DNA of 64,000 nucleotides from a virus. Position numbers and translations under genes: made by a program. Location: the IMG/VR virus record IMGVR_UViG_3300045973_000434, positions 1 through 64,000 of that record. The stretch is one strand, 5' to 3'. Below the pieces are notes generated by a model. The model was not told the origin of the DNA. It did no database searches and saw nothing but the letters and a program-made list of their open reading frames with translations. Below are positions 1 to 64,000 of this stretch, piece after piece (positions within the stretch are counted from its first letter, which is position 1; the number at the start of each line of letters is the position of its first letter).

Positions 1-215
1 TGTTGTAATGCTTCGGCCTTACGAACTTCAATCTCACAAAGTTGAATCACTTCTGCACTTGCACCCTGTTTTTTCGCTGCCCAGCGAGCTGCATATTCTG
101 CAGCTTTACTGGCAACATCCATCATAATTGAAGGACTAGCAAACCCAATGTTAAGGTTTGTTTTAATGAGGTCAAAAGTTTCTGCGTTTTGAAATTTCCT
201 TACGCTATTTTCCAT
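1..215 (-). CDS. hypothetical protein, N-terminal 71 codons only (gene runs off left edge)
   Basis: ATG at 215..213 opens a minus-strand frame (MENSVRKFQNAETFDLIK...) with no stop down to position 1. It is missing from the ORF track because it is truncated. Confidence 0.45.
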   Translation of the reverse strand, partial: MENSVRKFQNAETFDLIKTNLNIGFASPSIMMDVASKAAEYAARWAAKKQGASAEVIQLCEIEVRKAEALQ

Positions 216-276
216 TTTTTTGATTTAAATGATTATTTGATTTTAGAACTACAATGCAACGATTCTTTGTACAGAA

Positions 277-633
277 TTATTTCCTTACGATTGTACATTC
301 TTCAACAAGTTTCATGATCACCTCTGCTTCAAGAGCGCTTTCATCAAACAATTGAGTTTCATCATTCATGATATAGATCTCACCTGCATAATCTAAGACT
401 TGTTGTCTCATATAAAACAATGCAAGTTGTCTCTTTGGGTCCTTGTTTGTATTAACTCTTACCAAATGTTTGATAGAGTTAATAATATCCGGGTTAATAA
501 TAGCAGATTTCTTGACAAATATTCTCTGAAGTACTTCAGAAACATTATTCTCAGTTACGAGAAGTTGTGCTTTAGGTGCTACTATCACCTTTTTATCCGG
601 CGTACTGTGTACGTTTATGATTGTCTTTTCCAT
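277..633 (-). CDS. hypothetical protein (118 aa)
   Basis: ATG-initiated ORF in the co-oriented leftward array. Its start overlaps the stop of the upstream gene by 1 nt (TAATG). Confidence 0.55.
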   Translation of the reverse strand: MEKTIINVHSTPDKKVIVAPKAQLLVTENNVSEVLQRIFVKKSAIINPDIINSIKHLVRVNTNKDPKRQLALFYMRQQVLDYAGEIYIMNDETQLFDESALEAEVIMKLVEECTIVRK

Positions 634-1139
634 TATTTATTTTTTTTGATTGGTTGTTTGTGTATTTCGAGATTTTGATTCACGAGTATTCTTAAGAAAC
701 GCAAGCCTTTGCTTGTTTTATTAAGTGTCTTAGCATACTGATATTCCTTTTTTGATTTGTCGGACATCTGTGCATATTGACGATTAGTAATACGATATGT
801 AACAGCTTGTTTTTGCTTATATACATATATATAATTACTTGGTGTTAGCTTATGAAACTGAAAGCTTTTAACATGATTTACTACATATTGTTGTAGTAGT
901 AAAACTCTATACCTTTTTGCATAACCTCTGTACAATAGAACTTCTGCATATTGTGGTTTTTTAGTAACCCAATCAGGTATTATACTTATAATTGTACCGA
1001 TTCCATCAGGTGTAACAACAGTCACACCCTCTCTTAAATCGATTACAGCCACAGTATGTATAAAGCCATCATATTCAATTCTGTTTGCTGGTACAACAGG
1101 TCTTATCCTGTTGATTATAGTTAAGATAAAATTTCCCAT
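633..1139 (-). CDS. hypothetical protein (168 aa)
   Basis: ATG ORF, tightly packed with its neighbours. Confidence 0.6.
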   Translation of the reverse strand: MGNFILTIINRIRPVVPANRIEYDGFIHTVAVIDLREGVTVVTPDGIGTIISIIPDWVTKKPQYAEVLLYRGYAKRYRVLLLQQYVVNHVKSFQFHKLTPSNYIYVYKQKQAVTYRITNRQYAQMSDKSKKEYQYAKTLNKTSKGLRFLRILVNQNLEIHKQPIKKNK

Positions 1140-1258
1140 CTCTTCATTCTTTTTAATTGTTTGATGGTATAACCTTTTCTTTCCAACGTATTACTGATGA
1201 AATCACCTTCAATATCAGTATTAGTGTTGTCCTTCCAATAAATTCTGAATTTATTCAT
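1121..1258 (-). CDS. small hypothetical protein (45 aa), below ORF-track cutoff
   Basis: Hand translation gives MNKFRIYWKDNTNTDIEGDFISNTLERKGYTIKQLKRMKRWEILS. The ATG overlaps the stop of the 1258..1590 gene (TAATG). The ORF fills an otherwise empty gap. Confidence 0.3.
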   Translation of the reverse strand: MNKFRIYWKDNTNTDIEGDFISNTLERKGYTIKQLKRMKRWEILS

Positions 1259-1590
1259 TAGTCTTTTGGTATATTAATGTATAATTCTTTGTTAATCATT
1301 GTCATCCTTGTACCATTACGTACAAGCCCTTTAGAGCGATCTATGCATTCTAATGGTATACGAATATCACATTGACCAGCACATATCATTCTACAAATGA
1401 TAGTGGGTTTAGGTGATTCACCAGTAGTGTATACAAGATTTATAGCGAGTATCATTACTTGTTGGCCACGAAATCTATCCATTTCTGGCATAAATCTCAC
1501 ACCGTTATTCTTTTTAAAGATATCCCGAAAGTTACCTTTTAAGTAAACCTTATCCCCAGGTTCTACTTTCATTTTAGTTGTTTTTCCCAT
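1258..1590 (-). CDS. hypothetical protein (110 aa)
   Basis: ATG ORF in the leftward array. Confidence 0.55.
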   Translation of the reverse strand: MGKTTKMKVEPGDKVYLKGNFRDIFKKNNGVRFMPEMDRFRGQQVMILAINLVYTTGESPKPTIICRMICAGQCDIRIPLECIDRSKGLVRNGTRMTMINKELYINIPKD

Positions 1591-1697
1591 ATATATATTT
1601 AGTTAATAAAATGAAAAAAGGGCCTAATCATGTTTAGCATCGATTTTAACATCGACTACATTTTCGAGCCCTTTACACCTCATGGCACAGTGTGTTT

Positions 1698-1892
1698 TTA
1701 TTTCTTTGGTTTGTTAAACAAGCCTATTATCTGAAATGCTAATAGTGAGATAATAGTAATTATTACAACTACTACTATCATACCTACTATTATTTCAGTT
1801 AATAATTTATTGTCTTCAACAAATCTACATATAAATATTATAACTAGTAGATATAGTATTAACAAACCCATGCCTTTAAAAATGTCTTTCAT
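1698..1892 (-). CDS. small membrane protein (64 aa, two hydrophobic helices)
   Basis: The sequence GLLILYLLVIIFICRF ... IIVGMIVVVVIITIISLLAFQIIGLF is almost entirely hydrophobic. Confidence 0.55.
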   Translation of the reverse strand: MKDIFKGMGLLILYLLVIIFICRFVEDNKLLTEIIVGMIVVVVIITIISLLAFQIIGLFNKPKK

Positions 1893-2006
1893 ATCATTAA
1901 CTTTATGAGAAAACTAAACTCATTTCTTCTAAATCGTGCCATTTAGTTTTTCAGTTGTTTGATAGTTTGTAGTCAGCATATCCCTATGCACTACCCATTT
2001 CAGGTA

Positions 2007-2231
2007 TCATATTTTTCCGTGATATCGATCATCATCAGTACGTATTAATAAGCGTAAGCTCTCTATCATATGTTCATGATGTTCTTTAGTCACACCTTCT
2101 TCAAGTGGACAGTATTTAGGAAAGTTCTCATCATTCTTAGGAATACATGATTTTATATGATTTGGTTCATAAAAACATATATTTTTAAAATTATGAGCAC
2201 ATTCACTTGGTGTTCTTATTAATTTACTCAT
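2007..2231 (-). CDS. hypothetical Cys/His-containing protein (74 aa)
   Basis: ATG ORF with scattered Cys residues and an HHEH cluster. Confidence 0.5.
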   Translation of the reverse strand: MSKLIRTPSECAHNFKNICFYEPNHIKSCIPKNDENFPKYCPLEEGVTKEHHEHMIESLRLLIRTDDDRYHGKI

Positions 2232-2317
2232 TAGCTAATTATTATATATATAACAACTACTATGAGTATAATCACTAATACAATAGTGTATTCAATAAGT
2301 TTTTGAAGTCTTGTCAT
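2231..2317 (-). CDS. 28-aa single-pass membrane peptide (below ORF-track cutoff)
   Basis: Hand translation gives MTRLQKLIEYTIVLVIILIVVVIYIIIS. Its TAA overlaps the ATG of the downstream gene by 1 nt (TAATG). Confidence 0.4.
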   Translation of the reverse strand: MTRLQKLIEYTIVLVIILIVVVIYIIIS

Positions 2318-2390
2318 TTAATATCCTCCAGATATTAGATTAATAATAAAGAGGACAAATAGTAACAAGTACTAGATGTCCTCATAAATC

Positions 2391-2594
2391 TTACAAGTTA
2401 ATACGAATCCACGGTGGATGCCAGAGTCCAGTAACTATCAGGATAATCCAGATAATCACTAATACTACAACAACAGCATTGAATATTCTACGAACATCAG
2501 CTGTTTTAGCATCGACCCATAGATAGCTGTTGATTAACCACAACAATATTGCAGTTGCAGCTAATACACACAAAACTAGAACTAAAGGGGTCAT
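2391..2594 (-). CDS. small membrane protein (67 aa, two TM helices)
   Basis: Hydrophobic stretches LVLVLCVLAATAILLWLI and VVVVLVIIWIILIVTGLW. Confidence 0.55.
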   Translation of the reverse strand: MTPLVLVLCVLAATAILLWLINSYLWVDAKTADVRRIFNAVVVVLVIIWIILIVTGLWHPPWIRINL

Positions 2595-2634
2595 ACTATT
2601 TTGATTAGTGTTACGGCACTAGTACCGCCAAATG

Positions 2635-2997
2635 TTAATTACCATTTGGAACTGTACCCTTTGGTGGTACATTCCGCCTTTTTGTACAATCTACGTAACA
2701 ATCATCCCCTTTTGAGTTGAGATAATACATACGAAAACGATTATACTGTTCTTTTTTTGCTGGTGTAGAAAGAACCCATGTTTCCCATTCTTTACCTGGA
2801 TGTAATACAACGGGTAAAGGTCGTTGTTTGTTGATCTGTTTCTTAATTTTAGCATCATATCCTATACTTCTGAAACTTACGTCCCTGATAATAATAGGAG
2901 ATTTGCTATCATTTCTCACATTTAAAAATAAATGTGGCGTCTGCTTTGGATCTTCTGTGAAGACAGCAGAGTGAACACGGAATTTGATTTTCTTCAT
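2635..2997 (-). CDS. hypothetical protein (120 aa from first ATG)
   Basis: The track ORF 2635..3048 starts at a TTG. The first ATG (2997) removes the overlap with the upstream gene. A promoter-motif copy lies about 110 nt upstream of that ATG. Confidence 0.55.
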   Translation of the reverse strand: MKKIKFRVHSAVFTEDPKQTPHLFLNVRNDSKSPIIIRDVSFRSIGYDAKIKKQINKQRPLPVVLHPGKEWETWVLSTPAKKEQYNRFRMYYLNSKGDDCYVDCTKRRNVPPKGTVPNGN

Positions 2998-3014
2998 TTT
3001 TTGATTGTATTTAG

Positions 3015-3224
3015 TTAAATGGTGATTTCTTTTATATCTGTGCCACAAATACCTGTATCATAAGGATCTAATTGTAGTTCCTTACCATTTATAACTATTC
3101 TATCAAATAAACGTACTCCGTTTTTGAGCGTTACATTAACTACATGAAAACCTAAACCTGATTCAGGTATATTTTCAAGTTGTTTGACAAATTTGTCTGG
3201 TAATAATACTGTAAATCTTTCCAT
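3015..3224 (-). CDS. hypothetical protein (69 aa)
   Basis: ATG ORF preceded by an intergenic region. Confidence 0.5.
   Translation of the reverse strand: MERFTVLLPDKFVKQLENIPESGLGFHVVNVTLKNGVRLFDRIVINGKELQLDPYDTGICGTDIKEITI
3108..3135 (-). promoter_or_regulatory. minus-strand copy of the TGTAAC-N16-CGTTTA promoter-like motif
   Basis: The plus strand reads TAAACG-N16-GTTACA, an exact reverse complement of the motif with exact 16-nt spacing. It lies inside the 69-aa ORF, upstream of 2635..2997. Confidence 0.45.
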
Positions 3225-3290
3225 GAGGCTATGTGATTAAAGTTGCTAAAAACAAAAAAAATGTTCTACGCTATTTACATTTAATAAAAT

Positions 3291-3326
3291 GAATATCCCA
3301 GGCTTCGTTAAGTTTCTGGGATATTC
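3291..3326 (-). terminator. intrinsic terminator after the 287-aa gene
   Basis: 11-bp perfect inverted repeat GAATATCCCAG / CTGGGATATTC with a 14-nt loop. On the minus strand it is followed by AUUUUAUU, and it lies 27 nt past the stop codon. Confidence 0.6.
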
Positions 3327-3352
3327 TATCTCAACTGGAAATCAAGATATTT

Positions 3353-4216
3353 TTATTCAATGTTTGTGTTTTCTTCTTCAATCTCTGCAGCTGTTTTGAG
3401 GATTACTCCCTGGTCATCAACAAGATCTCCATCTTCATTGATTTCACCAACAGGTGCATTAATTTCCGGATCTTTCACTGTTACTTCTTTGCTGTTACCT
3501 TTTTCAGTTACTGTTGTTACAGTTTCTTTAAGGTATGGCTTGACGTGTTTCTCATACTGACGTGCACAAACTTCAAGAAGTTTATCCAGATCATCGTCAT
3601 CAGCGAAGAATTCATAATAACCAATGATAACAGCTTTTGGTGAATATTTACCGGTCTTTGGGTCAAGTGTTGTAGCTGTTAATGGTACAAGCTTACCCTG
3701 TTTGTTCATACTGTGTGGTTGATACAACGGTGTGTTGAAACCAACTTTTAAACCCCATACAGTATCCATGAGTTTAATCATTGGCCTTTTCTGACTGTCA
3801 AAACCGGCTTTTTTGTAACCACCCTGTTCGTTGATTACTTTACCGTCTTTGTCTGTCATATCACCCATTTCAATACCTTCTCTTATATAATTATAAAGAT
3901 CAGGCTGTGAATTGAGGAATATAACACTTGTTTTGGCTTTCTTTGGGCCTTTGAATGATCTCCTGCCTTCTGCATTTACTGTTATTGAACCAAGTGGTTT
4001 AAATGCGGCATGAATAAAATCCTGTACACCAATTTTAGCTGCTATTGCAGCTGCATTTGGGCTTGATTTGAGCTGATAGACTATTTCAGTCTTTGTTGCA
4101 TCATCAGCTTTCTTTTGTCTTCTTCCAACTACGAACATTTCATGTTCTTTACTTGGTTGACGCATGCCGAATAATTCAGCATTCATCTGTACTAAAATTT
4201 CTTTGTTTGTAGGCAT
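3353..4216 (-). CDS. hypothetical protein (287 aa) with acidic C-terminal tail; possible ssDNA-binding protein
   Basis: The track ORF begins at TTG 4297; the first ATG is at 4216 (MPTNKEILVQ...). It is the longest gene of the left arm. The acidic tail (DGDLVDDQG...AEIEEENTNIE) resembles phage SSB tails. The function is a guess. Confidence 0.6.
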   Translation of the reverse strand: MPTNKEILVQMNAELFGMRQPSKEHEMFVVGRRQKKADDATKTEIVYQLKSSPNAAAIAAKIGVQDFIHAAFKPLGSITVNAEGRRSFKGPKKAKTSVIFLNSQPDLYNYIREGIEMGDMTDKDGKVINEQGGYKKAGFDSQKRPMIKLMDTVWGLKVGFNTPLYQPHSMNKQGKLVPLTATTLDPKTGKYSPKAVIIGYYEFFADDDDLDKLLEVCARQYEKHVKPYLKETVTTVTEKGNSKEVTVKDPEINAPVGEINEDGDLVDDQGVILKTAAEIEEENTNIE

Positions 4217-5052
4217 TTCTTTTGATTTTTTAGTGTGTGTATAAAAATTATTTAGTCTTTGTGCAAGTGTGCATGTTAAAAGGGGATTCTCATACAATGT
4301 GATAGTTGAATTAATTGCGCTAAAGAAATTATGAATTTAAACCTATCGTTATGTGAAAGAACGCGTATTTAAATCCCCTTTATGACTGATTTACTGGATG
4401 TCTTCGCTAACCATGTGCTTCATGTGCTATTGACTATTAAACGGCTTCTAACCATCAAGGCTGACCACGTTCCAGTAAACCATTTGTAGACTATGCTGGT
4501 GTTGATCCAGCATTACGGTGAGTTTTAGGGCTTAATTGCTTTTGCTCACATAAACTAGCCTCCTACGTGCTAATAGTCTGATACCAATGTTCTTTATAAG
4601 GAGTCTTTACACTGGACTCAAGCTGTATATAACGTTCAGCGTCGTATTGTTCTTATCTCCTTTTATATATTGTTTATGCAATACATAAAATTAATGCTAC
4701 ATAACGTGTATAAATACACAGCACTATACCTGTTTATGCAACTTATGTTCATTGCTTTATCAGGATTATTGCGTTATAGCGTGCAATCAGCTGTTGAATA
4801 TGTTCCGCCTACCAACTGGCGAGAAGATCCATGTCTGCATTTAGGATCTAATAATTTGATTTAGAGATATCAATGTAGTCATCCATTGATGGTAAGAACA
4901 AGTTGTGGGTAGAGACAGTTACGAGCTGCCATACAGCCTATCTCACGACAGTCTGCGTATTTACATAGCTTATACGATCCCCCTGCCATTAAAATGGGTT
5001 TTCTTCATGTCTGTGCTTAGTAAGATTTGACAATTAAAATTCCCAATGTGGT
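4217..5052. other. 836-nt ORF-free gap with raised GC, hairpins and short direct repeats
   Basis: There is no minus-strand ORF of 60 aa or more. AAAGGGGATT (4280-4289) pairs with AATCCCCTTT (4371-4380). ATGCTGG/CCAGCAT forms a hairpin near 4492-4512. TGTTTATGCAA occurs at 4671 and 4731, exactly 60 bp apart. Confidence 0.5.
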
Positions 5053-5265
5053 TTATTTGTTATATTTTGTAAAGAGCTCGTCTTCACAATCAATGCAAAA
5101 GCCTGTCTTTGTATTGACATTTTTCAATGTCTTACACAGTTTGCATCTTAATACTGTTGCTATTACTATTCTTGGATGTTCTATCCTTGCATTTATTAGT
5201 GCAATGTGTGCATCTGACATATGTGATGGATGACCAATGATAGCTATTTTTGTTTTAATACCCAT
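5053..5265 (-). CDS. small zinc-ribbon-like protein (70 aa)
   Basis: CKLC ... CIDC cysteine pairs. Confidence 0.5.
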   Translation of the reverse strand: MGIKTKIAIIGHPSHMSDAHIALINARIEHPRIVIATVLRCKLCKTLKNVNTKTGFCIDCEDELFTKYNK

Positions 5266-5266
5266 G

Positions 5267-5665
5267 TTATGGTCTACCTAATAGTGTAACAACAATATTA
5301 CAAGAATCACCACATTGTTCTTTCTTATAGGTGTGTGGTACACCATGTGCGCATGCTCTACAGATAGATAATTTATCATTGAATACATCACATGCAACTG
5401 AATGCGTATGTTTGTATTCTTTATCATCTATGAGCTTAACTCTTTCTTTATGTATATTAACATCAATATCAACATCTTGTGGTTTGGCGTTGAAATTAAC
5501 TGCTCTCATCACTAAGAATAGAAATGTTAACATACATGTTGAGCCAATTATTATCCAAATAGCATTGAGTGGCTCAAATACAACTAATGCTGCTACCATA
5601 AAAATGATAGTCCATAACATACTGAGTATGAAACAGACTTTTTCAAAGATGTTCAAGTTTTTCAT
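5267..5665 (-). CDS. membrane protein with Cys/His-rich C-terminal domain (132 aa)
   Basis: Two N-terminal hydrophobic helices, then a C...C..C..H..H...C...C pattern. Confidence 0.6.
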   Translation of the reverse strand: MKNLNIFEKVCFILSMLWTIIFMVAALVVFEPLNAIWIIIGSTCMLTFLFLVMRAVNFNAKPQDVDIDVNIHKERVKLIDDKEYKHTHSVACDVFNDKLSICRACAHGVPHTYKKEQCGDSCNIVVTLLGRP

Positions 5666-5704
5666 TGTACTACTATTTTTGATTTAGTTAATTTAAATGT
5701 CAAA

Positions 5705-5770
5705 TAAATATCTCACATCAGTTATTATACATACTATGTTGTGATGTACTGCCTATATGTGAGATATTTA
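5705..5770 (-). terminator. long stem-loop, probable terminator or regulatory hairpin
   Basis: 14-bp perfect inverted repeat (TAAATATCTCACAT / ATGTGAGATATTTA) enclosing 38 nt. It is followed on the minus strand by AUUUAUUU and lies between the genes ending at 5782 and starting at 5665. Confidence 0.55.
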
Positions 5771-5781
5771 ATGCTAGTTGT

Positions 5782-6060
5782 TTAGGGTTTTACCGGTTTT
5801 CTTTGTCTACCATGTATAAACATCCAATTGTTATTGGTGTCATTGAATGATGAACATTTCATAACATATGAACAGTTATATGATTTGTACATATACTTAT
5901 TCTTTGTTAATTCATGTTTATCAGCCATATCATGGCGTGTTCTGTAGTCCTTGTTATACAAGGTTGCTTTAGTTGAGGCACATGACATCAAGCCTGTAAT
6001 TAATACAAATGCAGTTAATATCAATATGAATATTAAACCTGCTGGTGATCTCTTTCTCAT
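5782..6060 (-). CDS. predicted lipoprotein (92 aa)
   Basis: N-terminus MRKRSPAGLIFILILTAFVLITGLMS|C has a basic n-region, a hydrophobic core and a lipobox-like LMSC. Confidence 0.6.
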   Translation of the reverse strand: MRKRSPAGLIFILILTAFVLITGLMSCASTKATLYNKDYRTRHDMADKHELTKNKYMYKSYNCSYVMKCSSFNDTNNNWMFIHGRQRKPVKP

Positions 6061-6062
6061 AG

Positions 6063-6437
6063 TTATACTTTATTACTTATCCTTACTTGTGTGTAATATC
6101 TACATCTAAATGAATTATATAAATGTAGTCTGCACATTTGATTAGTGCAAGAGTAACATAATGATTGTTCATCCATCTTTCTAACAGGCATTTCTTCTAT
6201 ATATGATATTGGTTCTGATTTAATACCATTATATTTAGTGATTGCTAAATGTAGTTCATCACTTGTATAGACTGTCTTATTATGTTTCTGAACAAAGTAT
6301 GATGTGTGAGTAGTCACTGAAAATCGTTTAACAGTTATTGTATGTTTAACAAATAATCGTTTATGATCTTCAGAAGAACTAGCAAGTAACACTGTTGTAT
6401 CACCTGCTAGTTGTTGTGCTAAGATTATATGTGCCAT
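6063..6437 (-). CDS. hypothetical protein (124 aa)
   Basis: ATG ORF; its start overlaps the stop of the upstream gene by 1 nt. Confidence 0.55.
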   Translation of the reverse strand: MAHIILAQQLAGDTTVLLASSSEDHKRLFVKHTITVKRFSVTTHTSYFVQKHNKTVYTSDELHLAITKYNGIKSEPISYIEEMPVRKMDEQSLCYSCTNQMCRLHLYNSFRCRYYTQVRISNKV

Positions 6438-6676
6438 TATTGTCTGGACATATCACATTTCTTCATTAAACCAGTTGCTAACCATATTGTCTTCTCTGGT
6501 TCAGTTGCATTGGTGAATGATATTACTTCAACCTTGATTAGTTTACAAGGCATAATAACATTTAATTGTCCTTTTACAACATTTGCTTTTTGACTGAGCA
6601 TATCACATGCTTTAATAAAACTATTCTGTTCACCACTACTGATAGTAATGAACAATGATCCTTTAATACTTTTCAT
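6437..6676 (-). CDS. hypothetical protein (79 aa)
   Basis: ATG ORF preceded by the conserved leader AATTCAACTGGAA. Confidence 0.5.
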   Translation of the reverse strand: MKSIKGSLFITISSGEQNSFIKACDMLSQKANVVKGQLNVIMPCKLIKVEVISFTNATEPEKTIWLATGLMKKCDMSRQ

Positions 6677-6693
6677 TTTCCAGTTGAATTAGT

Positions 6694-7113
6694 TTATATT
6701 ATTTTAAATTGATATTTTCCTTCTATTATTTTTGTTTCAATGTTAGGATTATCTTTTATCCAATTCCATGCAGCTATTCTAGCATCTTCTTTACTATTTA
6801 ATTGATATGCTTTAGCTTTTAATCTAGCTTCGATTAATATACGTGTTGCAAGTTTCTTTGATGGTGGTTTTTTACTTACCCATTCAATAGAATATTTATT
6901 ATGTCCTTCACCTGTTATTCTTTGAACATCAATTATATTCCATTCTTTTAGAATAATACTGATTTCAGGTATGTAAAACATTTTAAATCTTTTAGCAAGT
7001 GTACTAAAACCAACATTTATCTTTGTGTTTAGATAAGTGGCTTTGTGTATAAAGATCATAAATTGTAACAATCTCCATACATTTTCTTGTTCTTTGGTTT
7101 TGATTGTTTTCAT
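6694..7113 (-). CDS. hypothetical protein (139 aa)
   Basis: ATG ORF with an ATGA overlap to the upstream small ORF. Confidence 0.55.
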   Translation of the reverse strand: MKTIKTKEQENVWRLLQFMIFIHKATYLNTKINVGFSTLAKRFKMFYIPEISIILKEWNIIDVQRITGEGHNKYSIEWVSKKPPSKKLATRILIEARLKAKAYQLNSKEDARIAAWNWIKDNPNIETKIIEGKYQFKII

Positions 7114-7268
7114 TTGGTTAATTCATATTGATGTATTTGTTTACTTCTTCTGATATCACCAATGATTGTAACAGTTATGCAATAAGCTAATGCTACTATC
7201 AAGAATATAATTATAAATAACCATAGTTTATCATCCATGCTTTGCTTGGGTGTCATTCTTTGTTTCAT
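7110..7268 (-). CDS. 52-aa single-pass membrane protein (below ORF-track cutoff)
   Basis: Hand translation gives MKQRMTPKQSMDDKLWLFIIIFLIVALAYCITVTIIGDIRRSKQIHQYELTK. Its TGA overlaps the ATG of 6694..7113 (ATGA). Confidence 0.45.
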   Translation of the reverse strand: MKQRMTPKQSMDDKLWLFIIIFLIVALAYCITVTIIGDIRRSKQIHQYELTK

Positions 7269-7349
7269 TATATGTGTGTATTTGATTAGTTTAATAACAA
7301 AAGCTATTTGGTAGTATGTAAGTGTTATAAAGGTTATAGCAAAAGAGGC

Positions 7350-7586
7350 TTATTCAGCCCCTATTAACCAATCAAATCCATCAGGTGATCTCCATGTTAT
7401 TGGTCTCTTGACATCAGCAGCTATTGTGCCTACTGCAAGCTTCTCATCTGAGTGACTAAAGATACATCTCTTTACTTTCAATTTGCCTACCATCTCATTG
7501 ATTGATAAGGTTATGACATATTTACTAGTTGGTTTCTTTGAACCATGTTTCGTAGCCAATTGGCATTTTTTAACGATTAATTTCAT
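7350..7586 (-). CDS. hypothetical protein (78 aa), first gene of the leftward arm
   Basis: ATG ORF preceded by the same AATTCAACTGGAA leader as the gene at 6676. Confidence 0.5.
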   Translation of the reverse strand: MKLIVKKCQLATKHGSKKPTSKYVITLSINEMVGKLKVKRCIFSHSDEKLAVGTIAADVKRPITWRSPDGFDWLIGAE

Positions 7587-7611
7587 TTCCAGTTGAATTT
7601 AAGTTTTGGGT

Positions 7612-7706
7612 CATTGACGGAGTACCCTTCCCGCGTAAGCGGGTCGCGGGTGGTTTGATTGGGGTGGTACCCGTTCTCTACAATATAAAAAAAATAAAGG
7701 CCGGGG
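7612..7706. other. GC-rich structured island at the divergence point of the two arms
   Basis: By eye it is well over 50% GC in a background of roughly one-third GC. CCCGC-GTAA-GCGGG forms a hairpin (7630-7643). A mutually exclusive pairing CCCGCG/CGCGGG (7630-35/7645-50) is also possible. GTACCC is directly repeated. Confidence 0.5.
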
Positions 7707-7734
7707 TGTAACATTTAAGTACCTAGTACGTATA
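7707..7734 (+). promoter_or_regulatory. promoter-like motif TGTAAC-N16-CGTATA (copy a)
   Basis: Exact hexamers with exact 16-nt spacer, 35 nt upstream of the ATG at 7770. Confidence 0.6.
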
Positions 7735-7769
7735 CGGGTCTTTTAGTATGAACGTAATAAGTAAATAGA

Positions 7770-8084
7770 ATGTATGCAATTAAGATAGTAAGTGGTTCTA
7801 CTACATATTTATATGAGGCAGAAGAACTAAGTTATAAGGCAGTAATGTGCGAGGGATCTGAAGAGTTTTACTCAGACATGGATAATGACGGTAATGAGTT
7901 TATAATTGGAGATGTTCCAGATAATAAATTTGAGTACTGTAAGATGTATTTAAATGATTCATTTGAACGTAATGGGTATAAGGTGTTTTATATAATGCCA
8001 GAAGCATGGGTTTATATAATGCAGAATGGTAGAACAATTGAACCTTTACAAGTTCATAAGTTTAAGGAGAGTGTTGAAGTTTAA
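7770..8084 (+). CDS. hypothetical acidic protein (104 aa)
   Basis: ATG ORF, first gene of the rightward arm. Confidence 0.55.
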   Translation: MYAIKIVSGSTTYLYEAEELSYKAVMCEGSEEFYSDMDNDGNEFIIGDVPDNKFEYCKMYLNDSFERNGYKVFYIMPEAWVYIMQNGRTIEPLQVHKFKESVEV

Positions 8085-8115
8085 GCCACAACACCTGTAT
8101 ATATTTGTACATACA

Positions 8116-8143
8116 TGTAACTATTGTATATGGTACACGTTTA
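8116..8143 (+). promoter_or_regulatory. promoter-like motif TGTAAC-N16-CGTTTA (copy b)
   Basis: Exact spacing. It lies inside the TTG-initiated N-terminal extension of track ORF 8105..8596, which argues that the extension is not translated. Confidence 0.55.
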
Positions 8144-8191
8144 AATAGGTGTAGGACTATAGTGTCCTATATGTATAATACATTAATTATA

Positions 8192-8596
8192 ATGACAAAC
8201 AAAGGAATTTTAACACTAGAACAAGAGAAGTATCTATCAGGGAAACTTGATGAAACAGTTAAACTGAAAGGTATTCCTGAATTTCTAGATGGTTTTATGT
8301 TTAAAGCAGTCATATCATTTCTTGATGATAATTATCTTGAGAAACTAGATGTGGAATTAAAAGCAAAACTAGGTAAACTAGTTGATGCTGTAATTGCTGA
8401 AGATGTACCTACAGCAGAAGAACTTGCTGCTGATATCGTCGCTTCCTTGGTAAGGATACCAGGACTTGAAGAAGACGAGAACGCACTTATGTTTAAGGGG
8501 GTCATCGAATTGTTAGTAGGGGTTATCCTGAAAGCTATCGCTGATAAGAAGGCTGCTAATGCAGCTGCCACAAAGACAGCTAAGGTAGTTAAGTAA
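8192..8596 (+). CDS. hypothetical helical protein (134 aa from first ATG)
   Basis: First ATG gives MTNKGILTLEQEKYL... The gene sits between its own promoter copy and a strong terminator, so it is a likely monocistronic, highly expressed unit. Confidence 0.6.
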   Translation: MTNKGILTLEQEKYLSGKLDETVKLKGIPEFLDGFMFKAVISFLDDNYLEKLDVELKAKLGKLVDAVIAEDVPTAEELAADIVASLVRIPGLEEDENALMFKGVIELLVGVILKAIADKKAANAAATKTAKVVK

Positions 8597-8618
8597 AGAA
8601 TATATCAAATACAAATAG

Positions 8619-8645
8619 AACCCACCCCACAAGGTGGGTTTTTTA
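8619..8645 (+). terminator. intrinsic terminator
   Basis: AACCCACC-ccacaa-GGTGGGTT (8-bp stem) followed by TTTT. Confidence 0.75.
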
Positions 8646-8655
8646 TTGTGTAAAT

Positions 8656-8683
8656 TGTAACATTTATATGATATATACGTATA
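8656..8683 (+). promoter_or_regulatory. promoter-like motif TGTAAC-N16-CGTATA (copy c)
   Basis: Exact match, 23 nt upstream of the ATG at 8707. Confidence 0.6.
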
Positions 8684-8706
8684 AAACAATATAAAACAAT
8701 AAGATT

Positions 8707-8928
8707 ATGCAGTTTATACAATTACATATGCAGGACTACTTCTATGCTAGGTTTGCATTTGACGAGCAAGACTTGTTATATTTACCAAAGGAAGTGTTAG
8801 CTGAAATTGAGGAAAAGAGTGAAGTGAACGAGTATGCCACATATGAGTGTGCAATACATATAAGGTGTGATGATGAAGTGGAATATAAAAAGCAATGTAT
8901 ATATTGGTTCAGTAAAATATTATGGTAA
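8707..8928 (+). CDS. hypothetical protein (73 aa)
   Basis: ATG ORF after promoter copy c. Confidence 0.5.
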   Translation: MQFIQLHMQDYFYARFAFDEQDLLYLPKEVLAEIEEKSEVNEYATYECAIHIRCDDEVEYKKQCIYWFSKILW

Positions 8929-9320
8929 TGGAAATGAAATTTTATAAACAAGAGGATGTAGACAAGCGTATACAATCTTTATTAGATAGTGGTGTATTAG
9001 TATACAATGCTAAGGAAGTATATAATACTAGGGACTGGTATGATGGTATATTACCAAAGATGTTGATACCAGAGTATACACCTGAAGATGTAACTATTAG
9101 GGCTGGTACTGGTATGGTGTTTATAGTACCTGTTAAACGTGATCATACATATGGTACATTTCAAACATCTATGACATATACAACTGGTGCTGCATATAGT
9201 TTTGGTGCATCGTATCCAAGGTATATAACAGCTTCTATGTCAACTGTATATCAGAGTAAAGATGACAAAGTTATTGTTTGGTTTAAAAATATGTTTAATA
9301 AGTTAAAAGATAAATTGTAA
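8922..9320 (+). CDS. hypothetical protein (132 aa)
   Basis: ATG ORF overlapping the upstream gene by 7 nt. Confidence 0.55.
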   Translation: MVMEMKFYKQEDVDKRIQSLLDSGVLVYNAKEVYNTRDWYDGILPKMLIPEYTPEDVTIRAGTGMVFIVPVKRDHTYGTFQTSMTYTTGAAYSFGASYPRYITASMSTVYQSKDDKVIVWFKNMFNKLKDKL

Positions 9321-9499
9321 TGGGTAGGAAGTCTCCAAATAGGCGTATGCTAGAATACAAGATAGAGAATTTTGAAATGAGTATTTTCAAATTAGGTTAT
9401 AGCATATGTAAAGAAGAAAGAGGACAGAGATGTAATGCAACACCAGACTGTGGTAAAGACAGGAGAATAGGTGGCATACGTTTGTGTTTTGAACGTTAA
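9320..9499 (+). CDS. small basic Cys-containing protein (59 aa, below ORF-track cutoff)
   Basis: Hand translation gives MGRKSPNRRMLEYKIENFEMSIFKLGYSICKEERGQRCNATPDCGKDRRIGGIRLCFER, with a TAATG overlap to the upstream stop. Confidence 0.4.
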   Translation: MGRKSPNRRMLEYKIENFEMSIFKLGYSICKEERGQRCNATPDCGKDRRIGGIRLCFER

Positions 9500-9512
9500 T
9501 AAATAATTAAAT

Positions 9513-9995
9513 ATGAAGAAAATAGACGATCTAATTAATGAATGCCGTATGTTTATACCACTTGATGGTCGAGTGTTAATACATGCGTTGAAGATCAGGC
9601 AGATAAAACAAGAGGACTACTCTTTTGATGTAGCTGACACAAAGGCTAACGAAGGTAAAGATCCAAGTAAACATAGGGTTGACTTAAAGAAGATTCAGCC
9701 TAAGATTAATGCTAAGTACCAAAAGGCTGTAGTGTTACAGGTACCTTTTGATGAATCACGGTTTAAAGTAGGTGATACAATCTTATATCCAATGGGGGCA
9801 TCTCAGTTGTTTGATGTAGTTAAAGGTGTATCAGTTTTACGTAAGTATGACGTAGTAGCTGTGGTAATTAATAATGAAATAAATGAATCTGAACAAGAAA
9901 TGGCAGAGGGATCTACTACGACTAGAGGCAAAGTGTGGATCAATGATAGTGCAAATTTGGCAGGGTTTACTAGTACTACTCCATCTAAGGCGTAG
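9513..9995 (+). CDS. possible GroES/gp31-like co-chaperonin (160 aa)
   Basis: IPLDGRVLIHALK near the N-terminus and KAVVLQVP...FKVGDTILYP...KYDVVAVV resemble GroES landmarks (PLxDRVlv ... vkvGDxVly ... DilAvi), with a long mobile-loop-like insert. This is motif-level evidence only. Confidence 0.35.
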   Translation: MKKIDDLINECRMFIPLDGRVLIHALKIRQIKQEDYSFDVADTKANEGKDPSKHRVDLKKIQPKINAKYQKAVVLQVPFDESRFKVGDTILYPMGASQLFDVVKGVSVLRKYDVVAVVINNEINESEQEMAEGSTTTRGKVWINDSANLAGFTSTTPSKA

Positions 9996-10065
9996 GCGCA
10001 CATGGCATTGGCCATGGCAACATTCCTTCGAACCAAGTGGTTGGCGTTCTAATGAAGTCTTCCTA

Positions 10066-10239
10066 ATGTTATACGAGTACTTATCGAAGGGTGGTTGTGC
10101 AGACTTTACGGAAACAATAGTATTAGCAAATGATCCAGATGAACCATGGTGTGTAGATCCTATAAGTCATTTAACCTTCTATAATGGTGATGAAGTTAGG
10201 GAACCGATGATAATCGGCAATGCTGATTTACTATGCTAA
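10066..10239 (+). CDS. hypothetical protein (57 aa from internal ATG)
   Basis: The track ORF 9883..10239 overlaps the preceding gene for 113 nt with an implausible Arg/Trp-rich N-terminus. The ATG at 10066 gives MLYEYLSKGGCADF... Confidence 0.35.
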   Translation: MLYEYLSKGGCADFTETIVLANDPDEPWCVDPISHLTFYNGDEVREPMIIGNADLLC

Positions 10240-10257
10240 AATATTTATTGAAAATAA

Positions 10258-10285
10258 TGAAACCTTTTTTAAAACATTTCGTTTA
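10258..10285 (+). promoter_or_regulatory. degenerate promoter-like motif TGAAAC-N16-CGTTTA (copy d)
   Basis: One mismatch in the upstream hexamer with exact 16-nt spacing. The spacer (CCTTTTTTAAAACATTT) resembles that of copy e (CCTTTTTGAAATCTGTT). Confidence 0.45.
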
Positions 10286-10676
10286 AGTGGTATGACTCCC
10301 AAATAGGGAGGCAGAAAGCTAGAGTAGTTTAGGGCCTACCACCGAGAAAATTGGTACAGGGATTGAGAGTAGGATAAGTTTTAAGATAGCTGGAGAGCGC
10401 TTAAATAAGAGGGACTAAGAAATATGACCCGACTAAATTGCTTAAACTGGATGCTCATTAAACTGAGTTTTATCAAGGAATAACCTTTTCTTGGGGAACT
10501 CATCTATTCAGATAACTTAAAGAATACAGTTAAAGAGGTCTAAGTATTTAATAAAGTGAAGTACAAAAAAAATATGTGAAAAAAATAATATAGGTAAGCA
10601 TCCTCCTTAGGGAGAGTTTTTTATAAGTTGATTTCTATTATTTACGGGGGAGGGGCGCAAGCCTCTCTCTTTTTTT
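10286..10676 (+). ncRNA. candidate non-coding RNA (~390 nt), class unknown
   Basis: No ORF of 60 aa or more on either strand. The unit is bracketed by promoter copy d and an intrinsic terminator. GC is raised. Hairpins are CTCCC-aaata-GGGAG (10296-10310) and CTCC-ttag-GGAG (~10603-10614). Confidence 0.4.
10647..10676 (+). terminator. intrinsic terminator
   Basis: GAGGGGC-GCAA-GCCTCTC stem (one G.U pair, GNRA loop) followed by a T7 run. Confidence 0.7.
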
Positions 10677-10703
10677 GTAACCTTTTTGAAATCTGTTCGT
10701 ATA
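10676..10703 (+). promoter_or_regulatory. promoter-like motif TGTAAC-N16-CGTATA (copy e)
   Basis: Exact match starting in the terminator T-run, 30 nt upstream of the ATG at 10734. Confidence 0.6.
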
Positions 10704-10733
10704 ATAGGTTAGTAATAATTAAAAACAAATATT

Positions 10734-10937
10734 ATGTGTAATTATTTTTGTGTATGCAATAACTGTCCTTTTGTAAAGAAGTGCAATGTCGTCGAAGATC
10801 GGCCACAGACAAAGAATGTAAGACGTGAAGAATCAGGTAATTGGGTTGTTGAACTTCGTGGCTTCAGGGAAGTCAAAGAAGTAAAAGAAGAAAAGAAATC
10901 CAATAATACTCGTATAATCGATATTTATTTATTCTAA
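10734..10937 (+). CDS. small Cys-rich protein (67 aa)
   Basis: N-terminus is MCNYFCVCNNCPFVKKC; the C-terminus is charged. Confidence 0.5.
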   Translation: MCNYFCVCNNCPFVKKCNVVEDRPQTKNVRREESGNWVVELRGFREVKEVKEEKKSNNTRIIDIYLF

Positions 10938-11152
10938 TGGAAAAATATAGTTTTTTATATTTTGTATTTCAAATCTTATCTGTTATGGCTGGCTTTGTTA
11001 TAGGCTCTTTTCTATGGGGCCTAGTTTCTAAAAAGAAACCTACACAAGTAGTATATCAATTGGATATGTCTCTCATGAATGAGAGTGAGTCACTAGACCA
11101 GTTTATTATGCGTGCTTTTAATGAGGGTTTAGGCAGTTATAGAATTGTTTAA
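10937..11152 (+). CDS. small membrane protein (71 aa)
   Basis: Hydrophobic stretch FLYFVFQILSVMAGFVIGSFLWGLV, with a TAATG overlap to the upstream gene. Confidence 0.5.
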   Translation: MEKYSFLYFVFQILSVMAGFVIGSFLWGLVSKKKPTQVVYQLDMSLMNESESLDQFIMRAFNEGLGSYRIV

Positions 11153-11227
11153 TATTAAATAATAAGAAAATGAAAAGTACAAAATCGACAAAGAAGCCAA
11201 TGAAAAAAGGCGGAAAAAAATGTTAAT

Positions 11228-11515
11228 ATGTCTGACATAATAATGAAGGACCCTGAGTTTGGGTATACTATCAGGTATACCCCCTCTGAGGGTTTTATAG
11301 ATTGGGAAGTCTCCAACGAAGATGGGGATGTCCTTATGATAGGTAAATTTGATTCTAAGGATTATTATAAATCAGTGTTTACCTTAGTTCCTTCTAATGT
11401 GGAGGAAAATATTTATGAGAATCTGTTTTATCTCTACTTCGAAAATATCAAACTTAAGTGTATAGATATGGTAGAAGGAGATGAATCAATTGGTGATGAA
11501 GATTATGATAAATAA
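11228..11515 (+). CDS. hypothetical acidic protein (95 aa)
   Basis: ATG ORF, rich in D/E. Confidence 0.5.
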   Translation: MSDIIMKDPEFGYTIRYTPSEGFIDWEVSNEDGDVLMIGKFDSKDYYKSVFTLVPSNVEENIYENLFYLYFENIKLKCIDMVEGDESIGDEDYDK

Positions 11516-11543
11516 TGTAACTTTTTTATAAGTTATACGTATA
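11516..11543 (+). promoter_or_regulatory. promoter-like motif TGTAAC-N16-CGTATA (copy f)
   Basis: Exact match, 32 nt upstream of the ATG at 11576. Confidence 0.6.
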
Positions 11544-11575
11544 AGTATATAGTTGTAAAATTAATAAAATAAAGA

Positions 11576-11872
11576 ATGAATGAAGTTTGGCTTTTTCACA
11601 ATAAAAGTGAAGTAAGGGAAAAAAGAAGAGTAGGTGATATAGTATATGCATTTACAAATTGGGGAATAGTAAAAGGTAAGATTGTTAAAGAAAGAATTGA
11701 TAGGAATTCTGGTATACCACAGTATAAACTTAACATAGTAGTTGATAAGAACAATGAGGATGTTGATTATAACTTTTGGTACACAACAGAACAGCTAAGC
11801 AAAACTAAGTTTACAGCAATTATGTCTGAACTAGTTAGACCAATGAAAGTTAAGAGTATAAATAAAGCATAA
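11576..11872 (+). CDS. hypothetical protein (98 aa)
   Basis: ATG ORF after promoter copy f. Confidence 0.5.
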   Translation: MNEVWLFHNKSEVREKRRVGDIVYAFTNWGIVKGKIVKERIDRNSGIPQYKLNIVVDKNNEDVDYNFWYTTEQLSKTKFTAIMSELVRPMKVKSINKA

Positions 11873-11883
11873 TAAGCAAAAAC

Positions 11884-12465
11884 ATGTATAAGAAGAGCGA
11901 ATCTTACGATAAGAAATTTCCAACAGTAATGGTACTTGAAAACCTACTTGGAGCAGATGAAGGTACAATTTTAAAGTTTGACCCATTCTCTGGCAAGTAT
12001 GTATCTGTTGTTGAAGAAGAGGAAATAAGTGATGATTATTTTTATTCAGGATCTGCAATTGCAATTGATCCTTATATAGTTCAAGATAATATAGGTGTGT
12101 TATTTACACACATTGATCAGGCTCCAAGCGATACTGCTGAACAAGAAGAGAAAGAATTTATTGAGGAAACTAATAAAATGGCAGAAGCAAAACCTGTAAA
12201 AACAGAAACAAATGGCCAAGAACCTGAACAAGATTATGAATACAAAAAAGTACATACTCTAGTTGTAGACTGTGAATGTGGTCATAGAAATTTTATTGAT
12301 GCTATAGATGCACCTGGTATTAATGTAACATTAATGGCAGAGGATGAAACAAGTTTTATAGAATTACATTGTAAAGAATGTGGTTCTAATCTTAAGTTGT
12401 GGTTTGCCCCCTCAGAAGAATTAACAAAAGGGACAAATGAACCTACTAAAGAAAAAAGTAAGTAA
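11884..12465 (+). CDS. hypothetical protein with C-terminal zinc ribbon (193 aa)
   Basis: CECGHRN ... CKECGSN pairs in the C-terminal third; the middle is acidic. Confidence 0.55.
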   Translation: MYKKSESYDKKFPTVMVLENLLGADEGTILKFDPFSGKYVSVVEEEEISDDYFYSGSAIAIDPYIVQDNIGVLFTHIDQAPSDTAEQEEKEFIEETNKMAEAKPVKTETNGQEPEQDYEYKKVHTLVVDCECGHRNFIDAIDAPGINVTLMAEDETSFIELHCKECGSNLKLWFAPSEELTKGTNEPTKEKSK

Positions 12466-12784
12466 GAGCATACTCTTCTCTGAGTATACAAAAATACTAA
12501 ATGGGGTACTTCAGCTTTCCAATAGGGAGGCTGAGGTTTTCTCATTTTTACTACAGAAAGATTCTGTAGGGGATTCCACAAACATAAATACTAAAGAGAT
12601 TAGGGCTGAGATTATAAAAACATATAATATCAGTGAAGCTAATTTAAGTAGGTATTTAGGTGTGATAAAGAATAAAGGTCTAATCATTAGAGGGCAAACC
12701 GGTAAATGGGTAATTAATGATTTAGTTAGACCTGTTATTAAAGATAACGTATTTGAATTAAAGTTTGTATTGGAGATAGAGTAA
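12437..12784 (+). CDS. possible winged-helix DNA-binding protein (115 aa)
   Basis: LSNREAEVFSFLLQ ... ISEANLSRYLGVIKNKGLIIRG resembles a MarR/wHTH recognition helix plus wing. Confidence 0.35.
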   Translation: MNLLKKKVSKSILFSEYTKILNGVLQLSNREAEVFSFLLQKDSVGDSTNINTKEIRAEIIKTYNISEANLSRYLGVIKNKGLIIRGQTGKWVINDLVRPVIKDNVFELKFVLEIE

Positions 12785-13164
12785 TGTTATATCAAGATGT
12801 TTTAATAAGAGACTTAGCAGCAAAATATAAAAAAGATCCTAGAATAATTGAAGCAATTGTTTATTCTCCTTTGAAATTTTCCAAAAGGGTATTTGAAAAC
12901 CCTAAAGACAATCGTCCAGTAAGGATTAAATATTTTGGTGTATTCGTACAGAAACCTATATTTAATAAAGATACTAGGATGAAAAAGTTGATAGAAGATC
13001 TTAGGAAAGATATAGTTAAGACTACTTTTGTAATGGTCAATGTTTTAGGTTTCCCCGTTTTAAATTCTGAATCTGTAAAAAATATCATCAATCTTGCAGA
13101 AGAAACAGATGATTATGAAAAGATTAGAATGATATGGGATGCTGTACAAGAAAGTAATAAGTAA
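12784..13164 (+). CDS. possible HU/IHF-like DNA-binding protein (126 aa)
   Basis: An N-terminal helical pair is followed by PVRIKYFGVFVQK, which resembles the HU v.l.GFG.F motif. crAss-like phages are known to encode IHF-like proteins. Confidence 0.35.
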   Translation: MLYQDVLIRDLAAKYKKDPRIIEAIVYSPLKFSKRVFENPKDNRPVRIKYFGVFVQKPIFNKDTRMKKLIEDLRKDIVKTTFVMVNVLGFPVLNSESVKNIINLAEETDDYEKIRMIWDAVQESNK

Positions 13165-13754
13165 TGAAATTATATGATATTGTAAACGGGAAGGTTGTCA
13201 TGAACCCCCAGTCTTTGGCCATGCCAGAGTTTCGCTATTTATGGGATAGGGATAATGATATAGACAAAGATAATGCTGTAAGGGAGATTTCTTATATAGT
13301 GTTTCTTTGTGATGATTCATTAGCTAATCCATACAGGGCATATAAAGAAGGCGATAGGGAGGAAGTCCTTAGGCGAGATTTTATAAAAAATATGAAATGG
13401 AAAGCTGATAAACACATAGCAGTTGCCATTAAAAAATATGTAGAAGCAACTCAAACAACTAACTCAAGGTTGTTAAAAGCTGCTAAAAACGCTGCTGAAA
13501 AGTTAGCTGGCTACTTCGATATGATTGACTTCAATGAAGTTGACAAGGATGGTAAGCCAATGTTCTCTGCTAAAGAACTTGCTAGTAACTTAGCTGCAGT
13601 AGGTAATATTGTTAAATCCTTACACCAACTTGAAGAGATGGTTAAGAAAGAACAACTAGAGACTAACACAGTACGTGGTGGTGGGGAAATTGGTTTTTAT
13701 GAACTACCAAGACGTGACTTTGATTATGGAGATGGGATAGATGAAGACGTATAA
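13164..13754 (+). CDS. hypothetical protein (196 aa); small-terminase candidate by position only
   Basis: It lies immediately upstream of TerL and overlaps it by 14 nt. The sequence is helical and charged. Confidence 0.5.
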   Translation: MKLYDIVNGKVVMNPQSLAMPEFRYLWDRDNDIDKDNAVREISYIVFLCDDSLANPYRAYKEGDREEVLRRDFIKNMKWKADKHIAVAIKKYVEATQTTNSRLLKAAKNAAEKLAGYFDMIDFNEVDKDGKPMFSAKELASNLAAVGNIVKSLHQLEEMVKKEQLETNTVRGGGEIGFYELPRRDFDYGDGIDEDV

Positions 13755-15804
13755 AATACATGTCGTAAAAGAAACAAACGCTGACAAATTTAGACCGGCA
13801 GCTTTAAAATTTGAAAAGAATAATTATTATACTTCAGCCCCTCCTGGGACCACAGCGTTCATGGAGTTTTGGGATGAGGAATTAGGCAGGTGTATTCATG
13901 GATATACTACACCAGATGGGGAGTACATAACAGGGTACTTCTATTTTTATTTAAACTACTCTCGTATTATAAAGACGGAGGAAGTTAAAAAAATGCAACC
14001 CAATGGTAAAATGAAAACCATTGTACGAAGACTTGAATCTTTCCCAAGGTATTACGATTACGATAGAGCTTATTTCGAAGCAATTGAAGAAGCTGAAGTT
14101 AATGGTAGACACCTTGTGGTTATCAAAAAAAGGGGTGCAGGGTATTCGTACAAAGGAGGATCAATGATGTGTAGGAATTTTTATTGTATTCCTAGGTCAA
14201 AATCATATGCTATAGCATCAGAAGCAGAGTTCTTAACAAAGGACGGACTGCTTACAAAAGCTTGGGAAATGATGAGCTTCATTGACGTTAACACTGCTTT
14301 TGGTAAGAAAAGACAGAAAAAAGATACAGCCATGCATAAGCGAGCTTCTTATGTAGTGGATGATGATACATATGGAATCAAGTCTGAACAAGGCTGGGGT
14401 TCTGAAATTATGGGTGTTAGTTTGAAAAACGACGCTCAAAAAGCTAGGGGAAAAAGAGGTAAATTAATTCTATGGGAGGAAGCTGGTAAGTTTCCAAACT
14501 TAAAAGAAGCGTGGCAGATTGCTAGGCCGTCTGTAGAAGACGGTACAGTTGCTTTCGGGTTAATGATAGCATATGGAACTGGTGGTACAGAAGACGCTGA
14601 CTATGAAGGTTTAAAACAATTGTTTTATGAACCGGATGGGTATAACGCCCTCCCAATTGAAAATGAATGGGACGAGAGTGCAAGCGGCACAGCCTGTGGA
14701 TTTTTTGTACCTCAGTACTATAACATGGAAGGTACTGATAAATTTGGTATAATAGAAGAAGGTAGGAAGTTTATGGACGAGAATGGTAACTCTGATATTG
14801 AGTTTACCAAGAAATATTGTCTAATAGAAAGGGACAAGATTATCAATAGTTCTAGTGATAAAACCTCTATAGATAGGTATATTGCTGAACGTCCTTTCAA
14901 TCCACTTGAAGCTACTCTACAAATACATGGTAATATATTCCCTAAAAAAGATTTAATACGGCACTTAGCCGCGATAAGAAACTCTGAAAAACTAAGGGAT
15001 TTTAAACAAGTTGGTGATTTATACTTTGATTCAAACGGCAAAGTAAAATGGGAGATATCTACTCATTTAAAAGATTTAACTAAATATAGATTGGGCCCAG
15101 GGGATGATCCTAGCGGTGCAATAGTTATTTGGGAACACCCGGCTGAGGACATCCCTTACGGCCTATATATAATAGGTTGTGACCCTTATGATCACGATCA
15201 ATCAGGTACTAACTCTTTAGGCTCTGCAATTGTATATAAAAGATTTCAAGGATTTGAAGAATACTATGATTTACCAGTTGCAGAATATACTGGTAGGCCA
15301 GACACAGCAGATGAATTTTATGATAAAGTAAGGTTACTATCTGTTTATTTTAATGCAAAGATATTATATGAAAACGAAAAAAAGGGTTTGTTTGATTATA
15401 TGTCTAGGAAAAATTGTGAATACCTTTTAGCTGATCAACCTGATATCATCAAAGATATTGTTAAGGATAGTACAGTTAAAAGAGGCAAGGGAATACATAT
15501 GGTAGCTGGTATTAAAGATTGGGGAGAAGGTGCAATCAAAGACTGGTTAATAACTGAATATGCTCCAGGTAGACGTAATCTAACAAAGGTTTTTTCAGAA
15601 CCCTTACTGGAAGAACTTATTGCTTATAATACAAGTGGTAACTTCGATAGAGTGATGGCCTTCATGATGGTTATTATTTATATCAGAGAATTACATCACG
15701 TAACTGTGAAACAAAAAAGGGAGTTCGAAAAGAAATCATTATTCCGGGATAAACTATTCGAACTTGATAATGACAATTATTTTAATAAATTTAAATCAAT
15801 TTAA
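13741..15804 (+). CDS. terL: terminase large subunit (687 aa)
   Basis: It has a Walker-A-like KKRGAGYSYKG, a Walker-B-like KLILWEEAG, and a nuclease-domain Asp cluster IIGCDPYDHD. Size and position directly upstream of the portal gene fit TerL. Confidence 0.8.
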   Translation: MKTYKIHVVKETNADKFRPAALKFEKNNYYTSAPPGTTAFMEFWDEELGRCIHGYTTPDGEYITGYFYFYLNYSRIIKTEEVKKMQPNGKMKTIVRRLESFPRYYDYDRAYFEAIEEAEVNGRHLVVIKKRGAGYSYKGGSMMCRNFYCIPRSKSYAIASEAEFLTKDGLLTKAWEMMSFIDVNTAFGKKRQKKDTAMHKRASYVVDDDTYGIKSEQGWGSEIMGVSLKNDAQKARGKRGKLILWEEAGKFPNLKEAWQIARPSVEDGTVAFGLMIAYGTGGTEDADYEGLKQLFYEPDGYNALPIENEWDESASGTACGFFVPQYYNMEGTDKFGIIEEGRKFMDENGNSDIEFTKKYCLIERDKIINSSSDKTSIDRYIAERPFNPLEATLQIHGNIFPKKDLIRHLAAIRNSEKLRDFKQVGDLYFDSNGKVKWEISTHLKDLTKYRLGPGDDPSGAIVIWEHPAEDIPYGLYIIGCDPYDHDQSGTNSLGSAIVYKRFQGFEEYYDLPVAEYTGRPDTADEFYDKVRLLSVYFNAKILYENEKKGLFDYMSRKNCEYLLADQPDIIKDIVKDSTVKRGKGIHMVAGIKDWGEGAIKDWLITEYAPGRRNLTKVFSEPLLEELIAYNTSGNFDRVMAFMMVIIYIRELHHVTVKQKREFEKKSLFRDKLFELDNDNYFNKFKSI

Positions 15805-15806
15805 AC

Positions 15807-18173
15807 ATGGACGTACAAAAATCTAGTTTCCCTGTACAGAAATTAGCACGCGCGAAGAAAACAGATGAGTGGGGACACGAATCTATTGATGCTATTATTG
15901 CTAGAGAGGGAAGTGGATTTGTAGGTGGAACTGACAGAAAAGGTACAATGCTTACAGCTTATGGTCTCTATAATAGTGAATATGACGAGAATGATCTTAA
16001 GTATGTAACAAACCCCTTTAAAGTGGAAGATGGTTTCCCAGCCAAAATGCAGAATTTTAATATTATCAGGCCTAAGATAGACTTGTTAATTGGTGAGGAA
16101 AGTAAACGACCATTTAATGTGAAGGTTATACAGACAAATTATGACGCTGTTACAAAAGTTCAAGAAGAAAAGAAAACACTTTTGATGCAGTATATTCAAT
16201 CTTATATAGGCCCAGGACAGCCAGATCAAAATGGTCAAGTTGCCACTCCTCCAGAGATTGAAAAATATATGAAATACAATTATAAAACAATATCTGAGGA
16301 GACTGCTTTTCATACTCTTAACTACTTAAAGGAAAGATTAAATGTTCCTAATGAGTTCTTAAAAGGTTGGAAAGATGCTCTTATTGCTAGTGAAGAAATA
16401 TACTACGTTGGTGTAGTAAATGGTGAACCTAGTATGGAGAGAGTTAATCCAGTATATTGTGACTATGATAAAGATCCAGATCTTGAGTATATAGAAGATG
16501 GAGATTGGTTTTTGAGGAGAATGGAGATGAGTCCAGCTTCAATATATGATCGTTTCTTTGATCTACTTGATGAAAGCGATCTAGATAAAATACTAGCTTA
16601 TAGTGATGGTCGTACTACTTTTGGACAAGGTACTGGTGATTATGTAAATAATCGCAGTGTTATGTACAAAGAGAAGTTTTCAAATAAGATATTTGGAGAT
16701 CAAAACAATGGTGATAATGATGGTAATTTACTTACTGTTTATCATTCTGTTTGGAGATCATATACCAAAACCGGTTTCTTAAAAGTGACTAATCCTGAAA
16801 CAGGTGAGGTTATAGAAACTATGGTAGATGAAACTTATAAGGTAGGACCTGGTGAAGAAATAAATTGGGAATGGCTCCCAGAGATCTGGGAAGGATATAG
16901 AGCTGGTGAAGATACTTATTTTGGTATTGGTCCAGTTGAATATCAGCATGTTTCGATTGATAGTCCTTCTAATAGGAAACTTCCTTACTGTGGAACTATA
17001 TATAGTAATATAAATTCTAGAGCTAAATCTCTAGTAACTATAATGAAACCTCTACAGTATATGTATATTATACTATGGTATAGACTTGAACTTGCTCTAG
17101 CAAGAGATAAAGGTAAAGTTCTTACTATGGATATTACACAGATACCTAAAGGTCTTGGTATATCAGTTGAACAGTGGATGCATTATGTTAGTGCTCTTGG
17201 TGTAAACTTTGTAAACCCATATGATGAAGGTTGGGATATACCTGGTCGTGAGGGTGGTAAGCCAGCAGCTTATAATCAAATGACATCTATGGATTTAAGT
17301 ATGGCCAATGCAATTAGTGAATACATAAATTTGATGGCTAAGATTGAAGATATGATTGGTGAAATATCCGGCGTATCTAAACAAAGACAAGGTGCCATAA
17401 CTAGTAACGAATTAGTTGGTAATGTGGAGAGAGCGGTTATTCAATCTTCTCATATAACAGAACCTCTATTTTGGGTGCATAACCAAGTTAAAAAGAATGC
17501 TTTAACTATGCTCTTAGATACTGCAAAAAGTGTTTGGGGTGATAGTGATAAACAAAGAAAGAAACTGCACTATCTTATGAACGACTCAATTAGGGTTTTC
17601 ATGGATATTACAGATGACTTTATATATTCAGATCATGACGTATTTCTATCTGACTCTACTAAAGAAGAAACAGATATTCAATCATTAAGATCTATGTTGC
17701 AACCAGCTATGTCTAGTGGTGCTACATTATTAGAAGCTGCTGAAATTATAACCGGTGAAAACATGTCTATGATTAAGAAGCGTCTACAGGATATAGATCA
17801 AAAGAAAGCTGAAATGGTTGCTGCACAACAGCAGGCACAACAGCAACAGCAACAGTTGGAAAACCAACTTAGGACTGAAGAACTACGAATTAAAGAAGAA
17901 GATTCTATTCGTAAAGCAGAAACCTCTTTACAGGTTGCTATTCTCGGTGCAAACTCTGCAGCTAATGCAGGTACGAATGTAGATGAAGAAGGTAATGATT
18001 TAGAGTTTGAAAAGTTAATGTTACAACAGGAAAAAGTACAGGAAGATATCAGACTTAAAGATGAACAAGTTAAAGAGACTATAAGGAAAAACAAACGTGC
18101 TGAAGAACAAAAAGACATAGAACTTCAGATAAAAAAGAAACAGGCTAACAAACCTGTAAGTAAAACCCAATAA
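15807..18173 (+). CDS. portal protein (788 aa) with long C-terminal coiled-coil/poly-Q extension
   Basis: Its position right after TerL and its size fit a portal. The C-terminal ~130 aa are heptad-like and charged, with AQQQAQQQQQQLENQL. Confidence 0.65.
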   Translation: MDVQKSSFPVQKLARAKKTDEWGHESIDAIIAREGSGFVGGTDRKGTMLTAYGLYNSEYDENDLKYVTNPFKVEDGFPAKMQNFNIIRPKIDLLIGEESKRPFNVKVIQTNYDAVTKVQEEKKTLLMQYIQSYIGPGQPDQNGQVATPPEIEKYMKYNYKTISEETAFHTLNYLKERLNVPNEFLKGWKDALIASEEIYYVGVVNGEPSMERVNPVYCDYDKDPDLEYIEDGDWFLRRMEMSPASIYDRFFDLLDESDLDKILAYSDGRTTFGQGTGDYVNNRSVMYKEKFSNKIFGDQNNGDNDGNLLTVYHSVWRSYTKTGFLKVTNPETGEVIETMVDETYKVGPGEEINWEWLPEIWEGYRAGEDTYFGIGPVEYQHVSIDSPSNRKLPYCGTIYSNINSRAKSLVTIMKPLQYMYIILWYRLELALARDKGKVLTMDITQIPKGLGISVEQWMHYVSALGVNFVNPYDEGWDIPGREGGKPAAYNQMTSMDLSMANAISEYINLMAKIEDMIGEISGVSKQRQGAITSNELVGNVERAVIQSSHITEPLFWVHNQVKKNALTMLLDTAKSVWGDSDKQRKKLHYLMNDSIRVFMDITDDFIYSDHDVFLSDSTKEETDIQSLRSMLQPAMSSGATLLEAAEIITGENMSMIKKRLQDIDQKKAEMVAAQQQAQQQQQQLENQLRTEELRIKEEDSIRKAETSLQVAILGANSAANAGTNVDEEGNDLEFEKLMLQQEKVQEDIRLKDEQVKETIRKNKRAEEQKDIELQIKKKQANKPVSKTQ

Positions 18174-18175
18174 AG

Positions 18176-19351
18176 ATGGATGATAAAATTTTAAAAAAAC
18201 CAGATGTTTTCGGTGGTTTTCAGGCATTGACAGGCTCTTTGCTTGCTGACGTACCAGGAGAAAAGAATGATGACAATGTCCTAGAGGTAGATACTCTAGA
18301 TGACATATTGATAGATACTAAGAATACAGACGATGACTTGGATGACGAAGGGACAGATGACAAACCGGTTAAAAAGAAAAAACCGGCAGCTCCAGTTAGT
18401 ATTCCTACGGATGACACAGACGAAGGTGATGATGATGACAATGAAGGAGACGAAGGAGATGGAGAACCGACGTCAGGAACAGAATCAGAACTTACAGAAT
18501 TTGAACCAGATATAACTAAGTTTTTTCAAGACAAACTTGCAAGTGAACTTGGTTGGGATTTTGAGGAAGATGAAAAATTTGAGTCTGTAAAAGACCTTGT
18601 AGATTATATGAAAGGTGTAGTAGAAGATGCTTCTAAACCTAATTATGCAAATGATGAGATTGAAAAATTGAACGCATTTGTTTTAAATGGTGGTAAGTTA
18701 GAGGACTATTATACTAAAATAAAACCAGGTGGCATAGATGTAGATACTTTAGACACTACTAAAGAGACTGATGCTAAATTGGCAATTAGAGAAAGGGCTA
18801 GATTACAAGGTTACAAAGAAGATCGAATATCTCGTGCGATCGCAAGATACGAAGACAGTGGCACACTAGAAGATGAGGCAGAAGAAGCTGTAGAATTTTT
18901 AAAAGAATACAAAACTACTTCAGCTAAAAAGCTATTAGAGGATACTGAAAATAATGCAAAACAGGTAAAACAACAGCAACAAAAGTTCGTTTCAACCGTA
19001 CAAGATAATATAAAAGGTCTAAATGCCATACGTGGCATACCAGTATCCAACAGGGACAAACAGGATCTGATGGATTATATATTTAAGCCGGACTCAGAAG
19101 GTCTAACGAAATATCAGCGTGATTACATGTCTGACGTTAAAAATCTAATCGAGTCGGCTTATTTTACTAAACAGGGGGACCAGTTGATTAGCTCCGCTAG
19201 GAAAACTGCAACCTCAGACGCCTACAAAGATTTGCATCAGAAACTCAAAGCAAGCAAAGGTAAAAGACACACAGGTGGTGTGAACCAAGGGTCGCGTAAC
19301 AGTTCTGATTCGTTAACAAACTTATTAGGAAAAACTTTATTAAAACAATAA
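18176..19351 (+). CDS. scaffolding-like protein (391 aa)
   Basis: It lies between the portal and MCP genes. It has an extremely acidic low-complexity N-terminal third (DDTDEGDDDDNEGDEGDGE) followed by a charged helical region. Confidence 0.4.
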   Translation: MDDKILKKPDVFGGFQALTGSLLADVPGEKNDDNVLEVDTLDDILIDTKNTDDDLDDEGTDDKPVKKKKPAAPVSIPTDDTDEGDDDDNEGDEGDGEPTSGTESELTEFEPDITKFFQDKLASELGWDFEEDEKFESVKDLVDYMKGVVEDASKPNYANDEIEKLNAFVLNGGKLEDYYTKIKPGGIDVDTLDTTKETDAKLAIRERARLQGYKEDRISRAIARYEDSGTLEDEAEEAVEFLKEYKTTSAKKLLEDTENNAKQVKQQQQKFVSTVQDNIKGLNAIRGIPVSNRDKQDLMDYIFKPDSEGLTKYQRDYMSDVKNLIESAYFTKQGDQLISSARKTATSDAYKDLHQKLKASKGKRHTGGVNQGSRNSSDSLTNLLGKTLLKQ

Positions 19352-19372
19352 TAATTAATTGAAATTTGAATT

Positions 19373-20854
19373 ATGGCAATGGAAAATAATTTGACTAACA
19401 GTCTGCAACTTTTTAAGACGAAATGGTCTAGCGATTTAGCAGACGAAAGAATGCTTTCCAATTTGCTGCTTACAGAGCCTCATAAGGCATCTACTGTAAT
19501 CTCTTATATCTTCGGTCGTTTTGATCAGGGTAACATCCTTGACTTCTTGACTAATGGTATGGGACAGACAATGACTATCGAAAACAGAGAATACGAGTGG
19601 GATGTTATGATCGAACATGACAAAGCAGTCGCAATCAGACAGGCACAGATCAACGGTGTTACGATTGCAGCTGGCGACACAAGTAAAGTTCCGGGTATCA
19701 ACCAGGAACCTATTACACTCTGGTTAGCAGAAAAATGGTTTGGTCCTGGAGCTATCCTTGAATTCGACGACAAAGAATATCAGGCTAGAGTTCTCGGCGA
19801 ACCTTATCAGGATGGTAGTGATTGGGTTTACACAGTAGTAGTTGCTGACGGACAGTCCGAATCGTTTATCCCTACGGCTCTTTTAGTTCCTGGAAAACAG
19901 GTAAGCAGGGTTGGTAGTGCATACGAAGAATACAGTGAAGAGGCTGATATACTGAATTATCAGACACCATTTAAACTTAGAAATCATCTTACAACGATGC
20001 GTCTTTCATACGACATCACTGGAGATGCTTACTCTACAGTTATGGTAATTGCAATACGTGATCCTCAGACAAAGAAATCAACATACTACTGGTCAGTTTA
20101 CCAGGAGTGGATTGCTCTTCGTCAGTGGTACGATCGTATTGACAGGATGACAGTATACTCAAAATACAACGCTAAATCTAATGGAACCGTAGACCTTCGT
20201 GGTAGTAACGGACGTCCAGTATACATTGGCGCTGGTCTTTTGCAGCAGATTGCACCCGCAAACAAAAAAACATATACAACTCTGACATTGGATATGCTCG
20301 ATACATTCTTGTCAGATCTTTCATATAACATCCTTGGTATGGGTGAACGTAAGTTCGTAGCTCTTACTGGTGAGATGGGTATGAGAGAATTCGATAGAGT
20401 ACTCAGGGCTAAAGCTTCTGCCTATACTTTGATTGCAACCAATTTCATAACTGGAAGTGGTCAGAATCTTACATTAGGTGGACAGTTCACGACTTACAAA
20501 GGTCTGAACGGTGTAGAAATTACACTTAAGCATTTCCCACTCTACGACAACCCTGTATATAACAGAAAACTTCACCCCATTACTGGGAAACCACTTGAGT
20601 CATATCGTATGACTTTCCTTGACTTCGGTCGTAGGGATGGTGAAGCAAACGTTAGAAAAGTAGTTCGTAAAGACCGTGAGATGGTAATGTGGTACACTGG
20701 TGGGTCAGTTGCTCCTGGAGCAGGACACGCTAAGTCAATCACAACTCTTAGGTCTAACGCTAAAGACGGATACTCAGTACACTTCTTGTCCGAACAGGGC
20801 ATCATGGTACTCGATCCTACAACTAGTGGTGAACTTATTTGTGACGCTGAATAA
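19373..20854 (+). CDS. major capsid protein candidate (493 aa)
   Basis: Supporting points are its position, its size, visibly higher GC and distinct codon usage than its neighbours, and a strong terminator immediately downstream. Confidence 0.6.
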   Translation: MAMENNLTNSLQLFKTKWSSDLADERMLSNLLLTEPHKASTVISYIFGRFDQGNILDFLTNGMGQTMTIENREYEWDVMIEHDKAVAIRQAQINGVTIAAGDTSKVPGINQEPITLWLAEKWFGPGAILEFDDKEYQARVLGEPYQDGSDWVYTVVVADGQSESFIPTALLVPGKQVSRVGSAYEEYSEEADILNYQTPFKLRNHLTTMRLSYDITGDAYSTVMVIAIRDPQTKKSTYYWSVYQEWIALRQWYDRIDRMTVYSKYNAKSNGTVDLRGSNGRPVYIGAGLLQQIAPANKKTYTTLTLDMLDTFLSDLSYNILGMGERKFVALTGEMGMREFDRVLRAKASAYTLIATNFITGSGQNLTLGGQFTTYKGLNGVEITLKHFPLYDNPVYNRKLHPITGKPLESYRMTFLDFGRRDGEANVRKVVRKDREMVMWYTGGSVAPGAGHAKSITTLRSNAKDGYSVHFLSEQGIMVLDPTTSGELICDAE

Positions 20855-20870
20855 ATTTAAATAGTAGGTT

Positions 20871-20896
20871 AGGTGGGGTGATACGTCACCCCTCCT
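20871..20896 (+). terminator. intrinsic terminator after MCP candidate
   Basis: GGGGTGA-tacg-TCACCCC core, extendable to 11 bp with one mismatch, followed by a T-rich tail. Confidence 0.6.
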
Positions 20897-20927
20897 TACT
20901 TATTTTAACCGTTAATAACGAGGAATT

Positions 20928-21839
20928 ATGATAGTAGTATTACGACCAATTGGGAGAAAAACATGGTCAGGTTTAGTTAAGTATAGGAACTGTTATGAAG
21001 ATATAGGTCCCTATTTTACAAGATCCGGTAGGATTTATACAGGTCTTACTCCCGAAGACGAAACAAGAATAGGTACTGAAATAGGTGCTGATTTAAGAAG
21101 TTCTTCTGACTTTTGGAAAGATTTCTTTATTAGAACAGCTGGTAAAGATTTGTATTTAGATACAAATGATGTACATGATGAATTAAGATACTTATTTTTA
21201 AAAGGACATAAAAGAGTTAAGAACTCTATACTTGAGAATAAAGCATCTGCGAATTTTGTTCTTATTAATAAAGACGAAGAAGCTCGTAGATCTAATTTAT
21301 ATTCGAAAATTAAAAGAGATGCTATTAAAGCATTTGATTCATTAACACCAGAAGATATGAGAAAATGTCTCAGAATCTATGGTCACAATGGAGATTCTAT
21401 GAGTAACGAATTAGTAGAAAAGACTTTGTTTGATATAGTAGAAGGTAATCCTCAGGGCTTTGTTGAACGTTGGGTTAACAATCCATACAAGGAAACAGAA
21501 GCTTTGATTGAAAGAGCAATAGCTAAAAACATATTACGTAGGAATAAAAACATCTACAAATATGGTACAGAGATTATAGGACATAATGTTGGTGAAGTTA
21601 TTGGTTTCTTAGAGAACATTAAGAACCAAGATATTAAGATTGCAATTATGAAACAGTTGGAATCTAAAGCAACACTAGATTATACTCCTTCTTTTGATAT
21701 TCCGACGATAGAAGAACCAGTTGTAGAAGCTCCAAAAGCTGATAGAAAAGGTGTTTCAATAATTGAAGATGACGAAGAGAAGGCCTTTAATGCTGAACTA
21801 ATTAGTAAGAAAAACAAGAAGACTGTAAATACAATTTAA
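20928..21839 (+). CDS. virion-module protein, unknown function (303 aa)
   Basis: ATG ORF in the head-tail block. Confidence 0.6.
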   Translation: MIVVLRPIGRKTWSGLVKYRNCYEDIGPYFTRSGRIYTGLTPEDETRIGTEIGADLRSSSDFWKDFFIRTAGKDLYLDTNDVHDELRYLFLKGHKRVKNSILENKASANFVLINKDEEARRSNLYSKIKRDAIKAFDSLTPEDMRKCLRIYGHNGDSMSNELVEKTLFDIVEGNPQGFVERWVNNPYKETEALIERAIAKNILRRNKNIYKYGTEIIGHNVGEVIGFLENIKNQDIKIAIMKQLESKATLDYTPSFDIPTIEEPVVEAPKADRKGVSIIEDDEEKAFNAELISKKNKKTVNTI

Positions 21840-22687
21840 TGGATATCATTCAAATGCACTTAGCCTTCAGGCTAAATTTAGATAAATCTGGTAAGTTAGA
21901 ACTACCTGCTTTTGAACCAGAAGAAATAGATTTCTGGATCTACTCAGCTATAGTTAAACTTGAGAAAACTAGGTATACCGGTTCTGATAAAAATTTAAGT
22001 TTCGAGGAAACTTTAAAGAGATCAGAAGATCTGAAGACTTTAGTACAGGATGCAGTCATTACACCAAGTTACAGTGGAAACAACACCTATATAGCCAACT
22101 TGTCTACGCTCGTGGACAAGTGGTTTATATTAGGAGAAGAGGTTGAAATAACATATACTAAGTTAGGTAATTCAACTACATCTTCAAAAAGACAAGGAGT
22201 TACTAAATGTACTATAGATACTTATAGATCTAAATTAGATGATCCATATAGTGAACATAGATTGCATTATGAGGAAGCTCAACCACTTAGACTTATTTAT
22301 CAAAATACTGTCGAATTAATATCAGATGGAAATTATACAATAACCAAGTATTATCTTAGATATCTTAAGAAACCACAGAGAGTTAATAGTTTACAAACTG
22401 CTTATACTAGTGCTACAGCTAATATAGAAGAGGGTTTTAACTATATTGTTTCAAACGGAACATTAACTTATAATGGTGTTTTATATCAAATAGGTAGTAC
22501 ATTTACTGGTGTTGAAGGTGTTAGAGCCTTCACGGGAGCTGGTACTGCAACAGCAGTGTTAGCAAATTGTGATTTACCAAATCATTTACATGATGAGGTA
22601 ATAGCCTTGGCAACAAATATGGTATTAGAAAACATAGAACAACCGAGGTATCAAACTCAAACTAATGAGTTAAATAAAATTGAATAA
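21839..22687 (+). CDS. virion-module protein, unknown function (282 aa)
   Basis: ATG ORF with a TAATG overlap to the upstream gene. Confidence 0.6.
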   Translation: MDIIQMHLAFRLNLDKSGKLELPAFEPEEIDFWIYSAIVKLEKTRYTGSDKNLSFEETLKRSEDLKTLVQDAVITPSYSGNNTYIANLSTLVDKWFILGEEVEITYTKLGNSTTSSKRQGVTKCTIDTYRSKLDDPYSEHRLHYEEAQPLRLIYQNTVELISDGNYTITKYYLRYLKKPQRVNSLQTAYTSATANIEEGFNYIVSNGTLTYNGVLYQIGSTFTGVEGVRAFTGAGTATAVLANCDLPNHLHDEVIALATNMVLENIEQPRYQTQTNELNKIE

Positions 22688-22702
22688 TAAAAACATAAAA
22701 TT

Positions 22703-23746
22703 ATGTTACAAAGAACAAGTAGAATATTAATCGGTAAGGATATTAGCCGTGATGCTCAGGTTGTTGATGGTGCAACTCTTGCTACCATTACGCTCAGCAC
22801 TGGTATGGCCGACGGTGAGATTGTTGTTCTCGATAAATATAAAAAGGTATTAGCTGCTGGTGCAACCATTGCAGATTCCGATACTATTTATATTTGTCAA
22901 GGAACATCTGAAACGTTTAGTTATACTAACGAAGCTGGTACTACAATAACTGGTGCACGCAAAATCGTTATATCAGATCCTATTCAGGGAAGTAAAGTTA
23001 AATCATATGTTGGTAGATCTTACGTTGCAAAAGCAGAAAGAACAGCTGCTGTTAACTTAACAGGTCTAGTACCTGTAGTTAATACAGAATATTTAATTCG
23101 TATTATTTATAAAGATATAAAAGAACATCCAGGACAGTTTACACAGACTTATAGGATTACCGCAACCTCTGCAACACTGAAAACACTTGTTGATGCTTTC
23201 ACAGTAAAGATTAACAAACACAGTGGACGTAGAGTTGTATCATCTGATGATGACTCAACTATTACTTTAACAGGTCTTGCTATTCCAGAAGTTACTTCAG
23301 GTTTATCTGATCTTGATGATTTCACTATGGTTGACTTTGACGTACGCTTCTTAGCAGTCAATGCCACCACAGGTAATTGGGAAACAATGGCTTCCACATC
23401 CACAGCTGTTACTTATACCGGTCCTAACTTTGGAGTTGGTACATGGGAACAAGTTCGTGATATGGAAAGATCTCTTCTTGGTTATGAAGGTGTAACAAAC
23501 ACTATTCATTGGCCAACTAGAATTCCTGCTCAGGATACAGTCAAAAGTGCAACTTATGATCTTATTGTAATCGAGCATGACAAAACTTATCTGTCACCAG
23601 ATAATCAATATGTAAAACAGGCTCCTTTAACTACTGTTATTGCATTTGTAGTTCCTACAACTGGAACACAGGAAGGAAGTTTCTTGGCTCAATTGAACCC
23701 TTGGATGGCTTCTTTACCAGGTGCTTTTGCAGCAGTTAGTGTATAA
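22703..23746 (+). CDS. virion structural protein candidate (347 aa)
   Basis: ATG ORF with beta-rich composition and MCP-like codon usage. Confidence 0.6.
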   Translation: MLQRTSRILIGKDISRDAQVVDGATLATITLSTGMADGEIVVLDKYKKVLAAGATIADSDTIYICQGTSETFSYTNEAGTTITGARKIVISDPIQGSKVKSYVGRSYVAKAERTAAVNLTGLVPVVNTEYLIRIIYKDIKEHPGQFTQTYRITATSATLKTLVDAFTVKINKHSGRRVVSSDDDSTITLTGLAIPEVTSGLSDLDDFTMVDFDVRFLAVNATTGNWETMASTSTAVTYTGPNFGVGTWEQVRDMERSLLGYEGVTNTIHWPTRIPAQDTVKSATYDLIVIEHDKTYLSPDNQYVKQAPLTTVIAFVVPTTGTQEGSFLAQLNPWMASLPGAFAAVSV

Positions 23747-23768
23747 TTAAAATTAAATAAGACTTAAA

Positions 23769-24149
23769 ATGGCAAATGAATTTTTCGCAGGTCGCGTAGT
23801 TAGAGCAGACTTTACTATTCTCGCTTCAACTGCAACTCAAGCTCTTCCCTCTGGTGTTTATATTCCCGCAGGTGCTCTCGTAACAGGGGTCACTTTCATG
23901 GATAAAAACGCAAACACCATTGCGAATGCTTCTGGTACAGTTGATCTTAGGATCGGTAGTGTTGCTATGATTTCTACCAAAATGATTAAAGACCTCGGAG
24001 CACAGACTGTTGCAGTTGCAGCTAGTTTGGTTTCCGCAGGTGGAATGTATGTACCTATAACTGGTGAAGTAAAACTTAGTGTTCAGGCTACCTCTGGTAC
24101 GGCTGTACACACTATTTCTCCTAGTGTATTTATTGGTTATGTACTGTAA
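23769..24149 (+). CDS. small structural protein candidate (126 aa)
   Basis: Ala/Val/Thr/Gly-rich and beta-rich, followed directly by a terminator. Confidence 0.55.
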   Translation: MANEFFAGRVVRADFTILASTATQALPSGVYIPAGALVTGVTFMDKNANTIANASGTVDLRIGSVAMISTKMIKDLGAQTVAVAASLVSAGGMYVPITGEVKLSVQATSGTAVHTISPSVFIGYVL

Positions 24150-24181
24150 TAAGTATATAAACAAATAATGAACTTAGTATT

Positions 24182-24210
24182 AGGGCGGGTATAAAAGCTC
24201 GCCCTTTTTA
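24182..24210 (+). terminator. intrinsic terminator
   Basis: GGGCG(GG)...(CT)CGCCC stem followed by TTTTT. Confidence 0.6.
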
Positions 24211-24236
24211 CTTTAAAAAATAAAAAATAATACAAA

Positions 24237-24833
24237 ATGGCAGTAATATTAGATTTGGATTACGTTGAACGTAACGATAACAAATTGATAACATTAACCG
24301 ATGTGTCTATTGGTTGGTCTACTCCAGCAGGACTAGACATTACTTCTTTAGATTTAGTTATAAGTGTAACTACTTCTGATAATATTAAAGTTGATTACGA
24401 TTCAATAAATCTACTTACACATGGCAACCCAATAACACAAAGTACCACACAAGCAGAGTTAGTATTTACAATCGATGCTTCTGATTTAAAAATATCAGGG
24501 GTATCGTCAGGCACAAATAACGACGTGTTAATTGATGGTATATATGAATTTAAATATATATTAAACTCTGGACTTCCTACTTCTACTTCATTAGATGATT
24601 TTAATCTTATAGAAGGTAATGTAAGAAACGGTGTATATGAGGCAATGCGTAGAATACCTACTTGGTATATGTGTGATGATTGTAGATCTAAAGAAATCAT
24701 GGATGCTATTTTTGCATATGGTTATTTAAACAGTATGCGAGCTGGTGGGTATGTAGCTAAAACAGAAGAATTATTAAGTCAATTATACGTATTAGAAAGA
24801 TTGTTAAGTTATGGCAGTAGTTACGCATGGTAG
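24237..24833 (+). CDS. tail-module protein, unknown function (198 aa)
   Basis: ATG ORF heading the fibre block. Confidence 0.55.
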   Translation: MAVILDLDYVERNDNKLITLTDVSIGWSTPAGLDITSLDLVISVTTSDNIKVDYDSINLLTHGNPITQSTTQAELVFTIDASDLKISGVSSGTNNDVLIDGIYEFKYILNSGLPTSTSLDDFNLIEGNVRNGVYEAMRRIPTWYMCDDCRSKEIMDAIFAYGYLNSMRAGGYVAKTEELLSQLYVLERLLSYGSSYAW

Positions 24834-26853
24834 TTTTGATGAGGATATAATCACCTTAAAACTTCCTGATATATTTAAAGGTTTGGTTCCAGATGGAATA
24901 CAAACCGAAACAGATCCTTTGTTTTCTGCTTGGGATAGATCAACAGGTGTATCTATTACTAAGAAACAGATTACAGATAGATCTGATATAGTAACTACAG
25001 ATGGTGCTGATAGTACAGCTAATCTAGTTGATATACTAGATTCATATGTTACTGGAGCAAATCTAATGGAGGTAGTAGAAACAGGATATGTTCCATATGT
25101 AAATGCTTCAGGAAATGTAGATTTAGGAGATTATACATTAGATGCCGATAGAGTTTATGTTAATCACGAAACTCCAATAGCTTCTACAGAATTAGCCACT
25201 AAGGGATATGTAGATGCTACAGCTTTTACAGCTATTGGTGGAGTAACTCCTACAGTTGCACATAACGATACTACTAGTAAAGAAGGTGGTGGAGGTGGGC
25301 ATTGGTATCATTTAAGTGATACTGCTAATGCAGTTATTCCTAACATTACTACTTCAGGTTCTGATATAGTTCCTACTGGATTAACTTTAAGCGACTCAGG
25401 TATAAGTATTGGATTAGATGGATTAGCTTGGGTAGAATTAACATGGGATGCTATAGTAAGTAGTACCTTTGATCATTATGTTATAGAGTATAAAAAATCA
25501 GCTTATACTTATTATACTCCACTAATTGCTACTTCTAATCATATAATGATTGAAGGATTAACTCCTAATACATCTTATAATTTTAGAATAGCTTCAGTAA
25601 ATAAATATGGTACAGCATCAGCATTTAGTACAGATTTAATATTAACAACACCTTCTGATTCTGTTGCACCAGCTACTGTAAGTGGTTTAACTACTACTGC
25701 AGCTATACAAGCTATATTACTTAGATGGACACATAATACAGATGTTGATTTAGAGTCTTATAATATATATAGAAATACTGCTAATGATACTGCTTCATCA
25801 ACTATTGTAGCAAATTTCAAAGGTAATGTATATATGGACAATGGTCTTACAGCTAATACAACTTATTATTATTGGTTAAAGGCTAAAGATACAAGTGGTA
25901 ATTTAAGTGCTGCTTTTTCAACAGGTGCTTATGCTACTACAAGAAACGTGTTGGCTACAGATATAGAAAATATTGCTGCTAATCAAGTTATTATACAAGG
26001 GGTTACAACATTAGCTAATTGGACTTCTCCAGGAGTAACTACTATTGATGGTGCTAAAATAACAACTGGTTCTATAACATTATCACAATTAAACTTTACA
26101 CCATTAGCAGGTGGTAATATAATAGCATCTATTAACGCTTCTCCAGAAGGTATACAAATAGAAGCTGATAACTTTGCAGTTAGTGGTTCTAGTGTATTCA
26201 CAGCAAAAGTGGGAGGTAGTTTTACAAGTGCTAATACAGTTCCACGTATAAGAATCTTTCCAGATTCAGATACTGGTATTGAAGTTGTAGACGATAGGGG
26301 TAGATTTTCGTTTAGGGCTTTAATAGGTGGCACTAATGTTGGAGATGTAATTATTGGAGATTGGGCTAACGGACAAGGTTTTTATTACGATAGTTCAGCT
26401 GGTACATATGGATCAACTTCTTTTGCTGGAACAATAATGGCATCTGCAGGTAATATAGGTGGTTGGTCAATAAGTGGTACAGCACTAATTAAAGAAAATG
26501 GTACAAGTTCAGTTGGAATGTCTCCTTCTGATTATCCTTTTTATGCCGGTAATACATATGCCAATAGAAGCAACGCTCCATTTAGAGTAACAAGCGAAGG
26601 TAATGTCACTGTTTTAAATATAAAATTATCTAACGCTAGTACAAATACAATATTAAGAACATATAGTAATGGTAATATTGTAGACAGTAGTATGACTGAT
26701 GATGGAGATAGAGTACGTATAACTACACCGTCTGGTTTAGTTATACCTAGATTATATTTTGCTCCTACGTCTCCAGAACCTGGAATGATATATTATAATG
26801 CTTCAAATGGTCATGCTTATTTATACACTAATACATGGAGAGTGTTAGACTAG
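24811..26853 (+). CDS. tail fibre protein with two fibronectin-III-like domains (680 aa)
   Basis: FN3 signatures: ...YVIEYKK...LTPNTSYNFRIASVNKYGTASAFS and ...LLRWTHN...YNIYRN...TTYYYWLKAKDTSGNLSAAFS. Confidence 0.65.
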   Translation: MAVVTHGSFDEDIITLKLPDIFKGLVPDGIQTETDPLFSAWDRSTGVSITKKQITDRSDIVTTDGADSTANLVDILDSYVTGANLMEVVETGYVPYVNASGNVDLGDYTLDADRVYVNHETPIASTELATKGYVDATAFTAIGGVTPTVAHNDTTSKEGGGGGHWYHLSDTANAVIPNITTSGSDIVPTGLTLSDSGISIGLDGLAWVELTWDAIVSSTFDHYVIEYKKSAYTYYTPLIATSNHIMIEGLTPNTSYNFRIASVNKYGTASAFSTDLILTTPSDSVAPATVSGLTTTAAIQAILLRWTHNTDVDLESYNIYRNTANDTASSTIVANFKGNVYMDNGLTANTTYYYWLKAKDTSGNLSAAFSTGAYATTRNVLATDIENIAANQVIIQGVTTLANWTSPGVTTIDGAKITTGSITLSQLNFTPLAGGNIIASINASPEGIQIEADNFAVSGSSVFTAKVGGSFTSANTVPRIRIFPDSDTGIEVVDDRGRFSFRALIGGTNVGDVIIGDWANGQGFYYDSSAGTYGSTSFAGTIMASAGNIGGWSISGTALIKENGTSSVGMSPSDYPFYAGNTYANRSNAPFRVTSEGNVTVLNIKLSNASTNTILRTYSNGNIVDSSMTDDGDRVRITTPSGLVIPRLYFAPTSPEPGMIYYNASNGHAYLYTNTWRVLD

Positions 26854-27032
26854 TGGAAATAACTAAAGAATATTTAGAAGATAAACTTAAATTGTTTATA
26901 TCTAAACAAAATGAATTAAATAAGATAATAGATGATAATATTACCTTAAGTAAAAAATTAGAAGGTGCTATTGAAGTAGTTCAAGTACTGTTAAAAGACA
27001 TTCAAATAAATACAGAAGAAAATGGCAATTAG
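26835..27032 (+). CDS. small coiled-coil protein (65 aa), possible fibre assembly factor
   Basis: It overlaps both flanking fibre genes and has a heptad-like charged sequence. Confidence 0.4.
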   Translation: MESVRLVEITKEYLEDKLKLFISKQNELNKIIDDNITLSKKLEGAIEVVQVLLKDIQINTEENGN

Positions 27033-29709
27033 GTTAAAGAAACAAAACGTAACCAATATGTATACTCCCATTGAGTTGATAACAACCAATGTGGGACAAG
27101 TTGCATATCATGGTGGAGGTGGCGGTGTTACAGACCATGGTTATTTACATGGTTTAGCGGATAACGATCACCCGCAATATCTATTGTCTAGTCGAAGTAC
27201 TCAGTTCATGCCTGCTGGTAATAGTTCTAATTATCAATTAATTGCTAATAGTTCTTTATCTTTAGGTACTGCTGCTACAGGTTCTTTCTTCTTTACATCA
27301 AATAGTTCAAATTTAATTGCACTTTCAAACAGTACTATATATGCTGTAAGCAATCATACACATACTGGTTTAGGTGGAGCAGTTAGTGATCATAGTCATG
27401 GTAGCATTAATGTTATACCTACTGCTGGAAGTCAAATGGCATTTAACTCAAATAGTAGTGGATTAACTATAAGCATGCCAGCCTTTATAACTACTTATAG
27501 TGGGGCATGGCCATTAGTTGCTCTTAATAGTGCGAGTGCAGAAGTTGACATGTATAATGGAAGTTTAAGTTTCGCTAATTCTAATGGGGTTTCCTTTGGT
27601 TTTGAAAATATAAACACAGGTACTAGACCAGGGGTGAGATTAACTGCTAGTGTAGCTGCTATAGGTGGTGCACAAACAGGTATATCAGCTATTGCAGGTA
27701 GTGCTGCTTCTAGTGTAACTAACGGTACAATAAAGTTTGCTAATTCAAACGGAGTATCTTTTGGTTTAAATGGTAGTACTATGACAGCATCTTATACTGT
27801 TCCTGGTAATACAGTGTTTAGTAATTCTAATAACATAGAGTTTGGTCTTAATGGTTCTACAGTTACAGCTTTAGCTTTATTTGCACAATCAGTACAAACA
27901 CAAAATGTAAACAATATTAGTTTAGCTGGCAATACTACAGGTACTCTTTCTCAGATTTCCTCTGGCACGGTTACTCTAGCAGGGGGTAGTAATATAACAT
28001 TATCTCAAAATGGTAATGGAATAACTATTATAGGTTCTGCCGGTGCATCTAATTCACACAATATAACACTTGCTGGTAATACAACGGGCACACTTGCTCA
28101 AGTATCTTCTGGTACTCTTACTATAGCAGGTGGTAATAATATAACCCTATCACAAAATGGCAATGCTATCACCATATCAGGAGCGAACCAGGGAGGTGTT
28201 CAGACAGGTATTAGTGCTATTGGTGGAAGTAATACTACTTATACTTCTGGCACAGTAATATGGTCTGGACAAAATAATATTACAATAGGTTCTTATGTAA
28301 GTTCTAATAGTCAATATATACGTTTAAGTGTAGGTAACTATCTTACTACAGCTGCTCAAACAGATCATGCTCATGGAGTTGGTTTAATACAATACTCTAA
28401 TATGGCTAGTGTAAGTGGTTCTAGTAATAGCGGTGGGTTCAGTTTAGGTGTAACAGGGTTCCCAACAAGTAGTTTTATTAATATATCACAGACTTCAACA
28501 TTAGCAGGAGTAGGAGCCACTATTCAAAGTACCGTTGGAACCGATATATTAGCTACACACAATAGTTTAGGACTTAATTTAGCTGTTCCTAAATACATAA
28601 CAGCGATAGGTTCTCATACACATGGTAATGTAAACCTATCTTTAACTAATCTATCTGGTACATATTCAAGTGCAAGTGATGGATTAACTCTTTCTTTAAC
28701 AGCATATCCTTCTTCAAGCTTTGCTAATGTTACAGATTTAGGAACAGTATACTTTGGTAATTCTCCAACAGTAACATTCTCTTCTTCTGTAAGTAGTAAT
28801 TCAACAACTATATTAGCTACAGCAATAGGTGGTACAGCAGGTGGAGGAGTAGCGTTAGGCTTCTCTGGTAATACAACTGGTACTACACAGACTATAGGTG
28901 CTGGAACTCTTCAATTTGTTGGTGGCAATAATATAACATTATCTCAAGCAGGTAGTATAGTAACTATATCAGCTGGTTCAAACACAGTGGCAAATAATTG
29001 GTCTACTGCAACATTATCCTCTGGTACAGTAATACAAGTATCTACTGGTGTAACTAACACATTATATTATCCTAAGTTTATAACTACTTATTCTCAAGGT
29101 ACTGGTGTAGGCACTGCTTCTGGTGTAACTAATGCGGATATTACATTCAATAGTAATGGGTTATCTTTCAATGGTACTAGATATGCAGGTACAGGATTTA
29201 CATCTACTTCACAATCAGGTTCAAATATATCAGCAACAGTTGATAGTAACGGACTTAGATTATGGGTTCCTAACTATTTAACAACACAAACATTACCATC
29301 AGCAACAATATCGTTTCAAGATGGTGGTGGCATAACATGGGGTACATCTTCTGGATCAGTAAGTAATATGACAATAGTAACTGCTACGGTTGTTGGCGGT
29401 ACTGGTGGTGGTACAAACTTCGTATTCAGTAACTCAAATAACGTATCGTTTGGTACTAGTGGTAGTACAGTAACTGCTATGGCAGGTGGGGTTAGAATGA
29501 TTCAGGTTAGTAATATACAATTATCTAATACTACAGTTAATTTCTCTAATTCTAATAACGTTTCATTTGGAGCTGTGGCTTCCAATGGGGTAGTAACAGC
29601 ATCAGCTTCATATCCAGTAGGAAGTATATTCTTTGCTGATTCAAACGGACATAGTTTCAGTTCATCGGTTAATGGAGTTTCAACAACAATTTATATTCGT
29701 ACATCTTAA
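27022..29709 (+). CDS. Ser/Thr/Gly/Asn-rich tail fibre (895 aa), paralogue of 39257..43264
   Basis: Repeated modules are GG(N/S)NITLSQ(N/A)G..(I/V)TI and F(A/S)NSN(G/N)VSFG. It has four HxH motifs (SNHTH, SDHSH, TDHAH, GSHTH). Confidence 0.7.
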   Translation: MAIRLKKQNVTNMYTPIELITTNVGQVAYHGGGGGVTDHGYLHGLADNDHPQYLLSSRSTQFMPAGNSSNYQLIANSSLSLGTAATGSFFFTSNSSNLIALSNSTIYAVSNHTHTGLGGAVSDHSHGSINVIPTAGSQMAFNSNSSGLTISMPAFITTYSGAWPLVALNSASAEVDMYNGSLSFANSNGVSFGFENINTGTRPGVRLTASVAAIGGAQTGISAIAGSAASSVTNGTIKFANSNGVSFGLNGSTMTASYTVPGNTVFSNSNNIEFGLNGSTVTALALFAQSVQTQNVNNISLAGNTTGTLSQISSGTVTLAGGSNITLSQNGNGITIIGSAGASNSHNITLAGNTTGTLAQVSSGTLTIAGGNNITLSQNGNAITISGANQGGVQTGISAIGGSNTTYTSGTVIWSGQNNITIGSYVSSNSQYIRLSVGNYLTTAAQTDHAHGVGLIQYSNMASVSGSSNSGGFSLGVTGFPTSSFINISQTSTLAGVGATIQSTVGTDILATHNSLGLNLAVPKYITAIGSHTHGNVNLSLTNLSGTYSSASDGLTLSLTAYPSSSFANVTDLGTVYFGNSPTVTFSSSVSSNSTTILATAIGGTAGGGVALGFSGNTTGTTQTIGAGTLQFVGGNNITLSQAGSIVTISAGSNTVANNWSTATLSSGTVIQVSTGVTNTLYYPKFITTYSQGTGVGTASGVTNADITFNSNGLSFNGTRYAGTGFTSTSQSGSNISATVDSNGLRLWVPNYLTTQTLPSATISFQDGGGITWGTSSGSVSNMTIVTATVVGGTGGGTNFVFSNSNNVSFGTSGSTVTAMAGGVRMIQVSNIQLSNTTVNFSNSNNVSFGAVASNGVVTASASYPVGSIFFADSNGHSFSSSVNGVSTTIYIRTS

Positions 29710-29718
29710 AAATAAAAT

Positions 29719-30441
29719 ATGAGCGCAAGTTTTGATCCTAAATTTATAAAATTCAGTACATCTAGTGCTGTTAGTTCTTTACTAACAGGTATAGTAGCAT
29801 ACTGGAAATTAAACGAATCTTCAGGTACGTTTGCATCTTCAGTAGGTACTTTTCCAGGTAGTATTTCAGGTACTGGTGTTACATATGATGCTAGTGGTAA
29901 ACTAGGTAGATGTATAACAACAGCAGGTACAGGGTATATTACAATGGGAACATCTACTACTTTAAAACCAGCAACTGCACTTTCAGTATCTGCTTGGTTT
30001 AAAACTACTAGTAGTGGTTACTTTACTATATTATCTAACTATACAGTTGGTGGTGGTTATTGGGGATATCATATGAGTATTGAACAACCAGTAACTAATT
30101 GGATTGTATCAGGTGTTATAGGTGATGGTGCTGGTACACATATTTCTACCGTAGATGGTACAACAGCAATTAATACAGGAGCTTGGTTTCATGCTGTTTT
30201 TACATCAGATGGTACTAATATAAAATTATATATTAATGGAACACAAGAAGGTGGTAATGTATCGTTTCCTTATTCGCCTTCATATGAAGCTGGTGGTGAT
30301 TTTGAAATTGGTGCTAGAGATGGTGGATCAGCACCTTTAACAGGTTCTGTAGATGAAGTTGGTTTATGGAGTAGAGCTTTAACTCAATCAGAAGTTACTG
30401 CTTTATATAATGGAGGTACAGGTATAACACATCCTTTTTAA
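29719..30441 (+). CDS. LamG / concanavalin-A-like lectin domain protein (240 aa)
   Basis: GAWFHAVFTSDGTNIKLYINGT ... GSVDEVGLWSRALTQSEVTALYNGG is a textbook Laminin_G_3-type signature. Confidence 0.7.
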   Translation: MSASFDPKFIKFSTSSAVSSLLTGIVAYWKLNESSGTFASSVGTFPGSISGTGVTYDASGKLGRCITTAGTGYITMGTSTTLKPATALSVSAWFKTTSSGYFTILSNYTVGGGYWGYHMSIEQPVTNWIVSGVIGDGAGTHISTVDGTTAINTGAWFHAVFTSDGTNIKLYINGTQEGGNVSFPYSPSYEAGGDFEIGARDGGSAPLTGSVDEVGLWSRALTQSEVTALYNGGTGITHPF

Positions 30442-30444
30442 TTA

Positions 30445-33400
30445 ATGGCACAATACTATATAAGAACGGACGGTAGCGATTCAAATACTGGGTTAGCTAA
30501 TACAGCTGGTGGAGCATGTAAAACACTTGCAAGTGTATGTGGTAAAGCTACGGCAGTAGGTGATGTTATTAATGTTGGAGTTGGTACATTTATTGAATCT
30601 CAATTATGTGTATTAAGGCCAGGTGTTAGTATTGTGGGAGCGGGGGTAACCTCTATAATCAAAAGTCATGTAGCTAATACAGATGGTGCTAATGATGGGC
30701 TAATTGAATTATATTCTTCTACTCAGAACTATGCAGGCAATCAGTCAATATCTAATATAAAGTTAGACGGAGATGCTCTACAGGGTGGTGGTGCTATATA
30801 TATCTATAGAAGAGGAAACGTATCTATTCATGACTGCACTATAGTTGATTTTAAATATTGTGGTGTTGTCTTTGATAACGAACTTAGTTGGGTTAGTCCA
30901 GGAACATTTGCTGTAAGTAATAGTCTTTATAATAATATTATAACTAACTGTCACGGTAGTGGTGGTGGTGGTAACGTAAGACTTACATCACAAGCAACCT
31001 TTTCAATGTATGGTAATACCATAGACGGTCGTACAAGAGGTATGCAGAACTCAGTAACGTTTAGTAACTGTAAGGCAATCACTATTAATAATAATACTTT
31101 TTATACTCTTGATACTAGACCATCTGGAAACTGGAACTTCTCTTTTGAAGTATGGGATAGTTGGGGTGGTATCGAATTTCATCACAATAACTTCCTTGGT
31201 GGTGGTACAATGGACTTAGGTGGACATTATACTTATAAGGGAGCGTATGCATTTGGTATAAGTGTTCATGATAATAACTTTACCATAGCATCAAGACAGC
31301 CTTATACTCCTGAGGAGTGTATTGCTATAACTTCTGAGTCATGGCAGAGACTTGAAGATGTATGGATATACAATAATAGAATAACAAACTTTGCTTCTGG
31401 TATACAGGTTACCTTTGGAGCACAAGCTGGAGGAGTAGCACAGAACTACTATATCTTCAATAATATATTTGAAGGTATGGGTTATACTGATCGTAGTGCT
31501 TATGTGATAGGTTTTGTTGATCAGAACGTTGCGGTTACTTCTTATACAAATATAAATATCATTAATAACGTAATAGTCTCTGGTGCTAATCCAGGCATAG
31601 CTATTAGATATGATGTTATGGGAAGTAACACTAATATTAATATTAAGAATAATATTGTTAGTGGTGCGTTTAGCCCAGCGGTTAGATTTGCAGTTGCAGA
31701 TTACGGTGGAACTTTTACTAATTTAGCAGTAACTAATAATATATTTTTTGGTGTTGGTGCTAATTATAGTTGGGTAGGAATTCCTTCACAAGGAACTCTT
31801 TCTCCAGTATCTGCGAGTAATCCAAACTTTGTTTCAGCAACTGACTTTCATCTTAAAGCAGGTTCTGCTGCTATAGGTTATGGAACAACTGTAGCCAATG
31901 TTACTAACGACTTAGCAGGTAATGCTTATGCTAATCCTAGATCAGTAGGGGTATATGAATATAGTGCTGTTGTTCCTGTTATCGCAACTATAACAACATC
32001 TTCAGTAACTGGTATTACTTCAACTACTGCAACTACAGGAGGTATTATATCTACAGATGGAGGAGCCATAGTTACTTCTCGTGGAATATGTTGGGCAACT
32101 ACCAGTAATCCTACTATAGCAAATAATAAAGTTATTGATCCTACGACTGGTACAGGAACATTTGTTAGTTTAATAACAGGACTTACACAATCAACTATTT
32201 ACCATGTAAGAGCCTATGCTACAAATTCAGTAGGTACCGCATATGGAGCAGATATACAATTTGTAACAACTACTCCAGTAGTATTACCAACAGTTACAAC
32301 ACAAGCAGCATCTCTTATATCTTATACAACTGCTACTGGAAACGGTAATATAACTTCAAGTGGTGGTGCTACAGTTACAGGAGGATTTTGTTGTGCTACT
32401 CATACCGTTCCTACTACTGCTGATAATTCTATTAGTGTTGTTATTGGAGCAGGAGTATATAGTGGAGGTTGGACTGGTTTACTTCCTTCTACAACATATT
32501 ATTTAAGAGCTTGGGCAACAAACTCAGCTGGTACTTCTTATGGTAATGAAGTATCATTCACTACTCTAACTCCTAGTGCTCCAACTGTAACCACAGGGGC
32601 TATATTTGCAATAACGCAAACAAGTGCAACTGTTGCTGGTACTGTAACTAATATTAATGGAGCAGCTATTACAGGAACAGGAATTTGTTGGTCTACAATA
32701 TCAGGACCTACAATAACAGGTAGTCATACTTCAGATGGAATTAGCCTTAGTTGGTCTGGTTCTCTTACTGGATTAAGTTCTAATACTCTTTACTATGTAC
32801 GTGCATATGCAACCAATAGTGCAGGAACAAGTTATGGTACTCAAATTAGTTTTACAACAACAGCTGCGTTACCAACATTAAATCTTACTTCGATTACTAG
32901 TATAACTTCAACTACAGCTAGTAGCGGTGGTAATACTTTAAATGACAATGGTTCAGTAATTACAGCAAAAGGTATATGCTGGTCAACCACTACTACTCCA
33001 ACAATTGCCACTAGTCATACAACAGATGGTTCTGGTAATAGTAACTATTCAAGTACTTTAAGTGGTTTAGTTGCTAATACGTTATACTACGTTAGGGCGT
33101 ATGCTACTAATAGCATTGGTACTGGTTATAGTTCACAATTAACATTTACTACATCTCCATCAGTTACTTATATCAGTGTTATAAAAGCACAAGTAAAGAA
33201 ATGGATGTGTGTTCCAGACGATAGAGGGCATGGAGCTTTATACAACTGGTATGTTGCTAGTTCTAGTAAAGTAGCACCCGTAGGTTGGCATGTTCCTTCA
33301 AACGCTGAATTTAATACTTTAAGAACTTTCTTTGATCCATATGGTGCTTATATAAATAACGTTGCTGGAGGTCCTTTAAAACAAATTGGAATTACACACT

Positions 33401-34368
33401 GGATGACTCCTAACACAGATGCTACAAATTCTTCTGGATTTAATGGAGTTGGAAGTGGTAGTAGGTGGTACAACGATGGCACATATAATAGTATCCATGG
33501 TTACTCATTTATGTGGGGTACTGATGTTAGATATGGTCAAGGTGTAACTGGACAGCTTGTTGCAAATAACCCTACCTTTAATACAACAGGAGGTACTAGT
33601 TATACATATGCAGATGTTAAAAATGGTTATAATATACGTTTTATAAAGGACAATTCTGTTGTAGGAGATTGTATAGATTACGATGGAAATAATTACGGAG
33701 GTGTTTTAATAGGAACACAAGTATGGACTACTAAAAATTTTAAGGGTACTCATTATAACGATGGCACAGTAATACCATTGGTAACAGATAACAATGAATG
33801 GATAGCATTAGGTGTACCTATTGATGTAACTAATGATGATAGTAATAGAATGCCGTCTAAGGCTGGAGCGACGACTACAATTAATTGGGGACAAACATTC
33901 CCATCAATAGGTAAGTCACTCACAAAAGTTATAGTTAAAGTTAATAGTGGCAATAGTAAATTAGGTTCTCCTGATTTTAATATAAGATGTTCAATATATA
34001 ATACAAGTTTAGGTATTCAGTACGCTACTACAACAATGTTGCCTACCACCAAAATAGCTGATTCTACAAATGTCATTTCAGCATCTATATGGGGAACTGA
34101 TAATCACGAGTTCTTATTTAACAGTCTTTCCTTACCAATAGGACAGTATGCTATTTATTTTACTTATGAAGATGTAGTTCTTAATGATGAGTCTAATAAT
34201 ATTGGTTTTAGTTGGGGATACAGTACATATCCGGGAGGAGAAGCTTTTTATCATTATAGTTCCTATGCTGCTGGTGTTTATAATACTCTTGGGCCAGCAT
34301 TAAATTTATATATATATTTTGAAGGAGACGGTATGTGTTATTATAACAACGATCCAACATATGCTTAA
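30445..34368 (+). CDS. tailspike-like protein (1307 aa): parallel beta-helix + 4 tandem Ig/FN3-like domains + permuted FISUMP-type domain
   Basis: The N-terminus YYIRTDGSDSNTGL...CKTLASV, plus about 11 rungs of the type NN(I/T/F)(I/F)xG, mark a PbH1 beta-helix. See the repeat feature and findings for the rest of the protein. Confidence 0.75.
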   Translation: MAQYYIRTDGSDSNTGLANTAGGACKTLASVCGKATAVGDVINVGVGTFIESQLCVLRPGVSIVGAGVTSIIKSHVANTDGANDGLIELYSSTQNYAGNQSISNIKLDGDALQGGGAIYIYRRGNVSIHDCTIVDFKYCGVVFDNELSWVSPGTFAVSNSLYNNIITNCHGSGGGGNVRLTSQATFSMYGNTIDGRTRGMQNSVTFSNCKAITINNNTFYTLDTRPSGNWNFSFEVWDSWGGIEFHHNNFLGGGTMDLGGHYTYKGAYAFGISVHDNNFTIASRQPYTPEECIAITSESWQRLEDVWIYNNRITNFASGIQVTFGAQAGGVAQNYYIFNNIFEGMGYTDRSAYVIGFVDQNVAVTSYTNINIINNVIVSGANPGIAIRYDVMGSNTNINIKNNIVSGAFSPAVRFAVADYGGTFTNLAVTNNIFFGVGANYSWVGIPSQGTLSPVSASNPNFVSATDFHLKAGSAAIGYGTTVANVTNDLAGNAYANPRSVGVYEYSAVVPVIATITTSSVTGITSTTATTGGIISTDGGAIVTSRGICWATTSNPTIANNKVIDPTTGTGTFVSLITGLTQSTIYHVRAYATNSVGTAYGADIQFVTTTPVVLPTVTTQAASLISYTTATGNGNITSSGGATVTGGFCCATHTVPTTADNSISVVIGAGVYSGGWTGLLPSTTYYLRAWATNSAGTSYGNEVSFTTLTPSAPTVTTGAIFAITQTSATVAGTVTNINGAAITGTGICWSTISGPTITGSHTSDGISLSWSGSLTGLSSNTLYYVRAYATNSAGTSYGTQISFTTTAALPTLNLTSITSITSTTASSGGNTLNDNGSVITAKGICWSTTTTPTIATSHTTDGSGNSNYSSTLSGLVANTLYYVRAYATNSIGTGYSSQLTFTTSPSVTYISVIKAQVKKWMCVPDDRGHGALYNWYVASSSKVAPVGWHVPSNAEFNTLRTFFDPYGAYINNVAGGPLKQIGITHWMTPNTDATNSSGFNGVGSGSRWYNDGTYNSIHGYSFMWGTDVRYGQGVTGQLVANNPTFNTTGGTSYTYADVKNGYNIRFIKDNSVVGDCIDYDGNNYGGVLIGTQVWTTKNFKGTHYNDGTVIPLVTDNNEWIALGVPIDVTNDDSNRMPSKAGATTTINWGQTFPSIGKSLTKVIVKVNSGNSKLGSPDFNIRCSIYNTSLGIQYATTTMLPTTKIADSTNVISASIWGTDNHEFLFNSLSLPIGQYAIYFTYEDVVLNDESNNIGFSWGYSTYPGGEAFYHYSSYAAGVYNTLGPALNLYIYFEGDGMCYYNNDPTYA
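31972..33160 (+). repeat. four tandem ~97-aa domain repeats inside the tailspike gene
   Basis: Each unit contains ...(G/K)GICW(A/S)T...PT(I/T)...LTGL...T.YYVRAYATNS.GT.YG..(I/L).F.T. The units are diverged at the DNA level. Confidence 0.7.
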
Positions 34369-34385
34369 TTATTTATCACTTTAAT

Positions 34386-34413
34386 TGTAACAAAATTGAA
34401 TTAATTTCGTATA
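34386..34413 (+). promoter_or_regulatory. promoter-like motif TGTAAC-N16-CGTATA (copy g)
   Basis: Exact match, 29 nt upstream of the ATG at 34443. It is the only copy inside the late/structural region. Confidence 0.55.
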
Positions 34414-34442
34414 ATTAAATTAAAAAAGATTATATAAAACTT

Positions 34443-35168
34443 ATGAACCCACAGATAGTGATGTTAGATCCAGCAGGTTTTCACAACAAAGATTTAGATG
34501 TGTCTGCTGATAGACTAGAGAAAAGTAAAACATATAGAGACCTGTCGACTATTATTATATGTCCGACACGGGGTCAGATACCAGCAAAGGTTGTACAGTC
34601 CTGGATGGGATTGATGAGACCTATGAATCAGAAAGTAATAGGACCGATCTTTGCAATTGGAATGGAAGTAGGACAAGCCTATAACAATGTTATAGAGAAC
34701 ATACTTGCTAATCCTGAGCTCTCTCAGTATAAATATATAATGACAATAGAAGAAGACAACATGCCTCCGGTAGATGGTTTACTTAGATTGTATGAGAGTA
34801 TGGATAAGTACGATGTAGTACAGGGGTTATACTGGACTAAAGGGGAAGGTGGACAGCCTATGATATATGGCGATCCTTCTGTAATGCCAAAGAACTTTAT
34901 ACCTCAAGTACCCAAAGCAGACCAAGTACAACAGTGCAATGGTTTAGGTATGGGTTTTAATTTGTTTAAAATGGAGATCTTTAAAGATAAAGATATTCCT
35001 AAACCTTGGTTTAAAACAGTACAGGAAGTTATACCTGGTGTTGGGGCTAGGGCTTATACACAAGATCTATACTTCTATGAGAATGCTGCTAAGGCAGGTT
35101 ATATATTCGCATGTGATAATAGAGTAAGGGTAGGACACTACGATATTAATTCAGATATAGTGTGGTAA
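34443..35168 (+). CDS. glycosyltransferase, GT-A-like (241 aa)
   Basis: IIICPTRG (Rossmann-like start), an acidic TIEEDNMPP (DxD-type position), NGLGMGFNLF, and TQDLYFYENAAKAGY...VGHYD. This is motif-level evidence. Confidence 0.5.
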   Translation: MNPQIVMLDPAGFHNKDLDVSADRLEKSKTYRDLSTIIICPTRGQIPAKVVQSWMGLMRPMNQKVIGPIFAIGMEVGQAYNNVIENILANPELSQYKYIMTIEEDNMPPVDGLLRLYESMDKYDVVQGLYWTKGEGGQPMIYGDPSVMPKNFIPQVPKADQVQQCNGLGMGFNLFKMEIFKDKDIPKPWFKTVQEVIPGVGARAYTQDLYFYENAAKAGYIFACDNRVRVGHYDINSDIVW

Positions 35169-35170
35169 TT

Positions 35171-35347
35171 ATGAAATATGAAATATTAAAAGCTAAAGAC
35201 AAAACATTTTATTTTGTACTTAAAGCAAAAAACGGTGAGATAATAATCACCTCAGAAACTTACAAGACAAAACAAGCCTGTAAAAAAGGAATTAGGTCTG
35301 TAAAAGTAAACAGTATATTCAGTAGAACTATTGACTCAACAAAGTAA
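35171..35347 (+). CDS. YegP-like (DUF1508) small protein (58 aa from ATG)
   Basis: KYEILKAKDKTFYFVLKAKNGEIIITSETYKTKQACKKGIRSVK matches the YegP repeat consensus (F.l.k....fRF.LkA.NGeii..Se.Y.sk..a..gI.sVk). The track start at 35162 is a GTG. Confidence 0.6.
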   Translation: MKYEILKAKDKTFYFVLKAKNGEIIITSETYKTKQACKKGIRSVKVNSIFSRTIDSTK

Positions 35348-35349
35348 AT

Positions 35350-36018
35350 ATGAAAAAAGGAACAGTAGAACCAAGTGCAGCTAAGATGATTAATGAGTTG
35401 AAACTTGACCTGGCGTGTGGCCAGAATAAAGCAGAAGGTTATTTCGGGATTGATATATTCCCTGGAGAGAACGTTGATGGTGTTGTGGATCTAGAACAGT
35501 TTCCATGGCCGATAGAATCAAACAGTGCTGAGGATATTGTGTGTAATCATTATATTGAACACACACCGACAGAACCATTTTCAAAAGATTTAATGTATGC
35601 TATCTTAGAATCAAATACATTAGAAGAGTTAAAAAGTAAAGTAGAAATATTAAAACTTAAACCTTCTGATGGACTTATAAGATTCATGGATGAGATATAC
35701 AGAATACTTAAACCAGGTGGTAAAGTTAAATTCGTAGCACCTTATTATAATTCAATTAGATGTTGGCAAGATCCTACTCATAAAAGAGCGATCAGCGAAG
35801 CTACCTTTCTTTATTATAATAAACAGTGGAGAGATACAAATAGGTTAAACCATTATCCTATACATTGCGACTTCGATTATACTTACGGGTATGATATGAA
35901 TGTTGAGTTTGCTAACAAACACGAAGACGCTAGAAACTATGGTGTAGCACATTACATGAATGTTATAAATGACATACATGTAGTTCTTACTAAAAGAGAA
36001 CCAGAACTTAAGAAATAA
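35350..36018 (+). CDS. class I SAM-dependent methyltransferase (222 aa)
   Basis: Motif I LDLACGQNKAEGYFGIDI, ILKPGGKVKFVAP, and DPTHKR. Confidence 0.6.
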   Translation: MKKGTVEPSAAKMINELKLDLACGQNKAEGYFGIDIFPGENVDGVVDLEQFPWPIESNSAEDIVCNHYIEHTPTEPFSKDLMYAILESNTLEELKSKVEILKLKPSDGLIRFMDEIYRILKPGGKVKFVAPYYNSIRCWQDPTHKRAISEATFLYYNKQWRDTNRLNHYPIHCDFDYTYGYDMNVEFANKHEDARNYGVAHYMNVINDIHVVLTKREPELKK

Positions 36019-36019
36019 C

Positions 36020-36322
36020 ATGAAAGCACAACAATCAGAAATAGATACTTACATAACAGACATCAGGTCGGCTATTGCCGACTTTGGTGATTCTGTTGCT
36101 ACCAAACAACGTTTAGGAAAAACAGATATAAGATGTGACAAACTAAAACTTATGTTACTATCTATTTGTCTCGATTGTCTTAGTGACTATTTTTTGCAGT
36201 ACCAAGATCCAGATGAAGTAGATCCTGATACAACAAACTTTTTCACCACATCAGAGATTCGTGATATAATGCAGCATGTTAATAATATGTGTAAAACAAA
36301 TTATATAATAGTAAATCTATAA
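36020..36322 (+). CDS. hypothetical protein (100 aa)
   Basis: ATG ORF, tightly packed. Confidence 0.5.
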   Translation: MKAQQSEIDTYITDIRSAIADFGDSVATKQRLGKTDIRCDKLKLMLLSICLDCLSDYFLQYQDPDEVDPDTTNFFTTSEIRDIMQHVNNMCKTNYIIVNL

Positions 36323-36324
36323 AC

Positions 36325-36615
36325 GTGGAAAAGAAGATTAGGGAAATGAGTCAAATACAAATACAAAACGTGTCGGCGGATGTGTTAGAGTTATTACAGA
36401 AAGACATATCCGATATTAAGATGGCACTGCTTGGTAATGAATATAACCCAGGTGGTGGTTTACTAAGTAGGACAGCAGAACTTGAAAAGGAATTATCAAA
36501 ACTTAAAAGTAGGTACGAACGAATAATATGGACCGTTAGTGTTGTAGGTGCTATTATTACTATGATTTTTAATTTCATTGCACAATTTTGGGACAAGCTT
36601 ATTGTTACTAAATAA
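36325..36615 (+). CDS. coiled-coil protein with C-terminal TM helix (96 aa; GTG start, alternative ATG 36346), lysis-associated candidate
   Basis: IIWTVSVVGAIITMIFNFIAQFW lies near the C-terminus. The gene is directly upstream of the endolysin with an ATAATG junction. Confidence 0.45.
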   Translation: MEKKIREMSQIQIQNVSADVLELLQKDISDIKMALLGNEYNPGGGLLSRTAELEKELSKLKSRYERIIWTVSVVGAIITMIFNFIAQFWDKLIVTK

Positions 36616-37100
36616 TGGATAAGATATCTAAACATATTAATTATACTGAAGCTACTAGAAGTGATACTGCTAAACGTAGTGGTATACCTAATACCCCTAG
36701 TAACTATCAGTTAGATAATATGAAGAGGTTAGCAGAAAATGTATTTGAACCTCTACGAGAACATTTTAACACACCAATCTTTATTGCTTCTTTCTATAGG
36801 AGCAATACAGTTAATGCGTTAATGGGGGGTGTTGCTAATTCACAACACATTTCAAACAATGGATCAGCTATAGATTTAGATGCTGATGTTTTTAATGTAA
36901 TATCTAATAATGATATATTTAATTACATTAAAGACAACTTAGACTTTGATCAATTAATAGCAGAAGACATTCATCCGGATGGAACTATTAATTGGGTACA
37001 TGTTAGTTATAATGAAAACCACAATAGACATGAAATTTTAACAATGACTATTATAGGTGATACAAAAAAATATGAAACTTATAGACCTGTTAACGTTTAA
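36615..37100 (+). CDS. endolysin, peptidase M15 family (161 aa)
   Basis: SFYRSNTVNALMGGVANSQH..NGSAIDLD ... WVHVSY matches the M15 zinc-binding layout (H..D...H). Confidence 0.75.
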   Translation: MDKISKHINYTEATRSDTAKRSGIPNTPSNYQLDNMKRLAENVFEPLREHFNTPIFIASFYRSNTVNALMGGVANSQHISNNGSAIDLDADVFNVISNNDIFNYIKDNLDFDQLIAEDIHPDGTINWVHVSYNENHNRHEILTMTIIGDTKKYETYRPVNV

Positions 37101-37134
37101 CATAAATACTATATTACCAGAGACTCAACGTAGA

Positions 37135-37371
37135 ATGAAAATTACTCTGTTGGTGTTTTTTGTAAATATAATTATATTTACTATTGGTTTATTCCTTAGA
37201 GCTAATTTATTAGAACTTGGTGGAGGAATAGCTGCAGTAGAAACTCCTGTAATTGCATGGGTGTTTGCTGAGAGTATTAGACCTACTGGTGAATACCTTA
37301 CTACGAAAACTACAACAACAACAACTAATGCTGAAACAGGTACAGTAAAAGAAACTATAAAAAATGAGTAA
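37135..37371 (+). CDS. two-TM holin-like protein (78 aa from ATG after the endolysin stop)
   Basis: MKITLLVFFVNIIIFTIGLFL and GGIAAVETPVIAWVFA are hydrophobic. The track ORF starts at GTG 37057, inside the endolysin gene. Confidence 0.45.
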   Translation: MKITLLVFFVNIIIFTIGLFLRANLLELGGGIAAVETPVIAWVFAESIRPTGEYLTTKTTTTTTNAETGTVKETIKNE

Positions 37372-38089
37372 GTTTAAAGACTTTATTAATAAGTATGTTA
37401 CTAAGACTACTGTAACAATAGCTGTAACACTTGTATTCTGTGCAACTTTATATATTGCAATTAATCAACATTCAAAATTAATAAACGCTCGTGCAGAACT
37501 TAAAAGTGAACAAACTATAAATGATGTGTTTGAAAAAGAAAGCAAGCGTAAACTAGATAGTCTTACAGTATATTATAATGCATCAATTAAAGAAAGAGAA
37601 GTTCTTATATCTCAAAGGGATAAAAAGATTGTATCTCAATCTAAAATAATTAATTCGTTACAGGATAGTTTAAAACATACCTTAGTAGATGCTGGGAATG
37701 TAAAAGCAGATTCGTCATATCAATATTTGAATCTACGCATACCTGCAGTAGCACCTTTAAAATATTCATTCGATTCATTACAAGTAAAAAAGATATACTA
37801 CACCTTCTTAGAAAGAGATGGGTTATTAGATATAAGCAATAGACAAACTATTTTAATATCTGACATGACTTTATCATCTTCTTTGAAAGATAGTCAAATG
37901 TCTGATTTAAGAAATTTAAATACTGTTTATATTTCTAAATTAAAAATAGCTGATACGAAAAACGAAGCTTTTACAAAAGAGTTAGATTCTAAAGATAAAG
38001 TTATTAGACAACAGAGGTTTTTAAAAACAATACTCATACCTCCAGCTGTAGTAGGAGTTGTTGCAATTGTTAAACTATTTATAAAATAA
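37364..38089 (+). CDS. membrane-anchored coiled-coil protein (241 aa), spanin-like candidate
   Basis: It has an N-terminal TM (TTVTIAVTLVFCATLYIAI), a long helical middle, and a C-terminal hydrophobic segment (ILIPPAVVGVVAIVKLFI). Confidence 0.4.
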   Translation: MSKFKDFINKYVTKTTVTIAVTLVFCATLYIAINQHSKLINARAELKSEQTINDVFEKESKRKLDSLTVYYNASIKEREVLISQRDKKIVSQSKIINSLQDSLKHTLVDAGNVKADSSYQYLNLRIPAVAPLKYSFDSLQVKKIYYTFLERDGLLDISNRQTILISDMTLSSSLKDSQMSDLRNLNTVYISKLKIADTKNEAFTKELDSKDKVIRQQRFLKTILIPPAVVGVVAIVKLFIK

Positions 38090-38091
38090 AA

Positions 38092-38784
38092 ATGGACTTC
38101 ATTACATTACGCACAATAACAAACGACCTTTTAAAAATAGTAAGGGCTTCTCATGTTACTAATAGTGAAACTATATCTCTAAGACAAATAGAGGATTGGG
38201 TTCATCAGTACAGAGCTGTTCTACTTAAAAGAGATTTAGATAAAGGTAAAAAACCAAACCCTGATTATATTCAAACTATAAACTATCTTAGACTTATTGA
38301 AGTAGAAGCAGGTGGTGTTAACATTGTCAAAGACAGAGATAAATCAAAAACATATACTCAGCGTACGACATTGGAAATACCAAAAACAATTGATTTAAAT
38401 TTTACATCTGGCTTCACATACGTGGGTACACCACTTGGTGAAGAGATAGATTTGTTACCAGAAGGTAGAGCTATATATCAACAGCATAAGAAGTATACAA
38501 AAGATGCTCGTATATCTTTTCTAAGAGATGGGCATATATATGTTGTAAATGATTTTCCTTTAGAGTATATTACAGTAAGGGGTATATTTGAAATACCATC
38601 TGAAGTAAGTAGGTTTACAAACCCAATTACTCAACAGCCTTATTTTAATATGGATTCTAAATATCCTATACCGGCTACATTAGTGCCGACGTTAAAGCAA
38701 ATGATATTATCAGAGGAGTTAAAAATTGAAGCATCTTCAGTTCCTGATTTAAAAAATGATGATCTAAACATACCAACAAAATAA
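38092..38784 (+). CDS. virion-module protein, unknown function (230 aa)
   Basis: ATG ORF, tightly packed. Confidence 0.55.
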   Translation: MDFITLRTITNDLLKIVRASHVTNSETISLRQIEDWVHQYRAVLLKRDLDKGKKPNPDYIQTINYLRLIEVEAGGVNIVKDRDKSKTYTQRTTLEIPKTIDLNFTSGFTYVGTPLGEEIDLLPEGRAIYQQHKKYTKDARISFLRDGHIYVVNDFPLEYITVRGIFEIPSEVSRFTNPITQQPYFNMDSKYPIPATLVPTLKQMILSEELKIEASSVPDLKNDDLNIPTK

Positions 38785-39251
38785 TGTTTTTTAGTAGGGG
38801 TAAGAATAAAGTTCAGAATCCTTATACGGTTAAGGAGATCTATTCTTTTTATATAGACGATGTTGGGGAAAATAGTTTATACTATGTCGAACAGGTTGAA
38901 TACTGTGACATAGTATATGACTTTTATAAGGGTATCATAGAAGCGGTGATTAGGAATAATTATTGTTTCAAGTTACCTTTTGGTTTAGGTGAGTTTAGTA
39001 TCTTGAAAACCAAAATCAAATTAGATAAACTAAATATACTTTCAGTAGATTGGACACATACTGTTGAGAATGGTAAATATATTTATCATTTGAACGAACA
39101 TACAAATGGTTATAAGTATTTCTTTTACTGGAGTAAAAAAAACAAACGAGCAAAGAACTTATATTATTATAAGTTAGTTATGACTAGAGCGAATAAAAGA
39201 TTATTAGCCAAGTTAATAAAGTCTGGAAAATATGATTACTTTGAAAAATAA
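38784..39251 (+). CDS. possible HU/IHF-like DNA-binding protein (155 aa)
   Basis: ...YKGIIEAVIRNNYCFKLPFGLGEFSILK... resembles the Bacteroidota-type HU fold motif (lP.glG.f.v.k). Confidence 0.35.
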   Translation: MFFSRGKNKVQNPYTVKEIYSFYIDDVGENSLYYVEQVEYCDIVYDFYKGIIEAVIRNNYCFKLPFGLGEFSILKTKIKLDKLNILSVDWTHTVENGKYIYHLNEHTNGYKYFFYWSKKNKRAKNLYYYKLVMTRANKRLLAKLIKSGKYDYFEK

Positions 39252-39256
39252 CATAA

Positions 39257-42200
39257 ATGATAAGAGGTAGAAAATATGATTTGTTCGGTTATCCTGGACC
39301 AGCTGGTAAGTCTGCATATCAACTTGCAGTACTAAATGGTTTTAAAGGAACTGAAGAAGAATGGTTAGCATCTTTAGGTGGTGGAGAAGTTGGTACTGGT
39401 TTTACAACAGCCAGTGTAACTGGTTCACGTTTATTAGGTACTATGGGAACAAGTGGGTTAAATCTATTTGTTCCTAATTATTTAACTACCGCAGCAAATG
39501 GTGGTGGTGGAGGTCCATGGGTTGTTAGTACTAAAACTGGTTCTGATATACAAATATCAACCGGTAGTATAAACACATTACACCATGGTAATTTTATTAC
39601 TACATATGTAGCAGGCACATCTGTAAACGCTGCTGGTTTAAATGCAGCAATGACTGGTGGTTCTATTACAGTTAATACATCTGGTATATCAATTAATTTA
39701 CCAGACTATTTAACTACTGCAGCTAATTCCACTCATACACATGTTTATCAAACTACAGGTAATTATTTAACAACTGCAGCTGTTTCAGATCATACTCATT
39801 CAGATCTATATCAATCTAAAGGTGCATATTTAACTACAGCTATGGCTTCCAATGCTGGTAGTAACTTTATACCAATTGGTAATAGCACTGATTACGCAAC
39901 GTCTGTTTTATCAACTAAGTTTCTTACAACAGCACAGGCACCTGGAGCATATCTAACAACTGCTATGCAATCAGCTAGCTCTAGTGTGTTCATGAAGACT
40001 GGCTTTACAACAACTGCGACTGCAGGTACAGCTGTAGTAGCTACAGCAAATACAGATGGTTTAAAACTTGGAGTTCCAGCATTTTTAACAACCGCAATGT
40101 TGTCTCAGAACACTAGTCTTTATCAATCTACAGGAGCTTATTTAACAACAGCAATGTTATCAGCCAACACTAGTGCTTACATGAGTACAGGTGAAAGGAA
40201 CAACTATCAATACACTTCTAATAGTTCTAACAACACTAGTGTCTACCAAGCGTTATCCGCTACAACAAAATTTGCTGGTAGTGGCACATCTGCTACGAAT
40301 GCTAGTATAACACTTAACTCAAATGGTTTAGCAATATCTGTTGCAGCCCCAAGTGCTGCTGGTGGTATTGCAGGTTCAATTGGTGGTAACTCAACATCAG
40401 CAGGTGCAGGTTATTCAAACATTACTTCAGGTACTATGTACTTGATGGGTGGTAACAATATAACCTTATCTCAGAATGGTGCGTCAGTTACAATAGTTGG
40501 TCCTACAGCAGGTGCTGGTGATGGTGGTAATGTGTTAGCAGCCGGCGGTTCAACCGCAGGTTCTACAGGTACTTATGGTTTTGGTAATGCTAATGGTATA
40601 TCGTTTAGTTTAAATGGTTCTACTATTACAGCAAGTCATAATGCTATAACATCACAGTCTAATCAAATTCTAACACTATACGCTACTTCTAATACTACCG
40701 GTGTTTCATCTACAACAATGAACGCATCTAGTTTAATATTTAAAGGAGTAGATCAATTGTCTGTTGGTTTTTCTGCCGGTTCTATATTATTAGAACATGG
40801 TGGTGCTGATCCATTGTTTAATAGAATAGCTGCTAGTAATAGTACTGTTCCAGCAGGATCTACAGTTATATTTTCTAATTCAAATAACGTATCCTTTGGT
40901 ATAACTAACGGTTCTCAACTTACAGCAAGTGCTTCTTTTAACGGATTAACTACAGCGATGCAATCAGACGCTGGTAGTAATTTTATAGGTATAGGAAATA
41001 GTACAGCATATCAAACATCTGTTCTATCAACTAAATTTTTAACTACAGCCGATCTATCTCAAAACTCAAGTAACTATTTAAATACTTCTGTAAGTAGTGC
41101 TTATCAAACCTCTGTGTTATCAGGTACATTCCAACAAATATCAGCTAGTTCGGCATATCAGACAGCAACGCTTTCTACAGCATTAATGCCGTTAACGTAT
41201 TCAAGTGGGTTTCAGACTGCAACATTAGCAACCAAGTTCTTAACTACAGCAGCTGTATCAGATCACACACATTCAAACTTATATGTTAACACTTCAGTAA
41301 GTGCTAACTTTTTAACTACTGCAGCTCAGTCAGGACATACACACGCAAGTGCACCTAGTATAACAGGTAATATAAGTGTAACCTCAAATAGTTCTGCTTG
41401 GTCCATAGCAATAGGTGCATACCTTACAACTGCTATGCTATCACAGAATACTAGTTTATATCAATCAACTGGTGCTTACTTAACAACAGCAATGGCTAGT
41501 AACCAAGCGCTGTATTCTGCAACAAGCCAGTTCTCAGCATCTTTTATTAACACAGGACAAACTGCTGGATTTCTTACTACAGCAGCTGCAAGTAATCATT
41601 CACATGGTAATCCTACTCTTTATCTAACAAACATATCAGGTACTACCGCTAGTGCGTCAAATGGATTTAGTTTATCATTAAGCGCAGACACTGTTGGTGG
41701 TGGTGGCACAGCGTCTATAATCTTTCAAGATGGTAGTGGTGTATCATGGGGTAGTTCAGTTAACGGAGTATCTACTACTATTACAGCATCTGTAAATGGT
41801 GGTGCCGCTGGTGCAGGACTTAACAGTGCTATCACTGGTGGTAGTATGACAGTAAATACTTCAGGTATCAGTATTAATATACCTACGTATTTAACTACAG
41901 CAATGGCTTCTGATGCTGGTAGTAATTTTATTGCAATAGGAAATTCCACAGCATATCAGACTTCTGTGTTAGATAACACTTTCATGGAACTTAGTTATAG
42001 CTCTGCATTTCAAACAGCTACTTTAGCCACTAAGTTTTTAACTACAGCCATGGCTAGTAACCAAGCTATCTATTCAGCTACTAGTCAATTTTCTGCATCC
42101 TTTGTAAATACAGGTCAGAGTAGTGCATATAACACCACTGTATTATCTACAGCACTTATGCCACTTGCATATAGTTCTGGATGGAACAGTACGGTGTTAT

Positions 42201-43264
42201 CAACTAAATTCTTAACCACAGCAGCTTTATCAGGAGATACTACTAAGTATATACAGGCGTGGGAACTAGCGGGAGCTAATACAGCAGGTACATCTTCTAG
42301 TTTACAAGGTACAAAACTATTCTTTTCTGGTGGTAATAATATTACACTGTCAGGTAATAGCAATACAATAATAATATCTGCTGGTAACGGTGGTGGTGGT
42401 GGCATAGCTGCTAGTATAGGTGGTAACTCAACATCAGCTGGAGCTGGTTATTCTAATATTACATCTGGTACAATGTTAATAGCTGGTGGTAGTAATATTA
42501 CTTTAAGACAAGCTGGTTCAGTTGTTTCAATAGATGGAGCTACAGCTAATGGTCCAGCTTCTGTAGTATTTCAGGATGGTAATGGAATTACTTGGGCAAG
42601 TACTGTAGCAGGTTCAACAACAACTATAGGTGCAACGGCTAATTTAGGTGCCCCTAATAGAAGTATGATAGAAATTATACCAGGGGAATATTTAACTAAA
42701 GTATTTTCTCTTTCACAAACACAAGTAAGTAAAAGAGTTGTATTTACTCCTTTTTGGATGGATGGTAATGGGGTGCAAGCTTCGACAGTAAGAATACTTA
42801 TGTCATGGGTAACTAATTCTACAGGACCACAAATGACATATGGGGCTGCATTTTATTCAGAAGTTAACCCAACTAGTTTGGCTTTATATGATAGTACTAC
42901 AGCAACAATAGATTTATCTTCAACTCAAAGTGCTTCTTATACTGGTATTCGTGCATGGGATATAACTGGTATGACAAAAACATTATCTGAAGGTAGATGG
43001 ATTATGGGTTTGTATTTTAACGGTACTGCTGCTAATAATATGAATGGAATAGTATACGGTGCATCAGCATATCCAAATATATTAGGATATATATCAGGAG
43101 GACAATCAACTCTTGGTACAAATGATACAGTACATTTATTTCCATGGATGGGATATTACTCTGCTACAACTGCTGGATTTCCTGCAAATGTAGGCAGATC
43201 TCAAATATATGGAGGTAGATCGGCAGATGCGTTTGACTTCTATGCAGCAATAAAAGAAATATAA
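39257..43264 (+). CDS. long Ser/Thr/Ala/Gly-rich tail fibre (1335 aa)
   Basis: The N-terminal GPAGKSAYQLAVLNGFKGTEEEWLASLGG is a common phage-fibre N-terminal motif. By my count it has about 18 [FY]LTTA repeats and five HxH motifs. It shares modules with 27022..29709. Confidence 0.75.
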   Translation: MIRGRKYDLFGYPGPAGKSAYQLAVLNGFKGTEEEWLASLGGGEVGTGFTTASVTGSRLLGTMGTSGLNLFVPNYLTTAANGGGGGPWVVSTKTGSDIQISTGSINTLHHGNFITTYVAGTSVNAAGLNAAMTGGSITVNTSGISINLPDYLTTAANSTHTHVYQTTGNYLTTAAVSDHTHSDLYQSKGAYLTTAMASNAGSNFIPIGNSTDYATSVLSTKFLTTAQAPGAYLTTAMQSASSSVFMKTGFTTTATAGTAVVATANTDGLKLGVPAFLTTAMLSQNTSLYQSTGAYLTTAMLSANTSAYMSTGERNNYQYTSNSSNNTSVYQALSATTKFAGSGTSATNASITLNSNGLAISVAAPSAAGGIAGSIGGNSTSAGAGYSNITSGTMYLMGGNNITLSQNGASVTIVGPTAGAGDGGNVLAAGGSTAGSTGTYGFGNANGISFSLNGSTITASHNAITSQSNQILTLYATSNTTGVSSTTMNASSLIFKGVDQLSVGFSAGSILLEHGGADPLFNRIAASNSTVPAGSTVIFSNSNNVSFGITNGSQLTASASFNGLTTAMQSDAGSNFIGIGNSTAYQTSVLSTKFLTTADLSQNSSNYLNTSVSSAYQTSVLSGTFQQISASSAYQTATLSTALMPLTYSSGFQTATLATKFLTTAAVSDHTHSNLYVNTSVSANFLTTAAQSGHTHASAPSITGNISVTSNSSAWSIAIGAYLTTAMLSQNTSLYQSTGAYLTTAMASNQALYSATSQFSASFINTGQTAGFLTTAAASNHSHGNPTLYLTNISGTTASASNGFSLSLSADTVGGGGTASIIFQDGSGVSWGSSVNGVSTTITASVNGGAAGAGLNSAITGGSMTVNTSGISINIPTYLTTAMASDAGSNFIAIGNSTAYQTSVLDNTFMELSYSSAFQTATLATKFLTTAMASNQAIYSATSQFSASFVNTGQSSAYNTTVLSTALMPLAYSSGWNSTVLSTKFLTTAALSGDTTKYIQAWELAGANTAGTSSSLQGTKLFFSGGNNITLSGNSNTIIISAGNGGGGGIAASIGGNSTSAGAGYSNITSGTMLIAGGSNITLRQAGSVVSIDGATANGPASVVFQDGNGITWASTVAGSTTTIGATANLGAPNRSMIEIIPGEYLTKVFSLSQTQVSKRVVFTPFWMDGNGVQASTVRILMSWVTNSTGPQMTYGAAFYSEVNPTSLALYDSTTATIDLSSTQSASYTGIRAWDITGMTKTLSEGRWIMGLYFNGTAANNMNGIVYGASAYPNILGYISGGQSTLGTNDTVHLFPWMGYYSATTAGFPANVGRSQIYGGRSADAFDFYAAIKEI

Positions 43265-43275
43265 TATATAATAAA

Positions 43276-44187
43276 ATGATTTATAAAACAACAAGTGTAA
43301 AAAGAGTTATTGCAAAAGTATTTACTGATCTTGATCTACAAGAAGGTGAACATAGAATAGCAGATATGATTGAGTGGGCTGGTGAAGCTCTTGAAAAGAT
43401 AGGAGCATTTCCTTCTTTTGAAAATAAAATTACTGGTAGAGATGGCGATCCTCTTCTACCTCTTAATAATTATATAACTGCTTTACCTTGTGACTTTCAT
43501 ACAGTTATACAAGTTTCATTTTCTACTTCTGCAGATGGTCCTTTTTATCCAATGAGATATACAACTGGTAACTTTGATATGGGAAATCAAACTCCTACAG
43601 TAAGTGATAAAGCTGATCCAGTTCCTTCAACAGCTAATATTGTTATGTTAGCAATGACTTTATATGATTGGGATTATGATACTGCTTTAACTAGGGTTAA
43701 TTCAGATCCTTTACTTAAGTCTAAAATGAAAGCCATTTTAAATTTAGGTACAACTAAAATAGATCAAGTTGGTAATCAACAACCTTTAGTAACAGATTAT
43801 GTATATATGATTAGTTCTAGCTATTTAAAAACTAATGTTAGAGATGGTTATATAATGATGGCTTATCAAGCAGTTCCTACTGATGATGAAGGATACCCAA
43901 TGATACCAGATGATGCAGACTTCTTAGAAGCCATCTATTGGTATATTACAATGAAATTATTATATCCTCAATGGAAACAAGGAAGTGTAAGAGATCAAGT
44001 ATATTATGATGCTAGACGTTCTTGGAATTATAATTGTAAGAAAGCATACGGTAATGCTATGATGCCGAACATCGATCAGTTAGAAAGTATAAAAAATAGT
44101 TGGCTTAGATTAGTACCAGAAATTGAAGAACACGCTACTGGATTCTCTTACTTAGGACAAAGACAACGCGTTTATAATCAACAATAA
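43276..44187 (+). CDS. tail-module protein, unknown function (303 aa)
   Basis: ATG ORF. Confidence 0.55.
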   Translation: MIYKTTSVKRVIAKVFTDLDLQEGEHRIADMIEWAGEALEKIGAFPSFENKITGRDGDPLLPLNNYITALPCDFHTVIQVSFSTSADGPFYPMRYTTGNFDMGNQTPTVSDKADPVPSTANIVMLAMTLYDWDYDTALTRVNSDPLLKSKMKAILNLGTTKIDQVGNQQPLVTDYVYMISSSYLKTNVRDGYIMMAYQAVPTDDEGYPMIPDDADFLEAIYWYITMKLLYPQWKQGSVRDQVYYDARRSWNYNCKKAYGNAMMPNIDQLESIKNSWLRLVPEIEEHATGFSYLGQRQRVYNQQ

Positions 44188-44189
44188 TT

Positions 44190-47100
44190 ATGACTAAAGC
44201 TGTAATAAATTCCTTTACAGATGCGATGAATAAAGACATTGATAAAGCATTAATGTCTAATAAAGCATATCTTGATGCACAGAATTTTCGTATGGTAACA
44301 ACTAAAGGAAAGTCTACTGGTGCATTAGAAACAATTAAAGGTAATAAATTAATTAATGTTAATACTATTGTAGCTGGCCAGTTTATAATTGGTTCCTGTG
44401 AAGTAAGAGACACATTAGTATTGTTTACTACAAATAATACTAGTACTACTCCAAATGGTGGTAGAAGTATGATCTATTCTATGAAAGTTAATTTAGAAAC
44501 AGAAGTTGGAACTACTCCAGTAGTTTTATATGATGATCAAAATAATAATAACTCTGGATACCTAAACTTTAGTGTAGCTCATCCTATTAAAACAATAGGT
44601 AAATATGAGACGCCTAATATACAAAAGGTATATTGGACTGATGGGTATAACAATCTTCGATATGTAGACATTGCAAAGAAGTTAACCATAACTGGTTTGC
44701 CATATACTACAGATGATTACATGTCTGTATTGAAATTTGAATTTCTACCAGAATTTGCTTCAAGCAAACCTGTATTAGTTGATATAGTTTCCGGTTCTTT
44801 GAGGAGTGGTATGGTACAGTATGCATATCAGTTATATAGACTGAATGGTGCAGAGACTGCAATATCACCGGTAAGTGATTTAATTCACATAGTTTCAGAC
44901 AACGATTTTGCCACTACTACTTTAAACTATAAAGGAGATAGTGAAAGCAAGGAAACTGGTAAAGGATGTAAATTATTAATAAACAATAGTAATGGTGGGT
45001 ATAATAGAATTAGGTTAATTAGGGTTCATTACCCAACATTAAATTCTATACCAACTATATCTATATGTAATGAATCTGAAATAAGTACTGCTGCTGGTTC
45101 GGTGTATATAACTGATACTGGTAATGTACTAGGTGATTTAACTATTGATGAGTTTAATATTGCTTCTACAGAATTATTTAAATGTCAAGATATAGCTAGC
45201 AAAGACAATAGATTATTTGCAGCTAATATTACAAAATCAGAATTTACAATAGGTAATACATGGGATGCTAGGGCGGTTAGGTTTAGGTCTTTAGATAACA
45301 CAGCTTATGTATTTGATACACCTTATTCTGCAACTGGTCAAGTTGTTATTAATAATACTTTATCTAATTGGATTAGTTCATATGATTTAGATCACAATGG
45401 GATAAACGGTTTCAATGATCCTGATAATGATGACAACGCTAACTATCAATTTAAATATCAAGCAAACGGTTCTACTGTTGGTGCAGAGGGTCTTAATGTT
45501 AAAATTGATTTTGAAACTGAAGCTGTTCTATTAGATAATTCAAATTCTTATACTACTTTTAGTACAACATCCACTGCTTCATCATATACTAACTTTGCAA
45601 GTCCTTGGAGAGATGGTTCTCTTAGTTGGCAACGAGATGAGGTATATAGACTATTTGTTGTATGGCAAAATGCAATAGGACAAACATCTGAACCACAATG
45701 GATCATAGATTTAAGGATGCCTAGTCTACACGATGCAGACTTTACAAATTCTAGTTCTGCTAATGTACAGCCATCTATATTAGGTGACTTAGTTACATTA
45801 TCAAATGAGGTTTATATAAGTGTATTACGTCCTAGAATATATTTCAAATCAAAACCAACTGGTGCTGTATCATGTCAGATATATAGAGTAAAAAGAGATA
45901 GGTCTGATCGTTCTGTTATAACACAAGGACTTGTTGTTCCTACTAAAGCAAATGGTGGTAGATTGTATCCAGATCAAGCAGATGTTGTTATACCATCTTC
46001 AGATAGTATAAATCTTATTAAACTTGTATCTCCAGAAATAAATATAACAAGAAATGTATCAAAAAGAAATAATGATTATATTGAATTTGCAACGTATTTT
46101 GCTACAGGTTTATTAACAAATGATTCTGTAGGTCCTCTTGGTGCATATCATAGAAGGATAGATAAGTTAGTAGAAAATACTAGAGTTCCTTATACAGGAA
46201 ATGTAAAATCAAATATAACAGAAATACTATCAGTTTCTCCAGCAACTGAAGATAGTGCAACTTCAGGAGTTACAATAGATTCAAAATCATACTGTAACTT
46301 TAACCAAGATGGTAGTCATACTTATTCTAAAGGTTGTAGTGGTATGTTAATATCATATTCAAACAACAACTGGTTTGGTGAAGGTAATCCGTTTGTAATA
46401 GTAAACTATAGATCAAATATAGCAAACTCACAGTATGGTGGTAGCACATATGAAGATAGATCTATCAATGTTAGTATACCATGTTCTGATGTTATAACAA
46501 ATATAAACACTTGGTATAGTATTAAAGGTGGTGACACTTTTATAAACTACTTTGATGTATCGACTCTATTGGTAGATCTATCAAGAACACAGTTAAGTTC
46601 ATCAGTGTCTGAAACAGTATTTGTTCCATTAGAAAGTTCTATCAATTGTGACTTAAGACACGACACAAGTAACGCGCATGCTAGTTATGCAATTAGTGTA
46701 GCAGTTATGAGACAAGAGTATTTAGGAACTCATCAAGTTGTTTTTGACACAAACCCTGGTACACTCACTATGACATATGAACAAGACAAAGATTTATATT
46801 TATACAACACAGTCTATTCTCAAGAAACAATGGTACAGAATGCAATTGCATTTGGTATAGACACTGTGTTAGAAACTGAATTTGATACAATGATCAAAGT
46901 GTCTGCTATTAAAACAAATGGTGAGATGTCAGACTCTTGGTCTAAGTTTGGTATAAATGATTTCTTAGAAGTTGATTCAACATACGGTCCTATAAATGCT
47001 TTACATTTATTTAATAATAGTTTGTACTACTGGCAAGATCGTGCTGTTGGTATAGCATCTGTTAATGAACGTAGTTTAATAAATGACAAGTCTTCTGCAC

Positions 47101-48023
47101 AATTAGTACTTGGTACAGGTGGTGTATTAGACAGATATGATTATATATCTCAAAGAGTAGGTTGTAAAGATAAGTTTACTGTAGTTAGTTCTATTGTTGG
47201 TGTGTATTGGTTTGATAGGTTATCTAAGTCTTTATATAAACATGGTAATAATCTATCTAACTTAACTAAGACAAAGTATATACAGTCTTATATGACTACT
47301 ACATTAGATAATGAATATGTAGCTATAGCTCATTCAGATACTAGTAATGATGAAATATTATTCACTTTCTTTAAGGAAAATGAAACAAATGGCTTCACTA
47401 TTTCGTTTAATGAACCAATAGATGCCTTTGTGTCATTCTATGGTTTTGTTCCTACAATCTACATACCTTATCAACATCATTACTTGACAACAACAAATAG
47501 TTACTACAGCGATAGTGATGTAAATAGAAACTACCTATTCCTACATGATAGCAATCTAGGGGATAGGTGTTATTTTTATGCACTGGCTGACGGACAAGCT
47601 ACAAAGTATGTTGATTCTACTTTAGAACTTTTGTTTAATTCTGAGTATGAGTATGTAAAGGTGTTTGATAGTATTTTCTATACTTCTAATGCTTTCTCAA
47701 ATCAAGCTGAGATATATTCAAATACTTTTAAAACAGTACAGTGTTATAATGATTTTCAAAACACCGGTGAAGTTGATTTAATACATAAACGTAATATAGA
47801 ACGTAGGGAAAGAGAATGGACGTTTAATGTACCTAGGAATATAGTTAATTCTAGTGTAAGTAATAATCCAAACATATTCCTTGATGTAGATAAGACTCAA
47901 TTATTCAAGGAACGAATGAGAGACAGATACTTAATTGTATATTTAACATATCATAACGATGGTTCATACGATAGGTTTATTGTTTCTAACATAGGTTTAA
48001 AATATAGGGCTAGCATAAGATAA
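44190..48023 (+). CDS. large tail structural protein (1277 aa)
   Basis: Long ORF with beta-rich composition in the tail block just upstream of the ejection-protein candidates, which is where crAss-like phages encode large tail-barrel/muzzle-type proteins. Confidence 0.6.
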   Translation: MTKAVINSFTDAMNKDIDKALMSNKAYLDAQNFRMVTTKGKSTGALETIKGNKLINVNTIVAGQFIIGSCEVRDTLVLFTTNNTSTTPNGGRSMIYSMKVNLETEVGTTPVVLYDDQNNNNSGYLNFSVAHPIKTIGKYETPNIQKVYWTDGYNNLRYVDIAKKLTITGLPYTTDDYMSVLKFEFLPEFASSKPVLVDIVSGSLRSGMVQYAYQLYRLNGAETAISPVSDLIHIVSDNDFATTTLNYKGDSESKETGKGCKLLINNSNGGYNRIRLIRVHYPTLNSIPTISICNESEISTAAGSVYITDTGNVLGDLTIDEFNIASTELFKCQDIASKDNRLFAANITKSEFTIGNTWDARAVRFRSLDNTAYVFDTPYSATGQVVINNTLSNWISSYDLDHNGINGFNDPDNDDNANYQFKYQANGSTVGAEGLNVKIDFETEAVLLDNSNSYTTFSTTSTASSYTNFASPWRDGSLSWQRDEVYRLFVVWQNAIGQTSEPQWIIDLRMPSLHDADFTNSSSANVQPSILGDLVTLSNEVYISVLRPRIYFKSKPTGAVSCQIYRVKRDRSDRSVITQGLVVPTKANGGRLYPDQADVVIPSSDSINLIKLVSPEINITRNVSKRNNDYIEFATYFATGLLTNDSVGPLGAYHRRIDKLVENTRVPYTGNVKSNITEILSVSPATEDSATSGVTIDSKSYCNFNQDGSHTYSKGCSGMLISYSNNNWFGEGNPFVIVNYRSNIANSQYGGSTYEDRSINVSIPCSDVITNINTWYSIKGGDTFINYFDVSTLLVDLSRTQLSSSVSETVFVPLESSINCDLRHDTSNAHASYAISVAVMRQEYLGTHQVVFDTNPGTLTMTYEQDKDLYLYNTVYSQETMVQNAIAFGIDTVLETEFDTMIKVSAIKTNGEMSDSWSKFGINDFLEVDSTYGPINALHLFNNSLYYWQDRAVGIASVNERSLINDKSSAQLVLGTGGVLDRYDYISQRVGCKDKFTVVSSIVGVYWFDRLSKSLYKHGNNLSNLTKTKYIQSYMTTTLDNEYVAIAHSDTSNDEILFTFFKENETNGFTISFNEPIDAFVSFYGFVPTIYIPYQHHYLTTTNSYYSDSDVNRNYLFLHDSNLGDRCYFYALADGQATKYVDSTLELLFNSEYEYVKVFDSIFYTSNAFSNQAEIYSNTFKTVQCYNDFQNTGEVDLIHKRNIERREREWTFNVPRNIVNSSVSNNPNIFLDVDKTQLFKERMRDRYLIVYLTYHNDGSYDRFIVSNIGLKYRASIR

Positions 48024-48643
48024 TGGCAATTAAGATTAAAAAAGGAAACGTTGGTAAGTTTACAGCTTACAAGAAACGCACAGGTAATACTACATCACAA
48101 GCACTTCATTCGAAGAATGCTCATGTTAGGAAGATGGCTAACTTTGCACGTAATGCAAAGAAGTGGAAACATGAAGATGGTGGTTTAGTACAATATGAAC
48201 TAGGTGGTACACTATCATCATTAGGTTCTGTAGCAAGTACAATACCAACACCATGGACACAAATAGGCGGGGCTGCTTTATCTATGATAGGTGGCATAGT
48301 TGCGGGTAACGAACAAAAGAAAGCTGCTGCTGAACAACTTAGGCAACAGAGTGTACAACAAGCCGGTTTAGCGCAAGCTAACGTTATAAATCCATTTACT
48401 CCTACTTTTGCAAATGGTGGTGTGATACCAGGTATGATGCCAAACGTAGAAGTTGAAGGTGGTGAAGTATTACAAGGTACAGATGGTACTTTAGCTTCGG
48501 TTAAAGGACCTAAACATTCAAAAGGTGGTGTAGACTTGTTTATGGAGAATGGTGGTAGAGTATTTAGTGATAAGATAATAAATCCAGAAACTGGTAGGAC
48601 ATTTGCAGAAGATGCAGAACGATTAATGAAACAAACAAAGTAA
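48023..48643 (+). CDS. virion/ejection protein candidate (206 aa)
   Basis: ATG ORF with a TAATG junction, a basic N-terminus and a Gly-rich body. Confidence 0.5.
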   Translation: MAIKIKKGNVGKFTAYKKRTGNTTSQALHSKNAHVRKMANFARNAKKWKHEDGGLVQYELGGTLSSLGSVASTIPTPWTQIGGAALSMIGGIVAGNEQKKAAAEQLRQQSVQQAGLAQANVINPFTPTFANGGVIPGMMPNVEVEGGEVLQGTDGTLASVKGPKHSKGGVDLFMENGGRVFSDKIINPETGRTFAEDAERLMKQTK

Positions 48644-50037
48644 TGGCAACATTAATAGAAAAAAATACAAAGAAATTAGTTGAGCACAAATTAAACATGT
48701 TGTTTGCTAAACAGCAGCAACTTAATAATAATGCAGGTGGTCAACAGAAAATGGAAGGTGGGGGTACCAGTAGGATTAATGGTAGACCTGGTACTTATAA
48801 TAGTCAGGGGATTCCACTTGAATTACCTAACGTTGGTGTTACTGGTTATCGTAATAGGTTTCCACAATATACCGGTATGGGTATAGATTTTATGAGAAAT
48901 AATTATAACTCAAATATTAATCCAGCTTTACTAGGTAATGTAAATATAACAGGTACTAATAATAGAACGGCTGATCCAAACGCTCAGAATATACATAGTG
49001 CAGGCGAAGCTCAAGTAGTTGGTAAACAACCATCTCCTAGTGATTTTTGGGATAACACTGGATTAAATCCATATAATTTTTATAATAACAAACAAGCTTC
49101 TAGTTCTGCACCAGTTAATATGGCAACAGATCCTAGGTTTGGTACTAATTTTAGTAATGTACCAGAAGCTACTTCTAATGCTAAATTATTAAAACAACCT
49201 AGCGATCCTTCGTTAATTCCAAATGCACCCGGTATACAAGATTTAGGTTTTGATCCAGCTATGAATATGGCTACTGATCCTCAATTTGGTAGTTTTGAAC
49301 AGTCGTTAGAAGCATATTCTCCTGCTGTTCCATCATTATCAAGTTTGAATAACACTTCACCGAACTCAAAACTAGGCACTAATGGCTTAGCTAAAGCACC
49401 TACTCCTGGAGGTTCGTCTGGTCCTAACTGGGGTAAGGTTGGTACATTTGCAGCTCAGATGGCACCGATGCTTTATAATTTAGGTAAAGGTTTACAGAAA
49501 CCAGATAAGGTAAAACCAAATTATAATCCATACGAAAGTAAGGTTAGGTCATTGATGGCTAATCGTAGATTTAATATCGATCCATTGCTTAATGCTAATC
49601 TAAATGCACAAGCAGTTTCTAATAGAAACATACGTAACACTGCTAATAGTAGGGGAGAATTAATGGGTAACTTAGGTGCTGCACAGAACTATAGAATGGC
49701 AGGCGATGCTGCTGCTTGGTCACAGAAGAATAACATGGACAATCAGTACATGGCTGAACAGGCTCAGATGGATGCTAACTTAGGTGGTAATAGAGCGCAG
49801 ATGGATTGGAATACTCAAACAGCTAATGCACAGAACAAAGCTGCTACTAATCAATTCTTAGGTCAATCTATGAATGACTTTAGTAAGTTTTCACAGATGC
49901 AACAGTTAATGGGCAATCAGAAAAACAGAGATGCACAACTTGCAAGTTTGTATCCAGACATGTACTCACAAATATATCAATTCCAACCTGCAATGCAAGC
50001 AATAATTAAAGCTGCAGGGAATATGAAAGGTATTTAA
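48643..50037 (+). CDS. Asn/Gln/Pro/Gly-rich low-complexity virion protein candidate (464 aa)
   Basis: ATG ORF with a TAATG junction. MATDP(R/Q)FG occurs twice. Confidence 0.5.
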   Translation: MATLIEKNTKKLVEHKLNMLFAKQQQLNNNAGGQQKMEGGGTSRINGRPGTYNSQGIPLELPNVGVTGYRNRFPQYTGMGIDFMRNNYNSNINPALLGNVNITGTNNRTADPNAQNIHSAGEAQVVGKQPSPSDFWDNTGLNPYNFYNNKQASSSAPVNMATDPRFGTNFSNVPEATSNAKLLKQPSDPSLIPNAPGIQDLGFDPAMNMATDPQFGSFEQSLEAYSPAVPSLSSLNNTSPNSKLGTNGLAKAPTPGGSSGPNWGKVGTFAAQMAPMLYNLGKGLQKPDKVKPNYNPYESKVRSLMANRRFNIDPLLNANLNAQAVSNRNIRNTANSRGELMGNLGAAQNYRMAGDAAAWSQKNNMDNQYMAEQAQMDANLGGNRAQMDWNTQTANAQNKAATNQFLGQSMNDFSKFSQMQQLMGNQKNRDAQLASLYPDMYSQIYQFQPAMQAIIKAAGNMKGI

Positions 50038-50042
50038 TAATT

Positions 50043-52391
50043 ATGGCAAATAGATTTGAACAACCAATAGAGTCCCAGTTTATAAACACCTACGTTCCAA
50101 TTCCTTTCGAGGAAATGATGAAGGCTGGGCAAATGAAACAAAGTAAATATGATCAGACTGCTGCTGCTATAGATAGCAATATCCAAAGAGCAGAAAGTAT
50201 TGATGCTATACCAAACTCACCTGACGATGCTTATAAAAAGCAAGTAGTACAGAAAATGTATGATATTCGTGATCAGTATGTTGGTAAAGACTTATCTGAT
50301 CCTTTTGTTTATAGGCAAATGAACAATGATATAAACAAAGGAATAGATAAAGACTGGGTACAGAAAATGCAACAGAGTAAGATGGCTTGGGATGAAACTC
50401 AAAAAGCTAAACGTACTCTTGATATGCAAGGTAAGTGGAATTCGTCTTTAGATAGTGATCCAGGTAATAAATGGAATTCAAAAGATGCAGGTGTGTATAA
50501 TCATACTCCACATGCATTTGAAGATAAAGCTAGTTTATTTAGACCTTACTATCAAGATTTGAAACCTGAAAGTCAAGGTATTATAGATGTTAATGGTTAT
50601 GCTGTACAACGTGATGCTATTACTTCTGGTAAAGTATCTGCTGTAGCTAAACAAGGCGCACAAGAATTAGCATCTACTCCTCAAGGACAAGATCATATTA
50701 ACTTATATAAACAAGCACATAAAGATACAAAACTTACAGATGTTGAAATACTTCAACAGGAGATGAATGATTATGGTAAGAACTGGGTTATGTCTAATGA
50801 TCAAGTATTAGGCGCTTCTTTACAAAAAGGTAGGAAAGGTGGTAATTCAGATAATGGTGCAATAGATAGTGAATGGTTTGTTGCTAAAGGAGCAGTTCCT
50901 GTAAGTGGTCAAAATACAGATCGTAAAGCACTTGCTGCAGTAGATAAGGAAAATGAAGTTAATAAGGCTTCTTTAAACGGGGTGGATGCAACTTTAAAAG
51001 AACTAGAAAATAAAAAAGTACCAACTACTGATATACGATATAAAACAGCACTGCAACAAAAAGAAAAATTAACAAATGATATAAGTAAGTACGAAGAAAG
51101 TATGGCTCAAGTAAATCAAAATACTGAAATAGCCATGCAGAAAAAGATAGAAGAACTTAAAACTAACATGGTTCCAACTTTAGCAAAAGCATTAGGAATG
51201 GATGAAAACGATCCTACTATAAGAACTCTTTTAGATGAACATTTAAACAAACAATTTGGAAAAGGTTTTAGAGAACTTGGAGATCTTACTGGATCTACTG
51301 TTACTAAAGGATTAGCTAATAGTGCTTCAATGATACCTGGGATTGCAGGAATGATTATCAATAAAGCACATAGATTTAAAAATATGCTTGGTATAATGTC
51401 TGATAAAGATAACCAAAGATTATTAGATTCTGTTGATAAAGCAATAACAGATACTGGAATAACTGAAAACTCTGGTTTTGCAGAAAGAACTAGTGCTGGT
51501 TGGAAAGCTTTACATAACTATGTAAAAGATTCTAGAGTTGGTTGGGGAAGTTCTGTAAAGAAAAGTATAACAGATAATAGTTTTCTAGTTAAAATGCGTG
51601 ATTTTGATAAACAAATAAACACATTAGAGAATAATAGAGATCAAGTTAGAAACGAAGAAAAAGCTGCTATATTTAATTATAATGTTTCTGATATGATGGT
51701 TAAACCATTAAACTATACTACTAAGCAAGGTAGAGTATCAATAATAGCAGAAGATGGTACTGAATATGATTCTCAGATAAATGATTTTTATACAGCTCTT
51801 AAAATTAATCCTAGTTCGTTTGATATAGCAGATGTGTCAGAAGGTAATAAATTAACAACAGGTACAAAGAAATTTAACCAAGAGGTTCAAGGTATTATGG
51901 CTTCATATGAACCACTACCAGGTATGATAATACCTAAAATAGATAAAGATGGTAATATGAAAGTATTAGTTTCTTATCAAGTAGATGGTAAAAATAACAC
52001 TAAAGCTGGTATAAAGAAGTTTGAGGTTAAAGTAAAAGATGATCATATAATAAATGCTTTTGCAAATGATTATAAAGCATCAGGGTATACAAACTCTTAT
52101 TTACGTTTAGTTAATAGAAAACTACATCAAGACGTTGAAACATACGCAAATTCTAAACAAGAACATGATTACCCAATTATGGTTCCTAATAAAAAAGGTG
52201 GTGTAGATGAAGCTAGTATTACAGGTAAAAGAATAGGTTCAGAATATGTAGCAATTGATCCAGATACAAATAATGTATTAACAGAAAGATCTTCCGATGG
52301 AACAACAAGAGAAGTGAGATTTAACACAAAAGAAGAATTTGAAAATTGGTTATATGCCAAACAGCATTTTCTTCTCACAGGAAAAAATTAA
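50043..52391 (+). CDS. virion/ejection protein candidate (782 aa)
   Basis: ATG ORF, charged and helical, directly upstream of the giant ORF and in the same frame. Confidence 0.55.
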   Translation: MANRFEQPIESQFINTYVPIPFEEMMKAGQMKQSKYDQTAAAIDSNIQRAESIDAIPNSPDDAYKKQVVQKMYDIRDQYVGKDLSDPFVYRQMNNDINKGIDKDWVQKMQQSKMAWDETQKAKRTLDMQGKWNSSLDSDPGNKWNSKDAGVYNHTPHAFEDKASLFRPYYQDLKPESQGIIDVNGYAVQRDAITSGKVSAVAKQGAQELASTPQGQDHINLYKQAHKDTKLTDVEILQQEMNDYGKNWVMSNDQVLGASLQKGRKGGNSDNGAIDSEWFVAKGAVPVSGQNTDRKALAAVDKENEVNKASLNGVDATLKELENKKVPTTDIRYKTALQQKEKLTNDISKYEESMAQVNQNTEIAMQKKIEELKTNMVPTLAKALGMDENDPTIRTLLDEHLNKQFGKGFRELGDLTGSTVTKGLANSASMIPGIAGMIINKAHRFKNMLGIMSDKDNQRLLDSVDKAITDTGITENSGFAERTSAGWKALHNYVKDSRVGWGSSVKKSITDNSFLVKMRDFDKQINTLENNRDQVRNEEKAAIFNYNVSDMMVKPLNYTTKQGRVSIIAEDGTEYDSQINDFYTALKINPSSFDIADVSEGNKLTTGTKKFNQEVQGIMASYEPLPGMIIPKIDKDGNMKVLVSYQVDGKNNTKAGIKKFEVKVKDDHIINAFANDYKASGYTNSYLRLVNRKLHQDVETYANSKQEHDYPIMVPNKKGGVDEASITGKRIGSEYVAIDPDTNNVLTERSSDGTTREVRFNTKEEFENWLYAKQHFLLTGKN

Positions 52392-52412
52392 TTAGTTTAT
52401 TTAACATACTTT

Positions 52413-55400
52413 ATGTTTGAACAAAACATGGATGGTGTTACTCCAGTTAGGAGATTGACATCACAAGACATAAGTAGCCCTTTAGGTGCTACAGAAACAG
52501 TAAGTCCAGAAACTGGATTAACAGGGGATAGCAAATCAGCAAGAAGACTAAGTAGTAAAGAACTTAGTGAAGGATTCATGAGTGATACTGGTGGCATATC
52601 CCCTATTATTTCTAATACCCCTGGTGGTATTAAGAGTACTGAAAAAATTATTGGTGAAGGTGAATATCATCCTGAATTAGGAACTGTTTATAATCAACAG
52701 TTATTACACGAACGACAGACTGCAACAGGTCAGTTTGCAAATGCTTTAATACAAGCTGGTGCTCAAATAGTTGGGCAAAGTATACAAGGTGCAGCTTATA
52801 TAGCTGATATTGACTCTGGTGCTAGATTATCAAATGATGCTGAGGCAGATTTTGGTAATGCGGTTGCTGATTTTGGTTCCAAGATAATTCAAGGAGCTGA
52901 AGAGTTAGCACCTATATATGTTGACCCATATAAGGAAGGTAAATTCGATCCAGGATCATGGTCTTGGTGGATGAAAAATCTACCATCTGCTGCATCTAGT
53001 GTTGCACTTATGATACCTGCTTTGGGTGCTACATCATTAGTGGAGATGTTACCTGGGGTATCTAAATTACTTGCTGGTTTAAGTCAAGAAGGAGTTGTTG
53101 CTGCAAGAGGCTTTACACAAGCTATATTCTCTAGAAAAGCAGAGAGTATGATGGAAGCAGAAGGTGTTTATAAAGAAAATTATCAGAGAGGTAGACAATC
53201 TGGTTTATCAGAAATTGATGCAAGAAAAGCAGCATCATTAGCTGCATCAAACACATATAATAAAAACTGGGCATTATTAGTTCAAGATATACCTCAGTAT
53301 ATGTTGTTAAATAAATTAGGGGCTTTAGCTAAAGGTGGTAAAGCAGGTGAAAAGATAGCTGCCGAAGAAATGCATCCTAAGATTGCAAACTGGATGGGTA
53401 AAGGACAACTTGAAACTACATTAGGTAAAGTTGGTGCAATTGCTACAGATATGGCTGGTGAAGCTGGTGAAGAGATTTATCAGTACTTACTTAATGAACA
53501 GTCTAATACAATGGCTGCACATCAAGCTGATCCTGATAAGAATAAAACAAGTAGTCTATTACAAACATTAAAAGATCATTATGATGACGGTGATCTTTGG
53601 ACCTCTGGTTTTTGGGGAGCTGCTGGTGCTGGTATAATGCAAGCTGGGTTTGCTGGAATGAATCATAAAGCTTTACAAAAAGCTGCTAATGAGCAGTTAG
53701 ATACTGTTACTAAATTTAGCACAGGTTTAAATCAGGCTAATAAAGAATATGCAGCTGCTCTTGCAGAAGGTGATCCTATTAAAGCCGAACAAGCTTTTCC
53801 ATCTCTTATATTCAATACAACATTAAGAAGTCATTTAAACGGTTCTCTTAAGTATACAAGAGAGATGCTTAATGAACTATCTAAAGGAACTTCTCCAGAA
53901 CTATATGCTAAATGGGGTATTGATCCAGAAACACAAGGTAGATTAAAAGACGATCCTGATTTCTTTAAAAAGATTAAAGATGGTATGGATAGGGTTGTAG
54001 AACTCTACGACAGGTATGGTAAAGAGAATAGAAGTAATAAAAATATTAAGGATAAAGATAAAGAGCCTAATGCTCAGATAATGGCTAATACTCAATTCTT
54101 AATGGAGAACACTGAAAAGAGTATTCCTACTATTGAGAAGAGAAGAGACGAGGCTTGGGGTAAAATAGAGAAGGTTGAAGAGTTATCTGCTCCTAAGCAA
54201 GCTATCTTAGGTCTTGAAGCTAGGAACCGTGCATCACAGAAGTTGTTAGATCATTTTGATAAGACTTTGAAAGAGCGTGGTGATAAGATGGGTGAAGTTG
54301 AAAAGAAAGAATTAGAACTTGCTATTGAAGAAACAAAACTTGATATAGTAAAGACTAATAGTAATGACGATCCTACTAAACCTGGTATTAAACAATATCA
54401 AGCTGAATTAAGAAAGATACATAAAGATGATTTTGAACAAGCTGATAAAGATAATACACCATTACCTGAAGATCAAATAGATGCTTTTAGAAAAGAAGTT
54501 GGTAGGTTAAAAGCTGCTAATGAATCTATGAAACAGTTAACCGCACGTATGAAAAAACTACGTGAAGGTAAATCTGTATTAGATCTTCAGAAAGAAGAAG
54601 TAATGGATCAGTTGGGTATCAAACCTGACGAACGGGATGAAGACGCAATACAACCTGATGATACTGTACAGTTCAAAGATGAAACTGGTGCAGACCAATA
54701 TGGTAAAGTGGTTGGTGTAGAAGAAGCTTTAGATGAAAATGATACATCAGATCCTAAATACGTAGTTCAACCAGTTGATCCTAAAACACATGAACCAGTT
54801 GGGGAACCGGTGGTTAAAGGTGCTTTAGATTTATTCTTAGATGAGAAAGTAGATGATAGGATTAATGAAGAGATTGCTCCTGATGGTTTAACTGATGTAG
54901 AACAAGTTCAGTTAGATGGCATAACAGAAGAAGAGTCTTTAATAGAGTCTGGTCAAAAAGTAATGCAAGGAGTATCTAAACTATCTTATTCTGATTTTGA
55001 TTCTAAAACCGGTATATATAATAATAGAAACTCTGAGTTCTCTAAAGTTATAAGTGATCCTAATACTAGTTTCACTGGTTCAAAAGCTTATTTCTTTTTA
55101 AGCGATGCTGTAAAGTTACAACCATTCGTTGACAAATATGCAACAGCAAAACAGAAACCAATCTTTAAAAAGTTCTTAGATGGTAAGAAGTTAACTGATC
55201 CTGAAATTGATATCTTAGTTGAGGCAATATCTGGTGATAAGTTTAATGACTTAGTTGATATGTTACCAATATCTGTAAGAGCTACAATAGCTGGTAAAAC
55301 ATTTGAAGAAGGTTTATATTTACATAGTTCTGGTTTTAAATACATTGCTATACCTAAATCAATTCGTAGAGGTAAGAAAGCGGCCATTGATGCATATCGT

Positions 55401-58400
55401 GCAAAGGAGTATTTGAAGTCTAGGGAGAATAGGGCAGTCCTACTTAAGAAGTTATTCAAAAGAGAAGAGATATACTCTATAGGTTTAAATAGGAGTAGAG
55501 GTGTTCCTAATGTTGCTAATAAAACATTACCTGCAAAGGAAAGAAATAGAAAGTTAACTGCAGCACTTGGCAAAGAAGCTAGTAAACTTAAGCTAGCAAT
55601 AACTGTATCAGATGAGGTTAGTCCTGACAAAGCTTCATTGCGTGATGCTAAGGATAATGTAATACCTGGTACTGAAAGAATAATGAATAACCCTGGTAAT
55701 GTATTTGCTATGGTTATTAATGAGACTATGGATGGTAGTGCATATCCACTTAAACTTAATCGACCTTTCATAAGTAGAGAGCATGCTGAGATATTATTTG
55801 ATGCTTTTGTAATTGTTGGTAGAGCTAAGATTGCTAAACGTAAGAATGGCAAACCGGTAAATGCTTACAATGTAAAGTTTACTGCTGAGGATGATAGAGT
55901 TAAAGGTTTATCTGCTGGTGAAGTTATAGACTTACTTGTTAACAACGGTAGGGAGATGACTGAGCCAAACACCGGTCGTTTTAAGAAACGTAACATCAAA
56001 CCAGGTCAAGCAGAGATAATGGCTAGCAAGCGATTATACGTTGGTATATCTGGTAAACGTGTTGTATTGGTATATGGTAATGATCCTAAAACCGGTGCAG
56101 CAAATACTATAGACTTAACAAGCAGTGCTGACATACATCAAAATAAAGAAGCATTTTTACAGTGGCTTACTACTAATAAAAGGTATGCGATCTACTTGAG
56201 TAGTAAGAAATTAAAACTGTCCTTAAATGGTGATTTCTTAAATAAGAAAACATTTACTATAGGTAAGACCAATACTATTTCAAGGAAAGGTACTGATTCA
56301 TATAGTAAGTTTATTATAGACAATCAGTTAGTTGAAACTGATATAGTTAGGGATGATAATGGTAAATTGTTTCATGATCCTGTTATAAATTTAAATATAA
56401 CAGATAGGTATGGTAAGGTTACAGACCAAACTATTAAAACAAAAGCACAATCTAAGTATACTCCTAAGACTCATAAAGTTGTAAGGGAGAAGCCAACGGT
56501 ACAAGATGTTCCTGTAACTAAACCTGAGATAACTATAGATGATGTAGAGGACGCAAGGGCGTTCAATTCTACTCAGACTGTTGAACAGATTGAAGAAGAG
56601 AAACATGGTCAAGATGTTCCTGTAGAAGAAGAAACTGCTTACAAAAATAAGTTTTCTACTTCTAAAGAAAGAGCTGTTTATCATGGTGGTTCAGAGTATG
56701 CTGCACCTGAAGCTAAACAAGTGTTTATAGACTTATCAAATATAATAGAGACTGCTATAAACGCTAAGAAAACGTTTGATGAAACCTCTGCTGAAGTTAA
56801 AAAGTTCTTGTACACAGAACAACTTAAAGTAGGTTCAAAAGGGTCTTTAGCTAATAAGATATTATTTGAGTACCTTAAAGATAGGTTTGCTGGTAAGACA
56901 CAACGTTCTTTATTAGAAGAATATAAATATGGTATATCAAAACAAGATACTTCTAGTGCTACTAAAACTACACCAGCTATTAATTCTAATGATGAAATAG
57001 GTGAAGTAGAAGAAGATAATGAAATAGTAAAAGCAGAAGAAACTGCTCCTATTTTAGAAGGGGGTAATCAAGAAGAAGAACCTACTGAAATACCAAAGGT
57101 AAGAAGTCTCAATGATATAATGGGGAATTTTACTAAGAAGAGTGGTAATAAGCTAAGCAAAGTTGCTAATTCTGAAAATGGTTATGAGATTGCTGATGTA
57201 CATAAAGACATACAGTGGGCATATGATACAGTTGGTATATCAAAAGAAGATTGGGTTATAAAGAATAAGTTTGCAGATCTACTATATAAAGGTAGACGTA
57301 ATTTTGCTTTGTATAGTCAATCGGCTATATTAATACTAGAACAAGCTGAGGTAGGTACAGTGTTTCACGAAGCTTTTCATAGAGTTAGTTTAGGTTATTT
57401 CACTAAAGCAGAACGTAGTAAGTTATATAGGGCTGCAAGACAGATATATAAACTTGGCGTAGATACTCATACTGATAAGCAGGTAGAAGAGTTTTTAGCT
57501 GAGAAATTTGAAAATTATGTATTAACCAATGGTACTAGAAAAGTACCTGGTGCTATAGAAAGATTCTTTCAACCATTATTAAACTTCATAAAGAAGATAT
57601 TTGGTGGTACAAAGTTAGATGAGAATGAAGTAGAGCAGTTATTCAGACAGATTAACGAAGGTAAATTTAAACGTAATAAAGTATTAGCTGAGAATAGAGA
57701 CTTACTTGAACAAGGTGAGTATGCTAAGACTATGATTTCTGGTACTACTTTTGATAACTTAAATACTAGAGAAGATGTGAAAGACTTGATCAAAGGTCTT
57801 ACTGAAAAACTATTTGATGTTAGTAACGTAGCTGATATAAATAGGATCAGTAGGCTTAATCATGGTTTATTAGTATCTTCTATAGAAGAATTGATATCCA
57901 ATCTTACCGATCATATAAATGAGGAAGGTGTTGCTGAAGATGAGGTGATACAAACTACACATCTTAGGGATATGTTCTCAGAGGTTCTAGGTGTTAAAGA
58001 TCCTGAAACTGGTTTATATGATACTTATTCTAGGTTGATTAGACCTCAAATAGATTCCTTTATGTTATCTATGGGTATCAAACAAACAGGTATAAAAGAA
58101 GCTTCTGATGACTATCTAATGGACGAAGAAGGAGACGAAGGTGCTGCTACTGAAAAACAATTTGGTGAGAATGTTGGTAAAATAGGTGGTGATTATTTCA
58201 AAGCTTCTTATGAACGTAATAAGAAAGAAACAGCTCTTGCAAATATAAAGTTTATGATAGCTACCTTACATGAAGTTAGTTATGTAGATCAAGAAACAGG
58301 TGAAAGAGAATTTGAACGTAATCCATTAACACGCATGGGTAAGTTTGTAGATTTTGGTACTGCTTGGTCTAAGATATTCAATTCATTATACTGGATTAAT

Positions 58401-61400
58401 AATTCAGCTGATATGATTGAAGAACTTAAAGTATTAGCAGAACAACAAAATTATTCTCCATTTGCTGAGTTAGCAGAACGTCTTGAGAATGCATCAGAGA
58501 TGGTACGTAATCAGTTCTTTGTAACAGTTAGGTCATCTAAACATGATTTTATTAACTTCTCTGCTTATAATACAGGTGGTTTTGGTTATAAGTTTACTAT
58601 AAATAAATCAGCTTTTAATGAAGCATTCTTCTCTGAGGTATCTGTTTGGAACGAACTTATGTTCAATGATGATAAGATAACAAGGAGTGAAGTAACTAAG
58701 ATAAAAGGACAGACTGGTTATATATACCGTAGTTATTTTAGGAAAGAGTTTTTTACTGCTATTGGTGAAGACTATTCTGACTTACTAGATAGTATATTAG
58801 TTGCTAAAGATAAACTTGGTTATGTCAAACCTTCTGAGAAAGAAGCTTTCATAAACAAAGAAGTGTCTAAAGCAGTAGATCAGATATTATTCTTATTAGG
58901 TAGGTTTAATATAGTAGTTGATACTCAAACAATAAATCGTTTAATAAAACAGAAACAAGGTGAAACTGTAGAGAATGATTTAGATGCTGTATATAACTAT
59001 GTAGATACTAGATTATCTATGTTGATGGCTACCAATACGTCTGCACATGCTGCTGAACAAGAGGAACAGATCAATCGTAAGACCATGAGTTTATATAGGA
59101 ACGAAGAAGTTCTTAATATATCTAGAGCTTATATATTAGAGCATCCTGAAAAGATAGATGATATGCAGCTTGGTCCAGACAAGAATAAATATAACACCTT
59201 CTCTGAAAACAACCATGCTACTGAAGTTGCTAATAGAATACAACACGAACCTGGTTTTGTAGAAAATAAAAGAAGTCTTATCTATAACAAACGTAGTCGT
59301 TTATTAAACGACATGATTCCTAAATCTAACGATCCTGAAGAAATAAAAAGAGCAGAAGATAAAAGGAAGATGTTTGGTTTGAGAACCTTTAGTTATCTAC
59401 AAGAGAAAAACACCGGTGATAATGGTCGTGGGTTCTTAGAGATAACAGAATTAGAAGATTACTTAATAAAGTATTCTGCTATGTTTAATCTAACTAACAC
59501 AGACGAATCAGAACAGTTGTTACCATTACCTTCTCTTCCTAGAAAGACATATTTCTTTATGTCAGGAGTAAGGAAGTTTGATAGAGTTATGGCAGACTTT
59601 AAAGGTGGTAAGATTAAGTTTACTAAAGAAGTTCTAGATTATTTCTATGATCAATATTTAGATGAACTCGAACGTATACAAGAAGCTAATAGAGTGTTAG
59701 CAGAATATCACGCAGCTACTGGCCAAGAGAAAGAAGATCTTAAAAACAAGTTAGTAAAGAACTATCACTACGCAACTAATAAGTTTGACTTTAGTAAAGG
59801 TAATGCTTTTGATTTTATTCATTTTAAAGGGTTTAGTAAAACTAAAATGGGTAAGATTAACTTCGATAAGAAAATAACAGATGTTTTAAATAGTAGAGTT
59901 AAAGAAGAGTTAGAGTATGCAAATAGAGTTGGTATCATATCATATGACACTGATAGTAAAGAGTATGCTCCTGGTATGTTAGATAGGACTCACACAGAAG
60001 AATATTCTACTAAGTTTGATGAGAGTGATGATATAGGTACTAGAGGAGCTATTGCAGACTTTGTACTTAACTATTCTATGGCTACAATTGAAGCTGAGAA
60101 ACTATTCTTAGCAGACCCTGCTTTCTTTGCTAGAAACCAAGAGAGTAATGAGGTATTTGATGATATATATAAAAGATGGTTTGGGGTAGGTTCTTCAGGT
60201 GAGAACTTTGCAGAAACTACAGAATCAGATCCAAGTACAACATATAGGACTTTAGTAATAAATACACAGAAGTTTCAAGCACCTTTCTATGATGTTCTAT
60301 ATGATAGACATGTGGAATTATGGAAAGCATACTTAACCGAAAACAATAAAGAACAACTCACAGCTGATAAGATTGATGCTATGGCTAAGAAATTAGCTAA
60401 GAACAGATTGTCAGAATATGAGAAAGTAGATCCTTCTGATGGTCAGGCTTGGATTAGTCCTACCATGTATAAGAAGATGATTGAAAGAAGTGGTATGTGG
60501 ACTCCAGAGTTACAAGCTGCTTTTGAAGTACTTAACTCAGATAAAGAGTTGTCTCCTGCAGAAGAAATAAAACTATTAAGTGTTGTTTTAAATCCACAGA
60601 AAACTGCTTACTTTGGTACACAAGAGAACATGGGACTTGATATGCCGATATATGATAAGATGTCTATGACCATTCTCTTTAAGAGATTAGTTAAAGGCAC
60701 TCATATAGAAGATATCTTAGATCGTATGGAACTTACGGGTAGGTATGCCGATATGGAAGGATTAGAAAAAATAGATGTAATCAACTTCGATAGTGCTATT
60801 AAGGTCGGTGGTAGGAGAGGTTATGAATTGTTTACTGATAAGGATAAGAGAGATCAGATAAACGATTTTACAAATGTTTCTACTACAGAACAGTACTGGA
60901 AGAACTTACGTAAACAGCAGGTTACAGATCCACACGATGATTTCACAGAACAGACGTTGGGTTCACAGGTTTATAAAATAGCTAGTTCTAATATTATAAA
61001 AGACAAACCATATGGTAATTACTCAACCGGTATGGATATGCTTAACGCTCTTACAAGATCAAGAGTAGCTGTAAGTAACAACGGTCGTCATAATATAGAG
61101 GCTTCGTTAGGTATTAAAGATGGTAAAATATCAAACGCTAAGTTAATTCAACTACTTAGAAAAGATGCTGAGAAAGCTAAGAAGCCAGAAGACTTTATGA
61201 GGTCTCTTAAAATAGACCCTAAGACAGGTAGAAACTATCTTGAACTAGATGCATTTCCTGATAGGAGATGGATATACTCCAGACTTATGAGATTGGTTAC
61301 TGGTAACACAGTTGACTTAGTAACACCTGGAGCACAGTTAATACAATCATCAGACTATGGTTTTTCAAAGAAAGATTATGATAGTGAATTAGGTTTTAAC

Positions 61401-64000
61401 ATACTTGAACAAGGTTCTAGTACTACCTATCAGATGGAATGTAAGGTTTCTATTAGGACGTTTAAACATCTAATACCTAATTATGAAAAACTAACTCATG
61501 ACCAAAGAGTTAAAGCATTGGCTGGTTTAGAACTATCTTTGTTAGGTTATCGTATTCCTACACAGGGACAAAACTCTGTAGTTAGTTTAACTATAAAAGA
61601 GTTCTTACAAGACGAAGCTGGTGATGTTATTCATCTTCCGTTAGCGTTTACAACATTAACAGGATCTGACTTTGACATAGATAAACTATTTACTATGTTT
61701 CATAACTATGAAAGAAATGAAAAAGGTAAGTGGGAAAGGGTTATGTTTAGTGAAGGTACTAACGAAGAGGCTGTACAACAGAGGTATGATAAAAAAGTAG
61801 AGGAGCTGTATAACATCTATAAAAATGATGAAAGTGTTGTAACCCCTGCTGTCTTTGAAAAACTAAAAAGTGTTGGTGCTACTGCTTCTAGATATATGAC
61901 TGATTCTGATTTTGCTGAAACTATTTCTTTAATAGCAGAAGAGGATAAAGCTAGGATGGCTAATTATAGAGGTCAGTATATACAGACTGAACAACATTAT
62001 AATGAAGCTACAGAAACTATTGAAAAGAAAGAACTTTATAGTGAACTTACGTATTTATCTGATCTTATGGATGACATAAGACAAAAGAATCAAATTAAGA
62101 ATGTAATACGTGAAAAAGCAATTCCTATAAAGAAGGCAGCGTTGTTGGCTGCTAAGAAGATACAAGACATTAGTGAGTTTGCTAATCTTCCAATAGAAGA
62201 ACAGAATATAAGTGCTGCTAATAAGAATAGAATCATAGATGTATTTCATACTGTTATACGTGATAGTAAGCATTATTTAAGTACTTCTCAGCCATTGGGT
62301 GGTGTAACAAACCAGCTAAGAGCAAGAGCTGCTAGGAATGAACGAATTGAAAACGGTGGTAAAGTAAAATCTTTAGACGCATTAGGTTCAACAGTTCCTA
62401 GGTTTCAATCAGAAACTAAGTTTAAATTCATGACATCTTCTAAAGGTATCGGTCCTTTTGCTTTGAACAACGCACACCATTCCTTTACACAGATGGTTGG
62501 CTTAAAAATGAAAACTAAGGTTCAGTATGGTATGCAAAAGAACGGTGTTGTTCCATTGGATTTAATAATAGGGGATGATAAAGTTTATATAACTGACTGG
62601 TTATCTGCTATGATAGATGCACACGTCGATGCTGTAAAAGACAACTATATAACAAAACTTAACGTCAACAACTCTACTTATGGTGTAGTTGCTTTGATGT
62701 TACGATTAGGTCTTGGTATTAAAACATTTGACTTTGTTTCTCAGCCTGCTATAAAAGAGTATGCTAGAGAATACTTTAGGTTGGGTGGTAGATTAAAACA
62801 AGATGAAGATTCAGCTGATGATGGTACTATTGCAGATGCAGCTTTTAGAGTGGTGTGGAATAGGTATATGACTAAACTTCATTTAGATGAAGGAGAGGAT
62901 GTAAATTTAAAGGATGATGATATGTACCTAGACTTTACTGATCTTATAAACGATGAGAAGCAGATGGAGAAAGACATGGACCCAGCACTAAGTAATAACG
63001 AAGATAGGAATAAAAGACAGTTAAATATGTTATTACACTTCAGAAGGATATTCAAAGATTCTGAAGATCTTAACAAACTTGTTCTTGAATGTCGTGTTGA
63101 TACTAAGAAGATTGGTGCTACTCCTAGTGAACAAAGATTTGCTTTAAACAAACTAATGGAATTAGAAGAAAAGGGTAAATTTCCAGGACTTGATAGGCTT
63201 ATAAACAGTAGAGGTGAGTTTATGCAAAATGGTACAATGTTAGCACCTATGTTAAAGAACAGCCTTATATACTTACAAGGAATGCTTGAGAATAGTACTG
63301 TGTACGGTTCTAAGGGATTTGATACATTATTTTGGGATATGGCTTTCTCTATACCTGCTAGTGCAACTATGAGAGCTTCTAGTGTGAATAATATAGTAGA
63401 AGAAATGTTTAGTTATTTTTCAGGTGAATTCTTTGGTAATCCAGAACATGGTATTGGTGTTAACAAAGCATACTTAGAGAAATTATTATTAAATGGTCCT
63501 ACTTCTGTCTTTGGATTACTTTATAAAATACGTAAAAAGAATTACAAACTATATGAAGAACTTAGTAAGAATAAAATGCTTTCTAGTCTACGTGTAGATA
63601 GTAAACCAGGTATTCCACTTGAAACATATTTAAGGGTCCCCCCTTCATTTACAGCAAATAAATGGGACAACGATGATAAGATAGACGGGTTCTATGATTT
63701 ATTTACTCATCCAGAATCTGAAGTTAGAGAATTAGCCAGAGCTTTATATTTATACTCTTATTATAGTACTGGTTTTAGACATAGGTTCCGTGGTTATGTT
63801 AAGCATATACCAGGTTCAGTACAGAAAGAAATAAATATGTTCAACGTTAAAACTAAAAAATATAATAAAGTTAGTTTTAATGAGTATCTTTATAACTTAG
63901 TTAGAGAATTGAATGACGGTCATAGTGCAGGTCCTAAGTACTTACAATCTATGAAACGTGATATATTTAAGAATAACTGGTTTAATAAATGGTTTGTACC
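52413..64000 (+). CDS. giant multidomain virion protein containing a zincin-like HExxH domain and a two-barrel RNA polymerase module (at least 3862 codons, 3' end outside window)
   Basis: I translated the frame from the ATG at 52413 codon by codon and met no stop up to 64000. The ORF track lists no plus-strand ORF here, as expected for an ORF with no stop in the window. HEAFH is at 57366-57380. YRIPTQGQNS...VIHLPLAFTTLTGSDFDIDKL is at 61548-61690. Confidence 0.85.
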   Translation, partial: MFEQNMDGVTPVRRLTSQDISSPLGATETVSPETGLTGDSKSARRLSSKELSEGFMSDTGGISPIISNTPGGIKSTEKIIGEGEYHPELGTVYNQQLLHERQTATGQFANALIQAGAQIVGQSIQGAAYIADIDSGARLSNDAEADFGNAVADFGSKIIQGAEELAPIYVDPYKEGKFDPGSWSWWMKNLPSAASSVALMIPALGATSLVEMLPGVSKLLAGLSQEGVVAARGFTQAIFSRKAESMMEAEGVYKENYQRGRQSGLSEIDARKAASLAASNTYNKNWALLVQDIPQYMLLNKLGALAKGGKAGEKIAAEEMHPKIANWMGKGQLETTLGKVGAIATDMAGEAGEEIYQYLLNEQSNTMAAHQADPDKNKTSSLLQTLKDHYDDGDLWTSGFWGAAGAGIMQAGFAGMNHKALQKAANEQLDTVTKFSTGLNQANKEYAAALAEGDPIKAEQAFPSLIFNTTLRSHLNGSLKYTREMLNELSKGTSPELYAKWGIDPETQGRLKDDPDFFKKIKDGMDRVVELYDRYGKENRSNKNIKDKDKEPNAQIMANTQFLMENTEKSIPTIEKRRDEAWGKIEKVEELSAPKQAILGLEARNRASQKLLDHFDKTLKERGDKMGEVEKKELELAIEETKLDIVKTNSNDDPTKPGIKQYQAELRKIHKDDFEQADKDNTPLPEDQIDAFRKEVGRLKAANESMKQLTARMKKLREGKSVLDLQKEEVMDQLGIKPDERDEDAIQPDDTVQFKDETGADQYGKVVGVEEALDENDTSDPKYVVQPVDPKTHEPVGEPVVKGALDLFLDEKVDDRINEEIAPDGLTDVEQVQLDGITEEESLIESGQKVMQGVSKLSYSDFDSKTGIYNNRNSEFSKVISDPNTSFTGSKAYFFLSDAVKLQPFVDKYATAKQKPIFKKFLDGKKLTDPEIDILVEAISGDKFNDLVDMLPISVRATIAGKTFEEGLYLHSSGFKYIAIPKSIRRGKKAAIDAYRAKEYLKSRENRAVLLKKLFKREEIYSIGLNRSRGVPNVANKTLPAKERNRKLTAALGKEASKLKLAITVSDEVSPDKASLRDAKDNVIPGTERIMNNPGNVFAMVINETMDGSAYPLKLNRPFISREHAEILFDAFVIVGRAKIAKRKNGKPVNAYNVKFTAEDDRVKGLSAGEVIDLLVNNGREMTEPNTGRFKKRNIKPGQAEIMASKRLYVGISGKRVVLVYGNDPKTGAANTIDLTSSADIHQNKEAFLQWLTTNKRYAIYLSSKKLKLSLNGDFLNKKTFTIGKTNTISRKGTDSYSKFIIDNQLVETDIVRDDNGKLFHDPVINLNITDRYGKVTDQTIKTKAQSKYTPKTHKVVREKPTVQDVPVTKPEITIDDVEDARAFNSTQTVEQIEEEKHGQDVPVEEETAYKNKFSTSKERAVYHGGSEYAAPEAKQVFIDLSNIIETAINAKKTFDETSAEVKKFLYTEQLKVGSKGSLANKILFEYLKDRFAGKTQRSLLEEYKYGISKQDTSSATKTTPAINSNDEIGEVEEDNEIVKAEETAPILEGGNQEEEPTEIPKVRSLNDIMGNFTKKSGNKLSKVANSENGYEIADVHKDIQWAYDTVGISKEDWVIKNKFADLLYKGRRNFALYSQSAILILEQAEVGTVFHEAFHRVSLGYFTKAERSKLYRAARQIYKLGVDTHTDKQVEEFLAEKFENYVLTNGTRKVPGAIERFFQPLLNFIKKIFGGTKLDENEVEQLFRQINEGKFKRNKVLAENRDLLEQGEYAKTMISGTTFDNLNTREDVKDLIKGLTEKLFDVSNVADINRISRLNHGLLVSSIEELISNLTDHINEEGVAEDEVIQTTHLRDMFSEVLGVKDPETGLYDTYSRLIRPQIDSFMLSMGIKQTGIKEASDDYLMDEEGDEGAATEKQFGENVGKIGGDYFKASYERNKKETALANIKFMIATLHEVSYVDQETGEREFERNPLTRMGKFVDFGTAWSKIFNSLYWINNSADMIEELKVLAEQQNYSPFAELAERLENASEMVRNQFFVTVRSSKHDFINFSAYNTGGFGYKFTINKSAFNEAFFSEVSVWNELMFNDDKITRSEVTKIKGQTGYIYRSYFRKEFFTAIGEDYSDLLDSILVAKDKLGYVKPSEKEAFINKEVSKAVDQILFLLGRFNIVVDTQTINRLIKQKQGETVENDLDAVYNYVDTRLSMLMATNTSAHAAEQEEQINRKTMSLYRNEEVLNISRAYILEHPEKIDDMQLGPDKNKYNTFSENNHATEVANRIQHEPGFVENKRSLIYNKRSRLLNDMIPKSNDPEEIKRAEDKRKMFGLRTFSYLQEKNTGDNGRGFLEITELEDYLIKYSAMFNLTNTDESEQLLPLPSLPRKTYFFMSGVRKFDRVMADFKGGKIKFTKEVLDYFYDQYLDELERIQEANRVLAEYHAATGQEKEDLKNKLVKNYHYATNKFDFSKGNAFDFIHFKGFSKTKMGKINFDKKITDVLNSRVKEELEYANRVGIISYDTDSKEYAPGMLDRTHTEEYSTKFDESDDIGTRGAIADFVLNYSMATIEAEKLFLADPAFFARNQESNEVFDDIYKRWFGVGSSGENFAETTESDPSTTYRTLVINTQKFQAPFYDVLYDRHVELWKAYLTENNKEQLTADKIDAMAKKLAKNRLSEYEKVDPSDGQAWISPTMYKKMIERSGMWTPELQAAFEVLNSDKELSPAEEIKLLSVVLNPQKTAYFGTQENMGLDMPIYDKMSMTILFKRLVKGTHIEDILDRMELTGRYADMEGLEKIDVINFDSAIKVGGRRGYELFTDKDKRDQINDFTNVSTTEQYWKNLRKQQVTDPHDDFTEQTLGSQVYKIASSNIIKDKPYGNYSTGMDMLNALTRSRVAVSNNGRHNIEASLGIKDGKISNAKLIQLLRKDAEKAKKPEDFMRSLKIDPKTGRNYLELDAFPDRRWIYSRLMRLVTGNTVDLVTPGAQLIQSSDYGFSKKDYDSELGFNILEQGSSTTYQMECKVSIRTFKHLIPNYEKLTHDQRVKALAGLELSLLGYRIPTQGQNSVVSLTIKEFLQDEAGDVIHLPLAFTTLTGSDFDIDKLFTMFHNYERNEKGKWERVMFSEGTNEEAVQQRYDKKVEELYNIYKNDESVVTPAVFEKLKSVGATASRYMTDSDFAETISLIAEEDKARMANYRGQYIQTEQHYNEATETIEKKELYSELTYLSDLMDDIRQKNQIKNVIREKAIPIKKAALLAAKKIQDISEFANLPIEEQNISAANKNRIIDVFHTVIRDSKHYLSTSQPLGGVTNQLRARAARNERIENGGKVKSLDALGSTVPRFQSETKFKFMTSSKGIGPFALNNAHHSFTQMVGLKMKTKVQYGMQKNGVVPLDLIIGDDKVYITDWLSAMIDAHVDAVKDNYITKLNVNNSTYGVVALMLRLGLGIKTFDFVSQPAIKEYAREYFRLGGRLKQDEDSADDGTIADAAFRVVWNRYMTKLHLDEGEDVNLKDDDMYLDFTDLINDEKQMEKDMDPALSNNEDRNKRQLNMLLHFRRIFKDSEDLNKLVLECRVDTKKIGATPSEQRFALNKLMELEEKGKFPGLDRLINSRGEFMQNGTMLAPMLKNSLIYLQGMLENSTVYGSKGFDTLFWDMAFSIPASATMRASSVNNIVEEMFSYFSGEFFGNPEHGIGVNKAYLEKLLLNGPTSVFGLLYKIRKKNYKLYEELSKNKMLSSLRVDSKPGIPLETYLRVPPSFTANKWDNDDKIDGFYDLFTHPESEVRELARALYLYSYYSTGFRHRFRGYVKHIPGSVQKEINMFNVKTKKYNKVSFNEYLYNLVRELNDGHSAGPKYLQSMKRDIFKNNWFNKWFV

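Follow-up and report, generated by a model that had tools for sequence, protein, structure and literature searches.

DNA hairpins form the promoters of N4-type virion RNA polymerases (RNAPs). In coliphage phiEco32, gp36, a small two-domain phage sigma factor of the ECF family, steers the host core RNAP to the phage's middle or late promoters. Published ECF promoters share a -35 AAC, a -10 CGT, a spacer of 14-17 nt and a T-tract after the AAC; the sigma-W promoter, for instance, reads tGAAACnTTTt...CGTA (PMC5758882). The SM6 promoters of Flavobacterium psychrophilum, whose transcription start sites (TSSs) have been mapped, were assigned to sigma-ECF (Guerin et al. 2021, ISME Commun, PMC9723704). 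Examples are 'tttGTAAC-N16-CGTATAA' ahead of a Band-7 gene and 'ttGTAAC-N16-CGTCTTA' ahead of an ABC ATPase (PMC9723704), with the mapped start about 8 nt past the -10 box (PMC9723704 supplement). The main rpoD TSS of the same bacterium (101 reads) comes after 'TGTAACttttt-N-CGTATAA' (PMC9723704 supplement); it was left unclassified, and the sigma responsible for SM6 was left unassigned among seven ECF sigmas (PMC9723704). In the crAss-like phage phi14:2, genes g110, g108, g075 and g070 have 'middle' promoters read by the host RNAP, while the early genes, transcribed by the virion RNAP, showed no common upstream motif (Drobysheva et al., bioRxiv 10.1101/2020.03.07.982082).

Here we describe a motif repeated along a 64,000-nt stretch of phage DNA (the window). 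Judged from its sequence, this crAss-like phage looks like one that uses a known Bacteroidota ECF-sigma promoter type without a detectable sigma gene of its own.

An oriented intergenic element at the head of gene units

TGTAAC-N16-CGT(A/T)TA is a non-random, intergenic, oriented bipartite element positioned like a promoter. A preliminary description of this DNA had listed six plus-strand copies and mentioned two more, and we recovered all eight as exact copies (Table 1). TGTAAC-N16-CGTWTA gave 7 exact matches in the window against 0.02 expected from dinucleotide shuffles, and TGWAAC-N16-CGTWTA gave 8 against 0.06. The sequences flanking the copies show no relation to one another, so the copies do not stem from duplication of a segment. 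Non-coding DNA, which amounts to 3,800 nt or 5.9% of the window, contains seven of them (binomial P = 2e-8). Each of the eight has the orientation of the genes around it. Six precede an ATG by 23-35 nt, the copy at 10258 stands at the head of an ORF-free unit, and two copies, 8656 and 10676, follow terminators.

Sites were also scored with a weight matrix (PWM) trained solely on 144 motif sites from unrelated phages. The seven plus-strand sites of the window took ranks 1 to 7. Five of them outscored every shuffle, 7707 and 8116 being weaker. Site 8116 and the minus-strand site scored poorly (Table 1); the latter has no T-tract, lies inside a doubtful 69-aa ORF and could be either a weak promoter or a fortuitous match.

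The preliminary description had proposed a search of related phages, in which we found the motif kept at syntenic positions. Relatives identified by their TerL (56-80% identity) retain it upstream of TerL, with 12 of 13 matches on the TerL strand. It recurs after the homologue of gene 11228-11515 in L005, L105 and L146, which is the position of site 11516, and in L067, L139, L193, L197 and L203 it is found ahead of an orthologous transglycosylase-like gene. There is no convincing terminator ahead of TerL, so that transcription from site 11516 may extend to the genes for packaging and head. The candidate non-coding RNA unit matched no Rfam family; conserved blocks occur at the same position in L105 and L146. 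The crAss-like F. psychrophilum phage Fpv3 holds no copy of the motif, and use of this promoter is therefore clade-specific.

Table 1. Promoter-like sites and associated features of the window (PWM scores in bits; distance from motif end to ATG in nt)
Feature	Position	Strand	PWM	Predicted TSS	To ATG	Description
ECF-type promoter-like site	7707..7734	+	10.3 (borderline)	~7742	35	TGTAACaTTT-N-CGTATA; heads gene 7770-8084; first unit of the plus-strand module, just past the divergent region
ECF-type promoter-like site	8116..8143	+	5.3 (weak)	~8151	27	CGTTTA variant; heads gene 8171-8596
Intrinsic-terminator-like hairpin and T-run	8617..8642	+				Closes preceding unit
ECF-type promoter-like site	8656..8683	+	28.4	8691 (A)	23	Begins 13 nt past terminator 8617-8642; heads gene run 8707 to ~9995
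ECF-type promoter-like site	10258..10285	+	14.0			TGAAAC / CGTTTA variant; heads ORF-free unit (~350 nt), candidate non-coding RNA
Candidate non-coding RNA unit	10293..10671	+				ORF-free; between promoter-like site 10258 and terminator 10646-10671
Intrinsic-terminator-like hairpin and T-run	10646..10671	+				Closes ORF-free unit
ECF-type promoter-like site	10676..10703	+	29.6	10711 (A)	30	Begins 4 nt past terminator; heads genes 10734 to 11515
ECF-type promoter-like site	11516..11543	+	20.4		32	Abuts stop codon of 11228-11515; heads 11576 onward
ECF-type promoter-like site	34386..34413	+	31.0 (best of window)		29	Inside structural module, in 74-nt gap between a 1307-aa gene and gene 34443-35168
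Weak candidate site	3108..3135	-	0.8			Upstream of 2635-3048, replication-side module
Giant ORF, runs off window	52392..64000	+				crAss-type RNAP motif DFDID at residue 3093 (~61668-61682); context only

Resemblance to ECF-sigma promoters

All eight window sites carry the AAC of ECF -35 elements, as TG(T/A)AAC, and the CGT of ECF -10 elements, as CGT(A/T)TA. Their spacer of 16 nt falls within the narrow ECF range of 14-17 nt, but this value was fixed by the search pattern, so that spacer invariance among the eight sites is assumed and is not a test result; in relatives and other phages the spacer is 15-17 nt. A T-tract next to the -35 box, a feature of a subset of ECF groups, is present in six of the eight sites and is strong across the 144 independent phage sites. 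The '19-nt gap' previously pointed out as an oddity no longer arises when the two boxes are taken for an ECF -35 and an ECF -10 element.

The motif had been said to differ from the Bacteroidota sigma-A consensus, and rightly so: the boxes of that consensus (-7 TAnnTTTG and -33 TTTG) are found in none of the eight sites, and TAnnTTTG occurs only twice in the window's non-coding DNA. A scan for E. coli-type sigma-70 promoters (TTGACA-N16-18-TATAAT) gave 49 matches against 59.7 expected, none of them coinciding with the sites. Fold energies of the sites did not depart from those of shuffles and the sites share no stem, so no hairpin of the type of N4 promoters was found in them.

Such a motif, short, conserved and intergenic, might alternatively be bound by a regulator from phage or host, either repressor or activator, and contain no promoter core, all the more as promoter activity is here a prediction from sequence. 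We regard this as highly improbable, because the boxes are asymmetric and non-palindromic, their orientation, 16-nt spacing (as searched) and distance to the start codon are strict, neither of the promoter consensuses scanned for accompanies them, hairpin potential does not exceed that of shuffles, and in F. psychrophilum mapped TSSs come after the same sequence.

The same motif in Bacteroidota cells and beside phage sigma genes

The motif was initially taken to be phage-specific, a view that has to be abandoned: the same sequence constitutes F. psychrophilum SM6 promoters, precedes rpoD and queA as well as Band-7 and ECF sigma genes in the genomes of Bacteroidota, and occurs in unrelated phages. 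Among the 80 matches listed for the strict pattern in species-representative genomes, about 62 were from Bacteroidota. Of 120 loci with the cellular motif, 35 had as first downstream ORF one for a primary-sigma-like protein of 287 aa; this ORF encoded QueA in 16, a Band-7/flotillin-like protein in 4 and a 160-aa ECF sigma in 3. The Band-7 and ECF sigma genes obtained from this genome scan agree with the published SM6 regulon.

In IMG/VR, more than 119 stretches carry the motif, and strand-coherent arrays reach 23 copies per 12 kb. At the seven densest phage loci, most copies lie 14-30 nt ahead of a small gene. Eleven ECF sigma genes (Pfam r2 and r4_2 domains) were identified in phage motif-array loci, and the proteins scored 82-89 bits with TIGR02937 for a cutoff of 42.9. 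The converse search, starting from the sigma protein, gave 14 loci at 34% identity or more, 12 of which hold 3-23 copies of the motif on the sigma strand, versus none of 15 loci with more distant sigmas. Ahead of the phage sigma genes themselves stands either a TAnnTTTG box of the host sigma-A type or the motif. No protein in common with the window phage was detectable in the 11 sigma-holding loci. We found no publication describing motif arrays beside phage-encoded ECF sigma genes.

These distributions bear on the enzyme that reads the sites, for which the preliminary description had offered the phage's own virion RNAP or a redirected host enzyme. The giant DFDID protein of Table 1 is indeed such a virion RNAP, of crAss type. 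Early transcription could begin at the divergent junction, which is where the first motif copy is found, and no promoter of a crAss-type virion RNAP is known, so that a bipartite form is conceivable. Reading by this enzyme is nevertheless very unlikely, since bacterial chromosomes contain the identical motif, at promoters whose TSSs were mapped and attributed to sigma-ECF, and unrelated phages have it beside ECF sigma genes, on contigs of 39 to 372 kb. Moreover, seven of the eight copies lie in the module that depends on the host RNAP in phi14:2, the phi14:2 early genes transcribed by the virion RNAP showed no motif, and the half of the phi14:2 genome that was scanned contains no copy. The redirected host enzyme comes close to the explanation that we favour, in which the redirecting factor is an ECF sigma.

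Search for a sigma gene in the phage

A sigma gene turned up neither in the window nor in the next 9.4 kb, and relatives had none in their entire replication-side module. Pfam gave no sigma match in 50 window ORFs and further sets; an HMM built from the 11 phage sigmas matched none of the ORFs of at least 60 aa of the window, L001, L067, L188-L203 and L237; and the best hhalign probability for a sigma was 6.5% across 188 clade proteins. The relatives span the entire replication-side module up to its convergence with the giant RNAP gene, and about 27 kb of this genome is represented solely through them.

It is conceivable that the promoter class and the host core are as we propose and that the sigma is encoded by the phage, as an early-module ECF-like factor located in the unseen part of the genome or too divergent to be recognised. 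ECF sigmas occur behind the same motif in Bacteroidota genomes and also in other phages, many of which pair it with their own factor, and at least one crAss-like genome, that of cr130_1, has an annotated 'sigma-W factor'. This factor shares, however, only 24% identity, and a single motif match, located inside a gene, lies within the 23 kb surrounding it. Together with the negative profile searches and the complete coverage of the module in relatives, this makes a phage-encoded sigma rather unlikely in our view, even with those 27 kb seen through relatives alone. As neither the phage nor its clade has a detectable sigma gene, the sites are most likely read with a sigma of the host itself. We consider it probable that the eight sites are ECF-sigma-type promoters read by the host RNAP with an ECF sigma; for this phage, such a holoenzyme is the most likely reading enzyme according to our analysis, and its sigma would probably be supplied by the host.

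Discussion

We propose that -35 TG(T/A)AAC, usually followed by a T-tract, the 16-nt spacer and -10 CGT(A/T)TA would together make up a bipartite ECF promoter. The predicted start of transcription is some 8 nt past the -10 box, which would give leaders of 16-28 nt. The sites would head the successive small-gene units that open the structural-side (plus-strand) module, as well as one ORF-free RNA unit, one unit of the structural module and possibly one replication-side unit. They would be read by the host multisubunit RNAP carrying an ECF sigma and not by the virion RNAP. This sigma would most likely be the host factor behind the F. psychrophilum SM6 promoter class; many other Bacteroidota phages encode a sigma of this kind themselves, beside arrays of the same promoter. 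The statistics, placement and conservation of the motif, its identity with SM6 sites of a host and its association with sigma genes in other phages are observed; that the sites fire, at what time, and with which sigma in this phage, are points that we infer.

ECF sigmas are normally restrained by anti-sigma factors, so that a virulent phage depending on one would need basal activity, induction triggered by infection, or an activator of its own. More tentatively, a virulent crAss-like phage devoid of sigma might place its whole structural-side module under the host ECF (SM6-type) regulon that also drives rpoD, an idea that we put forward as possible and lean against for the present. If it were true, production of virions would be gated by the envelope or starvation state of the host, or by a phage activator of the ECF sigma; other Bacteroidota phages would escape dependence on the host sigma by carrying their own copy; and a promoter code would be common to cells and phages across the phylum.

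The sigma-W, the sigma-X and the sigma-V promoters of Bacillus subtilis share the -35 'AAC' and the -10 'CGT(A)' with the window sites, as well as the spacer, 16-17 nt in their case, and the T-tract just past the -35 box (Gaballa et al. 2018, NAR, PMC5758882). They belong to another phylum and to other sigma orthologues; the resemblance is one of promoter architecture and no evidence for a sigma-W orthologue acting here. The phi14:2 middle promoters occupy the same positions, ahead of the opening small genes upstream of TerL and of units within the tail and structural region, and are read by the host RNAP, but they are of the host primary-sigma type (TTG ... TAnnTTTG), unlike the ECF type of the window. 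N4 resembles our phage in having a virion RNAP, whereas the window sites show no hairpin potential above shuffles and their boxes are not complementary. With respect to the gp36 system of phiEco32, the difference is that no sigma was found here and that a regulon of the host itself uses the same promoter. Arrays in uncultured Bacteroidota phages (L114/L205, L082/L206, L207, L208, L210, L213, L217 and others) show the identical consensus TTGTAACcTTTTT..taCGTATAA and, as in the window, one promoter per small gene with strict strand coherence; these phages encode a sigma, often behind a TAnnTTTG box, whereas the window phage and its clade have no detectable one. The SM6 promoters have the same (T)GTAAC, 16-nt spacer and CGT(A/T)TA(A), at the same distance of 20-35 nt from genes, but they lie on the chromosome and belong to a stress or low-nutrient regulon, while here the same code heads the gene units of a phage.

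Results

The preliminary description had drawn attention to a motif, TG(T/A)AAC-N16-CGT(A/T)TA, recurring beyond chance at given positions of the window, and our counts agree. In the 64-kb window, TGTAAC-N16-CGTWTA has 7 matches where dinucleotide-preserving shuffles predict 0.02, and TGWAAC-N16-CGTWTA has 8 where they predict 0.06. The flanks of the eight copies are unrelated to one another, so they do not represent a duplicated segment. A simple gene map of the window left 3,800 nt (5.9%) non-coding and 7 of the 8 copies fell in this fraction (P = 2e-8), an intergenic enrichment of the kind that had been named as a criterion for the complete genome. All eight are co-oriented with the neighbouring genes; six are separated from an ATG by 23-35 nt, two follow terminator-like hairpins, and an ORF-free stretch of ~350 nt, closed by a terminator, follows the 10258 copy, a placement as promoter-like as had been claimed. 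A weight matrix made solely from 144 sites in unrelated phages ranked the seven plus-strand sites of that description 1 to 7 in the window, with scores of 31.0, 29.6, 28.4, 20.4, 14.0, 10.3 and 5.3; the best shuffle reached 12.6. The minus-strand site scored 0.8 and its genuineness is doubtful. Megablast of positions 7000-12500 against INPHARED phages gave no match.

Coordinates of the features in the window and, where a handle is given, in stretches of relatives or other phages. Predicted starts use an offset of ~8 nt taken from F. psychrophilum; for plus-strand motif copies the position is the first nucleotide.
Feature	Position	Strand	Remark
Motif copy	7707	plus	predicted start 7742
Motif copy	8116	plus	predicted start 8151
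Motif copy	8656	plus	predicted start 8691
Motif copy	10258	plus	predicted start 10293
Motif copy	10676	plus	predicted start 10711
Motif copy	11516	plus	predicted start 11551
Motif copy	34386	plus	predicted start 34421
Motif copy	3108-3135	minus	predicted start 3100
Terminator-like hairpin	8617-8642		ends 13 nt before 8656 copy
Terminator-like hairpin	10646-10671		ends 4 nt before 10676 copy
TAnnTTTG match	8100-8107		TATATTTG
ORF-free unit	10293-10671		
ORF-free segment, replication side	4217-5052	minus	836 nt
GC-rich structured segment	7600-7700		e.g. CCCGCG-N9-CGCGGG
Lysine-rich ORF	11171-11227		MKSTKSTKKPMKKGGKKC
TerL	13741-15804		
Giant ORF	from 52392, off window end at 64000	plus	>3,869 codons; DFDID at residue 3093 (~61668-61682)
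ORF-free stretch after AMP-binding enzyme gene	L001:17019-19021; L067:11548-13234; L188:7151-8926		~1.7-2 kb
Sigma genes behind TAnnTTTG, other phages	L114:1250-1410; L082:7460-7624 and 10830-10986; L159; L089		
Hairpin-bearing leaders, relatives	L067:15747-15801; L139:391-442; L193; L200/L203		

ECF sigma promoters have 'AAC' at -35 and 'CGT' at -10 in common; the spacer measures 14-17 nt, and some of them carry a T-tract directly behind the -35 box, sigma-W sites being of the form tGAAACnTTTt ... CGTA (PMC5758882). The window sites have TG(T/A)AAC, mostly followed by nTTT, and CGT(A/T)TA after 16 nt. The 19-nt gap between boxes, earlier noted as an oddity, disappears once these are read as an ECF -35 (AAC) and -10 (CGT). 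The Bacteroidota primary-sigma signature TAnnTTTG is nearly missing from the intergenic DNA of the window, in line with the reported mismatch to sigma-A, and the window has no excess of E. coli-type -35/-10 matches. A hairpin-promoter (N4-style) reading was rejected, since the hairpin potential of the sites did not exceed that of shuffles. The sole coding-strand TAnnTTTG in non-coding DNA of the window precedes the 8116 motif by 9 nt. This motif is the lowest-scoring of the plus-strand sites, and the unit behind it might have a primary-sigma promoter in place of, or besides, the ECF-type one. From 7.7 kb to the window end the plus strand showed no recognisable promoter of another type, nor did a promoter-like motif follow the terminators behind the head gene and at 24.2 kb, so that read-through from the motif sites may feed much of the structural module. 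We infer the timing class of the sites from their position only.

A precedent comes from Flavobacterium psychrophilum, in which Guerin et al. mapped transcription starts (PMC9723704). Their sigma-ECF class SM6 governs a regulon induced by low nutrients and comprising Band-7 proteins, GldN, PorU, an ABC ATPase and an ECF sigma/anti-sigma pair. In the supplementary table 'ctttGTAACtttcgatacaaaCTAGCGTATAACCAATA' precedes a Band-7 gene and 'ttttGTAACaaaaaacaaacgCTTTCGTCTTACTATAA' precedes the ABC ATPase; these sites share the motif of the window, with the identical 16-nt spacer. Comparison of the supplementary 61-nt windows with the sequence of one SM6-driven RNA (PMC9723704) placed the start ~8 nt past the last A of CGTATA, and this offset predicts leaders of 16-28 nt at the six window sites preceding an ATG. 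The strongest rpoD start in the same table (101 reads, 31-nt leader) follows 'aTGTAACtttttgcaaactcatTACGTATAA'; it was left unclassified by its authors (PMC9723704), and we infer that it belongs to the SM6 class. Judged from sequence, the window element is real, of promoter type and of a known kind, that of ECF-sigma promoters of the SM6 class.

We then scanned a strict form of the motif (TGTAACnTTTTT-N10-CGTATAA) over bacterial genomes, one per species, which returned at least 120 loci. About 62 of 80 titles among the matches listed were Bacteroidota (Flavobacterium, Flavobacteriaceae, Bacteroidales, Chitinophagales, Saprospiraceae, Cytophagales). The first downstream ORF of the 120 loci listed was a 287-aa sigma with RpoD as best models in 35 (motif mostly 21-46 nt upstream), QueA in 16 (mostly Bacteroidales), a Band-7 or flotillin-like protein in 4, in agreement with the published SM6 regulon, and an ECF sigma of 160-161 aa in 3, for which the best model, NF058625 (GFO_1088/PG0214 family), gave 112.6 bits, under its 130-bit cutoff. 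We take 287 aa to be the size of the Bacteroidota primary sigma. A self-regulated sigma gene is typical of ECF systems. Recurrence upstream of sigma, QueA and Band-7 genes across Bacteroidota identifies the motif as a putative cellular promoter class of the phylum, with a self-regulated sigma gene. The label 'phage-specific' therefore does not hold for a motif present in Bacteroidota chromosomes and in many unrelated phages. The primary sigma gene has the motif at the same 21-46 nt in many Flavobacteriia (for instance in bacterial stretches L277, L239, L252, L259, L270 and L309, among L238-L357), and queA has it upstream in Bacteroidales (same set). Phylum-wide driving of rpoD by an ECF sigma would, if true, be interesting in itself.

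The strict form also occurred in more than 119 IMG/VR stretches, often in dense strand-coherent arrays that reach 23 copies of TG[AT]AAC-N16-CGT[AT]TA per 12 kb, on contigs of 39 kb to 372 kb. At the seven densest loci examined, most copies were followed, after 14-30 nt, by the ATG of a small gene. Sigma70_r2 and Sigma70_r4_2 domains were found together in 5 of 113 ORFs from motif-array loci, an iterative search yielded eleven homologues, and all 8 of those scanned passed the NCBIfam sigma70-ECF superfamily model (66.5-89 bits, cutoff 42.9). In the converse test, relatives of the phage sigmas were sought by protein similarity and motif copies counted afterwards: 12 of the 14 loci whose sigma was at least 34% identical held 3-23 copies (8 from contigs already found through the motif, 4 new), nearly all on the sigma strand and mostly beginning just downstream of the sigma gene, and 0 of 15 loci with more distant sigmas had the motif. 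Five sigma genes lie behind the host primary-sigma box TAnnTTTG, two of them paralogues in a single stretch (L082), and two others, in L144 and L099, directly behind the ECF-type motif. Such a layout is as expected for a cascade in which host sigma-A would drive a phage ECF sigma and the latter the ECF-type promoter arrays, with autoregulation of the sigma in some phages. The 11 sigma-holding loci had no detectable protein in common with the window phage; a few other motif loci are relatives of it. We found no description of the motif paired with phage ECF sigmas in Bacteroidota phages in the literature searched, and this wide pairing appears undescribed.

The window itself is assigned to a crAss-like phage by its TerL, portal and major head protein, which match crAss-type PHROGs, and by CrAss_Ring_1, CrAss_Ring_2 and CrAss_Ring_3_4 (Pfam); TerL is at best <60% identical to those of deposited phages. 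Leftward genes from ~7586 form a replication-side module; outside the window it goes on to encode a 1036-aa protein and an AMP-binding enzyme, and in relatives it includes a ribonucleotide reductase. Rightward genes from 7770 are small genes, then packaging, head and tail genes. A search of related phages, as had been proposed, found 13 exact copies of the motif in ~0.9 Mb around TerL relatives (56-80% identity), 12 of them on the TerL strand and upstream of TerL, and none in more distant gut crAss-like phages (~54% identity). Three relatives (L005, L105, L146) have a copy directly after the homologue of window gene 11228-11515, as does the window with its 11516 copy, and L105 and L146 have an ORF-free unit flanked by two copies, like window 10258-10676. 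On the replication side a copy precedes an orthologous gene in L067, L139, L193, L197 and L203, whose product we read as a signal-peptide protein with a lytic-transglycosylase-like motif. The leader between motif and this gene holds a conserved small hairpin ('gtagagtgaaattctctac' / 'gcagtgaagtgaaattcttcac'), and its stem changes between relatives look compensatory. No copy occurs in Fpv3, a crAss-like phage of F. psychrophilum, so the feature is confined to particular clades; the right half of phi14:2, the half scanned, has none either.

By the simplest account, host core RNAP with an ECF sigma would read the window sites, and in this clade the sigma is probably the host's own, of SM6 type. 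The 'redirected host enzyme' once put forward comes close to this. A cryptic or unseen phage sigma is a real alternative, as our search of the phage's own genome comprised the window and 9.4 kb, and elsewhere proceeded through relatives, which span the replication-side module up to its convergence with the giant RNAP gene. Against it, the Pfam sigma search was negative on 50 window ORFs, ORFs just outside and further sets; a scan with the phage-sigma HMM over all ORFs of 60 aa or more from the window, the adjoining 9.4 kb on the left and the relatives turned up no sigma, and an hhalign sigma search of 188 clade proteins reached a best probability of 6.5%. The 'sigma-W factor' annotated in crAss-like cr130_1 (GenBank) shares just 24% identity with the phage sigmas of this study, and its 23-kb neighbourhood contains one motif match, inside a gene. 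Weak sigma-HMM matches (E 0.15-1) to three gene families were rejected as sigma: one is, by our reading, the transglycosylase-like protein and the others are noise. No publication linking crAss-like phages to sigma factors or to the motif was found in the literature searched, and motif use by a crAss-like phage with no detected sigma of its own appears undescribed.

The virion RNAP (vRNAP) had been the other proposed reader. The giant ORF contains DFDID, the catalytic motif of crAss-type vRNAPs (bioRxiv 10.1101/2020.03.07.982082), so the phage has, as had been stated, an RNAP of its own. This enzyme is nevertheless an unlikely reader, because the motif is used in bacterial chromosomes, because 7 of the 8 copies lie in a module whose phi14:2 counterpart is transcribed by the rifampicin-sensitive host RNAP, and because the early vRNAP-made transcripts of phi14:2 showed no common motif (bioRxiv 10.1101/2020.03.07.982082). 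The motif moreover adjoins ECF sigma genes in phage contigs of widely differing size.

Several other features of the genome were recorded. The giant ORF greatly exceeds phi14:2 gp66 (2,180 aa) in length, pointing to a fusion of the RNAP with adjacent virion proteins; the Fpv3 record has a ~12.9-kb gene (33939-46802) annotated 'virion structural protein'. Three independent IMG/VR contigs of a relative (L235, L236, L237) have the same endpoint in the converging giant RNAP gene, suggesting that assembly breaks repeatedly there or that the genome ends there. The ORF-free unit is bounded by a promoter-like site and a strong terminator, and blocks of it, such as 'tagggc(c/t)..accacc(g/a)agaaa' and 'aaatga(a/c)ccgacta..ttgc..aaactgga', are conserved in L105:1137-1526 and L146. 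It matches no Rfam family, a tRNA scan gave nothing, and it recalls the abundant early non-coding RNAs of phi14:2 (g004-g006 junctions). Within the minus-strand replication-side module, a segment whose coding strand lacks any ORF of 35 aa or more could hold a further non-coding RNA or an origin, and the ORF-free stretch behind the gene for the AMP-binding enzyme keeps its position in the phage and its relatives. The GC-rich structured segment, in AT-rich surroundings, sits where the two modules diverge, a short way upstream of the first motif copy, and might be the start region of the leftward, presumably vRNAP-transcribed, module. A tiny lysine-rich ORF fills the gap between two small genes.

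Discussion

The comparison shows what reads as one ECF-type code common to Bacteroidota chromosomes, apparently including the rpoD promoter in Flavobacteriia, to unrelated phages carrying a sigma and to phages without one. With a code shared by cells and phages, a coupling of phage development to a host stress sigma and the identity of the SM6 sigma become testable, and Bacteroidota genetics gains a source of orthogonal promoter and sigma parts.

To our knowledge, promoters of crAss-like phages are almost unknown, the only mapped ones being the primary-sigma type middle promoters of phi14:2, and we know of no vRNAP promoter found so far in these phages. For one environmental crAss-like clade, the present sites provide the structural-side module with a concrete, testable promoter class and predicted starts. 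At the equivalent positions (g110, g108, g075, g070) phi14:2 has promoters of the primary-sigma type, TTG ... TAnnTTTG, whereas those of the window are of the ECF type.

Follow-up and report, generated by a model that had tools for sequence, protein, structure and literature searches.

A covarying structured RNA between a promoter-like motif and a terminator in crAss-like phages

Comparison of the sequences of seven crAss-like phages shows that a non-coding fold of about 210 nt, on the + strand, has been maintained by compensatory mutations. In the 64,000-nucleotide stretch of viral DNA analyzed here (IMG/VR record IMGVR_UViG_3300045973_000434, positions 1 to 64,000; hereafter referred to as the window), this fold occupies the 5' part of an ORF-free unit and is very probably the product of a genuine structured non-coding RNA gene. 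We regard as evenly poised the further proposition that the unit at 10258-10677 is a self-contained gene of this kind, the RNA of which acts in trans, as a stand-alone molecule, through its fold. We suggest more tentatively that this trans-acting RNA binds a protein. The RNA defines a new family with a narrow distribution and without a relative among the known families; the term “categorically new” is used here as a label for this RNA family only, not for a mechanism.

The window is part of the genome of an uncultured crAss-like phage using the standard genetic code. This assignment is based on PHROG matches for the large terminase, portal and major head protein among the large ORFs at 13.7-20.9 kb, on the match list of the terminase, consisting mostly of uncultured, Bacteroides, Flavobacterium and Cellulophaga crAss-like phages (with at most 57% identity to the uncultured crAss-like phages), and on the long ORFs, which are kept intact by the standard code across the 64-kb window. 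A switch in both GC skew and gene orientation is seen at about 6-8 kb, 2-3 kb from the RNA unit. Downstream from the unit, all the genes run in one direction from 10.7 kb past 64 kb, and additional terminator-like sites are present, at 12508 for example.

The region of interest had been described, in a reading of the sequence alone (the sequence-only reading), as a unit without an ORF running from a promoter to a terminator. This description held: no ORF of 60 aa or more is present within 10240-10733, which contains only chance ORFs of 28-40 aa, and the gap is flanked by a 57-aa ORF ending at 10239 with its own stop codon and a 67-aa ORF starting at 10734. The 160-aa protein encoded just upstream of the gap has an identical copy on one 85.6-kb Logan contig (SRR35489367), on which the gap is also devoid of gene calls. 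A hidden ORF in a recoded genetic code was rejected, because standard-code ORFs are intact elsewhere and the RNA core stayed closed when TAG, TGA or TAA was recoded. The neighboring proteins (57-160 aa) gave no Pfam or PHROG matches, and no partner protein was found. The impression that the 160-aa protein might be GroES-like was dropped, because PDB, Pfam and PHROG provided no support for it. The unit is delimited by the following elements:

10258-10286, + strand: promoter-like motif copy d (TGAAAC-N16-CGTTTAA), with two mismatches to TGTAAC-N16-CGTATAA.
10646-10677, + strand: intrinsic terminator, with a stem of 11 bp capped by a GCAA loop and followed by a T-run (hairpin at 10646-10671).
10676-10704, + strand: promoter-like motif copy e, a perfect match in the motif scan, forming the boundary of the unit and serving the gene at 10734.

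Copies of the TGTAAC-N16-CGTATAA motif are located at 7707, 8116, 8656, 10258, 10676, 11516 and 34386, all on the + strand, in intergenic positions and before genes. The motif family is over-represented in the window (12 matches with up to two mismatches, versus 2.6 expected; 0/100 shuffles reached 12). The copy at 10258 is the weakest and lies 448 nt from the next ORF; for the other six, a start codon is found at a distance of 23-50 nt. We take this motif to resemble ECF-sigma promoters, such as that of Bacillus subtilis sigma-W (TGAAAC-N16-CGTATA). It would serve as a promoter for rightward transcription, 7-10 nt upstream of the first helix (P1) of the RNA, with a putative transcription start at about 10287-10293. 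No phage sigma factor for this ECF-like motif was identified by Pfam matching among 10 neighboring ORFs. The transcript would end at the intrinsic terminator, at 10646-10671. The sequence-only reading had already singled out this terminator as a strong one with a GNRA loop, as borne out by its 11 pairs and GCAA tetraloop; its T-run extends into the next motif copy, at 10676.

Metagenomic crAss-like contigs yielded six more versions of the RNA, always after the same two genes and the same motif. These versions were obtained through 42 relatives of the upstream 160-aa protein, by protein-cluster look-ups, together with profile-based scans, and are located as follows:

L068, 3762-3967: RNA homologue.
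L069, 4077-4285: RNA homologue.
L080 (= L082), 1150-1361: RNA homologue.
L081, 3526-3736: RNA homologue.
L086, 2155-2412: RNA homologue.
L087, 2248-2523: RNA homologue.

DNA identity to the window was 71-76% for L068 and L069, and the other four were more divergent. Similarity to these relatives was limited to positions 10250-10515 of the window, the 3' part of the unit remaining unmatched. The distribution of the RNA appears narrow: BLAST searches against deposited phages revealed no DNA similarity to the window, a single-sequence search of IMG/VR with the 160-aa protein yielded no close relatives, and the 65 IMG/VR loci fetched by means of the terminase contained no RNA homologue, having only the promoter-like motif in common with the window. 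Exact-pattern scanning of the JGI metagenome collection gave 0 matches, as did a pattern scan of the GTDB bacterial and archaeal genomes, and the pattern scan of IMG/VR recovered only two contigs already in the homologue set.

The evidence for a structured RNA comes from covariation. RNAalifold applied to a first MAFFT alignment of five sequences gave 40 pairs, 21 of them with compensatory changes. In a MAFFT alignment that was not fitted to any structure (hereafter referred to as A5), the six curated helices of the 5' domain had 98.2% of their cells paired, and 18/34 pairs had changed on both sides. None of 500 shuffles of A5 reached any of the main measures, and when the 3' partners were slid by 1-3 columns, the paired cells amounted to 27-37%, with no more than four compensatory pairs. 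A covariance model, R1, built from the curated A5 alignment, scored 177 bits at 10293-10500 and 73-187 bits in the six relatives, and matched the + strand only. L086 and L087 played no part in the derivation of the structure. With filters off, they scored 84 and 73 bits, respectively (125 and 107 bits for an alignment spanning the entire model), and they fitted the fold while adding new pair types, such as CUGUC/GGCAG in P1. Their inclusion raised the number of compensatory pairs to 20/34 in the alignment of seven sequences, in which 98.7% of the cells of the six 5'-domain helices were paired; no shuffle equaled the observed values, and the slid controls gave at most five compensatory pairs. 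As this seven-sequence alignment was fitted to R1, A5 constitutes the less biased test. The depth of conservation is limited, because the known sequences number only seven, represent about five lineages and all come from a single narrow clade. No further copy was found with R1 in 1.02 Mb of related loci and the rest of the window.

The fold exists only on the + strand, given the U-G pair of P2, conserved in 7/7 sequences, and the other G-U pairs. Its folding energy is unremarkable (z = -1.5 for the whole unit, -1.65 for the core and +0.9 for the minus strand). The support for a structured RNA is provided by the comparative data, not by thermodynamics. The sequence-only reading had put forward a candidate phage non-coding RNA and had recommended a covariation analysis; the 20/34 compensatory pairs across seven sequences provide strong backing for this proposal, as does the lack of an intact ORF in the six relatives.

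In the window, the RNA and the sequence following it consist of the following parts:

10293-10500, + strand: structured RNA core (hereafter referred to as type A) with eight helices (P1, P2, P3/P3a, P4/P4a, P5, P6), based on model R1 and covariation.
10296-10310, + strand: P1 hairpin, CTCCC/GGGAG with an AAATA loop; both sides changed in 4/5 pairs, all cells paired.
10323-10332, + strand: 5' strand of P2 (AGTAGTTTAG), pairing with 10433-10442, based on covariation.
10335-10373, + strand: P3 (10335-10340 with 10367-10373) around P3a (10341-10343 with 10353-10355), based on covariation.
10380-10405, + strand: P4 (10380-10385 with 10400-10405) around P4a (10389-10391 with 10396-10398), with a GGAG loop, based on covariation.
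10433-10442, + strand: 3' strand of P2 (CTAAATTGCT), preceded by a conserved GACCCGA, from the alignment.
10444-10453, + strand: conserved single-stranded junction AAACTGGATG, nearly invariant in 7/7 sequences.
10454-10467, + strand: P5 hairpin, CTCA/TGAG, predicted in each homologue folded alone, with variation of the pair types at all four positions.
10474-10493, + strand: P6 hairpin, CAAGGAA/TTTCTTG, from per-sequence folding and paired changes.
10494-10515, + strand: conserved 3' tail GGGAAC(T), followed by (T/A)CAG(A/T)TAA; GGGGAA is invariant in 7/7 sequences.
10516-10645, + strand: non-conserved, A/T-rich 3' spacer (24% G+C over 10505-10645), including a hairpin at 10602-10616, without counterpart in relatives.

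At the 5' end of the fold is P1 with its AAAUA loop, which is invariant in 7/7 sequences, followed by P2, a long-range helix of 10 bp closing a junction that bears the arms P3/P3a and P4/P4a. Hairpins P5 and P6 come after P2 and are followed by the invariant GGGGAAC tail, with highly conserved unpaired nucleotides between the helices. Both sides have changed in three pairs of P2, compensatory changes affect 4/6 pairs of P3, with P3a invariant and a conserved GGTACAG junction, and 9/10 pairs of P4/P4a are compensatory. P5 and P6 were derived by folding each sequence separately, the stems of L086 being read by eye; a compensatory change in P6 (CAA/TTG to CGA/TCG) was observed in L080 and L081. 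The large insertions in L086 and L087 are confined to the P3a loop, P4 and the P4/P2 junction, with one of L086 lying in the P3a loop and one of L087 in P4. Functional RNAs usually vary by insertions of this type in their peripheral elements. The nearly invariant unpaired segments are the AAAUA loop, GAAAG, GGUACAG, GACCCGA, AAACUGGA and GGGGAAC, and these junction nucleotides have been retained although identity in the neighboring protein has fallen to 60-77%.

For the conserved 3' tail, no pairing partner was found. A pseudoknot between GACCCGA and the GGGG tail was rejected, because the nested P6 accounts for the U-to-C change in L080 and L081. As judged by eye, two other helices were not kept across members: one that would close the 3' domain (CUGGA/UUCAG) and one that would join the 5' and 3' ends.

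Three features reported by the sequence-only reading required adjustment. The RNA unit of about 390 nt stands as a promoter-terminator unit, but the RNA proper corresponds only to its 5' 210 nt or so. The segment was said to be richer in G+C than its flanks; this applies to the 5' core (40.6% over 212 nt, versus 34.2% in the whole window and 38% in the left flank), but not to 10505-10645, as indicated by the value given above. Finally, of the two CTCC(C)...GGGAG hairpins considered to be related, that at 10296-10310 is real and covaries, as P1, whereas that at 10602-10616 is not conserved, so the two do not form a pair. Where the window has its 3' spacer, relatives carry other sequence or a small ORF.

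These data bear directly on the notion that the region is a decayed gene, a functionless spacer or a site acting at the DNA level, for packaging or protein binding. The missing ORF is the only point in its favor, and this notion is contradicted by the evidence to such an extent that we consider it scarcely credible. The sequence-only reading had envisaged that homologues carrying an intact ORF might reveal a decayed gene, but stops were found in every reading frame of all seven sequences, and a decayed gene was rejected on these grounds. Compensatory double substitutions have preserved the pairing of nearly all cells, the opposite strand would have A-C mismatches in place of the conserved G-U pairs, and the unpaired junctions are nearly invariant next to a diverged protein.

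The RNA could not be assigned to a known family. An Rfam scan had been suggested by the sequence-only reading; with Rfam 15 (4227 models), there was no match at the gathering threshold in the whole window, and at E values of up to 10, only noise (no more than 21 bits) was obtained for 9900-10900, none of it over the core. The six homologous loci likewise gave no Rfam match at the element. The sequence-only reading had recognized no tRNA or tmRNA features, and ARAGORN agreed, its scan of the window being negative for both; none of the Rfam models for tmRNA, permuted or otherwise, gave a match. As a positive control, ARAGORN and Rfam did find the tmRNA of phage phi14:2. A group I intron was rejected, as there was no Intron_gpI match at E values of up to 10 and the bounds are the motif and the terminator rather than exons. 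A HEARO or omega RNA was discounted for want of a Rfam HEARO match and of an iscB/tnpB-type nuclease gene beside any type-A copy. A phi29-type pRNA was discarded, with no Rfam match and no mutual complementarity between the loops of the seven members, as judged by eye, a weak test. A riboswitch or cis-regulatory leader was not recognized either, the terminator lying about 140 nt past the core, beyond a non-conserved spacer, with no single class of gene downstream. The compensatory pairs, strand specificity, absence of a conserved ORF, and start and stop signals together correspond to what would be expected of a generic stand-alone structured non-coding RNA, as far as can be judged from sequence.

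The organization of the unit is the same in 7/7 phages: a motif, the RNA, a terminator and the next motif copy. The RNA is directly preceded by a TGTAAC-N16-CGTATAA-type motif in all six homologues, and all seven units end with a G+C-rich hairpin and a T-run, followed by the next motif copy. The region between the RNA and the terminator is more variable. It has no ORF in the window, L080 and L081 (3/7), an ORF of family X (59 aa) in L068 and L086, and an ORF of family Y (43-62 aa), unrelated to X, in L069 and L087. The RNA thus appears to be the constant part of the unit, with the ORF as optional cargo. A stand-alone RNA is favored over a gene-specific leader because three of the seven units are ORF-free and the other four have one of two unrelated ORFs; together with the separate promoter for the downstream genes, these features make it the simplest reading. 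The presence of a downstream ORF in 4/7 units is an observation that runs counter to a stand-alone RNA. The site, after a promoter, before a terminator and ahead of a co-directional array of more than 50 kb, is also one that would suit a cis-acting antitermination element.

The main rival reading, which we judge to be unlikely, is indeed that the RNA is a cis-acting leader, modifying the polymerase (processive antitermination) or sensing a ligand or protein, and thereby gating passage through the terminator and governing transcription of the small genes downstream and of the long array of structural genes. In all seven phages, the RNA lies where an antitermination RNA would, with the promoter-like motif directly before it and the first terminator after it; the co-directional genes downstream are interspersed with further terminator-like sites, an ORF follows the RNA in the four units mentioned above, and P1, with its covarying 5-bp stem and invariant pentaloop, resembles a boxB-type contact with a protein or polymerase. 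However, each terminator is followed by a motif copy that matches better, which would render read-through dispensable for the downstream genes, even if read-through may still occur. The distance of about 140 nt between core and terminator, over non-conserved sequence, leaves no apparent expression platform based on alternative pairing. The sole alternative pairing, between the tail and the 3' strand of P5, was found only in the window and is not conserved, and a switch based on it was therefore rejected. Three members lack a downstream ORF, and those of the rest come from two unrelated families. Moreover, known antitermination RNAs are much smaller than this RNA of about 210 nt.

As a stand-alone molecule, the RNA would work through its folded structure, probably by binding a protein. 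It may be a component of a ribonucleoprotein, or a decoy, produced from a small-gene region presumed to be early, and the control of one particular downstream gene would not be its role. RNAs of such size and complexity are usually ribozymes, riboswitches or the cores of ribonucleoproteins.

In relatives without type A, the corresponding position behind the motif is taken up by other leaders that are ORF-free and richer in G+C. One group of these leaders (type B) constitutes a second structured family, represented in at least seven loci and different in architecture (35 pairs in RNAalifold, 22 with compensatory changes). Small Cys/His-rich ORFs, homologous to one another, come after type B in L072, L076, L077 and L079, and that of L079 has a Pfam HNH match just under the cutoff. 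L074 carries yet another leader, followed by a VRR-NUC protein. The order in L072 is type B, HNH and ORF X, whereas that in L068 is type A and ORF X, so the structured RNAs behave as alternative occupants of a single slot. Types A and B have two elements in common: a hairpin with the loop AAAUA and a 3' hairpin with GGGG after it. Homology between them is not claimed, as the common elements (CGACUA, AGUAG..GGGC, the AAAUA loop and the GGGG tail) differ in order and pairing, and the two types are not demonstrably related, since R1 matches no type-B locus.

These sister leaders raise two additional possibilities. According to the first, which seems improbable, the initial position of the unit is a slot for interchangeable, mutually unrelated structured RNAs, with type A representing a new functional class (a ribozyme, a cofactor or activator of a nuclease, or a decoy against a host defense or host machine) and not a conventional regulator. 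According to the second, which we consider decidedly improbable, type A is the RNA of a ribozyme or mobile element, either self-processing and group I-like or the RNA partner of a nuclease cassette, here without its nuclease. The HNH-like and VRR-NUC ORFs after the other structured leaders at the site, the resemblance of L068 (A-X) and L072 (B-HNH-X) to alternative cassettes at one site, and a size and conserved junctions that might suit a catalytic RNA all point in this direction. Against it, none of the seven type-A units has an adjoining nuclease, there is no Rfam intron, ribozyme or HEARO match at E values of up to 10, the RNA is bounded by the motif and terminator instead of exons and interrupts no ORF, and R1 matches no type-B or type-C locus.

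The transcript might also prime or activate replication, with the A/T-rich stretch at 10540-10600 as an unwinding region. Replication-priming transcripts are exemplified by ColE1 RNA II and by those from the T7 primary origin promoters. The A/T-rich stretch (24% G+C) lies after the RNA, and the unit is close to the switch in orientation and GC skew. We nevertheless rate this possibility as very remote: conservation is lacking for the A/T-rich stretch, in the place of which four relatives carry ORFs, no replication genes adjoin the unit, and, as the genes change orientation at the point at which the skew switches, this point need not be an origin.

A stand-alone RNA remains our preferred reading for type A. 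The crAss-like group ranks among the most abundant of known phages, yet its non-coding RNAs are, to our knowledge, almost entirely uncharacterized. The analysis provides a covariation-supported fold of 210 nt with eight helices and invariant junctions, a covariance model and seven sequences that can be synthesized. The presence of a second structured RNA at the same site, sometimes beside nuclease genes, suggests a hitherto unnoticed RNA-based function, which in this group of phages would lie in the small-gene region ahead of the packaging module.

The closest precedent, and the only one found, is phi14:2, a crAss-like Cellulophaga phage for which a pair of early, abundant and stable “long non-coding RNAs” of stated unknown function have been reported in the g004-g006 intergenic regions (bioRxiv 10.1101/2020.03.07.982082). 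The window RNA resembles these lncRNAs in that both are found in crAss-like phages, in ORF-free regions of several hundred nucleotides among small genes, and co-directional with their neighbors. Early expression has been shown for the small-gene region of phi14:2 and is only presumed for the window RNA, and transcription, likewise, has been shown in phi14:2 alone. There is no homology between the two, as R1 with filters off matched nothing in positions 1-9000 of phi14:2, and no synteny with the lncRNA region was found. One of the phi14:2 regions contains a tmRNA (ARAGORN; Rfam, 46 bits), whereas the window RNA is not a tmRNA. Full-text literature on non-coding RNAs of Crassvirales yielded nothing relevant besides the phi14:2 report.

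The pRNA of phi29 is a phage-encoded, stand-alone RNA of 120-200 nt, transcribed from an early promoter and forming part of a ribonucleoprotein, the sequence of which diverges rapidly while its fold is kept. The window RNA would be similar in being a stand-alone structured phage RNA, with a possible ribonucleoprotein role, but it differs in lacking a Rfam pRNA match and, as judged by eye, complementary loops for ring formation. The window phage has a conventional large terminase and portal, and a packaging role for the RNA would be pure speculation.

The put sites of HK022, nut/boxB of lambda and the PR'-tR' unit of lambda are also located downstream from a promoter and upstream of a terminator, before a long co-directional array; the PR'-tR' “6S” unit is ORF-free from promoter to terminator. 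P1, with its 5-bp stem and invariant 5-nt loop, is reminiscent of boxB. The window RNA is, by contrast, three times larger, with a multi-helix junction and a separate promoter after the terminator, and no N- or Q-like protein was identified for it.

Finally, the window RNA gave no Rfam match to ROOL, GOLLD or HEARO/omega RNAs; ROOL and GOLLD are also much larger, and HEARO/omega RNAs differ in that no IscB-, TnpB- or HNH-type gene is found beside any type-A copy. The window RNA nonetheless has in common with all of them a complex covarying fold, links to phages or mobile elements, and a function unknown at the time of discovery, and it resembles HEARO in that sister leaders at its site adjoin nuclease genes.

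In relatives of this phage, the syntenic slot that holds the type A core in the window is occupied, behind the same promoter-like motif, by another family of structured RNA, termed type B and roughly 240 nt long. The fold predicted for type B by RNAalifold comprises 35 pairs, 22 of them with compensatory changes. No Rfam family matched type B, and GTDB genomes yielded no copy of it. Members were located in the following related contigs, and also in L088 and L089:

L072 3812-4050, type B
L076 3820-4056, type B
L077 3792-4030, type B
L079 1878-2110, type B
L061 1540-1785, type B
L070 1955-2069, type B, partial
L010 283-336, type B, partial

Types A and B share an AAAUA-loop hairpin and an invariant GGGG(U)AAC after the terminal 3' hairpin (window 10494-10500 in type A); neither a pairing partner nor an explanation was found.

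In four of these contigs, the type B leader was followed by a small Cys/His-rich ORF, and the four ORFs were homologous to one another:

L072 4066-4488, Cys/His-rich ORF
L076 4067-4450, Cys/His-rich ORF
L077 4026-4487, Cys/His-rich ORF
L079 2104-2616, Cys/His-rich ORF

The L079 ORF matched Pfam HNH with an E-value of 7.8e-4 and 20.0 bits, slightly under the 21.4-bit cutoff. In L074, a third kind of leader preceded a VRR-NUC protein (978-1640, 29 bits). Because HNH-like ORFs follow type B and a VRR-NUC gene follows the L074 leader, structured RNAs and nuclease genes may constitute cassettes at this slot. In L005, a relative with a 76% identical terminase, the same motif (TGTAACC...CGTATAC) preceded about 240 nt of different sequence with a higher G+C content (6190-6430; folding z-score of only -0.44), and then a 47-aa Cys/His-rich ORF.

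With no more than two mismatches allowed, the motif TGTAAC-N16-CGTATAA has 12 matches in the window, versus 2.6 expected. Copies lie at these positions:

7707, 8116, 8656, 10258, 10676, 11516 and 34386 (+), copies of the motif

It resembles ECF-sigma promoters ('AAC' in the -35 element and 'CGT' in the -10 element) and differs from Bacteroidota housekeeping promoters. A search of 10 nearby window ORFs revealed no sigma factor. The related crAss-like phage of L072 encodes a 112-aa protein (950-1288, -) with a precomputed Pfam match to the RNA polymerase alpha subunit C-terminal domain.

In Cellulophaga phage phi14:2 (NC_021806), ARAGORN called a tmRNA (4031-4500; tag GSSVQKLAMVA), scoring 46 bits with the Rfam tmRNA model, slightly under the cutoff of 47, in an unannotated gap upstream of g006. 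Presumably, this gap corresponds to one of the two regions for which the phi14:2 paper (bioRxiv 10.1101/2020.03.07.982082) reports long non-coding RNAs without an explanation. In L068, a relative carrying type A, an Rfam tRNA match was found (276-396, -; 41 bits). At 121 nt it exceeds the usual length of a tRNA, and it may represent a tRNA with an insertion or intron.

The window ends within a giant ORF:

52392-64000 (+), single open frame of >3869 codons, continuing past the window end

Its product, which had no match in PHROG, contains DFDID at residue 3093, the motif reported as catalytic in the crAss-like phage virion RNA polymerase; this DFDID-bearing protein is much larger than the reported polymerase.

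What the first reader, a model, noticed from the sequence alone, without database searches (positions are those of the whole stretch)
34386..36018. Autonomously promoted glycosyltransferase - YegP - methyltransferase cassette wedged between fibre genes and the lysis genes
Directly after the tailspike gene, the only promoter-motif copy in the late region precedes three genes: a GT-A-like glycosyltransferase, a DUF1508/YegP protein and a class I SAM methyltransferase. The neighbouring fibres are extraordinarily Ser/Thr-rich. Virion protein glycosylation by adjacent GT genes is known in some mycobacteriophages. Seroconverting GTs that remodel host surface glycans are known in enterobacterial phages. 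I am not aware of either being described for crAss-like phages. The cassette shares its promoter with the small presumably early genes, which favours a host-directed role such as surface glycan remodelling or exclusion. Its location favours fibre modification. Both are testable.
Basis: partly seen in the sequence, partly recalled or inferred. Interest (0 to 1): 0.75.

Follow-up and report, generated by a model that had tools for sequence, protein, structure and literature searches.

The report
Phage tail-fibre sugar-and-methyl decorating module
A crAss-like phage carries a sugar-transferring enzyme and a methyl-transferring enzyme that, in over a hundred uncultured phages, sit next to one unusual family of repeat-rich tail fibres, so they most likely decorate the fibres the phage uses to attach to its host.

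Summary
The three genes and the promoter-like motif are real. The 241-aa protein is a soluble GT-A glycosyltransferase. Its family profile matches the archaeal-virus enzyme STIV A197 by sequence (E 8e-8) and its model matches by fold, with the DXD-type motif and catalytic Asp conserved. The 222-aa protein is a class I SAM methyltransferase. The 58-61-aa protein is DUF1508/YegP.

The conserved unit is not GT-YegP-MT. It is fibre, then GT, then a variable insert, then MT. YegP is one of many facultative inserts.

In 107 related loci, 89 of the 100 ORFs just upstream of the GT are Ser/Thr/Asn/Gly-rich fibre-like proteins. In the converse test, I fetched loci only by the fibre motif GGNNITLSQ. A GT lay downstream in 22 of 24 loci with at least 5 kb of downstream DNA.

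The GT is far more conserved than its neighbours: 56-89% identity across GC 31-60%, including Patescibacteria-binned contigs.

This favours modification of the phage's own fibres over host glycan remodelling.

The promoter motif is genuine, but it heads a run of genes with no terminator. By position it matches phi14:2 middle promoters, not early ones. Nothing has been tested biochemically.

The parts
34386..34413 (+). Promoter-like motif TGTAAC-N16-CGTATA(A), ending 29 nt before the GT start codon. It reads like a -35/-10 pair (GTAACA-17-TATAAT).
   Evidence: Motif variants sit upstream of the GT in relatives L001/L002 and L005-L012. L003, L013 and L014 have a TAnnTTTG Bacteroidetes-type -7 box instead.
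34443..35168 (+). A197-like GT-A glycosyltransferase, 241 aa, soluble. Predicted key residues: E103-E104-D105 (DXD-type motif), D208 in TQDLYF (catalytic base), H232.
   Evidence: AF2 pLDDT 95.2. Foldseek top hit STIV A197, E 1.1e-10, followed by further GT-A enzymes. Family profile against A197, E 8e-8, with D208 aligned to A197 D151. Conserved columns. No TM segment.
35171..35347 (+). Single-domain DUF1508/YegP protein, 58 aa from the ATG or 61 aa from the GTG at 35162. It is a facultative insert between GT and MT.
   Evidence: Pfam PF07411, 4.2e-18. Present between GT and MT only in the window, L006, L008 and L009.
35350..36018 (+). Class I SAM-dependent methyltransferase, 222 aa. It carries a two-helix insert of about 35 aa and an invariant WQDPTH motif. 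It is the constant partner of the GT.
   Evidence: Relatives hit PF08241 and PF13489. AF2 pLDDT 91.9. Foldseek finds generic class I MTs. Alignment. An MT lies downstream of the GT in nearly all loci.
27022..29709 (+). Repeat-rich fibre protein, 895 aa. It has 3 copies of xGG(N/S)NITLSQxG and 6 of F(S/A)(N/D)SN(G/N)xSF(G/S). Candidate acceptor of the modification.
   Evidence: Homologous segments lie directly upstream of the GT in many loci. No Pfam family.
39257..43264 (+). Second repeat-rich fibre protein, 1335 aa. It has 3 NITL-type motifs, 1 FSNSNNVSFG and 18 (Y/F)(L/I)TT(A/Y) motifs. Candidate acceptor.
   Evidence: No Pfam family.
30445..34368 (+). Fibre or tailspike-like protein, 1307 aa, immediately upstream of the GT. 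It has FN3 domains and a Fib_succ_major domain and lacks the NITLSQ motif.
   Evidence: The same type lies upstream of the GT in 16 loci of the window's crAss clade, window included.
7707..11543 (+). Cluster of the other copies of the promoter-like motif, at 7707, 8116 (1 mismatch), 8656, 10676 and 11516, with a looser copy at 10258. They sit ahead of small genes upstream of the terminase gene.
   Evidence: Positional equivalence to phi14:2 middle promoters P108 and P110.
36615..37100 (+). M15 peptidase endolysin. It marks the lysis block that follows the MT without a terminator. This is context, not part of the module.
   Evidence: Pfam PF08291, 3.2e-12, and phrog_894 endolysin, 4.2e-29.

Best explanation
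The conserved unit is a fibre-decorating module. A soluble, minimal GT-A glycosyltransferase of the STIV A197 type and a class I SAM methyltransferase act in the infected cytoplasm on the phage's own repeat-rich tail-fibre proteins. These are the proteins carrying the TLxLAGGNNITLSQxGNxITIS and GTVxFSNSNGVSFGLNGSTITA repeats, here at 27022-29709 and 39257-43264. The enzymes would act before or during fibre assembly.

The GT would transfer a sugar from a nucleotide sugar to conserved Ser, Thr or Asn positions in the repeats. In some relatives the donor is probably a 6-deoxyhexose. The MT would then methylate the sugar or, less likely, the fibre protein itself.

The TGTAAC-N16-CGTATAA element is an internal promoter of the phage's non-early class. 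It would let the enzymes, and the downstream lysis and tail genes, be made independently of read-through from the fibre genes.

DUF1508/YegP is an unrelated facultative insert in a gap that tolerates insertions.

Shown here: the folds, the catalytic motifs, the synteny and the two-way co-occurrence.
Inferred: the acceptor, the sugar, the MT target and the timing of expression.
For: 1. The GT is a real enzyme family.
- AF2 pLDDT is 95.
- The best PDB fold match is STIV A197, followed by LH3, mimivirus R699, SpsA and TarP.
- The family profile hits A197 by sequence at E 8e-8. LTxEEDNxP aligns with A197 LDEDVVP. TQD208 aligns with A197 GED151, the residue whose D151E mutation delays STIV replication (PMC10551542).
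- E103, D105, D208 and H232 are conserved in at least 90% of 64 sequences that are 29-59% identical to the query.

2. GT and MT travel together. An MT homologue lies downstream of the GT in nearly every locus with DNA available. A GT-A/FkbM-methyltransferase fusion exists in another uncultured phage.

3. Sugar chemistry sits in the gap. Between GT and MT lie an RmlA-like nucleotidyltransferase and a 4,6-dehydratase-cluster ORF in L063. L019 has a cytidylyltransferase-like protein plus a dehydratase (1.2e-80 to dTDP-glucose 4,6-dehydratase). L026 has a dehydratase-cluster ORF.

4. Fibre linkage, starting from the GT. Of 100 loci with an upstream ORF, 73 have one BLAST cluster of fibre-like proteins (nearly all with 36-53% S+T+N+G), usually 0-35 bp from the GT. 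Another 16, window included, have the window's 1307-aa type.

5. Fibre linkage, starting from the fibre. I fetched loci only by a back-translated GGNNITLSQ pattern. A GT lay downstream on the same strand in 22 of 24 loci with at least 5 kb after the last motif, and in 11 of 11 with at least 8 kb.

6. Isolate and GenBank phage records. Among 50,697 records, the only ones matching the fibre repeat segment are also the only ones with a close GT. They are three records of one 42.6-kb podovirus. phi14:2 has neither feature.

7. GT conservation. Identity is 78% in L003, where ring and muzzle proteins are 27-29% identical. It is 56-76% in contigs with GC 31-60%. This points to a conserved acceptor rather than variable host glycans.

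8. No TM segment in GT, YegP or MT.
Against: - There is no biochemical or proteomic evidence that any fibre is glycosylated or methylated.
- In the window the gene immediately upstream of the GT (30445-34368) lacks the repeats. The motif-bearing fibres lie 4.7 kb upstream and 3.2 kb downstream.
- Regions around fibre genes are generally permissive for accessory genes, so adjacency alone is weak evidence. A receptor-masking gene next to a receptor-binding gene also has precedent, in T5 llp-oad (my own knowledge).
- Remote GT homologues (about 23% identity) occur in T4-like cyanophages. Those records did not match the fibre-repeat segment.
- The MT fold gives no substrate class.
- High GT conservation could partly reflect horizontal transfer rather than constraint.
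Confidence: 0.55

Rival explanations
1. Host-directed glycan remodelling. GT and MT alter a host envelope glycan (O-antigen, capsule or S-layer glycan) to mask the receptor. This would block superinfection or stop progeny from being trapped on debris. It is the first reader's other option.
For: The genes have an internal promoter of the non-late type. The enzymes are linked to receptor-binding genes, which would make sense for receptor masking. Remote homologues lie in cyanomyophage genomes, which are known to carry LPS-type gene clusters (my own knowledge).
Against: The GT is 56-89% identical across phages with GC 31-60%, binned with Bacteroidota, Patescibacteria and others. Host surface glycans and the fibres' own sequences vary far more. 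The GT has no TM segment, and no flippase or GT-C partner is nearby, unlike Gtr-type seroconversion systems. In most relatives the GT lies 0-35 bp after the fibre gene.
Confidence: 0.15
2. The pair modifies another phage component, or makes a methylated sugar or glycan that is not covalently attached to the repeat-bearing fibres. Possible targets are another virion protein (capsid, the 1307-aa spike), a cofactor or a folding aid.
For: The GT's closest characterised relative, A197, is suspected of glycosylating a capsid protein. In the window's clade the immediate upstream gene is the 1307-aa protein, which lacks the repeats.
Against: The association is specifically with the NITLSQ/SNSNGVSFG repeat family and holds from both directions. 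It also holds in lineages that share no other recognisable structural genes with the window.
Confidence: 0.15
3. DNA hypermodification. The GT glycosylates a modified base in phage DNA and the MT methylates DNA or the sugar, as an anti-restriction measure.
For: GT-A fold DNA glycosyltransferases exist. A TET-associated glycosyltransferase of phage phiRSL1 is a weak fold match, E 7.7e-5. The replication module of this phage lies outside the window and could not be inspected.
Against: No hydroxymethylase, TET/JBP or nucleotide-metabolism gene lies near the pair in the loci inspected. The constant neighbour is a fibre gene. The best matches are protein- and glycan-directed GT-A enzymes. The MT resembles small-molecule or generic class I MTs rather than DNA MTases.
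Confidence: 0.05
4. The genes are unlinked accessory genes. GT, YegP and MT sit together only because the fibre-lysis junction tolerates insertions.
For: The GT-MT gap does accept unrelated inserts. These include HNH and EndoVII endonucleases, NUDIX, a beta-lactamase-like protein and YegP.
Against: GT and MT co-occur in nearly all of about 150 loci from several phage lineages. The conditional frequency of a GT given the fibre motif is 92-100%.
Confidence: 0.05

Closest known systems
STIV A197 (PDB 2C0N), the minimal GT-A glycosyltransferase of Sulfolobus turreted icosahedral virus
   Same: It is detectable by sequence with the family profile (E 8e-8) and is the best fold match (E 1.1e-10, TM 0.73 on the target). 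The acidic DXD-type motif, the NG(x)G(x)GF strand and the catalytic Asp (A197 D151, here D208) all align. Both are small, single-domain, virus-encoded enzymes. A197 is suspected of glycosylating a virion protein.
   Different: A197 comes from an archaeal virus, is about 16% identical and is shorter (about 200 aa against 241). It has no constant methyltransferase partner or fibre linkage that I know of. Its acceptor is also unproven.
Mycobacteriophage virion glycosylation (Freeman et al. 2023, cited in PMC12582341; details from my own knowledge)
   Same: The glycosyltransferases are phage-encoded and sit beside structural genes. They modify virion proteins in the infected cell. The Che8 glycosyltransferase is a weak GT-A fold match, E 4.7e-5.
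   Different: The phage lineage and hosts differ. The reported targets there are capsid and tail-tube subunits, not receptor-binding fibres. There is no obligatory methyltransferase partner and no repeat sequon of the NITLSQ type. Here nothing has been shown experimentally.
Dedicated cytoplasmic adhesin glycosyltransferases of bacteria: AAH/TibC with AIDA-I/TibA, and HMW1C with HMW1 (my own knowledge)
   Same: In each case a soluble glycosyltransferase is encoded next to a long, repeat-rich, beta-rich adhesin. It modifies repeated Ser or N-x-S/T positions in the cytoplasm. The gene pairing is analogous to fibre-GT here.
   Different: Those enzymes are not GT-A A197-like proteins. HMW1C belongs to GT41 with a GT-B fold, and the heptosyltransferases form a separate family. 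They are cellular rather than viral and have no methyltransferase partner.
Giant-virus glycan machinery: chlorovirus PBCV-1 A064R (two GT domains plus a methyltransferase domain) and mimivirus R699 (A064R from my own knowledge)
   Same: A virus-encoded GT-A enzyme is coupled to a SAM methyltransferase that O-methylates the transferred deoxy-sugar on a virion protein. R699 is among the top fold matches. A GT-A/FkbM-MT fusion exists in an uncultured phage.
   Different: These are eukaryotic viruses with multidomain enzymes, and the targets are capsid protein or fibrils. There is no sequence-level relationship to the MT here.
Seroconverting Gtr and O-antigen-modifying systems of enterobacterial phages
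   Same: They are phage-encoded glycosyltransferases with a role connected to the receptor.
   Different: Those systems use membrane-embedded enzymes: GtrA flippase, GtrB with TM helices and a GT-C serotype-specific transferase. They act on lipid-linked sugars. Here the GT is soluble and no such partners are present.
phi14:2 middle promoters (Drobysheva et al., bioRxiv 10.1101/2020.03.07.982082)
   Same: These are internal promoters in a crAss-like genome. They lie ahead of the small genes upstream of the terminase gene and ahead of an enzyme gene embedded in the structural block (P075). They have -35/-10-like blocks and are used by host RNA polymerase.
   Different: The sequence differs. phi14:2 has AAAACTTG(A/C)...TAnnTTTG. 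The window motif TGTAAC-N16-CGTATA is absent from the 50 kb of phi14:2 examined. The expression class in this phage is untested.

Membership tests
GT-A fold glycosyltransferases (A197-like) | Single Rossmann-like alpha/beta/alpha nucleotide-sugar-binding domain | tested here: met
   AF2 model with pLDDT 95.2 and pTM 0.89. 97 PDB matches at E<=0.001, and the top 50 listed are all GT-A enzymes, led by A197.
GT-A fold glycosyltransferases (A197-like) | Acidic DXD-type metal and nucleotide-sugar-binding motif after the fourth strand | tested here: met
   T101-I-E103-E104-D105-N follows strand 98-101. E103 and D105 are conserved in at least 90% of 64 diverse members. The motif aligns with A197 L-D-E-D-V-V-P.
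GT-A fold glycosyltransferases (A197-like) | Catalytic-base Asp (A197 D151) | tested here: met
   D208 in TQDLYF aligns with the Asp of A197 GEDVYFF. By the alignment numbering that Asp is residue 151. D208 is invariant among 20 members and present in at least 90% of 64.
GT-A fold glycosyltransferases (A197-like) | Sugar-transfer activity, with a defined donor and acceptor | not testable with these tools
   Indirect evidence only: NDP-sugar genes (RmlA-like, 4,6-dehydratase) lie between GT and MT in L019, L026 and L063.
Class I SAM-dependent methyltransferases | Seven-stranded Rossmann-like MT fold | tested here: met
   AF2 pLDDT 91.9. 185 PDB matches at E<=0.001, nearly all class I MTs among the 50 listed.
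Class I SAM-dependent methyltransferases | Motif I (GxGxG-like) and an acidic residue at the end of strand 2 | tested here: met
   The motif is LDLACGQ with A22 and G24 invariant, and D35 in GID is invariant. The window protein alone is below the Pfam cutoff (18.3 against 21.2 bits), but many of its relatives carry precomputed PF08241 hits.
Class I SAM-dependent methyltransferases | Substrate class (sugar O-, protein, nucleic acid or small molecule) | tested here: inconclusive
   Fold and NCBIfam matches are generic. Only the context suggests a sugar or fibre target.
DUF1508 / YegP | Match to PF07411 above the gathering score | tested here: met
   65.4 bits against a cutoff of 22, E 4.2e-18, covering residues 11-51. 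It is a single-domain form. The literature reports such forms as homodimers of unknown function.
Gtr-type seroconversion systems | Membrane-embedded GtrB-like or GT-C transferase with a flippase partner | tested here: not met
   The maximum 19-residue hydropathy of the GT is 0.87, so there is no TM segment. The neighbours are YegP, MT and lysis genes.
Phage virion-protein glycosylation systems (mycobacteriophage type) | GT genes embedded among structural genes | tested here: met
   A fibre gene lies immediately upstream in 89 of 100 loci. The converse test gives 22 of 24.
Phage virion-protein glycosylation systems (mycobacteriophage type) | Glycan demonstrably attached to virion proteins | not testable with these tools
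   This needs glycoproteomics or glycan staining of virions, or co-expression experiments.
DNA-modifying glycosyltransferases (T4 alpha/beta-GT, TET-associated GT) | Association with base-hydroxymethylating or oxidising enzymes, or a GT-B fold of the T4 type | tested here: not met
   The fold is GT-A, not the T4 GT-B type. No such neighbour was seen in the loci examined. The replication module of this phage is outside the window, so absence from the whole genome was not tested.
crAss-like middle promoters as defined in phi14:2 | Sequence consensus of the phi14:2 tripartite motif | tested here: not met
   P070 and P075 read AAAACTTG...TAnnTTTG. The window motif has no match in phi14:2 50-100 kb. 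Only the position and the two-block architecture correspond.

The most novel reading that the evidence does not exclude
A widespread and so far undescribed phage system. An A197-like GT-A enzyme recognises a conserved repeat sequon in tail fibres, such as the N-I-T or the Ser of AGGNNITLSQ, or the SNSNGVSFG motif. It glycosylates the fibres in the cytoplasm, and a dedicated methyltransferase caps the sugar.

The system would be shared by environmental crAss-like phages and by phages or prophages of Patescibacteria. That would make it a new cytoplasmic protein-glycosylation chemistry for receptor-binding proteins, with a sequon that can be predicted from sequence.
Probability: 0.4. Interest if true: 0.8.

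Novelty: new variant of a known kind. Interest (0 to 1): 0.68.

Why it matters
Receptor-binding fibres decide phage host range, yet post-translational modification of them is almost unexplored. Virion glycosylation has been shown only in mycobacteriophages, and there on the capsid and tail tube.

If this module decorates fibres, three things follow:
- Fibre structure predictions and host-range engineering for a large group of uncultured phages would miss a chemical layer. That group includes crAss-like phages and phages found in Patescibacteria bins.
- The conserved repeats would provide a sequence-predictable modification site.
- The GT, which is more conserved than any structural protein nearby, would be a convenient marker gene for this fibre type.

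The work also gives a likely role to a family of several thousand "hypothetical" proteins (4037 hits; PHROG 1574, function unknown). It links that family to the archaeal-virus enzyme A197.

Tried and rejected
- Single-sequence searches for the GT found nothing informative. Pfam and NCBIfam gave no hit and PDB phmmer gave none. Only the family profile and the fold search resolved it.
- Megablast of the region against GenBank phages found no match.
I used the single protein and the narrower alignment A4 instead.
- I looked for the intergenic region as a long repeat and found nothing. The real signal is the two short blocks with fixed spacing.
- I tested whether the motif equals the phi14:2 middle promoter. 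It does not.
- I tried to assign the MT a substrate class by fold and by NCBIfam. Only generic matches came back.
- I checked for tRNA and Rfam elements that might explain the promoter copies. There are none.
- I asked whether the Patescibacteria chromosomal copies are prophages. Neighbours hit PHROG families, mostly of unknown function. One IMG/VR relative has an integrase and an ERF recombinase nearby. This is suggestive but unresolved.
- The Freeman 2023 paper could not be opened.
- I considered DNA modification and Gtr-type seroconversion and ranked them low, for the reasons given under the rival explanations.
Full report
**What is at the coordinates**

The region holds three + strand ORFs separated by 1-2 nt:
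- 34443-35168, 241 aa
- 35171-35347, 58 aa (61 aa from a GTG at 35162)
- 35350-36018, 222 aa

The window is a crAss-like phage genome of about 33% GC.
- Relatives on contigs of about 100 kb carry CrAss_Ring_1, CrAss_Ring_2 and crAss_MUZ.
- The window matches Cellulophaga phage phi14:2 in order for terminase (13741), portal (15807), major capsid protein (19373), the g073, g072 and g071 homologues (38784, 43276, 44190).
- Upstream of the three ORFs lie fibre-like genes. Downstream lie an M15 endolysin and strongly hydrophobic small proteins.

**The promoter motif**

The finding's start coordinate, 34386, is the first base of TGTAAC-N16-CGTATA.
- The pattern occurs exactly five times, all on the + strand: 7707, 8656, 10676, 11516 and 34386.
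- At up to one mismatch there are eight matches, against 0.40 expected. None of 100 shuffles reached eight.
- The exact copies are intergenic and end 23-35 nt before a start codon.
- No other exact copy lies beyond 11.6 kb.
- Variants of the motif precede the GT in close relatives (L001/L002, L005-L012). More distant crAss-like relatives have a Bacteroidetes-type TAnnTTTG box instead. So a promoter in front of the GT is conserved within this clade.

Two qualifications apply.
- No terminator-like site follows the MT, and the genes run on without gaps. The element is an internal promoter for a long downstream block, not for a closed cassette.
- The other copies precede the small genes just upstream of the terminase gene. 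In phi14:2 that position carries middle promoters (P108, P110) used by host RNA polymerase. Early genes there are transcribed by the virion polymerase and have no common motif. A further middle promoter (P075) precedes an enzyme gene embedded in the structural block, and promoter motifs of this kind precede genes for virion proteins in other crAss-like genomes.
- The sequence of the window motif differs from the phi14:2 consensus. The class assignment is therefore by position only.

**The three proteins**

*The 241-aa protein (GT)*
- It has no Pfam, NCBIfam or single-sequence PDB hit.
- It belongs to a very large family: 4037 hits, and 755 representatives at 50% clustering.
- A model built on 64 diverse members has pLDDT 95.
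- The model matches GT-A glycosyltransferases: first STIV A197 (E 1.1e-10), then LH3, mimivirus R699, SpsA and TarP.
- The family profile finds A197 by sequence at E 8e-8. LTxEEDNxP aligns with LDEDVVP. TQD208LYF aligns with GED151VYFF. D151 is the residue whose mutation delays STIV replication, and A197 is essential there and thought to glycosylate the capsid protein.
- E103, D105, D208 and H232 are nearly invariant.
- The protein has no hydrophobic segment.

*The 222-aa protein (MT)*
- It is a class I SAM methyltransferase by fold and through its relatives' Pfam hits.
- It has invariant LDLACGQ, GID and WQDPTH motifs.
- Its substrate class cannot be read from the fold or from NCBIfam.

*The small protein (YegP)*
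- It is a single DUF1508/YegP domain.
- The family's function is unknown. Single-domain forms are reported to dimerise, and a Whirly-like topology has been proposed.

**What the conserved unit really is**

I compared 107 loci that contain a GT homologue: 27 from viral or metagenome contigs, one from an annotated podovirus, 78 from the GTDB genome collection, plus the window itself.
- The MT is downstream of the GT in nearly all loci with enough DNA.
- YegP lies between GT and MT only in the window and three close relatives.
- Other loci carry other inserts in that gap:
  - an HNH endonuclease, or an endonuclease VII
  - a Fib_succ_major protein, or whole fibre genes
  - a NUDIX protein, or a second methyltransferase
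  - a beta-lactamase-like protein (34 loci)
  - nucleotide-sugar enzymes: an RmlA-like nucleotidyltransferase and a 4,6-dehydratase-cluster ORF in L063; a cytidylyltransferase-like protein plus a dehydratase (1.2e-80) in L019; a dehydratase-cluster ORF in L026

The pair therefore belongs to sugar chemistry. A GT-A/FkbM methyltransferase fusion in another uncultured phage points the same way.

**The link to one fibre family**

Starting from the GT:
- The ORF just upstream of the GT falls into one BLAST cluster of fibre-like proteins in 73 of 100 loci. Nearly all of them have 36-53% S+T+N+G. The gap to the GT is usually 0-35 bp.
- In another 16 loci, window included, the upstream ORF is the window's 1307-aa type.
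- The large cluster shares repeats with the window's 895-aa and 1335-aa fibres.
- The repeat consensus sequences are TLxLAGGNNITLSQxGNxITIS (296 distinct instances) and GTVxFSNSNGVSFGLNGSTITA (197 distinct instances).
- These fibres match no Pfam family.

Starting from the fibre:
- I scanned IMG/VR with a back-translated GGNNITLSQ pattern, with no reference to the GT. This returned 104 loci.
- A GT homologue lay downstream on the same strand, 0.7-6.9 kb from the last motif copy. The frequency depended on how much DNA was available after the last motif:

| DNA after the last motif | Loci with a GT |
|---|---|
| less than 1 kb | 0 of 35 |
| 3-5 kb | 10 of 14 |
| at least 5 kb | 22 of 24 |
| at least 8 kb | 11 of 11 |

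In GenBank phages:
- Among 50,697 records, the only three matching the fibre repeat segment are also the only three with a close GT.
- They are one Manatee Spring podovirus, which has MT-GT-MT directly after the fibre-like gene and three further GTs upstream.
- phi14:2 has neither the GT nor the repeats.

**Conservation**

The GT is by far the most conserved protein in its neighbourhood.
- In L001 it is 80% identical, against 52-68% for the neighbours.
- In L003 it is 78% identical, against 27-29% for ring and muzzle proteins.
- It is 56-76% identical in contigs binned as Saccharibacteria, Paceibacterota and other Patescibacteria. Some of these are chromosome-sized, and their GC ranges from 31 to 60%.

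A transferase aimed at variable host surface glycans would be expected to diversify with host and receptor. An enzyme that recognises a conserved repeat in the phage's own fibres, and a common nucleotide sugar, would not.

**Interpretation**

The best-supported reading is a fibre-decorating module. A soluble A197-like GT glycosylates the repeat-rich fibres in the cytoplasm. The MT methylates the sugar or, less likely, the protein. A 2026 paper shows that methylation of a phage tail protein can be essential for infectivity (PMC13445384, seen).

I put this at about 0.55. It rests entirely on comparative evidence. In the window itself the repeat-bearing fibres are 4.7 kb upstream and 3.2 kb downstream of the GT rather than adjacent.

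The rivals are:
- host glycan remodelling, 0.15
- another phage target or a non-covalent product, 0.15
- DNA modification, 0.05
- chance adjacency, 0.05

Its argument from location is supported, and more strongly than it could know.

**Comparison with known systems and novelty**

- The enzyme is a member of the GT-A superfamily and a sequence-detectable relative of STIV A197.
- The arrangement works like mycobacteriophage virion glycosylation.
- It also works like bacterial adhesin-plus-dedicated-glycosyltransferase pairs (AIDA-I/AAH, HMW1/HMW1C).
- It resembles giant-virus GT-plus-MT glycan machinery (PBCV-1 A064R).
- It differs from all of these in enzyme family, in its constant MT partner, in the fibre repeat target and in its phage lineages.
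- I found no description of it in the literature held. Searches on crAss-like or Crassvirales with glycosyltransferase returned only catalogue-type mentions.

I rate it a new variant of a known kind, with interest 0.68.

Noticed in passing
window 52389-64000 (+ strand): One reading frame stays open from 52389 to the end of the window, at least 3,866 codons with a single stop in that frame before it. It lies where phi14:2 has the separate virion proteins gp67 and gp66 (RNA polymerase), so it may be a fused giant virion protein. tblastn against the phi14:2 stretch held here gave no hit at E<=1e-3.
   Followed up: partly
L030-L107 (e.g. L033 OY970358.1, 881 kb; L044, 644 kb; L071, 1.16 Mb; L074, 1.26 Mb): GT homologues 56-76% identical to this crAss-like phage protein lie in Patescibacteria (Saccharibacteria, Paceibacterota) MAG contigs, some of chromosome size. 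They come with the same fibre-GT-MT arrangement. Neighbours hit PHROG families, so prophages or phage-derived regions are likely, but this is not shown.
   Followed up: partly
34 loci, e.g. L033 8739-9749 and L100 8720-9712: In mostly Patescibacteria-binned loci, a 313-379 aa Beta-lactamase2-family (serine hydrolase) protein sits between GT and MT (Pfam 2.3e-39). It could be a cell-wall enzyme of those phages. Its relation to the module is unknown.
   Followed up: partly
L005 10735-11193; L105 8683-9180: Homing-type endonucleases (HNH in L005, endonuclease VII in L105) are inserted between GT and MT. This marks the gap as an insertion hot spot.
   Followed up: no
window 35350-36018, residues about 73-107 of the MT: The MT family comes in two length classes. 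The window's form has a two-helix insert of about 35 aa (TEPFSKDLMYAILESNTLEELKSKVEILKLKPSDG) that roughly half of the aligned relatives lack. The insert pushes the protein below the Pfam cutoff.
   Followed up: partly
window 39257-43264: The 1335-aa fibre carries 18 copies of a (Y/F)(L/I)TT(A/Y) motif. Several copies are followed by a His-x-His motif (e.g. SDHTHS, SGHTHA), which recalls the metal-binding HxH repeats of T4-type long tail fibres (my own knowledge). This was not analysed further.
   Followed up: no
window 10258-10285 (+): A looser copy of the promoter motif (TGAAAC-N16-CGTTTA) lies in the 9995-10734 stretch, where my ATG-only gene call placed no gene. It resembles the variant upstream of the GT in L001.
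   Followed up: no
window 20855-20927 and 24150-24236: The two other sizeable intergenic gaps of the late region contain GC-rich hairpins followed by T-runs (GGTGGGGTGATACGTCACCCC; GGGCGGGTATAAAAGCTCGCCCTTTTT). They look like terminators or attenuators after the capsid-region genes.
   Followed up: no
L004 (MW202524.1, 42.6-kb podovirus, Manatee Spring): This is the only deposited phage genome with a close GT homologue. It has MT-GT-MT directly after a fibre-like gene, and three more glycosyltransferases upstream (annotated beta4glucosyltransferase, gtA and yqgM-like). That suggests a multi-sugar glycan in that phage.
   Followed up: partly
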